Assembly (NCBI GenBank): GCA_032718475.1 | Contig: JAUCBJ010006003.1 | Span: forward strand, 1-59,986 | Length of the DNA: 59,986 nt | Source: Nemertoderma westbladi | Lineage: Eukaryota; Animalia; Xenacoelomorpha | Direction of reading: 5' to 3' | In this document: positions 1-59,986 of the stretch, piece by piece | Layout of the letters: each line of letters opens with the position of its first letter | Position numbering within the stretch: position 1 is the stretch's first letter | The notes under the pieces: model-generated | Told to the model about the DNA's origin: nothing | Databases searched by the model: none | Seen by the model: only the letters and a program-made list of their open reading frames with translations | Position numbers and translations under genes: made by a program

Positions 1-329
1 ACCCTAACCCTAACCCTAACCCTAACCCTAACCCTAACCCTAACCCTAACCCTAACCCTAACCCTAACCCTAACCCTAACCCTAACCCTAACCCTAACCC
101 TAACCCTAACCCTAACCCTAACCCTAACCCTAACCCTAACCCTAACCCTAACCCTAACCCTAACCCTAACCCTAACCCTAACCCTAACCCTAACCCTAAC
201 CCTAACCCTAACCCTAACCCTAACCCTAACCCTAACCCTAACCCTAACCCTAACCCTAACCCTAACCCTAACCCTAACCCTAACCCTAACCCTAACCCTA
301 ACCCTAACCCTAACCCTAACCCTAACCCT
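1..329. repeat. Telomere, perfect (CCCTAA)n = TTAGGG type
   Basis: About 55 perfect CCCTAA units from base 1, ending abruptly at ...ccctaaccct|taccag. Confidence 0.99.
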
Positions 330-702
330 TACCAGATCCTAGTAACGATGTATCTTACTATAAGACTCTAGTAATGAAATGGGCTCGTACAGTATCTGAC
401 AACAAATCCCAGTCCAGGATATCTAAACAAACAGATACAATACACAAACTACTACTGGCGAGGAGCAGAGCCTGGTGTCTATTCTAGGTACGTGGGCGGG
501 TCTAATGCCTACGTACTAGACAAAAGGATACCTGTCCTCTAACCGGTATGGCAGATGTACAGTTACAGTAACAGACCAAACTCACGGGAAAACAATCCCC
601 GCGCAGCGAATCCTAACTATCGCTGACAGTCCTAAATACAGTAACTTGCCGCGGTGTGATTTATATGGTTTATATACGAGCTAGGTGGGTTACAGCCCTA
701 GC

Positions 703-823
703 GTAACAATACTGATCCCCCTGTCTGAATCAGCCTAAAAAGGGTCGTGCCTAAATGTAACGATAACTGATCCCCCTGTACGAAATCAGTCTAAAAGGTC
801 AGGCCTAAATGTAACAATAACTG
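703..823. repeat. Imperfect ~55-bp tandem repeat (about 2.3 units)
   Basis: gtaac(a/g)ata(a)ctgatccccctgt...cctaaat repeated. Confidence 0.75.
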
Positions 824-1790
824 CTGCGCAGAAAACAACAGTTTTATAACGAAAATGAAATACTCCCTCTTGCCGTAACTAAATGTCTGATCCTAATTTA
901 CAAATACAGATAATTTCTGCCTAAAGTAATCTAAAGTGTGCTATAACTAGTAGAAACTCTAAGGGTAAATATGTTTTAGGGCGTGTGTGTGTGGGGGTGT
1001 TACAAATAAAACAATTTTGGTGTGTATCTTTTCACTAGGTTTTAGTAATTCTCTGACCGAAACAATACCGTGCGCTAGCTACTAAAATAAACTAGTCGCG
1101 TTTTGTAGAACTTTATACTCACAAATGACGTCAAAGCTCTCTCCTTCCTATCCACAACTCAAATGGGCAACCACGGTGTTAGTAACTACACCCGTGATCG
1201 GCACAAATACCAGATTCTGGTTGTAAGATAAGAAATAGGGATTAATTGCTACCGTACGTTAGCTGATCTGGTATACAAATTTGATTCTAGAACTTTGTTG
1301 CCGCGGTAGTTAGCAGCAATACCTATCAGTACGTGGCAAGGCGCGGTAGGATATTAATAAAAACCTCCCTAGGCCAAGCGGTGTGCCGGTAGCAGAAATA
1401 CTCCTTGCCTGATCAAATAACCAACTTCAGGCAGGGGGGGGGGGGTACTAATGTATGCTCTACAAAGCGAACCGGTACCAAACGGTCAGTACTGCGAATC
1501 ACTAAATTATGGAACATATGCTGTCTGTACCTAATATGTACTCGCGTACTGATGGAAGGCAATAATTCGCTTCTACCTACCTGTGAGGTATACAGGTAAC
1601 CCAGGGGTTCGCAGGACTGATAAAAGGGGGGGGGGGTTCTGCCTAAAATATAGTTATTTGATCCTAAATTTGCGGGATCTTTCCAACCGGGATCTTTTAA
1701 ACATCTTTCCCTGCGTTGCTGACGGCCTAACGGTCTAGGCGGTCATCTTCCCGATTTTTGGCTGTCCCAAAGTTGGACCAAAGAAAAACA

Positions 1791-2332
1791 TGTTCAGGAG
1801 TTTACAAATATATTTACAGTTTACGACTTTATCAAACAGAATTGCAAAGTTTCAAAAAGAAACATAATAAAGTTTGAGACAAGTGAAGTGAAGAGATACT
1901 AGCTAAGAGTGGTGATAACCGAAGGCAAACCAGCCTTTATACTAAATCTGGGACATCGAATTTACTAGAACCTTCGAGAGTATTCGATGGCCTCACATTG
2001 GAGCAATAAGATATTCCATGCCTTATGATTGGCCTAACTCATCGTTCGATACGTTGTACGCACCTCATTGGCTTACCAATTTGTACCAAATGAAAATAAA
2101 TGGCCCCAAAATACAAATTTCCCGACCAAGATTCGAACTCGTAACCTATTTAATGCAACCAACGCCTTAACCATCTGACCACTACGCCACGAGAGTAACT
2201 AGGGGTTTTATGTATACAAATATGAATAGGCATATTACATTACTGTAACTTAATCAAAGTGCGTCGGATTTTCGAAAGTTTTTACGTTATACTACAAATG
2301 CTATTCTATAGTGAAATAATTCATCAGATACA
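1791..2332 (-). repeat. Putative 5' LTR of element C (542 bp)
   Basis: Minus strand TGTATC...TGAACA; TATA-like AGTATAAAG near 1935-1943; PBS-like TGG 10 nt downstream. Confidence 0.5.
2119..2190 (-). ncRNA. tRNA-like sequence (Pol III A/B boxes) inside putative LTR C; not a canonical tRNA
   Basis: Minus strand GTGGCGTAGTGGTCAGATGGTTAAGGCG...CGAG-TTCGAAT-CTTG: D-loop-like A box and a T-arm with B box; no good acceptor stem. Confidence 0.55.
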
Positions 2333-3639
2333 ATAGATCCTGAAGGCGGAGGAAATAGATCTCGTTCCAGCAGACGTAGAAGAACGCCTCACCATCAGAA
2401 ATTGCCTAATTTGCCCACAGCTGTGAGAAGGCAACTAGCTAGTGCAGACTTAGGTAGTACAGAACCCACAGACCAAATTATTAGAGTAGAAAGACTCCCT
2501 ACTATAGTAGATGAGCCTGAAATAATTAGGCCTGTTCTCGAAACCACCCCTTCGGTGATAGAGACACCTGTGCTTCCAGAACCTAACTCTAAATTCCCTT
2601 TGCACAGTACTAAATTACCTGTGCCCAATAGAATAGCCACAGAAACAGCCCCAGTCTTGGACGCCGAGCAAGACATCCACGATTTATCGCCCGTCGTCCC
2701 TCGTCTACCCGCTACTATGTTGGCGGCTCCCGCTTCGGCGGTCGAGTGGGTGGATGAGGGACGGCGGGGGATGGATCTCCTGCTCGGACAATTGGAGGAA
2801 CAGCGTTTACGTTCCTCCCAGCACGTCCGAGAAATGGAAGGGACTGTGCAGCAGTTAAAGGGAACAGTAAGAGAGGGTAGGTTAGAACTGCAAGAAGTGC
2901 AGCAGAGTATCGCGTTAGAACGCGATAAATTAGTAAATATACAAAGGGGTATACCACCACCCCCTGTAACAATGTGTCAACCTGTTAGGTCTGAAGTATT
3001 TCATGCGCAAGGTGTGGAGCCTACACGCATCTATACTGCTAGTGAAGTAGAAACTCCTATAGTAAACCCTATTAAGGGTAACGATAAACCTGTTGATAAT
3101 GATATTCCATATAGACCTGATCATAATCCGAGAAATTTATATACCGATAACTCGATATTAAATAATACGATGGCCCAAGAAAGTTTTACGCGTCAAATTA
3201 CTAGAACCGAAGCACGTCAAGCGGTAAAGGTGGGAGAGATCGTCAAGTTCAACGGAGATGAGATGAAATGGTTACCTTTTAATGAATATTATAAAGATAA
3301 CATACAGAACTCTGTGCTATCTAACGGAGAGAAACTTAGATTCCTCATCGAGTGCTTGGAAGGATCTCCCAAGTTAATGGCGTTAAAGTTTATTGGACAT
3401 CCAGATGGATTAAGACAATTTTGGGATACACTAAACATCAGGTATGGTAATAGGACTAACATAGCTAGGTATTTGTATGTGAAATTGGTAGCGCCCCGAA
3501 AGTTTCTTAGCAGCGGGATTATAGAATTTTCCGATGAGATTCAGGAGATCTGTAGACAACTAGATTGGTTAGGTAAGTCTCATGAATACCAGAATTCTAT
3601 GGTTGTAGGAGCCTTAGCATCAGCTTTGCCAAAGGGTGA
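2333..3639 (+). pseudogene. A1 gag, middle part (coiled coil + BEL/Pao capsid-like DUF1759-type region), interrupted by A2
   Basis: ORF 2402..3703 with IVKFNGDEMKWLPF...LSNGEKLRFLIECLEG...LNIRYG; runs into the A2 LTR at 3640. Confidence 0.85.
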
Positions 3640-4745
3640 TGTTCGCGCTTTTAAGACCTTTGGCAGTTTAACCCGCCAAATCTATATGTCTTCTAGGTTA
3701 TAAATCGACTTTAGCCTATGACAAGTATTTGATATAAATAAATCCAACATTAGCCGAAGCCAGTCAATGCGCGACCATTCACCCGCTGGATATACCCGGG
3801 AGACTGGATTCGGATGCTTTAATTTGATTGCGGTGCAGGCCTACCGTACTATTCGATTGATCGTTAATATATAATCTCTGACAAATATTATTCACTTTCG
3901 GGAAATATTAGCAGTTCCTTTAGGACGTGGCGCTCTATCCATATAAACAGAGTTATGACTTACACTATACACAACGGGATGGCTTATAGATCACAAAAGG
4001 TGCATTCTTTAGGAAATGCTTTGTTACTCGGTCAAGCACATACAGACTATTGCACACCACTGCACACTGAATTGCCGATATTCACTGATTTTAATCATGT
4101 ATAAAGAGAACAGCAACCGACATTTGTAGGGCCTATTAAGTAGCATTGAATTCACTACAAACCACGATAATGTATGTCGCAATTGCTATATGTAACCGGT
4201 CTCTCTAACATTAGTGTATCAAGAAGATTGGGGTTTCTGATCGTTTATCAATATTCTCCAAATAACAATATGCAAACGAATGATACATTTAATAACAAAC
4301 CGTAAATAGCAGTAAATAATGCGGTGAAAAGCAGTTTGAGTTTACAGCACGTAGTATGCAGTACCGTGCCAGACCAGGTAGGTAGTGTGCCAAGTTAACC
4401 AAGATAACAGTTTTGTGATCTTATAATTAAAGACGTTCTAATGTTGGAAAATTCAGAAACATTCCACAGCCGATGATGTTCTAAGCTGGGAAAAACGTCA
4501 TTACTGAATCATGTGATTCATGGTATACATTTTACACACAAAGAGGTAATCTATCACTGTGATTGGTCAACTGTTGTTCTGATTGGTTGATCGAACGGAA
4601 CAAAGAGGCTACACAAGTACAGCAAATCAGCCAACCAGCGGGCGGATTGTGCCACTAGAAGATACAGTTTAGAGGATTTGAGCGAATGGGGGAAAACTGG
4701 ATTACGAATGGAAAAGGCCAGTTATATCCCCCAAAAGCTTTTACA
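3640..4745 (-). repeat. A2 3' LTR (copy 1)
   Basis: tgttcgcgc...gcttttaca; about 9 substitutions seen versus 16184-17289. Confidence 0.97.
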
Positions 4746-6023
4746 CCGCTCCCAGAAAATGGGATTTAATTATATAAAATATAAAAAATCACAGTTTCTA
4801 AAATATAAAAATACTCTAAACAGTTAGTCTTTCTTGCGCGGACGGCGTTTACGCAGTTTCTTGAGGCTAGCAAGAGTCCTTTTCTCTTTGGGGCGAGCCA
4901 CTTTACTAGGAGGGCTATAACTCCTGGGTGAAGGGTGCAATACAATTGCATCAGAAGGTTTAAGGTTACGGTCGGTGTCTCGTCCATTTCAATATGCTTC
5001 TCCTCGAGCTGATTTTCCTCCGCTTGTCGTTGGATACGTTCATCCAAAACTCTCGCAGAGAATAGGGTTGTCTAAGTTCGATATCTTCTTAGAGATTCTG
5101 GATTTCCCAATCGAACTGAGATAAAGCCAATTCGTTTATCGCTTGGACTTGCTGTTACAACTTACGTTTATCTGAACAAACGCAGGTTTCCTTTCTGATC
5201 TTTGTAGAATAGCGTTTAACTCGTTTCGTACAACGCTCTCCTCCACCTTGATGAAGGGTTGTATCGCGTTAAACTGGGACGACTATACGGTTGAATGGCG
5301 ATATTAGGTGTCCGCATCCCAATACGGCTAGGTAAGATGGGCGGCTAGCTAGAGCTCACTGCCGGAGTGTTACCGATTAATTGTTAGGGTAACACTAGAT
5401 CTTTGAACAGTGAATACAGCTCGTGAGGATCCGTGATACTATCAGAATCGAAAGTCTGATGTCTAACTAAGGAATGAGGAGGTCTGACCGAGGATTCCGG
5501 AACTCTGATCATTGGTTTATTTAAGGATCGTCTGAGTCGAACGAGCGTAGGTGATACGTCAAACAAATTTCGCTCGAAACTCCCGCAAGTATAGCGAGTA
5601 AAACCGTGTTTAGTGCAACGTCTCCGCGGATGTTTAGGTCTTTCCGTTTGTTGGTTGGGTCTAGGGCATTCATCGCAATAATACCAAAGACGCACGTCTT
5701 GTAGGGGAAACGCGAGTGATCTTTCTCCAGCTTACAATATTCCTCCATCTGTTCGAAGCTATCCGGTACAACAGGTAGCGGTCAATCGGCGGTAAGATAC
5801 ATCATAGTGGAATAGAGCCGTTTGAGTTCTACCATGCGGTCATGATGTATACCTTGAGGATATCGAGTTTCTAGATTCTGTTGACTGGTAATATCGAGAT
5901 AGGTTTCTCTCAAGAATTCCAGGTATTTGGTGAAGTCGCTGCGTTTATCCGGCTCTTCAACATCTGCACTTTCGAGTCGGTTTCGAATAGAATTTTCGTG
6001 TTCGAGTCTCAGTTTATCGTTCC

Positions 6024-6036
6024 GGGTTAGGGTTAG
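6024..6036 (+). repeat. Interstitial telomeric insert GGGTTAGGGTTAG at the duplication junction
   Basis: 6025-6034 (GGTTAGGGTT) is absent from both parental sites (8559 onward and before 3501). Confidence 0.9.
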
Positions 6037-6173
6037 TTTCTTAGCAGCGGGATTATAGAATTTTCCGATGAGATTCAGGAGATCTGTAGACAACTAGATT
6101 GGTTAGGTAAGTCTCATGAATACCAGAATTCTATGGTTGTAGGAGCCTTAGCATCAGCTTTGCCAAAGGGTGA

Positions 6174-7279
6174 TGTTCGCGCTTTTAAGACCTTTGGCAG
6201 TTTAACCCGCCAAATCTATATGTCTTCTAGGTTATAAATCGACTTTAGCCTATGACAAGTATTTGATATAAATAAATCCAACATTAGCCGAAGCCAGTCA
6301 ATGCGCGACCATTCACCCGCTGGATATACCCGGGAGACTGGATTCGGATGCTTTAATTTGATTGCGGTGCAGGCCTACCGTACTATTCGATTGATCGTTA
6401 ATATATAATCTCTGACAAATATTATTCACTTTCGGGAAATATTAGCAGTTCCTTTAGGACGTGGCGCTCTATCCATATAAACAGAGTTATGACTTACACT
6501 ATACACAACGGGATGGCTTATAGATCACAAAAGGTGCATTCTTTAGGAAATGCTTTGTTACTCGGTCAAGCACATACAGACTATTGCACACCACTGCACA
6601 CTGAATTGCCGATATTCACTGATTTTAATCATGTATAAAGAGAACAGCAACCGACATTTGTAGGGCCTATTAAGTAGCATTGAATTCACTACAAACCACG
6701 ATAATGTATGTCGCAATTGCTATATGTAACCGGTCTCTCTAACATTAGTGTATCAAGAAGATTGGGGTTTCTGATCGTTTATCAATATTCTCCAAATAAC
6801 AATATGCAAACGAATGATACATTTAATAACAAACCGTAAATAGCAGTAAATAATGCGGTGAAAAGCAGTTTGAGTTTACAGCACGTAGTATGCAGTACCG
6901 TGCCAGACCAGGTAGGTAGTGTGCCAAGTTAACCAAGATAACAGTTTTGTGATCTTATAATTAAAGACGTTCTAATGTTGGAAAATTCAGAAACATTCCA
7001 CAGCCGATGATGTTCTAAGCTGGGAAAAACGTCATTACTGAATCATGTGATTCATGGTATACATTTTACACACAAAGAGGTAATCTATCACTGTGATTGG
7101 TCAACTGTTGTTCTGATTGGTTGATCGAACGGAACAAAGAGGCTACACAAGTACAGCAAATCAGCCAACCAGCGGGCGGATTGTGCCACTAGAAGATACA
7201 GTTTAGAGGATTTGAGCGAATGGGGGAAAACTGGATTACGAATGGAAAAGGCCAGTTATATCCCCCAAAAGCTTTTACA
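6174..7279 (-). repeat. A2 3' LTR (copy 2, from the duplication)
   Basis: Apparently identical to 3640-4745. Confidence 0.97.
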
Positions 7280-7299
7280 CCGCTCCCAGAAAATGGGAT

Positions 7300-8876
7300 T
7301 TAATTATATAAAATATAAAAAATCACAGTTTCTAAAATATAAAAATACTCTAAACAGTTAGTCTTTCTTGCGCGGACGGCGTTTACGCAGTTTCTTGAGG
7401 CTAGCAAGAGTCCTTTTCTCTTTGGGGCGAGCCACTTTACTAGGAGGGCTATAACTCCTGGGTGAAGGGTGCAATACAATTGCATCAGAAGGTTTAAGGT
7501 TACGGTCGGTGTCTCGTCCATTTCAATATGCTTCTCCTCGAGCTGATTTTCCTCCGCTTGTCGTTGGATACGTTCATCCAAAACTCTCGCAGAGAATAGG
7601 GTTGTCTAAGTTCGATATCTTCTTAGAGATTCTGGATTTCCCAATCGAACTGAGATAAAGCCAATTCGTTTATCGCTTGGACTTGCTGTTACAACTTACG
7701 TTTATCTGAACAAACGCAGGTTTCCTTTCTGATCTTTGTAGAATAGCGTTTAACTCGTTTCGTACAACGCTCTCCTCCACCTTGATGAAGGGTTGTATCG
7801 CGTTAAACTGGGACGACTATACGGTTGAATGGCGATATTAGGTGTCCGCGTCCCAATACGGCTAGGTAAGATGGGCGGCTAGCTAGAGCTCACTGCCGGA
7901 GTGTTACCGATTAATTGTTAGGGTAACACTAGATCTTTGAACAGTGAATACAGCTCGTGAGGATCCGTGATACTATCAGAATCGAAAGTCTGATGTCTAA
8001 CTAAGGAATGAGGAGGTCTGACCGAGGATTCCGGAACTCTGATCATTGGTTTATTTAAGGATCGTCTGAGTCGAACGAGCGTAGGTGATACGTCAAACAA
8101 ATTTCGCTCGAAACTCCCGCAAGTATAGCGAGTAAAACCGTGTTTAGTGCAACGTCTCCGCGGATGTTTAGGTCTTTCCGTTTGTTGGTTGAGTCTAGGG
8201 CATTCATCGCAATAATACCAAAGACGCACGTCTTGTAGGGGAAACGCGAGTGATCTTTCTCCAGCTTATAATATTCCTCCATCTGTTCGAAGCTATCCGG
8301 TACAACAGGTAGCGGTCAATCGCCGGTAAGATACATCATAGTGGAATAGAGCCGTTTGAGTTCTACCATGCGTTCATGATGTATACCTTGAGGATATCGA
8401 GTTTCTAGATTCTGTTGACTAGTAATATCGAGATAGGTTTCTCTCAAGAATTCCAGGTATTTGGTGAAGTCGCTGCGTTTATCCGGCTCTTCAACATCTG
8501 CACTTTCGAGTCGGTTTCGAATAGAATTTTCGTGTTCGAGTCTCAGTTTATCGTTCCGCTTCCGCTGGGTATGATATTTAAATAAAACCATTTCCCTTTT
8601 GGTGTCTATATCGTTCGTATCGTGTAGGTCGATAGGATGACCAGTAGTTAAGAAGTCCATATACGTACCATTACGATGCGTATAGCGAGCGGTGAATTTT
8701 CTACAGTCCAACCCACGCGCAAGTTGCTCCCGGGACATTGGCGGTTAGATATAACGACCATCGTCCTCCGTAGTAGTTGGACCAGCGTCGCCGCGTATCA
8801 AGCTATCAACAAACGCTTGTAAAGGTAGAGTATATCGCTCCCTGATACCAAGATCATCTTCTATCAACTCAATCAT
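7300..8876 (-). pseudogene. A2 accessory ORF region downstream of pol, unknown function, broken by stops/frameshifts
   Basis: Starts MIELIEDDLGIRERY at 8876; ORF pieces 8316..8738, 8055..8282, 7918..8229; homologous to 21342.. and 28133.. Confidence 0.65.
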
Positions 8877-9705
8877 ATCTGCTATATAAGTTTATCCATA
8901 TTATAATGAGTTTATATTTAGGCGAGCGGGCGTCGCTGCCTACCCCTCTCTGCCCCCGGTCAGTGCGAGATCCTCAGCGCTGGTGTACTTTCGCCGATGT
9001 GCCTATCGCCAACGTCGTAGCTGCACAACGACTACAACAACCAGCACGAGTCACTCCACCGTCCGTCCCAAAGGCTTAGATATACTTCAGGTTCTTACTG
9101 GAGAGTTAGGGCTACTTTCACAATTGCGACTCGCTACTGTAAACACACCTTAGTAGTAACATTCACCTACAAACGCACAAATTCCACGTAACTGTCACAA
9201 ATGGTACACATTCTATCACACATTCGGGTCATTTGTCCATTAGTCAAGTGCCTTCCAGAATGTCACGTTGTTATTATGTATCCTTGGATACTAGCGGTGT
9301 GCTATTTATTCCATATGCTATTCAATGAGCAAGCTTTTTATTGTTCTGTTAACTCGCTTCTAATTCTAGCGTGGTTGTTGCTATGATGACATTATGGAAA
9401 GCTAGCGGTAGAATTAGGGTAATTCCCATGCATACAGATCTGGGATGCTATTTAATAGTAAGTCTTTAATGGTCAATATCATCTTTATACATGATTTTAT
9501 GAATTTTATCGGCTATTGACTCTATATTGGAGATTCTCGCACACTAATACACTTAATAGGTGAATCTCCGCTCCCATGATCTATTAATTACTGGAATTTT
9601 GGGAATATTATAAATTGTATAAAATAACAATTTATCAAATTCATTAAAAGATGAATTTAAATTTATTCCCGTAATTTTATTATTTAATATTAAAATAGAC
9701 ACAAT

Positions 9706-9970
9706 TTTATTCCAGAACAAGTCTGGGGACTGGGATCCTTGATTCTAGGAATTTTGTCTTTTTAAGAGTATCGGTAAGTGCTACAATATCTTAATCGACT
9801 AGAATGTTAAAGGATCTGCAATTTGACAGATTTTATAAATATTAATAGTTAATATTTAGGATGGGCACCGGTTTATTCCAGAACAAGTCTGGGGACGTTA
9901 ACCACTGATTCTAGAATTTTGTCTCTCAAGTATATCGGTGGGTGCCGCGATATCTTAATCGACTAGAATT
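9706..9970. repeat. ~100-bp direct repeat pair in the family A post-pol spacer
   Basis: tttattccagaacaagtctggggac...atatcttaatcgactagaat twice; also twice in A3 (~28953-29305), once in A1. Confidence 0.75.
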
Positions 9971-10530
9971 GCAGATGGTCAAAGGGTTTAACAGATTTAT
10001 TTTGCGTTTTACGCTACTGTTAAAGGGACATCACGCTACTATATGTATTATTTAATATACGGTATGAGAGCAATATCGCACGAAGCAATGTCAGTGTGAA
10101 GAGGCAAGTCGTTTCCAAGGTCTACCCAGAGCTTGGTTTAGCCGAGACACGAGGATCTGAACTTTGCATTCCTAATACTCTGCTTACCAATAATACTTAA
10201 ATATAGTAGGAGCTTTATTGTACTTTAATAAGTACGGATATTTCATCTTACTGTAGTCACGTATTTATAATGTAATGAACAAGTAACGGTACAGTAAGGA
10301 AAGAGAAAAAGAATTATTTCTCGCCGTCGCACTAAATATATAATATACAGGTAATTAAGTAATAAACGCTAATATATTGCACTAATCTACTAAATAATCG
10401 CTAAAATAACATTCTACTAAATAAAATTAAAGAAAACGATTATAATGAAATTACATAATAATACATACATAATATAAAATAATAGAAATAAATATAAAAT
10501 AATATAGTCACACACCCACTCCGTATGTTG

Positions 10531-13500
10531 TTATGTTATGGAGTCCCTAGATATTTGTTGGATTAGGGAGGTGGTCGTGGGAAGAGTATCTTGCCTTCCA
10601 TAGTTTCCGGACAGTTTTCGGTTTCTTTCCAGTAAACATAAACGACCAGCTGGGCGATTGAGTTGTTGTGTTACTTTCTCCGCTCCCTTGGCCTGTCTAA
10701 TCTTAGCCGGGGTAAGATGAGGAGGCGGCCATTCATCTTCTTTACTTAGGAAGTCGGGTCCACCTAACCACGCTGGAGTGTCTATCAGTTCTTGAGGAGT
10801 TGCTCCTCTGGAAGCGATGTCGGCTAGATTAATCATCTCGGGGCAATGTCTCCATTGATCTACATTGGAGTTGATATCGTCATTATCTGAGGAGTATGGT
10901 GTTCCCTCAGTTGGGTCGTCAACTTCACTGTTCTCCACTTCCCGTTCACTTAATTGATATACCTGTTCTTTCGGTAATCTTTCCATGAGAGTTCTACGGG
11001 AAGGGCCAGTAAAGTACCAACCCACTCTAGTTCTTCCCGCATAGACTTGTAATGGTTGCGGTTGAGCAGGCCGTTTCTCCAATGTCTCAAGCGCTTCATG
11101 CGCATTTTGGCCGATGAGTATTTGCACTCCAGGGTAATCTGTGTTGAATCTAGGTACATTAAGCTGCTGGGTGGAATCGTCCTCATCCCAGTTATAAGGT
11201 TCTACTTGGCTGGTAGCGAAGTTCTTTATCGCCACCATTTTTACTGACCTTATGCTGTGTTCTCCTAGTTCATCCTGGGGGGTGGACAACGCACCTACAT
11301 AATAATCCGTTATTACTGTAGATTTCCAAACCTGCATAATTCCTGACATGTTTAACTTAGTTCGGAACTTGGGTTGTCCAGCAAACATGTCTTCGGCTAG
11401 TTCTTTGTCGATGAATGTTCCTGTGCTACCGGAGTCAAGGAGGGCGTTCACTGTATAACTCCTTTTAAGTCCGTGGACCCTTAACTGTACTACTGGAAAT
11501 TCTCGGATTCCTACATTGGAAGTTGGTGCTTTCCAAGATGGTTGTCGGTCAGAAGTAGTTAGGGGGAGCTCACTGTTGGTATCCTTTTCATACGTAAGTG
11601 CTCGATACACTGCGGTATTGATTAGGTAACAGGATTCGTTTTCGTCGGAGAATTCGTCCGTATAGAATCCTTCCATCTCAGAACATTGGTCAGTGTCGTT
11701 CACATCACTGAATTGGACATGTAGTTCGGACTCACTTACCTGACTCGGGCTGTTCCGTTCGAATTCAGTGTGCAACAAGATATGATGTTTTGCGCCGCAC
11801 TTTGCACACCTTGCGTCGGAGTAACAGGTTCGCCGTTGGTGTCCTCGTCTGAGGCAATTATAACACAACCGCTTATCCCACATGACTTCACGTCTGTCCT
11901 TTAGTGATTTCCTCAGGAATTCATCACACGCACTTAAACGGTGGGGCCCGTCACACAGCACACATTTCGGTTTGATGTTACTTACCTTACTTTGGGTAAC
12001 GTTGTGCACACTCGTTCTTTCCTCGGGCTTTCTTACATGAATTCTCTTAGGAGACGTAGGAGGAGTTTTTCTTACCTGTTCTCTCCTGTCATTGGTTCGA
12101 GACTTGAATTTACTTACGTCCTTAGGCGCTTTGTTGTCATAGTAATATCTTTCAGTGTCTTTCCCGCTGTCTTCCCCTTGAGAAGTCTGGCTTTCGCCGT
12201 CGTCTGTATAATACACTGGTGTTACCTTTCTCCTAGAGACGGGTTTCTCACTTACCTTGTTTTCCGGTGTCTTCTCTCTGGACTGTTTTAGGAGCTGTAA
12301 TTTCACTTCTCCATCTAAGAATGACATGAGATCAGCCATGGTAGGGTCTCGTCGTTGTTGTTCCATCATATATAACACTTTCTTATCCCAGCGTGTACCT
12401 ACTCCACCCTTCGGTAAAGTAGAAGCCACGGCTCCAATGACCATAGAACTCTGATATTCATGATTCATATTTCATGATTCATATTCATGATTTCTAATTG
12501 TCTACAGATCTCTTGAATCTCATCGGAAAACTCTATTATCCCGCTGCTAATGAACTTTCGGGGCGCTACTAATTTTGCGTACAAATATTTAGCTATGTTA
12601 TTCCTATTACCATACCTGATGTTTAGTGTATCCCAAACTTGTCTTAATCCGTCTGGATGTCCAATAAACTTTAACGCCATTAACTTGGGAGATCCTTCCA
12701 AGCACTCGATGAGGAATCTAAGTTTCTCTCCATTAGATAGTACAGAGTTCTGTATGTTATCTTTATAATATTCATTAAAAGGTAACCATTTCATCTCATC
12801 TCCATTGAACTTGACTATCTCTCCCACCTTTACCGCTTGACGGGCTTCGGTTCTAGCCATTTGACGCGTAAAACTTTCTTGGGCCATCGTGTTATTTAAT
12901 ATCGAGTTATCGGTATATAAATTTCTCGGATTATGATCAGGTCTATAGGGAATATCATTATCAACAGGTTTATAATTACCCTTAATAGGGTTTACTATAG
13001 GAGTTTCTACTTCACTAGCAGTATAGATGCGTGTAGGCTCCACACCTTGCGCATGAAACACTTCAGACCTAACAGGTTGACACATTGTTACAGGGGGTGG
13101 TGGTATACCCTTTTGTGTATTCACTAATTTATCGCGTTCTAGCGCGATACTTTGCTGCACTTCTTGCAACTCTAACCTACTCTCTCTAATTGTTCCCTTT
13201 AACTGCTGCACAGTTCCCTCCATCTCCTGGGCCTGCCGAGAGGAGCGAGAATGTTGTTCCCTCAGCTGTCCGAGCAGGAGACCCATCTCCCGTCGTCCCT
13301 CATCTACCCACTCGACCGCCGAAGCGGGAGGCGCCAACGTTGTAGCGGGCGGACGAGGGACAACGGGCGACAAGTCATGAATATTTCGCTCGGAGTCCAG
13401 GACATGAACAATTTCAGGAGTGGTTCTGTGGGGCACAGGTAGCTTCGTGCTGTGCAGAGGGAATTTAGAGGTAGGTTCAGGGAGTACAGGTGTCTCTATC

Positions 13501-14214
13501 ACCGAAGGGGTGGCTTCGAGAACAGGCCTAATTATTTCAGGCTCATCTACTATAGTAGGGAGTCTTTCTATATTAATTATTTGGTCTGTGGGTTCTGTAC
13601 TACCTAAGTTTGTGTCAGTTAGTTGCCTTCTAACAGCTGGGAGCAAATCAGGCAATTTCTGACGGTGGGATATTCTTCTACGTCTGCTTAGACGAGATCT
13701 ATTTCCTCCGCCTTCAGCATCAGTTGTATCGCCTTCCTCAGATGATGTATATCCCTGCCATTTGGGAGTAGATCGACTCATCATCTGCATTTGACTAGCT
13801 GTTAACTGTTTATTTATGCAGTCTTGATTCTCTTGAATATTTTCCAAATCTAGTTGGGCGATCTCTTCAGCCGCTCTCCGTTCTGCATAAACCGAATAAA
13901 CCGCATCCGTCATCTTTGCTCCGCGCTCGGGTGTCAGCTCTACTGGAGCCGTCGGGCCGTTGAGAAATAAGTTCTTGGCTCGCGGGTTGTTGCGGTTCCG
14001 CTGCTTCTTGGTCCCGCTTGACCTGAGCTCGAGTGCCTATGATAGACCTATGATGTTGGACTAGCCTAGGGTCTGATATTACTACGGGAGGGATGATCTT
14101 TCTTACAGTAGGAGGTGAGTTTAACTTCGGTCCTACACGTTCCACACTCCTGTCTGGGTCACATATGGTTGTATCTAGGAGACTGTCTGACAGGTTTTGC
14201 TTTGTGTCAGACAT
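10531..14214 (-). pseudogene. A2 gag-protease polyprotein with RT/RNase H and integrase core deleted
   Basis: ORFs 13867..14214, 12465..13913, 10531..12468; BEL triple Zn knuckle CVLCDGPHRLSAC/CYNCLRRGHQRRTC/CAKCGAKHH; protease LLDSGS; jumps directly to VDQWRHCP and TQQLNRP. Confidence 0.9.
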
Positions 14215-16172
14215 GTTGGTTTGTACAGTTGAATGCCTACTGCTATATTACAGTTTAAGCAAGCCTAGTAATTCAGTATCACTGTTAGCCTAGTAATTAA
14301 TTACTGATACTGCTACTCAGTGTAGCGTAATATATATATAATATATTAGAATACCAGTATGCTTATAGTATATATATATATAAGTATTGTTACAGACTAG
14401 ATTTGTCACAGAATACCGGTATGTAATTTCAGCACAAGTATATATAAATATATAATAGGCCTATCATGAATACCGGTATACAGCTTACACTTATAATATA
14501 TATAAGTATAATTATGAACTAGAATTAATTACAGAATACCGGTATATAATTTAGCCTAAATTTATAGAAATAAATATAATAAGCCTATCGCGAATACCTG
14601 TATGTCAATTATTTTAAATAATTGAATTTCTGAATTTTTAGGGGTTACTTGGTTACTTTACTTACTTTATTACCGTTATTTGAGCAGTAGTCCAACTGAT
14701 ATTGAGACCTAATTGTTGTATGACAGGCCTACTATTTATAAATCGTTTGAGTTGATTTATAATATATATATACCCATATAATGGGTTTTGTCAATATTTG
14801 AAATAAATGTGATTATTTCTGGGAAGGAGTCACTACACAGAAGCTGTGCGCTATCAGTGAAGTGCTACTTGTTGGACACTAAAACAAATAATTCTAATTT
14901 ACCTAAGTTACTTAATACTACAAATTACATACAATTCGGGGTGAGATTACAATCTCTAAATAAACACAAAAATTACACGTACGAATTTTTAGGGTAATTT
15001 TACAAGAAGTCTACAAACCAGCCTAACAAAGGGTTAGAATATCTGGTTATTACAACGAACAGGGTACTACGGTATTTGAAAATAATAAGTAGTAGTAAAT
15101 ATACTGCGTTGTCCAGATAGAAAAAATACCACCGTCTGACGACTTATAGCCGTATCGCTATAAGTACTACGTTATGTATCACGGAGTGTTCCTACCTAGA
15201 AGTTAATTACCGTGGTCTACCAGAACCAACGTGCCTATTAACCACTTTACAACACAAATATACTGCCTACACACTAATTACCTTCGGAAAGCACTGTACA
15301 CTAAACACTAAATTAGGTACAAGTACTTGTACAACAAATAATCAGTAGTTAAAAATACTTGAACAGTTAAAAGAACCACGGTATCTGCTGGAGTGACCGG
15401 GGCACAAAATCACCAGTCTTTACCTACGCCAAGCAGCCCTGATGTAGTACCGGGGTTAGTTTAACTATAACGGTATATATAACAAGCACAATTACTGTAG
15501 GAATAAACTTGGGGTATGAATGTTGCGAATAATCGCATAAACTCTGAATAATAAATATTACGCTACCCGTACAAACTACTCAAACAAAATACAAACCAAA
15601 TGCTGGCAGACTACTATCAAGCCTAAATAAACTACAGGACATGCAGACTCCGAAATGGTTAGTTAGTATGCGTTCTAACCTAGTAGTACGACTTATTCTT
15701 TCGGTGGGGGATTTACCTTACAGCTCTAGCTGCCCCTACGTTCCTAACCGGCACTTTATCGGACATACACTCTACATGCACTGCAATCCGTTCAGACCTA
15801 TCAACAGTCAGACAACAGTCCAGCCTACAAATTATCTGTACGATCTGAGCAGGCTTACACGTCTTCTGCTCAATATTAGCCTACAAATAAATAAAACTGA
15901 CAGAAACAAGTAAACCATACAAGGAATAAGGGGTGATCAATCCCTAATCCCCTAACAGCCTACAATATACAATATATCACAATCGAAATAATACTGATGT
16001 ACCTATACTGCTGTAAGTACCGGTTCCGGTGGTTAGGTAGTTAGGCCTACAGGTTACCGGTCGACCGGTACTTCAGCTTTATTGCTTACTGCAATAAAGA
16101 AGCAATAACTGTTACTGTTCTTACCAGAACAATATTAAACTGTATTTATTGCCTACACTGCAATCTAGATTA

Positions 16173-16183
16173 AAAACTGTTAT
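16173..16183 (-). promoter_or_regulatory. A2 primer-binding position, self-complementary type (ATAACAGTTTT)
   Basis: No TGG; 11/11 complementary to the LTR-internal 11-mer at 16948-16958. Confidence 0.75.
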
Positions 16184-17289
16184 TGTTCACGCTTTTAAGA
16201 CCTTTGGCAGTTTAACCCGCCAAATCTATATGTCTTCTAGGTTATAAATCGACTTTAGCCTATGACAATTATTTGATACAAATAAATCCAACATTAGCCG
16301 AAGCCAGTCTATGCGCGACCATTCACCCGCTGGATATACCCAGGAGACTGGATTCGGATGCTTTAATTTGATTGCGGTGCAGGCCTACCGTACTATTCGA
16401 TTGATCGTTAATATATAATCTCTGACAAATATTATTCACTTTCGGGAAATATTAGCAGTTCCTTTAGGACGTGGCGCTCTATCCATATAAACAGAGTTAT
16501 GACTTACACTATACACAACAGGATGGCTTATAGATCACAAAAGGTGCATTCTTTAGGAAATGCTTTGTTACTCGGTCAAGCACATACAGACTATTGCACA
16601 CCACTGCACACTGAATTGCCGATATTCACTGATTTTAATCATGTATAAAGAGAACAGCAACCGACATTTGTAGGGCCTATTAAGTAGCATTGAATTCACT
16701 ACAAACCACGATAATGTATGTCGCAATTGCTATATGTAACCGGTCTCTCTAACCTTAGTGTATCAAGAAGATTGGGGTTTCTGATCGTTTATCAATATTC
16801 TCCAAATAACAATATGCAAACGAATGATACATTTAATAACAAACTGTAAATAGCAGTAAATAATGCGGTGAAAAGCAGTTTGAGTTTACAGCACGTAGTA
16901 TGCAGTACCGTGCCAGACCAGGTAGGTAGTGTGCCAAGTTAACCAAGATAACAGTTTTGTGATCTTATAATTAAAGACGTTCTAATGTTGGAAAATTCAG
17001 AAACATTCCACAGCCGATGATGTTCTAAGCTGGGAAAAACGTCATTACTGAATCATGTGATTCATGGTATACATTTTACACACAAAGAGGTAATCTATCA
17101 CTGTGATTGGTCAACTGTTGTTCTGATTGGTTGATCGAACGGAACAAAGAGGCTACACAAGTACAGCAAATCAGCCAACCAGCGGGCGGATTGTGCCACT
17201 AGAAGATACAGTTTAGAGGATTTGAGCTAATGGGGGAAAACTGGATTACGAATGGAAAAGGCCAGTTATATCCCCCAAAAGCTTTTACA
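16184..17289 (-). repeat. A2 5' LTR
   Basis: tgttcacgc...gcttttaca followed by TSD GGTGA. Confidence 0.97.
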
Positions 17290-19476
17290 GGTGAAGTAGG
17301 TACTCGCTGGGACAAAAAGGTTCTCTATTTGATGGACCAACAACATAGGGATCCAACCATGACGGACCTTCTGTCATTCTTAAACCGGGAGGTAAGATTA
17401 CAACTCCTAAAACAGTCTAGAGAGAAGACTCCTGAAAGAGAGGTAAGTGAAAAACCCGTTTCTAGGAGAAAGGTAACACCAGTGTGTTATACAGACGACC
17501 GCGAAAGCCAAACCTCCCACGAGGAGAACAGCGGGAAAGACACCGAAAGATCTTATTATGTCAACAAAACTCTGAAAGACGTAAGTAAATTTAAGTCTCG
17601 AACCAGTGACAGGAGAGAACAGGTAACAAAAACTCCTCCTACGTCTCCTAAGAGAATTCATGGAAGAAAGCCTGAGGAAAGAACAAGTGTGCACCACACA
17701 GCACAGGTTAAAGTAAGTAACATCAAGCCCAAATGTGTATTGTGCGATGGGCCACATCGCTTGAGTGGGTGTGATGAATTCCTGAAGAAATCCCTTAAGG
17801 ATAGACGTGATGTCATGTGGGATAAGCGGTTGTGTTATAATTGTCTCAGACGAGGACACCAACGGTGGACCTGTTACTCAGATGCTAGGTGTTCTAAGTG
17901 CGGCGCGAAACATCATATCTTGCTGCACACAGAATTTGAAAGAACCCGCACGAGTCAAGTAAGTGAGCCCGAACTACATGTCCAATTCAGTGATGTGAAC
18001 GACACTGACCACAGCTCTGAGATGGAAGGATTCTACACCGACGAATTCTCCGACGAAAACGAATCCTGTTATATGACAAACACCGCGGTGTATCGAGCGC
18101 TTACGTATACGACTGAAACCGATAACGAAGCGCACCCGGCTATTCCTGACCGATAACCATCTTGGAAAGCGCCAACTTCCAATGTCGTAATCCGGGAATT
18201 CCCCGTAGTTCAGCTGAGAGTCCATGGAGTCCGTAAGAGTTTTATAGTCAACGTCCTCCTGGACTCCGGCAGCACAGGAACATTCATCGACAAAGAACTA
18301 GCCGAAGACATCTTTGCTGGACAACCCAAGTTCCGAACTAAGTTGAACCTTTCAGGAATTATGCAGGTTTGGAAATCCACAGTAGCTACAGACTACTATG
18401 TAGGAGCGTTGTCCACTCCCCAGGACGAACTAGGAGAACACAGCATAAGGACAGTAAAAATGGTGGCGATAAAGAACTTTGCTACCAGCCAAGTGGAACC
18501 TTACAACTGGGATGAAGACGATTTTACCCAGCAGCATGATATCCCTAGATTCAACACCGACTACCCAGGAGTACAGATACTCATCGGCCAAAATGCGCAT
18601 GAGGCGCTTGAGACATTAGAGAAACGGCCTGCTCGACCGCAACCATTGCAAACATATGCGGGAAGAAGGAAAGTAGGTTGGTACTTCACTGGACCTTCCC
18701 GTAGGACACTCATGGAAAGGCTACCTAACGACCAAGTCCATCAGGTGAGTGAATGGGAAGAAGAAATCAGTGAGGGAGAGACCACAACTGAGGGAACACC
18801 ATACTCCTCAGATAATGACGATATTAAACCTAATGTAGATCAATGGAGATATTGCCCTGGGACTATTAATCCAGCCGACATCCCTTCCAGAGGAGCAACC
18901 CCTCAAGAACTGATAGATACTCCGGACTGGTTAGGTGGACCCGACTTCCAAAGTAAAGAAGAAGATGAATGGCCTCCCCATCATACCACGGCTGAGATTA
19001 GACAAGCCAAGGGAGCGGAGAAAGTCAAACCTAAAACCCGGATGAGTAAATCAAAGTTATTCAAACCCGTGATAGATCTGTATGTACTACACATTTCCAG
19101 GGACGACTCTGTGGATCTAAACTTCCCCGCCACAAATAAATCTGTTGTGGAAATCAGAGAAAAAGACTGGAAATCTGGAACACCAGACGTCTCGCAGGGA
19201 TTCTCACCTCTCCTGCAGAGAGCGATAAATCACTATAGCACCTGGAATCGGCTTTGTAAGGCTGTCATGTATTTGAAGCGATGTTTCTATCGTCACTATT
19301 CCAGGACGAAGAAGAAACCTGGAATTGTATTCGAAACACAGCAGCTCAATCGCCCAGTTGGTCGTTTATGTTTACTGGAAAGAGACAGAGAACTGTCCGG
19401 AAACTATGGAAGGCAAGATACTCTTCCCACGACCACCTCCCTAATCCAACAAGCATCTAGGAACTCCCCAACGTAA
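17290..19476 (+). pseudogene. A1 gag C-terminus + protease + remnants of pol (RT/RNase H and integrase core deleted)
   Basis: ORFs 17230..18156 and 18343..19476 separated by one stop; Zn knuckles; ctcctggactccggcagc = LLDSGS. Confidence 0.9.
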
Positions 19477-20448
19477 CCGCGTCTGGAGTGGGTGTGTGAC
19501 TATATTATTTTCTATTTGTTTTATTATTTTTATATTTATGTATGTATTATTACGTGATTTTATTATTATAATCGTTTTCTTTAATTTTATTTAGTAGAAT
19601 GTTATTTTAGCGATTATTTAGTAGAATTAGTGCAATATATATTCGTATTTATTACTTAATTACTTATATTATATATTTAGTGCAACGGCGAGAAATAATT
19701 CTTTTTCTCTTTCCTTACTGTCCGTATCATATTATAAACACGTGACTACAGTAAGATGAAATGTCCTTACTTATTAAAGTACAATAAAGCTCCTACTATA
19801 CTCAAGTATTATTGGTAAGTAGAGTATTAGGAATGCAAAGTTCAGATCCTCGTGTCTCGGCTAAACCAAGCTCTGGGTAGACCTTGGAAACGACTTGCCT
19901 CTTCTCACTGACATTGCTTCTTGCAATATTGCTCTCATACCTTATATTAAATAATACATATAGTAGCGTGATGTCCCTTTAACAGTAGCGTAAAACGCAA
20001 AATAAATCTGTTAAACCCTTTGACCATCTGTAATTCTAGTCGATTAAGATATCGTAGCACTTACCGATACTATTAAAAGGACAAATTTCCTAGAATCAAG
20101 GATCCTAGTCCCCAGACATGTTCTGGAATAAAATTGTGTCTATTTTAATATTAAATAATAAAATTTACGGGAATAATGTTAAATTCATATCCTCTCATGA
20201 ATTTGATAAATTGTCATTTCATGCAATTTATAACATTCCCAAAATTCCATTAATTAATAGTTTTATTATAGGAAGGGATCTAGGGGTCTTAACCTCGAAT
20301 GATAAGTTTATTTTACCGAAAATAACTTATATTTTATTGGCGCAATTGTAGGACTAATCCCATCACATGCGTACTTTTTAACCAGGTAGTGTACAAATTT
20401 AGGAATCGCGTAATTTTTTCTTGAAATTAATATCTCATATCTCTCCAA

Positions 20449-20491
20449 ACCACGTACGCGTTTCGACCTTACTGGGTCTCATCAGCGTGGT
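20449..20491 (-). ncRNA. Minimal type I hammerhead ribozyme
   Basis: ACCACG-CTGATGA-GACC(CAGTAA)GGTC-GAAA-CGCG-TA-CGTGGT: complete core, 6-bp stem I, 4-bp stem II, palindromic stem III. Confidence 0.9.
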
Positions 20492-20551
20492 GTCGGATTC
20501 GAACCTGGGACCTCGAGGAGGAAGCCGAGACTACAACCACTAGGCCACAGG
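20491..20551 (-). ncRNA. tRNA-like Pol III promoter module
   Basis: A box TGGCCTAGTGG and B box GGTTCGAATCC at tRNA-like spacing. Confidence 0.8.
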
Positions 20552-21341
20552 TTCTTGAGATATGGAGTATTAATTTCAAAGCCAGCATTTCAAACACCTC
20601 GATAAATACAGCTTGCCAACACATTGTTACTATCATTAATTAATAGATCATGGGAGCGGAGATTCACCCTATTAAGTATATTAGCGTGAGAGAATCTCCA
20701 ATATATAGTCAATAGCCGATAAAATTCATAAAATCATGTATAAAGGGGAATATTGACAATTAAATAATTACTATTAAATAGCATCCCAGATCTGTATGCA
20801 TGAGAATTACCCTAATTCTACTGCTAGCTTTCCATAATGTCACCATGGCAACAACCACGCTAGAATTAGAAGTGAGTTAAAAGAACAATAAAAAGCTTGC
20901 CCCATTGAATAGCATACGGAATAAATAGCGCACTGCTAGTATCCAGGGATACATAATAATAATGTGGCATTCTGGAAGGCACTTGACTAACGGACAATTG
21001 GCCCGAATGTGTACAATTTGTGACAGTTGTGTGGAATTTGTGCGTTTATAGGTGAATGTTACTACTAAAGTGTGTTTACAGTAGCGAGTCGCAGTTGTGA
21101 AAGTAGCCCTACCTCTGCAGTAAGAACCTGAAGTAAATCTAAGCCCTTGGGACAGACAGTGGAGTAACTCGCGCTGGTTGTTGTTGTCGTTGTGTAGCTA
21201 CTATGTTGGCGATAGACACAGCGGCGACAGTACATCAGCGCTGAGGAGCTTGCGCTGTCCGGGGGCATTGAGGGGGAGGCAGCAATGACCGCTAGCCTAA
21301 ATTATAATTAATTATAATATCGATAAGCTCATATAGCAGCT

Positions 21342-22818
21342 ATGACTGAGTTGATAGAAGATGATCTTGGTATCAGGGAGCGATATACCCTACCATTGCA
21401 AGCGTTTGTTGATAGTTTAATACGCAGCGACGCTAGTCCACCCACTACGGAGGACGATGGCCATTATATCGAACCGCCAATGTCAAAGGAACAGCTCACG
21501 TGTGAATTGGACTATAGAAAATTCACCGCTCGCTATACGCATTGTAATGGTACGTATATGGACTTCTTAACTACTGGTCATCCTATCGATTTACACGATA
21601 TGGACGATGTAGACACCAAAAGGGAAATGATCCTATTTAAATATCATACCCAGCGGAGTCGGAACGATAAACTGAGAATCGAACACGAAAATTCTATTCG
21701 AAACCAACTCGAAAGAGAAGACGTTAAAGAACCGGATAAACGCAGTGACTTCAACATATATTTGGAATTCTTGAGAGAGACATTGTAAAACTGGAGAAAG
21801 ATCACCAGCGTTTCCCCTACAAGACGTGCGTCTTTAGTATTATTACGATGAATGCCCTAGACCCTACCAACACACGGAAAGACATAAACATCCGCGGAGA
21901 CGTTGCGCTAAACACAGATTTACTCGCTATATTTACGGGAGTTTCGAGCGAAACTTTTTCGACGTATCACCTACGCTCGCTCGACTCAAACCTATGATCG
22001 GAGTTCCGGAATACTCGGTCAGACCTCCTCATTCACTGGTGAAACCTCAGACTCTTGATCCTAATAGTATGACGGATCCTCCTGAGCTGTACTCACTGTT
22101 CAAAGATCTAGTGTTGCCCGAACAATTAGTCGGTGGCACTCCGGTTGTGGGCTTCCTAGATATTCGCCCATCTTACCTAGCCGGATTGGGACGCGGACAC
22201 CTAATATCGCCGTTCAACCCGTATAATCGTCCCGGTTTAACCCGATACAACCTGTCACCGAGGTGGAGGAGAAAATTGTACGCAACGTGTTAGACACTAT
22301 TCGATAAAAGATCAGAAAAGGAACCTATGGTTGTTTAGAGAAACGTAAATTGCAGCAGCAAGTCCAAGCGGTAAACGAATTAGCTTTATCTCAGTTCGAT
22401 CGGAAAATCCAGAACCTCTAAGAAGATATCGAACTTGGACGACCCTACTCTCTGAAAGAGTTTTGGACGAATGCTTCCAACGACAAGCGGAGGAAAATCA
22501 GCTCGAGGAGAAGCATATCGATTTCAACAGAGCCCGAGAAAGCGAGTCGGAAAGAACCATCAAACCGAGGAAATTTCTCACTACACACGGTCCACTTACC
22601 CACTTACACCAGTAAGAGCTGCTGTCTTAAAACGCACTCTCAAGGTTGTTCGACCTCGTTCCACTGAGGTTGATACCAATCAACCGGGTACCTCGACCGG
22701 CAGATACACCGGACTCTTGCTAGCCTCAAAAAACTGCGTAAATGCCATTCGCGTAAGAAAGACTAACTGTTTAGAGTATTTTTATATTTTAGAAACTGTG
22801 ATTTTTTATATTTTATAG
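21342..22818 (+). pseudogene. A1 accessory ORF region downstream of pol, unknown function
   Basis: ORFs 21342..21788, 21994..22293, 22471..22818; homologous to A2 and A3 copies. Confidence 0.65.
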
Positions 22819-22844
22819 AATTAAATCCCATTTTCTGGGAGCGG

Positions 22845-24084
22845 TGTAAAAGCTTTTGCGGATATAACAAGTCATTTTTGTCCGCAATTTACTGTGTAAG
22901 TATTTTAGCGGACATAACAAGCCATTTCCCCCGTAATGCGCAGTATAGGTGCTTTAGCGGACATAACAAGCAATTTTTACCGCAATGAGCTTAATACTCT
23001 AAATAGATTGTAGTTCAGATGACGAAATCTGTCAGCTGATTTACTGTCGATGTGGAACTTCTTTGTTCAGCTCGCTCAGCTCAGCCAATCAGAGCAATTT
23101 TCATTTTATCTTGCACAGAGGCCTACGGAAAACCGGGCAATGCATTACGGTCTTTGTTTACCTTTCTGAGCGAGAACAACCGCTTGGAAATTCTTCTGTA
23201 CTTCTGTGTTGGAAGTTTCAGACTTTGACCTAAACATCAGAAACATCAGATGGCTTTGATTACAAGAACGTAAAACTATTAACTGAATCATACTTCATAT
23301 CTGAATCACTGAAACATCGCGGCACTACGCAACGCGATTCAACTACCGCATCACACCGCAATTCATGCATTGCTGCACATGGAACACTGCATAAGTAACA
23401 CATACTGACTGTTCACCGCATTATTTGATTCTGTTATTAATTGGTGTTATGTTGTTGGTGTATATTGCTGATATATTTGGAGAATACCGATGAATAATCA
23501 TAAAACCCCCAATCTTCTTGATTACTAAAGGTTAGAGGAACAGGTTTACCGGTAGCAACTGCGACTTACATTATAGTGGTTTTGGTATGAATTAAATGCT
23601 ATTTCATAATCCCTACATGTGTCAGTTGCGATCCTCCTTATATATGATCAAATTCATTGACGGTCGGCAGATCAGTGCGCAGTAGTGTGAACTAGTGTGA
23701 AGTCGTGTGAAGTAGTGTGAAGGTTAATAAAGCATCTCCTAAAGAATGCGCTTTTTACGAAACTCAGTAGCCATCCAGTTGTGATTAGTATAAGTCATAA
23801 CTCTGTTTTATACTTAAAGCGCCACGTCCTAAAGGAACTGTTAATATTTCCCCGAAAGTAAATATATTGTCAGAGATTATATATTAACGATCAATCGAAT
23901 AATACAGTAGGTCTACACTGCAATCACTATCAAAGCATCCGAATCCAGTCTACCTTAACTGTGGGTGAATGGTCACGCACAGGCTGGCTTCGGCTGATGT
24001 AACTTCAGTACATTAAATAATTGATATACAAAAAGACAATTAAAATTGGCAGGTTAAACTGCTAAAGGTCTAAAAGCGCGAACA
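22845..24084 (+). repeat. A1 3' LTR (1240 bp)
   Basis: PPT GGGAGCGG then tgtaaaagc...gcgcgaaca; ~51-bp tandem units in U3. Confidence 0.93.
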
Positions 24085-24155
24085 CGTATCATCTGCCTAC
24101 TGTACTTACCTTACATCACAATACATTACACTCTCTAGACTTAGAACATTAGACA

Positions 24156-25511
24156 TGTTCGCGCTTTCAGACCTTTAGCAGTTTAACCTGCCAATTTTAG
24201 GTGTCCTCTTGTTTATAAATCGACTTTAGCCTATAACAATTATTTAATGCACATGAAGTAACATTAGCCGAAGCCAGTCTATGCGCGATCATTCACCCAC
24301 AGTTAAGGGAGACTGGATTCGGGTGCTTTGAAGTTATTGCGTTGCAGACCTACTGTATTATTCGATTGATCGTTACTATATAATCTCTGACAATATTATT
24401 CACTTTTGGGGAAATATTAACTGTTCCTTTAGGACGTGGCGCTTTAAGTATAAAAACAGAGTTATGACTTATACTAAACACAACGGGATGGCTACTGATT
24501 TTCGTAAATAGCTCATTCTTTAGGATATGCTTTATTATCTGTCACACTGCTGCATACGACTTCACGCTGCTGCACACTGATCTGCCGACCGTCACTGAAT
24601 TTGACCAAATATAAGGACGATAGCAACTGACACATGTAGGGATTATGAAATAGCATTTAATTCACACTAAAACCACTATAATGTAAGTCGCAATTGCTAC
24701 CGGTAACCGGTCCCTCTTACCTTCAGTAATCAAGAAGATTGGGGGTTTTATGATTATTTATCAGTATTCTCCAAATATAACACTACTACTACTAGGATCG
24801 GCATGCTGCATTGCAGCTGCATTATTAAGAATGCTGTGCCGGCTTGTCAACAAAAAATATAACAACATATCCATCAACATATAACAATTAATAACAGACA
24901 GTAAACAGCAGTAAAATAATGCGGTGAATAGGATTGAGTGAGTGCAGTTTGCAGTTTGCACAGTGATTCAGTTGTTTCATCAGATGTTATGGTTTGTTGA
25001 ACAGTTGCACAGTGCAGTCGTAATGCATTGATTGCCAGTTGACAGGATGTCCGTAGGTGCCGAGTTGGTAGATGCAGCCAGGTGCAGATAATAGATTTAC
25101 GTTCTTATAATCAAAGCCGTCTAATGTTGGCCAAAGTCTGAAACTTCTACAGAAGCACAGAAAAATAATTTCCAAGCCGATGTTCTGAGGCTCAGAAAAG
25201 GTAAACAAAAACCGTAATGCATTGCGCGGTTTTCCGTAGGCCTCTGTATAAGATAAAATGAAAATCTCTCTGATTGGCCGAGCCTGAACAAAGAGAGGCT
25301 CCACGTGTACAGTAAATCAGCTGACAGATTTCGTCATAGGAGTTCCAGTCTCTTAGAGTATTAGGCGTATTGCGGCAGAAAATGGCTTGTTATGTCCGCT
25401 AAAACACCTACAGGGTACATCGCAGAGAAAATGGCTTGTTATGTCCGCTAAAACAACTACACAGTTCATTGCGGAGAAAAATGACTTGTTATATCCGCAA
25501 AAGCTTTTACA
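24156..25511 (-). repeat. A3 3' LTR
   Basis: Matches 51515-52770 apart from indels and a few substitutions. Confidence 0.96.
24783..24854 (-). mobile_element. 72-bp insertion in the A3 3' LTR, probably a 5'-truncated LINE/SINE tail
   Basis: Absent from the 5' LTR; 10-bp duplication AAATATAACA (24773-24782, 24855-24864); (TAG)4 tail on the minus strand. Confidence 0.7.
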
Positions 25512-25589
25512 CCGCTCCCAGAAAATGGGATTTAATTCTATAAAATATAAAAAATCACAGTTTCTAAAATATAAAAATACTCTAAACAG

Positions 25590-28133
25590 TTAGTCTTTCT
25601 TACGCGAACGGCGTTTACGCAGTTTTTTGAGGCTAGCAAGAGTCATTTTCTCTTTGGGGCGAGCCACTTTATTAGGATGGCTATAACTCCTGGGTGAGGT
25701 GTGCAATACAATTGCATCGGAAGGTTTAGGATTACAGTTGGTGTATCCGCCAGTCGAGGTACTCGGTTGATCGGTATCAACCTCAGTGGAACGAGGTCGA
25801 ACAACCTTCAGAGCGCGTTTCAAGACAGCAGCTCTTACTGGTCCCTGACGATTCGTCTGCACGAGAGAGGTAGGTGGACCGTGTGTAGTGAGAAATTTCC
25901 TCGGTTTGATGGTTCTTTCCGACTCGCGTTCTCGGGCTCTGTCGAAAACGATATGCTTCTCCTCGAGCTGATTTTCCTCCGCTTGTCGTTGGAAGCATTC
26001 GTCTAAAACTCTTTTAGAGAGTAGGGTCGTCCAAGTTCGATATCTTCTTAGAGATTCTGGATTTCCCGATCGAACTGAGATAAAGCTAATTCGTTTACCG
26101 CTTGGACTTGCTGCTGCAATTTACGTTTCTCTAAACAATCGTAGGTTCCTTTTCCGATCTTTTGTCGAATAGTGTCTAACGCGTTGCATACAACTCTCTT
26201 CTCCATCTCGGTGACAGGTTGTATCGGGGTTAAACCGGGACGATTATATGGGTTGAACGGCGATATTAAATGTCCGCATCCCAATCCAGCTAGGTAGGAT
26301 GGGCGAATATCTAGGGAGCCCACAACCGGAGTGCCACCAACTAATTGTTCAGGTAACACTAGATCTTTGAACAATGAGTACAGCTCAGGAGGATCCGTCA
26401 TACTATTAGGATCAAGAGTCTGAGGTCTCACCAGGGAATGAGGAGGTCTGACCGAGTATTCCGGAACTCTGATCATAGGTTTATTTAAGGATCGTTTGAG
26501 TCGAGTCGAGTAGGTGATACGTCGAACAAGTTTCGCTCGAAACTCCCATAAATATAGAGAGTAAAACTATGTTTAGCGCAACGTCTCCGCGGATGTTTAT
26601 GTCTTTCCGTGTGTTGGTTGGGTCTAGGGCATTCATTGTAATAATACCAAAGACGCACGTCTTGTAGGGGAAATGCTGGTGATCTTTCTCCAGTTTTACA
26701 ATGTCTCTCTCAAGAATTCCAAATATACGTTGAAGTCACTGCGTTTAGGGGCTGTCCAAGTATGACGTCAGCACTTTAGGGGGGGGAGGGGGGTTGGGAA
26801 AATCTGATGACGTGCTGATGAGGGGAGGGGAGGGGCTCAGCCAAAATCTGACGTCAGCATGTTCATTTATAGGTGCTAGAAGAGATATAGCAGAAGAGTA
26901 AATAGCTTGCCTATTTTAATTGTTCGAAGCCCCCGAAGGCCCGTAGCACGACCTTCTGTTTCAGTTACCAGTCACCATGTTTCAGTGATTACGACGCGTG
27001 CTACTGGGGTACTGCGGTACAGCGGTTCGCCTGAAAATGAAACATTAATCCTAAGCTAATGATTGTTAGAGACTGCAGTACCGTTACCTCTACCGGTTCA
27101 TATAGGCTTATTATTAGCTTATGTTTGTTTATTATCATTCATAAACTGCTGTCGCATCAGGTACAAGTATGTAAACTTTAGGCATCACCCATGTGAAGAA
27201 TACCAGGATTTCACTTTTCGGTCGACTTTTTATTGGAATTTTATATATGGAGAATTTTTATTTTTTTTTAATTTATCTTTATTAAGTGTTTTGTAGCGCT
27301 TATTTCTGTCTTATAACCTGTACATATACTAATTCGTTTATTGTTTTGGTTAGATTCAGCCCTTCAGTAACCTGTGTTTTTGGTGAAAACCTGGTATTCT
27401 TCACATGGGGGTAACTGCAAAGTGAAACATAACGGCAGAAAGTCTGGTATTCTTCACATGGGCCCGATAGGCTATCCTACTACAACTCTATACCTTCCTA
27501 TAGTAGATAAGCTATGTAACAGCCAGCCCCCGTGCACCCCCCTCCAACTGTCCAATGCAATATAATCAGATAATACCTTTACCCTGCTGATAATAGTTTA
27601 TTACAAAAAAAAATGTTAATCTGATTTAGGGGGGGGGGGGGGGGGGGGTCGATGCCTATCTGATGATATCTGATTTAGGGGAGGGAGGGGGTCAACATTT
27701 TGGGGAAAAGTGCAGACATCATACTTGGACGGCCCCTTATCCGGTTCTTTAACGTCTTCTCTTTTGAGTTGGTTTCGAATAGAATTTTGTGTTCGATTCT
27801 CAGTTTATCGTTCCGACTCCGCTGGGTATGATATTTAAATAGGATCATTTCCCTTTCGGTGTCTACATCGTCCATATCGTGTAAATCGATAGGATCGCCA
27901 TTAGTAAAGAAGTCTATATACGTACCATTACGATGCGTATAGCGAGCGGTGAATTTTCTATAGTCCAATTCACGCGTGAGCTGTTCCTTTGACATTGGCG
28001 GTTCGATATAACGGCCATCATCCTCCGTAGTGGGTGGACTAGCGTCGCCGCGTATTAAACTATCAACAAACGCTTGCAATGGTAGGGTATATCGCTCCCT
28101 GATACCAAGATCATCTTCTATCAACTCAGTCAT
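25590..28133 (-). pseudogene. A3 accessory ORF region downstream of pol, split by the MITE
   Basis: ORFs 27675..28133 (MTELIEDDLG...), 26048..26476, 25783..25998. Confidence 0.65.
26748..27736. mobile_element. PIF/Harbinger-type non-autonomous DNA transposon (MITE, 989 bp)
   Basis: ~30-bp TIRs GGGGC(T/C)GTCCAAGTATGA(C/T)GTC(A/T)GCACTTT; 3-bp TTA TSD; empty site gcgtttatccgg in the other copies. Confidence 0.92.
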
Positions 28134-29859
28134 AGCTGCTATATGAGTTTATCGATATTATAATAAATTATAATTTAGGCTAGCGGTCGTTGCTGCCTCC
28201 CCCTCAATGCCCCCGGACAGCGCAAGCTCCTCAGCGCTGATGTACTGCCGCCGCTGTGTCTATCGCCAACGTAGTAGCTACACAACGACAACAACAACCA
28301 GCGCGAGTCACTCCACTGTCCGTCCCAAGGGCTTAGATTAACAACAGTTCTTACTGCAGAGGTAGGACTACATTCACAACTGCGACTCACTACTGTAAAC
28401 ACACTTTAGTAGTAACATTCACCTATAAACGCACAAATTCCACACAACTGTCACAAATTGTACACATTCGGGCCATTTGTCCGTTAGTCAAGTGCCTTCC
28501 AGAATGCCACATTATTATTATGTATCCCTGGATACTAGCAGTGCGCTATTTATTCTGTATGCTATTCAATGGGGCAAGCTTTTTATTGTTCTTTTAACTC
28601 ACTTCTAATTCTAGCGTGGTTGTTGCTATGGTGACATTATGGAAAGCTAGCAGTAGAATTAGGGTAATTCTCAGGCATACAGATCTGGGATGCTATTTAA
28701 TAGTAATTCTTTAATTGTCAATATCCCCCCTTATACATGATTTTATGAATTTCATCGGCTATTGACTATATATTGGAGATTCTCTCACACTAATATACTT
28801 AATAGGGTGAATCTTCGCTCCCATAATCTATTATTTAATGGAATTTTGGGAATGTTATAAATTGTATAAAATAACAATTTATCAAATTCATGAGAGGATA
28901 TGAATTTAAATTATTCCCGTAAATTTTATTATTTAATATTAAATAGGCACAATTTTATTCCAGAGCATGTCTGGGGACTGGGATCCTTGATTCTAGGAAA
29001 TTTGTCCTTTTAAGAGTATCGGTAAGTGCTACGATATCTTAATCGACTAGAATTTTAAAGGATCTAAATTTTAACAGATTTTGATTTATATATTTTCTTG
29101 GTTTACAAACTCCTTAGAGTTTATTTGTATGCATTTACTCTATTATAACATTTGCTTTAATAGATTTTTATAAATATTAACTATGTAATATTTAAGATGG
29201 GCACCGATTTATTCCAGAACATGTCTGGGGACGTTAACCACTGATTCTAGAATTTTGTCTTTCAAGTATATCGGTGGGTGCCGCGATATCTTAATCGACT
29301 AGAATTACAGATAGTCAAAGGGTTTAACAGATTTATTTTGCGTTTTACGCTACTGTTAAAGGGACATCACGCTACTATATGTATTATTTAATATACGGTA
29401 TGAGAGCAATATTGCAAGAAGCAATGTCAGTGAGAAGAGGCAAGTCGTTTCCAAGGTCTACCCAGAGCTTGGTTTAGCCGAGACACGAGGATCTGAACTT
29501 TGCATTCCTAATACTGTACTTACCAATAATACTTGAGTAAAGTAGGAGCTCTATGGTACTTTAATAAGTACGGATATTTCATCTTACTGTAGTCGCGTAT
29601 TTATAATATGATACGGACAGTAAGGAAAGAGAAAATAATTATTTCTCACCGTTACGCTAAATATATATAATATAAGTAATTAAGTAATAAACGCGAATAT
29701 ATATTGCACTAATTCTACTAAATAATCGCTAAAATAACATTCTACTAAATAAAATTAAAGAAAACGATTATTATAAAATTACATAATAATACGTACATAA
29801 ATATAAAAATAATAAAACAAATATAAAATAATATAGTCACACACCCACTCCAGACGCTG

Positions 29860-30683
29860 TTACGTTGGGGAGTCCCTAGATGTTTGTTGGATGAGGGAGG
29901 TGGTCGTGGGAAGAGTATCTTGCCTTCCATAGTTTCCGGATAGTTCTCTGTCTCTTTCCAGTAAACATAAACGACCAACTGGGCGATTGAGCTGCTGCGT
30001 TTCGAATACAATTCCAGGTTTCTTAAAGTTACGTCGCATGACGACGAGTTCTACCGATCGCACTAAACCATCATCGGAGATATGAGTCTCGATGATACGA
30101 CCTGTCTGCCACCGCTTACGTGGAAGATCTGATTCCACAATAAGGACCATGTCTCCGGCGCTGACGTTTTCTTGCTGCGCAAACCACTTGGTTCGAAGTT
30201 GTAGCATAGGCAGATAATGTTTTTCGAAATGGTCAGTGAAACGACGGGATAATAACTGCATAAGTTGCCAAGTTTGTCGGCAGTATTCGTCTCCGTCCGT
30301 GATTTCCGAGCATGGGAGCATGGCTACAGGTTTCTTCAGTAGGAAGTGCACGGGTGTTAGCGCTTCCAGGGAGTCGGGACTCGATGAGACTGGCATAAGC
30401 GGTCTCTCGTTAAGATAGGCGGCAATTTCTTCCATTAACGTCCGCAAAAGTTCGTCGGTGAGATACGCGCGGCACGGCACTATAAAGTGAAATGCGGTCT
30501 TCACGCTTCTTATTAATCTCTCCCAACTTCCTCCCCACCAAGGGGCGTCGGCGGCGTTGAAGGTCCAGCTAGATGCTGTTACCCTTAGCTGATCGTCCAC
30601 CTGTCTTTGGTTCCAATCTCTAACGTAAGCCTTGATCTCATTATTGGCGCCAATGAAGTTCGTTCCCTTATCAGATCTCATCG
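29860..30683 (-). pseudogene. A3 integrase, C-terminal half
   Basis: MRSDKGTNF...APWWGGSWERLIRS...LNERPL...LTPVHFL...WQTGRI...DGLVRSV (BEL integrase + C-terminal domain). Confidence 0.93.
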
Positions 30684-31238
30684 TGTGACGGGATCCAAGG
30701 AGGATCCCGGTTTATCCGCGGTTGTTCAAAGTACGCGTCCCCGCCGTTTGTGTGGAAAGAGTTTGAGAGTTCTGGTGTTATTGATTCTCTGATATGTATA
30801 ATATAGACGTTAAATGGATATAGTATAAATGGTGTAATATATTGCAATTGAAGTATAGTATGTACAGGTAATGGTGGTAGGCAAGGACGGTCTTAGAAGT
30901 CTCCGCTCTACCCTAGCTAACCGACTAACACAAATGAGATAACTGAATAACTGATTACTGATACCTAATAATATATTGCACGGTTCGGCCGTTGTTACAG
31001 TACCTAGCCGGTGCCTGCCCCCCCATTGGCTGATATCCCTGTTGGCGCCCTTTGGAATGTTTCCCCTTCACTCCCGCAATTCTCTCTCTGTCAGGGGTAT
31101 GGCCCCTGACCCCTATTGTGTGTTTCTCCTTCCCACTTTGTTGGGGTGGCACGAGTGGTTGATTACCCAACCTCGTGGCCCCCAATATTGCTTAACGGCT
31201 TACTTTGTGGGGTGTTAGCGGAATTGGATAAGCTAACA
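30684..31238 (-). repeat. B 3' LTR
   Basis: tgtgacggg...gctaaca. Confidence 0.97.
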
Positions 31239-31945
31239 CTCCCCCCCATGCTATCTTCCCGGTGAGAAGATAGCATCCTCCTCAAGTGCGCTACAATTCC
31301 GCTGGATCCCGATCTAGTATCGGGTGTGGGGTGGAATTATTTTCTCTCGGAGCCGGCTTTCCAGGTCGCTCCCTATGGGTATGATAATGCTACCCGGTTC
31401 GCCTGGCGTCCCATGTCGGGCCGATCGTGCGCTCCTCTCACACGACTTTTGTTTCCCCAACACTTTCGCCACTTTAACTCCACTCTGTTCTCACCCTGAC
31501 TCTCCTCTACTTCTCCTCTCTTTTGCTCTAACTCTCGGACTTCCCTGTCCCTCACTCAGTCTCTTATCCTCCCCCCCCCACACTTGAATTGCATCCGCAC
31601 TCTCTCCGCACTCCGCACTATCACCTTTACTCGACCCCTCTTTGACTACCCCATCCCTTCTGACGAGTCTCACCCCCCCTCCTGTGCCGTCGCACTCAAG
31701 AAGTGTGGAATCGTCTGGTGTCTCGTCCATAGTGCCATAGTCAGTTGGCCCCCCAGTCCCAGTAGCTCATTGAGAAAGGTTGAATGACTATAGTACTTAC
31801 TTCGAACGTATATATTCTCGTAGATCACTGATAGCTACGTACGTACATACAAATTGCACTTATTTGATTATTTAGATTACTTGAATTTGTACTTAATAGT
31901 CCGCACGTCTCACGTGGCGCCTTCCAGGCGTACCACATCGAAGCC

Positions 31946-34351
31946 TCAGTTTATCCCTCCTGACTTTGGGAACCACCTCAAGTCTTTCCCTTTGCCGTCC
32001 TCCTCCCTGGGTCGTTTCCTGGTCACTACCGCTCCCCTGGGATCCGCTTTCTGTCTTCGGACTCTCGCCGCCACCTCCTTACTGATCCCGGTCGTTGGCT
32101 CCTTGGGTGCTGGTGTTATCAGCTCCCGATATCGCTTCGCGGGTGGCCCCTCCGAGTGGCCCTGTTGTCTCCCCCTGGTGGCGTCCCATAAGATCATCTT
32201 CATTGCTCGCGGCACATGCTCCGCCAAGAAATCCCTAAACTCCCCTCGGTTCTGTGGCGTCCACCTGTCCAAATTCCTTTGTGTATTCATCACCCCGGCA
32301 TACGACGCCGCCGTTGCTACCTCTTGATAGGTAAACGGTAACCTCCGCTTTATGATTTCCAAGTGAGCCTCCTGATTGATAAGGAAGAAACCCCACTTGA
32401 ACTCCTGGGCCTTCATGCGTTGCCGCGTCATGGCCCCGACGTCGGCCCACTCCTCGAAGATTTTGAACTTTTCTTCATCGTCCATCCAGTCGCACTGGCG
32501 TCCGTAGTGTCCCCGAAAGTTACACTTCGAACATCGGTTATGCAACCGTGGACACGCCCCCATCCTGTGGCTCGACTCGCGGCACTAGAGACAAAAGGTC
32601 CCCTTTTGGAACCGGTACAAACAGCTCCTTTCCTGGTGGGTCTGTCTCCCACAGTAATCGCAACCGAGTACCAATGTCTCCCGCCCCACGTTGTCTTTCG
32701 TCCCAAGCGATCTCCGCGGTCTGTGGAGTCGCTGGTAGGCGAACTTCTGCACGTTAGTGTCCCTGTCTACGTCGATCTCCTCGCCCCTCTCGGGCATCGT
32801 CTCCCCGAATACTACCCGTGGTGCCGTCCCCGGTTGCTCGCCCAACCTGATAGTGCTCCCCGCGAAATCCATCGCCGGCTCCTCGTGCACCCAGGCCCAC
32901 TTGCCGGGTCTATCCCAGAAGGCCCTCGCCCCACTGGCCGTCACCACCCTCCCGCCAACCCAGTCCGTGTCCAAGTGGCCAATCCTCTCGATGGGCGGCA
33001 TCTCTCCGAACTCGTCGTCGTCTTCGTCCTCCTCTGGCAGTGGCTCTAACCCCGGTATCCCGATGGATCCACTATGTCCCTTCCCGCCTTGGCTCTCGCC
33101 CGTAGCTCTCCATCCCTCTAGCTCCCCTAACTTCCTTAGCGGTTGGTCGCCTTCGGCGCCCGCTGGTATGGGCATCGCTTGCAACCCCGACGTCGACTGT
33201 TTCGGCGATCCCACTGTCCATCCCAGTTCTCGCCCTAGAGACTCCCCCGAACTCCCTGATGAAGTTCAACGAAGTTCGTCTAAGCCTGCCTGTTCCTCGA
33301 AGCCGTAACTCTGCGTCCTGGCCTCTTCCTCCCTCTCCTCTGCTTCTATCCTTTCCCGTCTAGCGACTTCTTCCAGTCGCTTTGCCTCTCGTCTATCCGT
33401 CTCTAGCTGCTCCCATCTCTGATACGGCGTATCTATCTCCCCGTCTATCAGATGTCGGCTGTTGTAGTACACCGACTCGCCCTTCAGCCCCGGGTGGTCT
33501 ACCAGACCGTCGAAGGCCGTCTTAAAGGCTCTCCTGTAGCTTAGGGGTGATCCCAATAACAGAAATGCCGCTGGTTCCCTCTCAATAACCACGGTCATGA
33601 ATAAGTTAAGCAAACTTATCATTATCCAATCCTCCTGCAGGATATATCGCTTCTGATATACCTTTATCGCCCCTCTTCGGAATTGATACACCTCTTGCTT
33701 TCCCGGCCTCGCTCCCCACTTTAGCGAGTTCGCTAGTTCTGCTCCGTATTCCTCCCTGAACTTCCCCCAGTCCATCGGTTTGTGGCATACGAGCCCCAAT
33801 AGCTGGCCCATTGCCACCGCTCCGCATTGGCCTGTGTTCCCGACTAGTCCCAACCCGTCTGGTGCTGTCATAGCCATGAAGACCTTCTGCATATCCAGGA
33901 GGTTGGTGGCGTCCGGACCGATGATTCTCTCCGCGTCCTCGCGAATCGCCGATCCCACTTTCGTCGTCGACTTCTCCCTCACTAGGACCTGCACCGCCCT
34001 TGGCAGCCGGTCCAACTTCGGCCCATCCTTCTTCCCATACGTTCCCAGGTCAAATAGGAAAATGTCTCCATTTGGCGTGGCCAAATGTAGGAGTATGGTC
34101 CTGGCCGATCCTGCCGATCCTCTCCTTGAACCCTCCTCGTCTTCCACGGTCCCTTCGTCGTCTAGGATCATGTATCCTCCCCTGTTGACGGACTCTATGA
34201 ACCTCTTCCAATCTTTCCTCGGTGACTCTCTCGCGTACTTCGGAATCCCGAACTTCGCCTCGTCTCCTTTCACCACGTAGTGGAAATGCTCGAAGATTGC
34301 GTTGTCCAGCGACGGCGTCCCGTAGGTCCCGACCAGCCGCTGTTCATGCAT
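31946..34351 (-). pseudogene. B accessory ORF: DEDDy 3'-5' exonuclease-like domain + coiled coil + three CCHC zinc knuckles (~800 codons, two in-frame stops)
   Basis: ORFs 33266..34351, 32585..33214 and 31946..32563 share one frame; motifs ILDDEG, LLHLAT..DIFLFDL, KVGSAIRED, NLLDMQ, YQKRYILQED; CDYCGRQTHQERSC, CL*CRESSHRMGAC, CSKCNFRGHYGRQC. Confidence 0.75.
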
Positions 34352-34744
34352 CTCCCTGAAGTGGTCCTGTAGCGCTCGTGCTGCGTGACCCTTTCCTAAC
34401 CGGTCATAATATAGGGGATATTATGACCGTCTCCCGTACCCTAATTTGCAGTTTTGTCAGTTACTTTTATTATGTTCCAGAATAATTTCCCTACTGCTAC
34501 CATAATTTGTAACTTTTTTCTTTCAGCCCTATTCTTATTCTATTTTGTTTTGATTTATTTCTACTATTTACTGTTTATGGATTATTCTATTTCATAATCC
34601 ACATTCTGACCTACTCCATGGGCCTGTGCAGTACAGCAGTATATGTCGCGTGGCCTACACAATCTATCCAACTGTACTCATGTGCCCCCCTCTTGCTACT
34701 AACTGCTAACTAATATCCATATTATACATATCCCTTCTACCCCT

Positions 34745-35220
34745 ATTACTAATCGGTACTACGTACCCTCTAACTCTTACTCACTCTCTCTCTAACTAGC
34801 GGTACTACGTACCCTCTAACTCTTACTCTAATACCTCTAACTAGCGGTACTACGTACCCTCTAACTACTCTAACTCCACTAACTAATGGAACTACGTACC
34901 CTCTTACTACTCTGACTCTACTAACTAACGGTACTACGTACCCTCTTACTACTCTGACTCTACTAACTAATCGGTACTACGTACCCTCTTACTACTCTAA
35001 CTCTACTAACTAACGGTACTACGTACCCTCTTACTACTCTAACTCCACTAACTCCACTAACTCTCTCTACTAACTAACGGTACTACGTACCCTCTTACTA
35101 ACCTCTAACTCCACTAACTCCACCAACTCTCTACTAACTAACGGTACTACGTATCCTCTTACTAACTAACTGACTCTAACTTTCAGTACTACGTACCTTC
35201 TAACTAACTAACTAATTCTA
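34745..35220. repeat. Minisatellite (~43-bp units, core actaacggtactacgtaccctc) between the B integrase and accessory ORF
   Basis: About 10 visible copies of gtactacgtacc. Confidence 0.9.
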
Positions 35221-35335
35221 ACTCTAATTATTTTTTTATTTTATTTTTATTTTATGTGTGGGAAGGGCGTCTCGCCCTCAATCCCACCCCCCTCAGTCCA
35301 AAACTTGGATGACTAAACTACACTCTAACTCCACT

Positions 35336-37288
35336 CTAATGTGCCCCTTCTAATAGACAGCATTTCCCTACAGCTCTCCTGTAGGTTTTTCTATCTTTCG
35401 CACCTATCTTGCCACCTATCCGCACTTCTACCGATCGGACTCTTCCGTCCTCATCGGAGTAAGTGCCTACAACTCTCGCCAACCGCCACTGGTTGTTGAT
35501 GATAGTATCATCCGTAACGATTACGAGATCTCCCTCTCTTAACTCCCTATTCGACTTCCTCCACTTGCTTCTTTTGTGAAGCGTGGGTTGGTATTCCTCA
35601 ACCCACCTCCTCCAATACTCTGCGCTTATCGCTTTAGCGACTTTCCAACTCTGGCGGGAGTGTATGTCGTCTGGGTCTACACCCCGCATATCGATGGTCG
35701 CTGGCCTTTCCATTAGAAAATGGCTGGGCGTCAGCACATCTAGTGACTCAGGGTCATCATTCTCCGGATATAGCGGTCTGCTATTAATGATACCCTCACA
35801 CTTCGTGAGTACTGTTCTCAAGACGTCCTCCGTGACCATATGGGTGTTCATTAACTTCGTCATGAGACGCTTTGAACTGCCCACCAGTCTCTCGACGCAT
35901 CCTAGTGTATGCGGTGCATACGGCGTCCTCCTCTCCCACTTTACTTGTCGTCGTCTCATGGCTGCCCTGACTTCCTCCCCTTCCAAGGTGTCCAAGGCCT
36001 CTGCCATCTCGTTCTCTGCTCCCACAAAGTTGGTTCCGCTATCGGAGTACATTACTGCGATCGTCCCACCTTTGCGGTCTCTGAACCTTTCTAACGCATT
36101 AATGAATGCTGATGCGGTTGCATCCTGGGCGAGTTCTATCCCTACCGCCCGCGTGTTATTGCATACGAAGATGATACCGTAGCGTTTCTCCGTGTGCCGC
36201 ATCACCTTGATCTTTATCGGCCCGAACATGTCCACACCGCAATGCGTAAATGGCGGGTCATGCTGTCTTACCCTACTTGATGGTAGTGGTGCCATCTCCT
36301 GTATGGCTCGCTCCTTCTTCGCTCGTCGGCAGGTCTGGCACTGCCCCACTACTGCTTTTACCTTCTTCCTCAACTGCTTGACCCAAAAGGTCCTCCGTAT
36401 CTCCGTGAGGGTTCGGTTGGTGCCCCCGTGCAATATCGACTTGTGGGAGTCCCAGATAATCTGGTGGACTATTGGCGATCCTGTGGGAATGATGATGGGT
36501 TTCGGTGGTACGACTATGCTGTTGTTGTATCCCACCCTAGAATTCATTACTAGAATCCCGTCGTCATTAAGTTGTGGCGACAGCGTGATCAGCTCGCTGT
36601 CCCGACGAAGGTGGTGTTGTTTACCGACGCGTTCCACCTCGTCGCCATAGTTCTTCCGTTGTTCATAGCGGATGACTGCTTTGGCCGCTCCTTCCAGATC
36701 TATGGTTGTCCTGATCTTCTTGCCTTTGCCAACTCCCGCGAGGAAATTCCCGAAGGCTCTCCAGTACGCCACTAATTTCTTGGTCTTATACCAACTAGAG
36801 CTGTAGCTGAGGAGTTTATCCGTCGGGTTATCGCACAGTTCTTCTGGTTTAGGTTGCACGTCCCTTATCTCCCTCACCATCTGGGAGTATATCTCTTCTC
36901 CCTCTGAATCTCCCTCTTCTCCCTCTGATACTGCTTCTCCCGAGCCCGGGTCCACCTTCCTCATCGGCAGCCAGGCCTCCTTGTCGTTCAGAAACTGTGG
37001 CCCGTGTTGCCACAATACTTCCTTCTTCAAGAAAGTGTGGCGTACCACGCCCCTCGATAACAAGTCCGCTGGGTTCTCGTCCGTTGGGCAGTAGTGCCAC
37101 CTTTCCAATTCTGTGGTCGCCATTATTTCATCCACCCTATTCGAGACGAATATAGGGTATCTCGTCCTTTCGTTATGTAGCCAACCAAGCACTACCATGG
37201 AGTCCGTCCAGTAGTGTGTCTCCACTATGTTGGGAATAGTATTCACTAGGTAGGCTGTGGCCCTAACTCCTAGTCTCGCAGCTGTCAA
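35336..37288 (-). CDS. B pol: RNase H C-terminal part + integrase
   Basis: YWTDSMVVLGW, ENPADLLSRG, H..H..CQTC zinc finger, GVDMFGP, SDSGTNF, GCVERLV. Confidence 0.92.
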   Translation of the reverse strand: MTAARLGVRATAYLVNTIPNIVETHYWTDSMVVLGWLHNERTRYPIFVSNRVDEIMATTELERWHYCPTDENPADLLSRGVVRHTFLKKEVLWQHGPQFLNDKEAWLPMRKVDPGSGEAVSEGEEGDSEGEEIYSQMVREIRDVQPKPEELCDNPTDKLLSYSSSWYKTKKLVAYWRAFGNFLAGVGKGKKIRTTIDLEGAAKAVIRYEQRKNYGDEVERVGKQHHLRRDSELITLSPQLNDDGILVMNSRVGYNNSIVVPPKPIIIPTGSPIVHQIIWDSHKSILHGGTNRTLTEIRRTFWVKQLRKKVKAVVGQCQTCRRAKKERAIQEMAPLPSSRVRQHDPPFTHCGVDMFGPIKIKVMRHTEKRYGIIFVCNNTRAVGIELAQDATASAFINALERFRDRKGGTIAVMYSDSGTNFVGAENEMAEALDTLEGEEVRAAMRRRQVKWERRTPYAPHTLGCVERLVGSSKRLMTKLMNTHMVTEDVLRTVLTKCEGIINSRPLYPENDDPESLDVLTPSHFLMERPATIDMRGVDPDDIHSRQSWKVAKAISAEYWRRWVEEYQPTLHKRSKWRKSNRELREGDLVIVTDDTIINNQWRLARVVGTYSDEDGRVRSVEVRIGGKIGAKDRKTYRRAVGKCCLLEGAH

Positions 37289-37369
37289 TTCTAGTTTGGG
37301 AACTGATGCTGAATCTGGCGGCGTTGACTTCGCTTTGCTAAAGGCCAGTCTAGGCTTGTGAGCCCCCTC

Positions 37370-37816
37370 TCATTGTACTAAATAGAGTGCCGCTCCGTAT
37401 GCCTCCAACGACGCATCGGAGAACATGTGTAAGTCCAGATTCGTCATATTCCCATCCGGGAAATACACTCTTGGCATGCTGTATGTTCCCATCTTCTCCA
37501 AACCTTCTGTCCACTTACACCACTGTTTCTTGATCTCTTCTGGTACCTCTACGTCCCACTCATCCTTCAGTTTGTATACTCTCTTGAGTATCTGTTTCCC
37601 CGTGACTAATAGTGGGGATGCTAGACCTAGGGGATCGTATATCCTTGCTATATACGACACATAGCCCCTCTTTGTGTGAATGTCTGCGCCCTCCTGGCTC
37701 AGCTGGTACTTCAGTTCATCTGTCTCTCTGTTCCACGCGATTCCCAGTGCCTTCTGTTGAGACTCTGTCCTCTTGTTCGCCATGTCCTGCCCTTTGGCTG
37801 TTGTGGGATTATCCAT
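37370..37816 (-). pseudogene. B pol: connection / Pao RNase H N-terminal part
   Basis: KALGIAWN, IYDPLGL, LHMFSDASLEAYGA; bounded by stops. Confidence 0.88.
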
Positions 37817-37897
37817 GGTCGATTCTAGTCTCTCATCCTCTATCGCCTTGATAAATTCCTCCGAACTGGATTGGAATTTGGTCAGGTTAAAGCCGGA

Positions 37898-39550
37898 TCA
37901 TTTTAGGATGTCGCGAACCTCGCGCCCTGTGTCCAGTATCTCCTTAACCGTATTTCCAGACTCCATTCTGTCGTCTACATAGAAGCCGCGTCGAATCATA
38001 TCGATGGCCCTAGTGCTGTATCTATCCTCCTTCCCCTTCACTGTATCTCTTACTGCCATAGTCGTCGTAAATGAAGACGACTTGGCTCCCATGTTCTGTA
38101 CTACCATCTTGTACATCGGTATGGTTGACGGTTCTTCGTCGCCGTTGTACCACAAGAAGCGTTGACTGTTGCTATCCTCTTCCGTCACACGGACTTGGTT
38201 GAACATGCCTTCTATGTCACACGTGAAGGCGTGTTTCCCATTTCTAAATCTAAGTAGGACCTCTATCCCTGAGTTGTATATGTTGGGACCTTCTAGTAGA
38301 TAGTCGTTTAAGCATTTCCCGTTGGTCTTTGCCGATGCGTCAACTACCATCCGCAGTTTACCTTTCTTCGGATCTAAAGCCACGTGGAGTGGTAGGTAAT
38401 ACGTCCTATCCGTGTTTGGTTCGTCGACCGGTAACTCCACGGCCCATCCTTTCTCGACGTACTTCTTAATTGTTCTGTGGATGTACTCATTCTTCTCGGG
38501 GCTCCGTTTTAGTGTCTGCTTCAACTTACGAAGCCTCGTGAGCACCATCCCTTTATTATTGGGCAATGGTAGCTTTGGTAGCTTCCATACCATTCCTATG
38601 GTATACCGCCCCTCGTCGCATTTCATAGACTCCTCTACGCTTCGTTGAGCCTGTTTGTCTTCCACCGAGGTCCCGACCCCGGTCTCCTTTAATCCTTCAA
38701 AATCCTGTCTGAGTAGTCTCTTAAGCTGCTCCTCTGCTCTCTCATCACCCATTTCCTGCATAGTTCCCGCGAATATGCATCCTGATGTCTCCGACATCCT
38801 AAATGGTATCTTGCTCTTGATTGGGCCACTCAGCGTCCACCCGAATGGTGTCAGTATCGCCACCGGGTCACACTGCCTGTCTTCGCCGAAGACCGTTTGT
38901 ATTCTTTCGTGGGCCGTCGGGCAGTCCATTCCTACTATGATGGATACCTTCCTAACGTCCACCTCTGTGATTGAGAAGTCGATATCATCCAGAAACTTAT
39001 ATTGTTCGACCTCGATTTTGGTTGGTCGCCTGGCATTGATATTTATTGACTCTATCACTTGGATGGGGTCGATGGTCGCCCCGTAGTCGCATCCCGGTGC
39101 CACTGCTGCAATTGCGCACCATCCGGTCCTCATCTCCAGGACCTCATCTTTGCTAGAAATCGTTGTCACCGCCATTCTACTTGGCCTCGTTCTCAATCCT
39201 ATCTCTTCGGCCACCCAATCCTCGATTAATGTGAAGGCAGCTCCACTATCAACCAGCATCAGTGTGGTTACTGATCGATTGCCTTCTCCAATCACTCGCA
39301 CTGGTACTACCCCAAGTAGCACCATTCCTCTCTTCTTCGCCCCTACCGTGCTCGTTGCCATTGTTTGGCCTTTCCTTTGACCGAACTTGACTGGCGTCTC
39401 CTTGCATTGCCTAGCTCTATGTCCACTCATCACACATCGCGAGCAGATCTCATTTCTCGCCGCATATTCTACCTGATCTTCCCTGGGTAGCGCTTGCCAG
39501 TACCTGCAGTTCATAGTTTGTGATGAAGCGCATTTGTATGTAGCGGGCAT
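37898..39550 (-). CDS. B pol: zinc knuckle + aspartic protease + reverse transcriptase
   Basis: CSRCVMSGHRARQC, LVDSGA, YYLPLH, KLRMVVDAS, LNDYLLEGPN, DIEGMFNQV, FYVDD. Confidence 0.93.
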   Translation of the reverse strand: MPATYKCASSQTMNCRYWQALPREDQVEYAARNEICSRCVMSGHRARQCKETPVKFGQRKGQTMATSTVGAKKRGMVLLGVVPVRVIGEGNRSVTTLMLVDSGAAFTLIEDWVAEEIGLRTRPSRMAVTTISSKDEVLEMRTGWCAIAAVAPGCDYGATIDPIQVIESININARRPTKIEVEQYKFLDDIDFSITEVDVRKVSIIVGMDCPTAHERIQTVFGEDRQCDPVAILTPFGWTLSGPIKSKIPFRMSETSGCIFAGTMQEMGDERAEEQLKRLLRQDFEGLKETGVGTSVEDKQAQRSVEESMKCDEGRYTIGMVWKLPKLPLPNNKGMVLTRLRKLKQTLKRSPEKNEYIHRTIKKYVEKGWAVELPVDEPNTDRTYYLPLHVALDPKKGKLRMVVDASAKTNGKCLNDYLLEGPNIYNSGIEVLLRFRNGKHAFTCDIEGMFNQVRVTEEDSNSQRFLWYNGDEEPSTIPMYKMVVQNMGAKSSSFTTTMAVRDTVKGKEDRYSTRAIDMIRRGFYVDDRMESGNTVKEILDTGREVRDILK

Positions 39551-42500
39551 TTGCTCTTTGGGTTGTAGCCCTCCTTATGCAGTGCATTGCGTATCGCAGT
39601 TGCATTTGCACCCAAGTCCCTACTATTCTTGTTGTTTGGGTTCGGCCTACTGGACGTACTAGGGTTATATTTATTTGTGTTGTTATTGTTCCCCTGTCCG
39701 TTCCATGGTGTGGTCTTACCTTCGGCTACCTGTGGACTTGCAGTCCCCTGCGTCGCTGCGTATGGCAATGATTGCCTGAGCTTTGGTAATGCGTTTGACG
39801 TGTTGTGTTCTGGTTTCGGCCTATGGTAATCGGTTCTTGGTCCCTTTCCCAGGCTGTCCTCACTATAGACTGGGTCGGTTATTAGTTCAGCTTTGTAGTT
39901 TAAGAAGCTCGACATTTCTTCTAAACCCGGTTCCACACCCTTCCTATCTCGAGTGGAGAAAGCGATCTTCCTCCACTTGTTGCGCAGCCACATCGGTAGT
40001 GCCTGCGCTATCGTGGTGATGTTGTTGGACGCGTTGAGTTCGTATGGCGCGTCTAGCGTCTTTAACACGATTAGCGCCTTCTCGACCTTGTTCGCGAATG
40101 TCTTAATGCTAACGGGACTATCCTGTAGGCCACCCGATGTTATGCCTCTCAGGGTTTGCCGGATGATCTTGGCCGGGTGCCCGTATTCCCTGTCCAATGC
40201 CCGCCATGCCGTCGTGAAGCCGCCCTCTATACCCTGGTATTGCCTCACGATGTCGTATGCTGGGCCTCCTGTGTATACTTGGAGATATTTTAGGCACTCC
40301 GCCTGCGTCAAGTTCTTTGTTAGTATTTCGTTACTATACATGCGCCGAAACTGTAGATATTCTTCTGGCCTACTCCCATCGAATTTAAATGGTTCCACTG
40401 GTGGTAGCTCGATCCTTGTCTTTAGCACATCGATTAACGTGGCCATTCCCATCGCCTGCGCTTCCAATGGGTTCGATGGATGTTGTATAGTTTCTCCTGT
40501 TAGGTGCGGTCCGTCCGTCCTATTTCCTGTCTTCCTCTGGCTTGGGTATATCATTGGGGGTAGCGGCCCCCTCCATATTTCTGTGTCGCATGACCTATTT
40601 TCATCCAAAGGTCTCGTTGTTCTTACTCCTATCGGGGTATATTGTTGAAATTGTGATGGGGGAATGTCACCCTGTCCCCCCCCCCCCCCCCCCCACCGGT
40701 ATGTTTGGTACTGGGGTTGATGTTAATATATTGGGGCCCATGCACCTATCCGCAATAGTTTCCCCCTCCCCTGGGTATATGTTATGTCCCTGCATGCTGT
40801 AGTCATACTGCTGTGCTGGTACCGGTATAGGCCTATCATCTTCTGGCCTACCTGCCGGTATGTACTCTGCGACTTCCGGGTTTAATTCCGTCGTCCGCGC
40901 TATCCTATCGCCTACATTATTCCTGTCAGCATGGCCTATGGTATGTGCAGTAAGGCCTACAGTATGTCCTACAGTCTGTATGTGTCGCTCGGGATCGAAG
41001 TTTATTCTTCTCGAATAATCCTCCCCGCGGCTACCGTATTCTCGATCGGTAGGTATATCCCATCGGGAAGTTTCTCTTCGACCCCCTCTACTGCTCTCGT
41101 CTTCGTACCGGTACATTGTGTACCCCTCTCTCGACGCGTAATGCGTCTCGTCAGGTCGCGTCTCTCCAGGACGACGGCAATCTCCCGAAGTTCGACCCCA
41201 CCGACACTCTCTTTCCATCTTGACTACCGATGGCTCGCTGTCCATCCTCGCTCTCCTATCGTTTGCGGCGATACTTCTCCTACTGTCTTCTCTTCTTCTC
41301 CTTTCAGTGCAGTATTCCCGCTCGTGAGATCTCTCGTCGACCTCCCAGTTAAACTCCACTGTTCTTCTTCCCTCTTCTGATCGGGCTCGACGCTCCGTCC
41401 GCCCTCTCGCGACGTCAACCTGCCTCTCTCTGCTCGATCGCACGCCGCTGGGGATACTCGCAATCCCCCTATCACTCTCCGTCGCCGGGTGTTGCGATTT
41501 ACCTAATGCGGCCCGCGCATTATCCGCCGATGCCTGTGGGACACTCTCTGCCCCCCCCCCCTCTCGCCACTAACCTGTTGCTGTGGGGTTCCCGTAGTCC
41601 CCCCCCCCCCACTCGCCATTAACTTCCCGTTGTGGGACTCCTGCAGCCCCCCCCCCCCCCCACTCGCCACATATCATGCCGCTACCTCTTACTTCACTTC
41701 TACACCCCTCTCCAGTCGACACAATGTTTCTACTACGGCTGGGTTCGCTTACCCCTGCCTCTCTCCCCACTACTACTTGGCCTACCGGGCCTACTCCGGG
41801 TTGGCTCAACCCCGCCACCTCCTGCCTACTAATTACGTGGCCTACCAGGCCCACCTCGGGTTGACTCAACCCCGTCGCTTCCTGCCTACTAACTACGTGG
41901 CCTACCAGGCCCACCTCGGGTTGACTCAACCCCGCCACCTCTGGCTCGTTAACTACGCGGTCCATCAGGCTGGCTTCCGGGCTATACACGCCCGACGCGT
42001 TCACATTAATAGCACCACAGGTACCGTTATTGGTTAAATCAATTAAATACTACACCCCAGTTAAATTATTTTGTGCACCCAAATTAGAAACGGAATTATT
42101 TTCTTCGTTCAAAATAAAGTTATTCGGATTATTTTGCGCAATTCGTAACTTGAATTATTTTGGAAATTCGAATTCAGATTATTATTTAGATTATTTGGAT
42201 TATTCGGATTTAAATTTAAATTACTACTACTAGGTAAAATATTTCCTGCAATAAAAGTTTGGTTAGAGTTATCCAATACGGTACTATTAATATTAACGTC
42301 GTCTACTGTAGTATTATTATTACCCCCCCCCCCACCCGTACGGTCACACCAGTCTCGGGTCTGTCGTGCGGTTCCTGTAAGTGGGGTATTAATAAATGTT
42401 TCCTCGGGCCTTGGCTCCTCGAGAGCACTCGACCCAGCCTCACTCTCTGACAACCCCAATCGCGCCAATTTCAGTATGCGCTGCTGTCTGGTTTGGTGCT

Positions 42501-43755
42501 GAATTAACCCCCCTAGGCGGGCATGTAAACCATCCCGCATACGCCTCCCATCTGCTATCATTTCCCGACTCTCCCGTGCACTCTGTTCGGCCAGTTCCTT
42601 CTCTCTCTCAATTCTCTCCCTCCGTCTCGCCTCGCGCTCTTTATGTTCCGCCTTGCGCTCTCTACGCTCATTCTCCTCTCTCGCCTCACACTCCCTTCGT
42701 TCCGCCTTGCGCTCTTTACGCTCACTTTCCTCTCTCGCCTCACGCTCCTCTTGTTCCTTCCTCCCTATTTCCTCACTCTCCCTAAAGCTTTTCGCGGCTC
42801 TCTCGGCCCTCTCTCCGGTCTCTTTAATCAGTTCCATCTCTTTCTCTAATAGCGCTCTCCCCTCCTCTAACTGTCTCTCTACCTCTCTCTGGCCCTGCGC
42901 TATCAGTTCGAGATGGTAAACTGCGTTTATTTCCCTCACCCGTCTTCCTTTTACGGACGATGTAGCAGACTTATCGGTTGTGACGGATTCACTCCGCCTT
43001 CCCGTCCTACTGACTCTCCCCCGCCTCCCGGAATTGGAATTCCCTCCGACCGACGAGACCGAATCCTCGGGGTTAACCTCGGATTCGCCCTCCTCAGGTC
43101 TCCTCCAACCCACTAATTTTATACCCTGGGCATCGACTAAGTATGGCCCTATGTACACTACACTAGGTTGCATACCCCTACACCACCATAAATCACACAG
43201 TTCCTCGGCAACCCCTCTCGCTCTCTCCTTGGCCAGTTCTCTCTGCCCAAAGCGCATTAGATAACTAAAATGTTTATCCGACTCACCTAGTCCTTGTGTC
43301 AACTTTACCTCGTCTATTCTCGCCCCCTCCTTGGCCTCCTTAAGTAGCTTCCGGGTCGCGTTGTAGGCCCGTCGAAGTCGATCAGAAACCCCGACGTCCT
43401 CGTCGCCGACCTCTCCTTCATCTCTCCGGGTCCGACGTCGTACCGGCGGCCCCACCGTCGCCGTTCCGGTGGGCCGTCCATCGCCCTCGGCCTGTGGCTG
43501 GCCGGCGACATCGGCACGTCGACCGTCGTCGTGTGTCGACTCGTCTCTTTCTCCTTCCAGCTCGCCCTCTCCTTCTCTCAACTCGACTCCCGCTCCTCTC
43601 GACTCGACCTCTGGCTCCAGACGGCCCCCCTCATCTTGAACTGCCGGATGACCCGTTACCGATGGGTCCGGCGTCGTGGGCCTGTACCGTCTGGTCGCGG
43701 CCTCGCGGATCGTTAGTTCTTCGTCCGGGGTCCGCGTTGGCGTTATGTCGCTCAT
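39511..43755 (-). pseudogene. B gag (long low-complexity N-terminus + capsid-like core), frameshifted
   Basis: ORFs 42109..43755, 41570..42004, 40667..41443, 39511..40608 (KFDGSRPEEYLQF...LDREYG); several breaks lie at poly-C runs; 60-bp coding tandem repeats at ~41790-41950 and ~42640-42750. Confidence 0.8.
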
Positions 43756-43791
43756 CCTGTCCTTGCTTTAGATCGGTGGCTGGTAGATGCT

Positions 43792-43802
43792 AGTTCTAAG
43801 AC
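43792..43802 (-). promoter_or_regulatory. B primer-binding position, self-complementary type (GTCTTAGAACT)
   Basis: No TGG; 9 contiguous and 10/11 total complementary to LTR 44009-44019. Confidence 0.65.
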
Positions 43803-44357
43803 TGTGACGGGATCCAAGGAGGATCCCGGTTTATCCGCGGTTGTTCAAAGTACGCATCCCCGCCGTTTGTGTGGAAAGAGTTTGAGAGTTCTGGTGTTAT
43901 TGATTCTCTGATATGTATAATATAAACGTTAAATGGATATAGTATAAATGGTGTAATATATTGCAATTGAAGTATAGTATGTACAGGTAATGGTGGTAGG
44001 CGAGGACGGTCTTAGAAGTCTCCGCTCTACCCTAGCTAACCGACTGACACAAATGAGATAACTGAATAACTGATTACTGATACCTAATAATATATTGCAC
44101 GGTTTGGCCGTTGTTACAGTACCTAGCCGGTGCCTGCCCCCCCATTGGCTGATATCCCTGTTGGCGCCCTTTGGAGTGTTTCCCCTTCACTCCCGCTATT
44201 CTCTCTCTGTCAGGGGTATGGCCCCTGACCCCTATTGTGTGTTTCTCCTTCCCACTTTGTTGGGATGGCACGAGTGGTTGATTACCCAACCTCGTGGCCC
44301 CCAATATTGCTTAACGGCTTACTTTGTGGGGTGTTAGCGGAATTGGATAAGCTAACA
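43803..44357 (-). repeat. B 5' LTR
   Basis: tgtgacggg...gctaaca followed by TSD CATCG. Confidence 0.97.
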
Positions 44358-44367
44358 CATCGTGTTG

Positions 44368-46995
44368 CTAGTTCCAAAGCGAGCGATCTGTCATTCGTAA
44401 ACTCAGTATGAAGCTGTTGGTAGATAGATCGTTCACCATATCTAGATGGATCGCTCTACAAGTCATACAGACAAAGATGACACACCATCGCTTGACTATA
44501 GTCCTAGCACGATATACTTCAATAGGGCCAAATAAATCCACACCGGTATTAGTAAAGGGTGGTTCATAGAAGCTTACTCGTTCCCTAGGTAATTCTGCCT
44601 CTCGCTGTGTTAAAGGCCTACTGAATGCTTTCCTACAGGGTATACAGTTCCTAAGAACTTGGTTCAGAGCTCTACGCGGTTTATGGAAATAATAGCGAGT
44701 TCGAATTTCGCTAAGAACTCGTTCTCTACCAGCATGGTAAAGCTTACTGTGAACATCTACAATCATCTTGATTTGTATTTCAAGATTTCTAATGAGTATG
44801 GAAAACTTAGTGTCAAAGGATAGTGGAGCATTAGTTAGTCTCCCTCCAACACGTATCAACCCATCTATCATTGTGCTAGAGAAACGATCCCTTAAGCGTA
44901 TCTGCAGATTTCTCAACAACAGGAAATTCTTATCGGAATCTTCATAGCATTGCAGGAGTCTCAGTATCTGCTTATTGGTTTCTTCATGCTCCTGGTAGCG
45001 GATCTTCTCCGTCAGAAACCTATCTGATACTTTGTATTGGGGAAGATCTTTAATAGCATGAACCTGTGCAGATGTCAGTGGAGCGATATCACTAGCGATC
45101 TTCGTCCTGGAGTAGTGATGATGGAAGCATCGCTTTAAATATACGACGGCCTTACAAAGCCAATTCCAGGAGCTATAGTGATGTATCACTCTCTGCAGGA
45201 GAGGTGAGAGTCCCTGCGAGACGTCTGGTGTTCCAGATTTCCAGTCTCTCTCTCTGATTTCCACAACAGACTTATTTGTGGCGGGGGAGTTTAGATTCAC
45301 AGCGTCGTCCCCGGAAATGTGTAGCACAGACAGATCTATCACGGGTTTAAATAACTTCGATTTACTCGTCCGGGTTTTAGGTTTGACTTTCTCCCCTCCC
45401 TTGGCTTGTATAATCTCAGCCGTGGTAAGATGAGGAGGCCATTCATCTTCTTCTTTACTTAGGAAGTCGGGTCCACCTAACCAGTCCGGAGTATCTATCA
45501 GTTCTTGAGGAGTTGCTCCTCTGGAGGCGATGTCGGCTGGATTAATCGTCCCAGGGCAATGTCTCCATTGATCTACACTAGTGCGACTAAGTATAATGGC
45601 TACTCTGTTGGTAATGAAGACGCTGAACTGACAGACTTCATTGGTTATATACTCCAAAACGAGTAAAGCATCAGTCCAATAGACAGTTTTCTCCAGTGGA
45701 TAGTCGATCTGTTCTGTGACATTCCGGCCGATGGCTGTAGCGTATAGAGCTGCCTTTAACTCTGCTCGAGGAACTCGTAGCTTGTTGTTTATCAAGGCCT
45801 TAGAGGTAACCAAGGCAACTTTAATTCCATCCGGAGTTTCAACCCTCAGGTAGGCTACTATACCTATTCCCATATCGCTGGCGTCTCCAAACACATGGAG
45901 TTGATAGGAATACGTGGGGAGAACGTGACCAAAATAGGAACGGGAAATCGTAAAGTTCTCGATGGATGGTAGAGAGTCTTCCCATTTCATCCACTTCTTT
46001 AGTAGTTCTCCCTTAAGTGGATCGTCCCACGAGTGGTTTTCAAGCCACATTTGTTGCACTAAGCTCCGAGCAACCAATATAACTGGGCTAATAAATCCCA
46101 ATGGATCGAAATAAGTGCTCAGGATACTTAGACAAATCCGTTTAGTTTGAACTGGATTATCTCGCTGTTTTAGCTGGAAAAACAGGATATCTCTCTCCGT
46201 GTCCCATTTCAAACCAAGCGTCTTGGTTTCTGGAAGATCGTCCTTGATTAGGTCCAGATCTTTAACTCCTCGGTCTTCTACCGGGATCGATTCCAGAAAC
46301 TCACGGGAGTTACTTGTGAATTTAGTTAGTCGAAATCCACCGCGTTTCAAGCACTCTACCGTTCCCTTGGCAACATCAATGGCTTCTTCCACCGATGGGA
46401 GGGACTTTAAATTATCGTCCATGTATATATCCCATTTGATGTTGTCGATAACCGCTTTAGAGAAGGCGTCTCGGTTGTCATCAGCAGTGGTGCGCACTAC
46501 TGAACAAGCGTTCGAGGGGCTCGAGATGATCCCGAAAGCCTGGATGGTCATCCAGTACTCCACCGGTTTTTGGTTGAGGTCTCCTTCAGGCCACCACAGA
46601 AATCGTAGGCTGTCTCGATCCCTATCCAGCGCCTTAACTTGTAAGAACATGCCCTCTATATCCGAGGCGAAGGCGATCGAATATTGCCGTAATCTTAAGA
46701 GTATTCCCAACAAGGATTGGAGTAAGTTGGGTCCCGGCAACAACTCAGAGTTAAGGGATTGGCCCATGTAAAGGGCGGAGCCGTCAAATACTACCCGGAC
46801 TTTGTTGGGTTTACTGGGTTTGGGAACGTAATGATGTGTTAGATAATACGTTCTCTCAGTTATGGGTGTTTCTTCCGGTACTCGCTCCGCGTATCCCTTA
46901 TCGATGAATTTCTTCAGCTGGGTCTTATACATCTCTTTAGCTGAAGCATTTTCCGTAAGGTGTCGATGTAGTTGCACGATTCTCTTCTCCACCAA
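44368..46995 (-). CDS. A3 pol: reverse transcriptase, RNase H, integrase N-terminal half
   Basis: YYLTHH, KVRVVFDGS, DIEGMFLQV, IYMDD, FDPLG, FGDAS, WTDA, NPADIASRG, HHCC finger, GVDLFGP; frameshift just before the B insertion. Confidence 0.93.
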   Translation of the reverse strand: MVEKRIVQLHRHLTENASAKEMYKTQLKKFIDKGYAERVPEETPITERTYYLTHHYVPKPSKPNKVRVVFDGSALYMGQSLNSELLPGPNLLQSLLGILLRLRQYSIAFASDIEGMFLQVKALDRDRDSLRFLWWPEGDLNQKPVEYWMTIQAFGIISSPSNACSVVRTTADDNRDAFSKAVIDNIKWDIYMDDNLKSLPSVEEAIDVAKGTVECLKRGGFRLTKFTSNSREFLESIPVEDRGVKDLDLIKDDLPETKTLGLKWDTERDILFFQLKQRDNPVQTKRICLSILSTYFDPLGFISPVILVARSLVQQMWLENHSWDDPLKGELLKKWMKWEDSLPSIENFTISRSYFGHVLPTYSYQLHVFGDASDMGIGIVAYLRVETPDGIKVALVTSKALINNKLRVPRAELKAALYATAIGRNVTEQIDYPLEKTVYWTDALLVLEYITNEVCQFSVFITNRVAIILSRTSVDQWRHCPGTINPADIASRGATPQELIDTPDWLGGPDFLSKEEDEWPPHLTTAEIIQAKGGEKVKPKTRTSKSKLFKPVIDLSVLHISGDDAVNLNSPATNKSVVEIRERDWKSGTPDVSQGLSPLLQRVIHHYSSWNWLCKAVVYLKRCFHHHYSRTKIASDIAPLTSAQVHAIKDLPQYKVSDRFLTEKIRYQEHEETNKQILRLLQCYEDSDKNFLLLRNLQIRLRDRFSSTMIDGLIRVGGRLTNAPLSFDTKFSILIRNLEIQIKMIVDVHSKLYHAGRERVLSEIRTRYYFHKPRRALNQVLRNCIPCRKAFSRPLTQREAELPRERVSFYEPPFTNTGVDLFGPIEVYRARTIVKRWCVIFVCMTCRAIHLDMVNDLSTNSFILSLRMTDRSLWN

Positions 46996-47414
46996 GGGTC
47001 GGTTATTTATAAAGTTGGGTTCTCGCCGTCGGAATGGCAGACCAATCTCATACCTACCTTGATCTTTAAGAAAACTTGTAGTCGTTTCCTGGATCTGCTT
47101 GGCTCTTTCCTCCTCGACCGATAGTGCTTTGTCGTAGGAATTAGGCTCTACAGCTTCTTGAGTAAAGAATCGTACGGCGTGTTCGTCGCAAATCTTAGCG
47201 TTGTGTCAATCTATCACCTCATTTAGCTCGTCATTGTAGTCGAGTTGTCCGCCATGATGGATGAGATGGCAAAGGTGCACTTGGTTTCTCCAAGCTTCAC
47301 TTTCAGTGAGGAGGTCGATTGTATTTTCCTCGTCAAATAATTGGGTAATATCGTCGTTGTCTGAGGAGTATGGTGTTCCCTCAGGTGTGATCTCTCCCTC
47401 ACTGATTTCTTCTT

Positions 47415-49621
47415 GACACCTTGCGCGTGAAATACTTCAGACCTAACAGGTTGACACATTGTTACAGGGGGTGGTGGTATACCCCTTTGTATATTTACTA
47501 ATTTATCGCGTTCTAACGCGATACTCTGCTGCACTTCTTGCAGTTCTAACCTACCCTCTCTTACTGTTCCCTTTAACTGCTGCACAGTCCCTTCCATTTC
47601 TCAGACGTGCTGGGAGGAACGTAATCGATTTTCCTCCAATTATCCGAGCAGGAGATCCATCCCCCGCCGTCGCTCATCCACCCACTCTACCACCGAAGCG
47701 GGAGCCGCCAACATAGTAGCGGGTAGACGAGGGACGACGGGCGACAAATCATTGATGTCTCGCTCGGCGTCCAGGACTGGGACAGATTCAGGGGCTATTC
47801 TACTGGACACAGGTAGTTTAGTACTGTGCAAAGGGAATTTAGAGTTAGGTTCTGGAAGTACAGGGGTCTCTATTACAGAGGGGGTGGCTTCGAGAACAGG
47901 CCTAATTATTTCATGCTCATCTACTATAGTAGGGAGTCTTTCTACTCTAATAATTTGTTCTGTGTGCTCTGTACTACCTAAGTCTACACTAGCTAGTTGC
48001 CTTCTCACAGATGGGGGCAAATTAGGCAATTTCTGATGGTGGGGCGTTCTTCTACGACTGTTGGAACGAGATCTATTTCCTCCGCCTTTAGGATCTGTGG
48101 TATTGCCTTCATCAGATGATGTAAATCCCTGTCTCTTGGGAGTAGATCGACTTATCATCTGCACATCTGACTAGCTGTTATCTGTTTATTTAAGTAATCT
48201 TGCTTCTCTTGAAGATTTTCCAACTCTAGTTGGGCTGTCTCTTCAGATGCCCTCCGTTCCGCTTCTGCTACTGCCTCTGCCGCTTTTCTTTCCGCTTCTG
48301 CCGCTTTTCTTTCCGCTTCTGCCGCTGCAGCTGCCGCTTTTCTTTCCGCTTCTGCCGATGCAACTGCCGCTTTTCTTTCAACTTCTGCCGCCGCCGCTGC
48401 CGCTTTTCTTTCAGTTTCTGCCGCCGCTGATGCCGCTGCCTTTCTGTCTTCTATCTGCCTTTTCTTTAGCTGCTCTTCTTGGACCCTAACGATGCGGATT
48501 CTTTCATCAAATTTAGCTTGATCCGCTGCTAACCTTTCCGCATCTAACGAGTCTAGCACAAATTTGGCTCCCTCACTATTAGGGTGAAGTCCAGCTAGCC
48601 ATCTCCTTAACTCTTTGTCACCTATAAATCGTTGATAGTCCGACAGATAGATGTCAATGGCCTCCTTCTTCTGAGGTTTCTCTGATGTCGCTTCGCTTTC
48701 CACCTGAGAAAAGGTAGCGTGTGTTGATTCTCCGTGGGTCGTGCGCTCAGTTAGCTGAATTTTCCATTGGGTCGTTCCTTGGACTTTAAGACTCACCCGT
48801 TGGAACCAAGTCTTTATGGCAACTTGCAACGACGTGTCTTGGCTTCTCTTCGAGGCTTCCTCAAAGGCCGAAAGGATTAGTCTGATCCTTAATATTCGTT
48901 CTCGAACTTGATAAAGCAGCTCTCCCTGCTCTTGAGGTCCTTGGGGTTGTTGAAACAGTTGTTCCTCTAATCGCTCCAAAGAGCTGAAGAATCCCTGTAC
49001 ATATCCTGCTGCCGACCTCTTCCACACAGCTGGATCTCTAGTGTCCTTTACCACTCCCATCCTGTATAAGTCCTCCCAGGCAGCTTCAGATAAGTTAAAC
49101 GGGAGTCCGGGTCCGGGGAAGTTCCATTGCGTCTCGACAATAGACTTCAGTTCCTCCATTGTGTATCCCGCATAACTGTCCTTGGTCGATCGCTTACTTC
49201 TCGCCCAATCGATTTGATATTCCTCCACTGCAATCAATACCCTAGTGAGTACAGCTTCAGGAAGAATGAGAAGTGGATCCGAATAAACCGCTTCTGCCAT
49301 CTTTGCTCTGCGCTCGGGTGTCAACTCTACCGTATCTGAACTACTGGAGCTATCGGGCCGCTGAGAAATAAGTTCTCGGTTCGGGTGTTGCTGCTGTTTA
49401 ACAGCTGCCTCATGGTCCCGCTTGACTTGAGCCCGAGTGCCTATGATAGACCTACGGCGGTGCTCTACTAGCCTAGGGTCTGATACGACTACTGAAGGGA
49501 TGACCTTTCTTACAGTAGGAGGGGACTTGGACTTCGGTCTCAGATGTTCTGCACTCCTGTCTGAGTCGCAGACTGTTCTTTCTAGGAGACTATCTAACAG
49601 AGTTTGCTTTGTGTCAGCCAT
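47415..49621 (-). pseudogene. A3 gag N-terminal half; capsid core, Zn knuckles and protease deleted
   Basis: ORFs 48155..49621, 47640..48164, 47223..47597; 33-bp AAAAAAEAERK repeats at ~48255-48440; junction near 47415 joins FHAQGV to post-protease sequence. Confidence 0.87.
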
Positions 49622-51503
49622 GTTTGATTGTACAGTTGAATGCCTACTACTATAACGACAGTTAAAGTAAGTCTAGTAATTCAGTATCAACTGCAAGCCT
49701 AGTGATCAATTACCGATACCGTTACTCAATGTAACGCGATATATTTAATATATTAGAATACCGGTATACACTTATAGTATATATAAGTATTATTACAGAC
49801 TAGGATTTGTCACAGAATACCGGTATATAATTTCAGCATAAATTTATATAAATATATATAATAGGCCTACCGTAAATACCGGTATACAGCATACACTTAT
49901 AGTATATATAAGTATGATTATAGACGAGGATTAATTACAGAATACCGGTATATAATTTCAGCTTAAATTTATAGAAATAAATATAATAAGCCTATTGTAA
50001 ATACCGGTATGTCAATTATTTTATAATGACTGAATTTCTGAATTTTAGGGTTACTTTCCTTTACTTTATTGCTGTTATTAAGCAGTAGCTCAACTGATAC
50101 TAAGACCCAATTGATGTATAACAGGCCTACTATTTTATAAATCGGTTTGAGTTGATTTATAATATGTTCATATATACCCGTATAATGGGTTTTTGTCAAT
50201 GTTTGAAATAAATGTTATTATTTCTGGTAAGGAGACACTACACAGAAGCTGAACGCTCTCAGTGGAGTGCTACTTGTTGGACACTAAAACAAATAATTAT
50301 ACTTGACTAAGTTACTTATTACTACAAATTACATACAATTACTGTGTGAGATTACAATCTCTAAATAAACACCAAAATTACACATACAAATTTCAGGGTA
50401 ATTTTACAGGAAATCTACAAACCAGCCTAACAAGGGGCTAGAATTTCTGGTTCTTACAAACGGACAGGAAACTACGGTATTTGAAAATAATTAAGCAGTA
50501 GTAAATAAATTGCGTTGTCCAGATAAGAAAATACCACCGTCTGACGACTTATAGCCTTTAGCTCTACAGCTCTATAAGTACTACGTTATGTATCTGGAGT
50601 GTCCTTACCTAGAAGTTAATTACCGCAGTCAACCAGAGCTAACGTGCCTATTAACCACTTTACAACACAAATATACTGCCTACACACTAATTACCTTCGG
50701 AAAGTACTGTACACTAAACCCTAAATTAGGTACAAGTACTTATACAACAAATAACCAACAGTTAAATATACTTGTACAGCTAAAAGAACCACGGTATCTG
50801 CTGGAGTGACTAGAGCATAAAATCACCAGTCTTTACCTACGCCAAGCAGCCCTGATGTAGTACCTGGGTTAATTTAACTATAACGGTATGTATAACAAGC
50901 ACAATTACTGTAGGAATAAACCGTAGGTTGCGAATACTCGCATAGACTCTGAATAATAAATATTACACTACCCGTGCAGACTATACAAACAAAATACAGA
51001 CCAAACGCTGGCAGACTACTATCAAGCCTAAATAAACTACAGTATATGCAGACTCCGAAATGGTTAGTTAGTATGCGTTCTAACCTAGTAGTACAACTTA
51101 TTCTTTCGGGGGGATTTACCTTACAGCACTGGATGCCCCCACCTTCCTAACTAGTACTTTATCGGACATACACTCTACACACACTGCAATCTCTTCAGAC
51201 CCAACAACAGTCAGACAACAATCCAGCCTACAAATTATTTATACAATCTGAGCAGGCTTATACGCCTTCTGCTCAATATTACTTACAGATAAATAAAACT
51301 GACAGAAATAAGTAAAATCCCAATAAAAAACCAGGGCTGCAGTCCCTGATTAAATATCAAGACCTACCGGTATATAATTCTCAAAATCGAATAATACTGT
51401 TGTACCTGTAAGTACCGGTTCGGGCAGTTGGGCAGTTAGGCCTACAGCTTACCGTTCGACCGGTACCTTCGACTTTATTGCCTACGGTGCAATAAAGAAT
51501 CTG

Positions 51504-51514
51504 AAATCTATTAT
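51504..51514 (-). promoter_or_regulatory. A3 primer-binding position, self-complementary type (ATAATAGATTT)
   Basis: No TGG; 11/11 complementary to the LTR-internal 11-mer at 52347-52357. Confidence 0.75.
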
Positions 51515-52770
51515 TGTTCGCGCTTTCAGACCTTTAGCAGTTTAACCTGCCAATTTTAGGTGTCCTCTTGTTTATAAATCGACTTTAGCCTATAACAATT
51601 ATTTAATGCACATGAAGTAACATTAGCCGACGCCAGTCTATGCGCGATCATTCACCCACAGTTAAGGGAGACTGGGTTCGGGTGCTTTGAAGTTATTGCG
51701 TTGCAGACCTACTGTATTATTCGATTGATTGTTACTATATAATCTCTGACAATATTATTATTCACTTTCGGGGAAATATTAACAGTTCCTTTAGGACGTG
51801 GCGCAATGACTTATACTAAACACAACGGGATGGCTACTGATTTTCGTAAATAGCGCATTCTTTAGGACATGCTTTATTATCTGTCACACTGCTGCATACG
51901 ACTTCACGCTGCTGCACACTGATCTGCCGACCGTCACTGAATTTGACCATATATAAGGAGGATAGCAACTGACACATGTAGGGATTATGAAATAGCATTT
52001 AATTCACACTAAAACCACTATAATGTAAGTCGCAATTGCTACCGGTAACCGGTCTCTCTTACCTTCAGTAATCAAGAAGATTGGGGGTTTTATGATTATT
52101 TATCGGTATTCTCCAAATATAACAACATATCCATCAACATATAACAATTAATAACAGACAGTAAACAGCAGTAAAATAATGCGGTGAATAGGATTGAGTG
52201 AGTGCAGTTTGCAGTTTGCACAGTTTGGAGTTGTTTCATCAGATGTTATGGTTTGTTGCACAGTTGCACAGTGCAGTCGTAATGCATTGATTGCCAGTTG
52301 ACAGGATGTCGGTAGGTGCCGAGTTAGTAGATGCAGCCAGGTGCAGATAATAGATTTACGTTCTTATAATCAACGCCGTCTAATGTTGGCCAAAGTCTGA
52401 AACCTCTACAGAACCACAGAAAAATAATTTCCAAGCCGATGTTCTGAGGCTCAGAAAAGGTAAACAAAAACCGTTATGCATTGCGCGGTTTTCCGTAGGC
52501 CTCTGTACAAGATAAAATGAAAATCTTTCTGATTGGCCGAGCCTGAACAAAGAGAGGCTCCACGTGTACAGTAAATCAGCTGACAGATTTCGTCATCGGA
52601 GTTCCAGTCTTTTAGAGTATTAGGCGTATTGCGGCAGAAAATGGCTTGTTATGTCCGCTAAAACACCTACAGGGTACATTGCGGAGAAAATGGCTTGTTA
52701 TGTCCGCTAAAACAACTACACAGTTCATTGCGGAGAAAAATGACTTGTTATATCCGCAAAAGCTTTTACA
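51515..52770 (-). repeat. A3 5' LTR (1256 bp)
   Basis: tgttcgcgc...gcttttaca followed by TSD AGACA; ~51-bp U3 repeats at ~52630-52760. Confidence 0.96.
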
Positions 52771-52989
52771 AGACATGCTGTATGAATCAATACTAGAAAT
52801 TATTATTAGAATAACCATGATACACTTTTAACTATTCCCTATAATTTTCTATTCTATAAAATATATTAATATAACCTCTGTATTCGACAGCCATATTATA
52901 TAATTCGTATTCATCAATTTTATATTTTAAAACTATTTATTTCTTGATAGGCAACTTTATTTTAATTAATAATCTTTAGTGTAATTAAA

Positions 52990-53262
52990 AACATGCGATT
53001 CACATGGGAATTAACGCATGATATTCTCATGGTGTAAAACATGCGTAAAATAAGCGTTAAATGAGGTGTGATTCGCATGCGATTTTCATGCACGGAATCA
53101 CACGCGTAAAATAAGTTGTGAATCGCATGCGTGGAATCGCTTCCTTATTTTACATGTGAATCATATGCGAATCACAAGAGTTTATCGCTATTTATTGAGC
53201 CGCAATAAAAACGCATGACGTTTTAAAATCACTTGCGATACGCATGCGCATTTTTCACTGGG
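52990..53262. mobile_element. Possible DNA-transposon terminus rich in gcatgcgattc/gaatcgcatgc motifs
   Basis: Many short direct and inverted copies of one motif ending ...tttttcactggg; partner end not found. Confidence 0.3.
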
Positions 53263-53610
53263 AAGTACCTAACTGATCTAGACTTTCTAGACTTTAATCG
53301 GAAACTTAAGGTCCGATTATCTAGAGCAGCAGTAGTTCCAGTACTCCTCTATGGGAGTCCATGCTGGGCTCTAACTGCTGAGGACACCAAATCTCTGGAT
53401 GGCACATTCACAAGAATGCTACGCCGGGTTCATTGTGTCAAGTACAATGCACACATCTCCAACCAGACACTATATAACATTGGAGGTGTCTCATTGGTTC
53501 CCCCAAGCTTGACACTATAACAAAATCGCCTCCGCATTACTTGACATTGCTTTCGCCGTGAGGACCAGCTAGTGCATAATCTTGTACTTTGGCAGCCTCA
53601 TGGAGGCGTA
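53263..53610 (+). pseudogene. RTE-like non-LTR retrotransposon ORF C-terminal fragment
   Basis: LKVRLSRAAVVPVLLYGSPCWAL..SLDGTFTRMLRRV..AHISNQTLY, then RLR..HCFRRE..LVLWQP. Confidence 0.8.
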
Positions 53611-54486
53611 GTCGGCGTAGCGTTTATCCAAGTAACATAAAGGACCCCCTTGGTAATAAGCTGCAAAGCTTTAGGGGTAATCCTATATGTTATGTTGAAC
53701 AATACCTTTATACCAGTACATTGTTTGGTGTATTTGTTATTGTTTTTACATAATGTATAAATAAATCTATCTATCGTTTACACCCCTTAATGTAGTATAT
53801 GATGCAGTATAAATTATTTCTAAGCTTTTTACCTACAATTATACTGTTCTATGTTCTATAGTGATACCGGTGATTGATACAGTAGCCTAGGAGAACAGCA
53901 GCGGAGATACCGGTAGCAGGGAACCTAAAATCATAAATTTCATGCGACATAAAATGTCCAAATCAGCGGACATAAGAAGTGATTTTAACGGACAAAAAAA
54001 TTATTGTGTAAATAAACACAACAAAACCCAGTGCAGTATAGCAACATCAGTAGGCCTAGGGGTTATCGATCATATGCGTACCTCTGGCAAAATAAGCAGG
54101 TTACAGTGGTGGTGTTTTCTAACCAAAACAATAAACTAATCTCCATTACTTAATTAACGGAAAGGAGCAGGTTACAGTGGTGGGCTTTTCTAACCAAAAC
54201 AATAAACAATATCTCAATAACATAGGGTATTTCATACTTATAGTCTTTTTGCAATACGAAAATACCAGAGGTACGCATATGAACTATAACTGGCCTAGGC
54301 CCTACTGCAGCATGCCTAGATCCGACTACAGACTAACCGGACCGGTAACCGGTACTTACATCATACATAATTACATACCTGCATACATACATACATAGCC
54401 AATCGATCTGTCTGTCTGCAAGTCTGTCTGCAACTTGCTGCCTTGTTCATCAGTCAGTCAGTCAGTCAGTAAGTGGAACCGACGCA

Positions 54487-56961
54487 ATGGCTATAGTTGG
54501 TGGTGGCGACTTTAATATGGGACAGATTCCTCATAAACCCGGTCCTTTGAAACAACAAAACAAACAACATAAAACCGGACGTCATTGTAGCAAGCGAATG
54601 TCCGAGTCGGCAACCGGTGGGAAGGTCGATGCCAAATCCGTGACGAAACGAAACAAAAGAGAATTAAACAAACAGCAACGCAAACACCAGGCTGCCCAGA
54701 TCCGTAAAAATAAACGCGAAAAGGTAATAGCGATTAAGCGTAGTGTAGGTGGCGTTAACTCAGCACCTCTTGTGGTTCTAGTTGTGCCACTAAACGGATC
54801 TGTAGACACTAAATCCTTCACCGAATCGCTTTTATTATCGGACGACAGCCACTCCATTAAACCCATCGATCACCTTCCCAACTCCCTCACATTTTACTCT
54901 TCGCGCCTCAAACAGTGCATTTCTATAATACATTGTATTCATGGAAATAATTACACTGTTCTGGAAGGTTTTAGAATTTGCGACACCGTTATTTTCATTG
55001 GTCAGGCCTCTGAGAATTTCAGTGACTTCGGGTTATTTGCTATTAATTGCGTCCTTTATTTAGGTCTACCGACTTCTCTTTACTGCGTCCAGGGTCTCCA
55101 AGAGGTTCAATTAAAAAAACGAGCTGATTTGAAAAAATCTATTCAAAAACAACTCGAGAAAAAGGTACCTAAAATAGAACGGCTGTATTCCGTTGACACC
55201 GCCTCAGAGGTTTCTATCCTACTGGCGAATTTGAGTTCACATAAGCAGAAAGTGATTAAACATCGGGGCCTTAGGAGTTACATCTGGGCTCAAAAGGTTG
55301 AGGTGTTGGATGGAGGAGAGTCTAGTGGGGGTAGCGAGATGGTTAGTGAATCCAATGATTGTTGTACTTTGAAACTCACTGGGTTCGTTCGCGGTCGAGG
55401 GTTGTCGGTTAACCAGTTGATTAATCTACCCGGGGCTGGAGAGTTCCAGTTGTCTGGGTTGGAGTTGCTAAGCGGTTCACCGCCCGCTAGTGGGTCTGTT
55501 AGCGGGTCTATTGGCGGGTTAATCCGTCCCGATCCAGCCAAACAGGAGAGTCTGATGGCGGAAGCTGAGGTGGATCCGTTGGGAGGGGAGCAGACGTGGC
55601 CGACGGTGGCGGAGATGGAGGAAGCGGAGACACGGCGGGTTCCTAGGGGGACTAGTGAGTACCAGGCCGCGTGGGTGGGGGCGGAGGTGGATGGGAGCAG
55701 TGGAGAGGGGAGCGGTGGTGAGGGGAGCAGTGGAGAGGGGAGCAGTGGGGAGGGGAGCAGTGGGGAGGAGGATGAGTGGGTACCTACGCGGGGTATAGAA
55801 CCCACTGATGATGTGTCTGAGGAAGCCGGTACCGTATCGAGCGAGGAGGAGACCATGGGATTCCAACTGGAGTCCGACTACGAGGTTGATCCACATGACG
55901 ACGAACCCTACGAGCGCTACAAACAGGAGCGACTCGACTCGATGTTCCCCGACGAGGTTGACACCCCCCGGGACATCCCGGCCCGGGTTCGATTCGCTAA
56001 GTTCCGAGGGTTGAAGAGTTTCCGCACCTCCCACTGGGACCCCAAAGAGAATCTCCCGTCCGATTATTCTAGAATATTTAAGTTCGATAACTTTACTCGC
56101 TTCCGACGACATGTCGTCGCTACTTCGGGCGCCACTGAGGCGTCTGTAGGTTCCTACGCCGCCACTGTGGCGGCTGTAGGTTCCTACGTTACTATCTACG
56201 TAGACAAGGTTCCCAGGAGTTACTGCGACAGTCTGGAACCACAAGTCCCTTTAGTAACCCAAGGGTTACTGCCGCACGAGCGGAAGATGTCGGTAGTAAA
56301 CCTGTTGGTAAAACGAACTGAGTTCTATAAAGACCCGATCAGGTCTAAAGAGTCTATGATCTTTGTTATCGGAGGCCGTAGATTGGAGGCGGCGCCTATC
56401 TACTCGCAGCACACCCTCGGTAACAAACACAAGTTGGAGCGGTTCTTTAGAGCGGGGGACACCGTAGTCGCGACGCTGTTCGCCCCGGTTACCTTCCCAC
56501 CCGCTCCCGTTCTTATGTTTAAACCCCCCGAGGAGGTCGACGGCGGGTTGACTCTGGTCGCCTCCGGCTCGGTTCTATCGGTCGACCCCGATCGCGTCGT
56601 CGTTAAACGTTTGGTGCTCAGCGGCCATCCCTTCAAGGTAAATAAGCGCCACGCCGTGGTTCGCTACATGTTCTTTAATCCCGCGGATATCAACTGGTTT
56701 AAACCGGTGGAGTTGCGCACCAAATGGGGCAGACGGGGCCACATCGCGGAGCCCCTGGGGACCCACGGACACATGAAGTGTTTGTTCGACAAACAGCTGA
56801 GCTCCCAGGACACGGTCCTTATGAATCTATATAAACGGGTCTACCCGAAGTGGAACTATAACAGTTCGGTCGCCTCCCGACCCATCGATGTCCCCAACAT
56901 ACCCTCCAGCAGGTTATATAGATCAAACAGCCAACTTTCATTAGAATCAATGCAGTTATAG
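54487..56961 (+). CDS. TSR1: Pre-rRNA-processing protein TSR1 homolog, intronless (start may be 54517)
   Basis: HKPGPLKQQNKQHKTGRH N-terminus, GEQTWPT, RVPRGTSEYQAAW, FPDEVDTP..PARVRFAKFRGLKSFRTS.WDPKENLP, WFKPVELRTKWGRRGHI.EPLGTHGHMKC, LYKRVYPKW. Confidence 0.97.
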   Translation: MAIVGGGDFNMGQIPHKPGPLKQQNKQHKTGRHCSKRMSESATGGKVDAKSVTKRNKRELNKQQRKHQAAQIRKNKREKVIAIKRSVGGVNSAPLVVLVVPLNGSVDTKSFTESLLLSDDSHSIKPIDHLPNSLTFYSSRLKQCISIIHCIHGNNYTVLEGFRICDTVIFIGQASENFSDFGLFAINCVLYLGLPTSLYCVQGLQEVQLKKRADLKKSIQKQLEKKVPKIERLYSVDTASEVSILLANLSSHKQKVIKHRGLRSYIWAQKVEVLDGGESSGGSEMVSESNDCCTLKLTGFVRGRGLSVNQLINLPGAGEFQLSGLELLSGSPPASGSVSGSIGGLIRPDPAKQESLMAEAEVDPLGGEQTWPTVAEMEEAETRRVPRGTSEYQAAWVGAEVDGSSGEGSGGEGSSGEGSSGEGSSGEEDEWVPTRGIEPTDDVSEEAGTVSSEEETMGFQLESDYEVDPHDDEPYERYKQERLDSMFPDEVDTPRDIPARVRFAKFRGLKSFRTSHWDPKENLPSDYSRIFKFDNFTRFRRHVVATSGATEASVGSYAATVAAVGSYVTIYVDKVPRSYCDSLEPQVPLVTQGLLPHERKMSVVNLLVKRTEFYKDPIRSKESMIFVIGGRRLEAAPIYSQHTLGNKHKLERFFRAGDTVVATLFAPVTFPPAPVLMFKPPEEVDGGLTLVASGSVLSVDPDRVVVKRLVLSGHPFKVNKRHAVVRYMFFNPADINWFKPVELRTKWGRRGHIAEPLGTHGHMKCLFDKQLSSQDTVLMNLYKRVYPKWNYNSSVASRPIDVPNIPSSRLYRSNSQLSLESMQL

Positions 56962-57140
56962 ATTTACTTTCGGTTTAGGTAGAGTGGAAGGCGTTATTCT
57001 GTTGTTACTATGGAAATGATTATGTTGTAACAGTCAGATTAATAAGTTATGAACCCGTTAATGGGTAAATCTTTACGCTTTTGTATTCTTATCAAATGGA
57101 GAGAATGGGGGGGGGGGGGGGTCTAGAGTTATTATTAACC

Positions 57141-59986
57141 CAAGGTGTACTAAATAACAGGTCATGCAGCGAGAATTGGCCTCCAATTATTGGAGGCTGA
57201 ACATTTTTATTAAAGTGGGAGTGTGTATACCTAAGATTTTAAATCACACAAGATTACTAAAATTACGCATCAGCTAGTGCAGCACTCAGGCAGTGCTCTC
57301 TCTGTACCAGTTTGCGCTGTTGTGTATAACAGTACCGGTACTCAGGCAGTCAGGCACCTGTTGCTGATATAACAGTATAATGAATTTCAGCTTTCTGGCT
57401 TTTACTGTTTCATTACAGCAATAGGCCTAGCCTAACAGTTCTGCGGCTAATTAGCTAATTAATAAAGTCATAAAGTAGACAGGTTAGCGGGTACGGGGTG
57501 GGTAGGCCGAAAGTAGGCATGGCTTATTGAATAGCTAGCTGCCTTAAAGTAAATTCTGATATTGCTGTATTCCTGTATTCTGGTTGTCGCAATTTGTATA
57601 ATTGTATAAGGCCGAGTTGATATTGAATATGCCGAGGAAATGTAGTGTTGGAGGTTGCCGAACTGGATACGATAAACTCAAGGATGGAACTCTAGGAGCA
57701 GGGGAGACAAAAATTCCAATATATCGCTTTCCAACTGATCCACTTGCATTGCAAGCCTGGTTGCAACGCCTATCGAATATCGTTAAGCCTAAGTTAAGTT
57801 ATAAGCTCCACATAAGTTCCTTATGTGGAGTGAGCTTGAGGAACTCATACGATTTATTAAACATGACCAGGAAGAGAAAGAAGATGATGAAACTAATCGT
57901 TCCAAATGGAACTTTATCCTTCATCAAATAGAATTACTTAATATTCCGAAAAATCGTCGAATTTATTCGAGGTATGATTTAATTACCGCGTTTCACTTGT
58001 ATTCTAAATCTCGTCGATTATACATTGAATTGAGAGACTTGCTACAACTGCCGTCAATACGCACCCTGCAAGCGCTAACTTCTATGGTGAGCAATGTCCC
58101 TCAAAACGATTACATTAAATCAATGTTAGCGAAACTTCAACCTCGATCAAAGTACTCAATTATATTAATCGATGAAGTCTATGTTAGTGAACAATTGACC
58201 TACCACAGTGGAGAGGTTTACGGCAAGGCTCTTGACAAACCCGACGAAATGGCGAAGACTCTTTTGTGTCTCATGGTGAAGTTTTTGTTCACGAACATCA
58301 AGTTTGTTGTAAAAATGATACCAATTAATTCGCTAGATTCTGCATTCCAAGTGACCGTTGTAAAGAATGCCATTAATTCGATCGAAGAATTTGGGGGTAT
58401 TGTATTGGCAACTATTACTGACAACACTAATGTGAATCGTAAGTTTGCGCACGATTTTCCTATTCCGGTTGGACGATCCCCGCCAACCCCGTTATTACAC
58501 CTGAAGGATACCGTGCATCTCCTTAAATTGATTAGAAATAACTGGATAACGGAAAAATTACAGAAACTTGAATTTTTTGATCCTGATGATGTTTCAAAAA
58601 CAACTCGATGTGCCTGTTGGTCAGATATTGTTCTACTATTTAATGCTGAGAAAACCAACTTGTTGAAACTTACAAAACTTAATCACGATTCGGTTTGGCC
58701 GACTTCAATACAGCGACAAAATGTCAAACTGTGCCTGCGTGTATTCAACGAGAAGACAGTAGCTGCGCTGCGTATTCTCAGTCTATCTTCTACCACCGCG
58801 GATACTGCTTTATTTATAGAAATTGTTCTAAAGTGGTGGAAGGTTGTTAATGTTAAAACAACTTTCGAGGCAATTCGCTTCAACGATTTAGATCGTAAAG
58901 TTATTGATAGGGTAGACCATCCAAGTCTTTTATTTTTATCGAAAATGTCTGTATTATTTGGATTTATGGGTAGCAAACCGCGGGTTATTACTCATAAAGT
59001 TGTTAAACCCAGAGTCTGTAAACCTCCAGCCAAGCGGCGATTAGTGGGAAGGTGTTCATTGCAAAATGTTATTCCTGGCAGAACAACCCGAATATCCAAG
59101 CAACAAAAACGCATTTCTAACAAGCGGTTTAAATGCCTTACCAGGCAAACATCCCTCGGGTTAGTTGAAACTTGTAAAGGAATGATAGAACTCGCAGAAT
59201 TCCTACTCACCACTGATCTCCCAGTAAGGCACAAATATGTCTGTCTTAATTTCTTCCAAGACGATGATTTGGAAGGATATTTTGGTCATATACGGCAATC
59301 GCATGGGGGAAATTATTATCTAGCTGTTCAACAATTTGTAGAGACGCACCGTATTGACTCAGCTAGCTTATACCTGAGATTGGATTTGAATATTGATCTT
59401 GGTGAACAGGGCCATAATTGCGGTTCATGCAATATTGAATTGACAGATGCCGACGATACCATTATTGCTTGTTTGAGCGATGTTACTCCAGCTCATCTAC
59501 ATAGCTCAGTCGAGAGTTTATCCATTGTTTATATGGCTGGGTATATTGCAAAATCTTTTCCGCAATACAAGATAGGATTCGACTCCATACCACAGGAATA
59601 CACCCAGCAATATTTATTTATTACCGAGCTAAATAGAGGAGGTCTTTCTTACCCATCAGATGAACTATTTTTTTATTGTTATTTATGCACGAAATTTTAT
59701 CGCAGTTCCATTACTAAATTTTGCCGAAAGAGTCTGATTGGTGCTTTAACAAAAATTTCAAATACATATTCAAGAGATTCCCAATTCCCTGATTCCCTGT
59801 TGCGAAAAATTTCTAACATATTGTTTAGTAATTTTTGCAAATTCTCCACCCCCTTACGAAAAATATCGAATGTGAAAGTGCCTTCAAAAATAAAAAAGCT
59901 GCAGTAATTGTTTTCTACTTAAACTGAATATAACTTGTGCTTTAAATTTATATGTATTATTTTATTATAGTTTTAGTATTAATAGT
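57141..59986 (+). mobile_element. P-element superfamily DNA transposon (right end outside the window)
   Basis: THAP + P-type transposase; left end tentatively CAAGGTGTACTAAATAACAG at 57141. Confidence 0.65.
57629..59907 (+). CDS. THAP9/P-element-like transposase; THAP N-terminus is out of frame with the 694-aa catalytic ORF
   Basis: MPRKCSVGGC..YRFPTD...AWL (truncated THAP); ORF 57823..59907 with LPSIRTL, LIDEVY, ITDN, DTVHLLKLIRNNW, RQNVKL, QDDDLEGYFGHIRQSHGGNY, YMAGYI, NRGGLSYPS. Confidence 0.88.

Follow-up and report, generated by a model that had tools for sequence, protein, structure and literature searches.

Two families of BEL/Pao LTR retrotransposons (hereafter, families A and B) in a 59,986-nt stretch of the genome of Nemertoderma westbladi (the window) very probably prime minus-strand DNA synthesis with their own RNA rather than with a tRNA, whichever of the two primer sources discussed below is involved. 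Judging from sequence comparison, self-priming is likely to be a property of the lineage and not of family A specifically. This conclusion is based on the flush, compensated pairing between the LTR and the adjacent site in family A, on the pairing in family B, and on the distribution of such pairing among relatives outside the window, where it appears in nearly all of the analyzed elements without a TGG site and in none of those with one. Self-priming would explain the position, the length and the compensated changes of the complementary sequences as well as their mutual exclusion with the TGG site. Thus, the tRNA-independent self-priming in BEL/Pao proposed in the initial annotation remains the best reading, with support added by family B and the outside relatives, whereas its description as a feature of family A proved too narrow.

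Self-complementary LTRs of families A and B

The assignment of the elements to BEL/Pao, made from the sequence in the initial annotation, is confirmed by the Peptidase_A17, DUF1759, DUF5641 and Integrase_H2C2 domains detected in the window. There are 716 homologues at E<=1e-50, and PF05380 is present in all 120 among the matches listed. The elements have TG...CA LTRs, target-site duplications and a polypurine tract, and Pol follows the order protease-RT-RNase H-integrase with BEL/Pao-specific domains (Table 1). The LTR edges of A2 and A3 were set by the TG...CA ends together with the 5-bp target-site duplications.

At least four BEL/Pao insertions lie nested in this region (2315-52770): A2 is inserted in A1, and B is nested in the integrase of A3, splitting its pol; A1 and A3 lie tail to tail, with 71 bp between them. 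Every copy of family A (A1, A2, A3) is incomplete. A2, and likewise A1, lacks the RT and the integrase core, and A2 is therefore non-autonomous; A3 has RT and RNase H, and a domain search gave no match for its gag C-terminus and protease. Within the window, A1 has neither a 5' LTR nor a primer-binding site (PBS). From the integrase to the 3' LTR, family A contains ~4.3 kb (A3: 25590-28148, minus strand) with open-frame pieces of 157-176 aa, 85-96% DNA identity among A1, A2 and A3, and no Pfam match. At its start, the window has an array of TTAGGG-type telomere repeats (1-333), which makes this a subtelomeric insertion cluster. A tandem duplication of 2534 bp (3501-8558, 99.8% identical) spans the A2 3' LTR together with its junction, and the joint of this duplication (~6023-6035) holds two telomere-type repeat units; it could represent a healed break or an assembly artefact. 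Beyond the nest, the window encodes the ribosome-assembly protein TSR1 in one uninterrupted, intron-less frame (54349-56961, plus strand; about 45% identical to the nearest animal relatives, in a poorly sampled animal lineage) and a 700-aa P-element/THAP9-like transposase frame (57805-59907, plus strand) with TNP-like RNase H and GTP-binding domains.

Table 1. Coordinates of the window's BEL/Pao elements and of their candidate primers and primer-binding positions
Feature	Position	Strand	Details
A2 5' LTR	16184..17289	-	1106 nt, TG...CA; 9 differences/1106 vs its own 3' LTR
A2 candidate self-primer 11-mer	16948..16958	-	LTR nt 332-342 of 1106
A2 primer-binding position	16173..16183	-	flush with LTR, exact complement of 11-mer, no TGG
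TATAAG	16964..16969	-	5 nt upstream of A2 11-mer; not kept in A1
A2 gag frame (DUF1759)	12465..14036	-	Pfam match
A2 3' LTR	6174..7279	-	purine-rich tract flush upstream, about 7280-7290
Extra copy of A2 3' LTR	3640..4745	-	within the 2534-bp tandem duplication
A2 target-site duplication TCACC	6169-6173 and 17290-17294		flanks element 17289-6174 (-)
A1 3' LTR	22845..24084	+	third 11-mer variant at 23272-23282
A3 5' LTR	51515..52770	-	1256 nt; 28 differences/1253 aligned bases vs 3' LTR
A3 candidate self-primer 11-mer	52347..52357	-	LTR nt 414-424 of 1256; same alignment columns as A2
A3 primer-binding position	51504..51514	-	flush, exact complement; 2 compensated changes vs A2
A3 pol: RT, RNase H (Pao peptidase A17 model), integrase start	44371..47205	-	rest at 29860-30711
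A3 3' LTR	24156..25511	-	target-site duplication TGTCT at 24151-24155 and 52771-52775
Family B 5' LTR	43803..44357	-	555 nt; 8 differences/555 between LTRs
Family B candidate self-primer 9-mer	44009..44017	-	LTR nt 341-349
Family B primer-binding position	43794..43802	-	flush, exact 9-nt complement, no TGG
Family B 3' LTR	30684..31238	-	target-site duplication CGATG; element 44357-30684

In both A2 and A3, the complement is exactly 11 nt long and begins at the first base past the terminal CA of the LTR. The LTR 11-mers of A2 and A3 differ in 2 positions, each of which has its counterpart change in the post-LTR 11-mer, with a probability of about 0.002 for two mirrored substitutions arising by chance; this covariation involves two informative copies, A2 and A3. 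When the A2 PBS is compared with the A3 LTR and the reverse, the match extends over only 5-7 nt. The initial annotation had noted the exact complementarity in A2, the compensated differences in A3, the flush position, the lack of a TGG tRNA site next to either LTR and a third variant of the 11-mer in A1, and all these observations were reproduced, down to coordinates and letters; the loop it had put at ~770-830 nt is 764 nt in A2 and 832 nt in A3. Given that A1 lacks a 5' LTR and PBS in the window, its 11-mer, which ends in AA, tests nothing. A string of the predicted A1-type PBS at position 20254 is internal and different in the A2 and A3 homologues, and was treated as a chance occurrence.

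Dinucleotide shuffling of the LTR produced an 11-nt match at offset 0 in 3/4000 (A2) and 4/4000 (A3) replicates, and in 13/4000 for each element when offsets 0-4 were allowed. The A3 leader includes another, 13-nt complement of the LTR, 117 nt in, so long matches also occur off-site. ARAGORN detected no tRNA genes in the window, and there were no Rfam matches. A tRNA-like stretch with A-box/B-box-like motifs (about 2140-2220, minus strand), which was called by neither ARAGORN nor Rfam, is possibly the head of a SINE.

Family B is a second case. Its flush 9-nt match is the longest of 300 offsets tested and was reached in 4/4000 LTR shuffles; DNA comparison detected no LTR sequence common to families A and B, and the Pol proteins of the two families are 34-35% identical. 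Upstream of the 9-mer, 14 nt pair further, and with these upstream bases the duplex energy goes from -9.8 to -21.5 kcal/mol. Between the integrase and the 3' LTR, family B carries extra frames (31946-34420, minus strand), one of which, 384 aa long, is weakly linked by Atlas to 3'-5' exonucleases (0.89) and has no homologue by Pfam, PDB or sequence search, and there is a zinc-knuckle-like stretch (E=0.033). Exonuclease domains occur in nematode BEL elements.

Thermodynamic folding gave different pictures for different elements. For family B, the probability of the primer:PBS pairing is 0.92 with 40-100 nt of upstream RNA and 0.04 without it; for L061, an unspliced relative described below, it is 0.55 without upstream RNA and 0.08 with it. 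In the family A leader, the pair probability is 0.00 at all three start points tried, and the primer:PBS duplexes are weak (-9.5 and -8.0 kcal/mol). We found no Tf1-type flanking helices common to A2 and A3. The 4 LTRs aligned all retain a hairpin of 7 bp, located some 20-40 nt before the LTR end. Over its final 620-700 nt (16184-16885, 51515-52199, 23397-24084), the family A LTR is 74-80% identical among A1, A2 and A3, the upstream part of the A2 LTR aligns poorly with the other family A LTRs, and the R/U5 region of this family is unusually long. In run X1 (contigs, share 0.06), coverage was confined to the conserved downstream part of the family A LTR, with the 11-mer outside it. The consensus fold of this conserved 3' part has 4/140 pairs with a two-sided change and a positive covariation term, and gives no support for a global structure.

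Relatives outside the window

Scans with an alignment of the A3 Pol and 46 homologues identified 104 loci (L001-L104), most of them without a usable LTR pair. We kept 17 loci in which the 3' end of the LTR could be defined by the divergence of the two copies. Among these, the end of L049 coincides with the end of the contig and rests on the sister locus L056, and for L022 and L070, where the LTR start is unclear, lengths of 900 and 500 nt were taken; L025, L044, L046, L051 and L098 were dropped because of ambiguous or truncated ends. No relatives were found by the scan among viral contigs. The 25 contigs L080-L104 are filed as bacterial genomes or MAGs and encode animal BEL/Pao Pol, one of them (L103) being a Wolbachia chromosome record, and several contain complete elements with target-site duplications; probably, these records reflect host contamination of the assemblies.

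Of the 14 loci (~12 families) without a TGG site, 13 (11/12 families) contain a 10-15 nt self-complement under relaxed rules, a proportion that is not an estimate for BEL/Pao overall because all these loci were chosen by likeness to the A3 Pol and many come from similar contig series. The first rules (offsets 0-3) yielded 10/14, and a single relaxation, introduced once the data were known (offsets 0-4 and a less strict acceptor rule), raised the count to 13/14; under the same relaxed rules, 7/1000 background windows reach 10 nt. None of the three TGG-site loci shows a 10-15 nt self-complement, the match being only 4-5 nt. In 11 of the 13 positive loci, the self-complement is obtained through the removal of a predicted GT-AG intron inside the LTR, and in the other 2 (L061, L088) it is unspliced. 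The remaining locus without a TGG site, L085, reaches 8 nt only; with a canonical donor and acceptor, its match extends to 11 nt if one mismatch is allowed. L082 and L083, which are sister loci, are distinguished by three bases in the upstream part of the exon sequence, and the PBS differ to match. A splice-built primer was considered for families A and B as well and rejected: no canonical junction betters the unspliced match. Both families are thus intron-less cases, and family A has an unusually long loop. A secondary set of 11 loci, with the LTR end picked among 4-37 candidates and, accordingly, subject to multiple testing, includes 7 with a 10-11 nt spliced match and 4 without a match (L048, L068, L077, L098).

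In a quick RT tree, the TGG elements occupy one side of a branch with support of 83. A3 and B form long branches of unsure position, and the tree, which includes no named clade references (Suzu, Sinbad/Sailor, Tas, Dan, Flow, BEL, Pao), does not establish a common origin with the outside relatives. Symmetry of the PPT-PBS spacer, seen in the flush group and in part of the remaining elements, is not clean across the whole set and was given no weight.

The location of the candidate primer within the LTR can be compared across the relatives. A poly(A) hexamer lies downstream of the primer in 14/18 of these, with the primer 1-94 nt before the hexamer, and directly before it in L082/L083. A TATA match within 260 nt is present in 8/18; the best match precedes the primer by 122-240 nt in 7 of them and by 31 nt in the remaining one. 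The 3' end of the primer is A-C in 12/16, A-T in 3/16 and A-C-T in 1/16. A post hoc search of 15 elements for an additional short helix formed by bases upstream of the core gave a summed score of 148 against a null mean of 108 (1/2000); this helix is not significant singly (A2, p=0.20; A3, 0.08; B, 0.54), and an energy-based test of upstream pairing, likewise not significant for A2, A3 or B individually, gave 1/15 families at p<0.05 (Fisher p=0.07). From the poly(A) placement, the TATA distance and the upstream helix, the primer in the relatives looks internal to R rather than located at the cap, so that the strict Tf1-like form of the original proposal, with the first 11 nt of the transcript as the primer, is not supported. 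In family A, CCAAT boxes are found 150-180 nt upstream, and the copies A1, A2 and A3 have no poly(A) hexamer in common. The TATAAG that had been reported 5 nt upstream of the 11-mer is indeed present at this distance in both A2 and A3, and the accompanying caveat that it might be a TATA box, placing the 11-mer in U3, may apply to family A; nevertheless, this caveat is weakened because A1 lacks the motif (it reads TACAAG) and because the relatives place the primer in R.

Source of the primer

The best explanation, which we favor with moderate confidence, takes the 5' copy of R as the source of the primer, to be freed by an RNase H-type cut; we infer every step after the pairing. The 11-mer would lie in R, at some distance past the transcription start but before the poly(A) site, and the genomic RNA's 5'-proximal copy of it would fold back onto the PBS, probably with the help of a chaperone over the 764-832 nt loop. 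The RT/RNase H of the element would cut right after the last paired base (the primer end being A-U in family A and A-C in most relatives), freeing a 3'-OH as in Tf1. The RT would then copy U5 and the downstream part of R and transfer to the 3' R, with everything upstream of the cut taken from the 3' copy. Plus-strand synthesis would, on the general scheme given in PMC7175516, recopy the PBS from the primer, so that the two sequences would stay complementary in each cycle. In many relatives, the same primer would be assembled by splicing of the LTR intron, whereas families A and B would carry it ready-made.

A distinctly less probable source of a self-primer is the 3' copy of the repeat, in an RNA circle with the 3' part cut or trimmed, or else an independent short LTR transcript supplied in trans; in the intron-bearing relatives, a short, spliced and polyadenylated LTR RNA would serve as the primer and the unspliced genomic RNA would keep the intron. 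The proximity of the primer to the poly(A) hexamer in the relatives speaks for this arrangement, as does the requirement that the intron persist in one template copy though the primer needs the spliced form, but the 5'-copy model explains intron retention too. In family A, the TATAAG that A2 and A3 have just upstream of the 11-mer would agree with transcription starting downstream of the latter, folding in cis over such a distance is not favored, and A2 moved without an RT of its own, which implies that trans supply operates in this family. The cost of a 3' or trans origin is that the downstream RNA and the poly(A) tail must be removed. The exonuclease-like frame of family B was considered as a general part of the mechanism and rejected because most relatives have no extra gene after the integrase, with the LTR about 1 kb past the Pol match.

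We tentatively put forward a broader scenario: a large share of marine-animal BEL/Pao elements might have given up tRNA priming for an internal RNA primer that they encode themselves and that is built by host splicing of an LTR intron (in most families), possibly carried on a separate short LTR transcript in trans, with A and B being intron-less versions.

That the pairing is a structural element, involved in cyclisation, dimerisation or a translation or packaging switch, with priming by a tRNA fragment or at a site further downstream, appears improbable. Half-tRNA priming exists in copia lineages, according to the available text of PMC6317226, but the pairing discussed here stops within 0-4 nt of the LTR edge, at the place required of a primer 3' end; its length is near-constant, it replaces the TGG site instead of accompanying it, and its sequence is wholly different between families and yet matches the LTR of each family itself. 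Chance complementarity in AT-rich sequence, for which the AT-rich 11-mers and the off-site match in the A3 leader could be invoked, is a negligible explanation, being effectively refuted by the shuffles and the outside-locus counts (~0.001 per element at a fixed position, ~0.002 for the mirrored changes, 0.001 for family B, and 13/14 non-TGG against 0/3 TGG loci).

Comparison with known priming systems

If these elements are indeed self-primed, they add a further superfamily with tRNA-free priming, PBS-based annotation tools would miss or mis-score such elements, and defences or screens resting on tRNA priming would not apply to them. Splice-built primers would, in addition, couple the onset of reverse transcription to host RNA processing; the literature searched describes no such control point. 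A nematode BEL element has been proposed to encode its own tRNA-like primer, on which the literature search returned nothing; this would be a different arrangement. We searched full-text literature for the same pattern, and found no report of self-priming in BEL/Pao or of a splice-built primer in the accessible texts; most subscription journals, Repbase Reports and supplements lie outside the coverage of this search, and a prior description is possible. A term search of the main text of PMC3118150, PMC554778, PMC6238403 and PMC12440569 found no passage on BEL priming. As far as the available portions go, PMC8220671 includes generic PBS mentions only, PMC11042837 a reference only, PMC13524379 a gypsy PBS survey, and PMC3601003 no BEL primer data.

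The ICTV profile of Belpaoviridae calls the replication of this family poorly understood and gives priming by a host tRNA, with an 18-nt PBS for tRNA-Arg or tRNA-Gly (PMC8742986); an insect BEL element with a tRNA-Tyr site is described in the available text of PMC4580426. The elements described here resemble Belpaoviridae in the presence of Gag (DUF1759), protease, RT, Pao-type RNase H and integrase with DUF5641, in the animal host, in the TG...CA LTRs of 0.5-1.25 kb and in the 5-bp target-site duplications, and differ in that A2, A3 and B have no 18-nt tRNA PBS and no TGG after the LTR (PMC8742986).

Outside BEL/Pao, the fungal GalEa copia and bivalve TRIM elements likewise lack a canonical PBS, but their inverted repeats, as described in the available text, are located within the internal region, 12-41 bp apart, and do not connect the LTR with the PBS (PMC6934838). 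For the TAR lineage of plant Ty1/copia elements (Houba, Osr-1), self-priming was predicted, as it is here, from the LTR/PBS complementarity alone; this lineage, however, belongs to the copia superfamily and to plants, and a splice-built primer is not mentioned in the accessible part of that article (PMC6317226).

Self-priming has been described for Tf1/sushi/Tcn1 elements, in the portions of the sources available (PMC4600332, PMC10085805, PMC7175516, PMC6317226). In Tf1, the PBS is bound by the first 11 bases, cleavage by RNase H falls between bases 11 and 12, and plus-strand DNA ending in the PBS sequence has been described (PMC7175516, available text). Families A and B differ from the Tf1 group in their BEL/Pao domains, that is, in belonging to another superfamily, and show no chromodomain match. 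Unlike in Tf1, the primer appears to be internal to R instead of comprising the first 11 nt, the loop in family A spans 764-832 nt, and an intron interrupts the primer in most relatives; folding of A2 and A3 showed no shared three-duplex 'pretzel'. What they share with Tf1/Tf2/Tj1 and the Tf1/sushi (Tcn1) chromoviruses of the Ty3/gypsy superfamily, as these are presented in the available text of PMC7175516, PMC4600332 and PMC10085805, is the lack of a tRNA site, the ~11 nt next to the 5' LTR that are complementary to the element's own LTR, and the predicted need for a cleavage that frees a 3'-OH.
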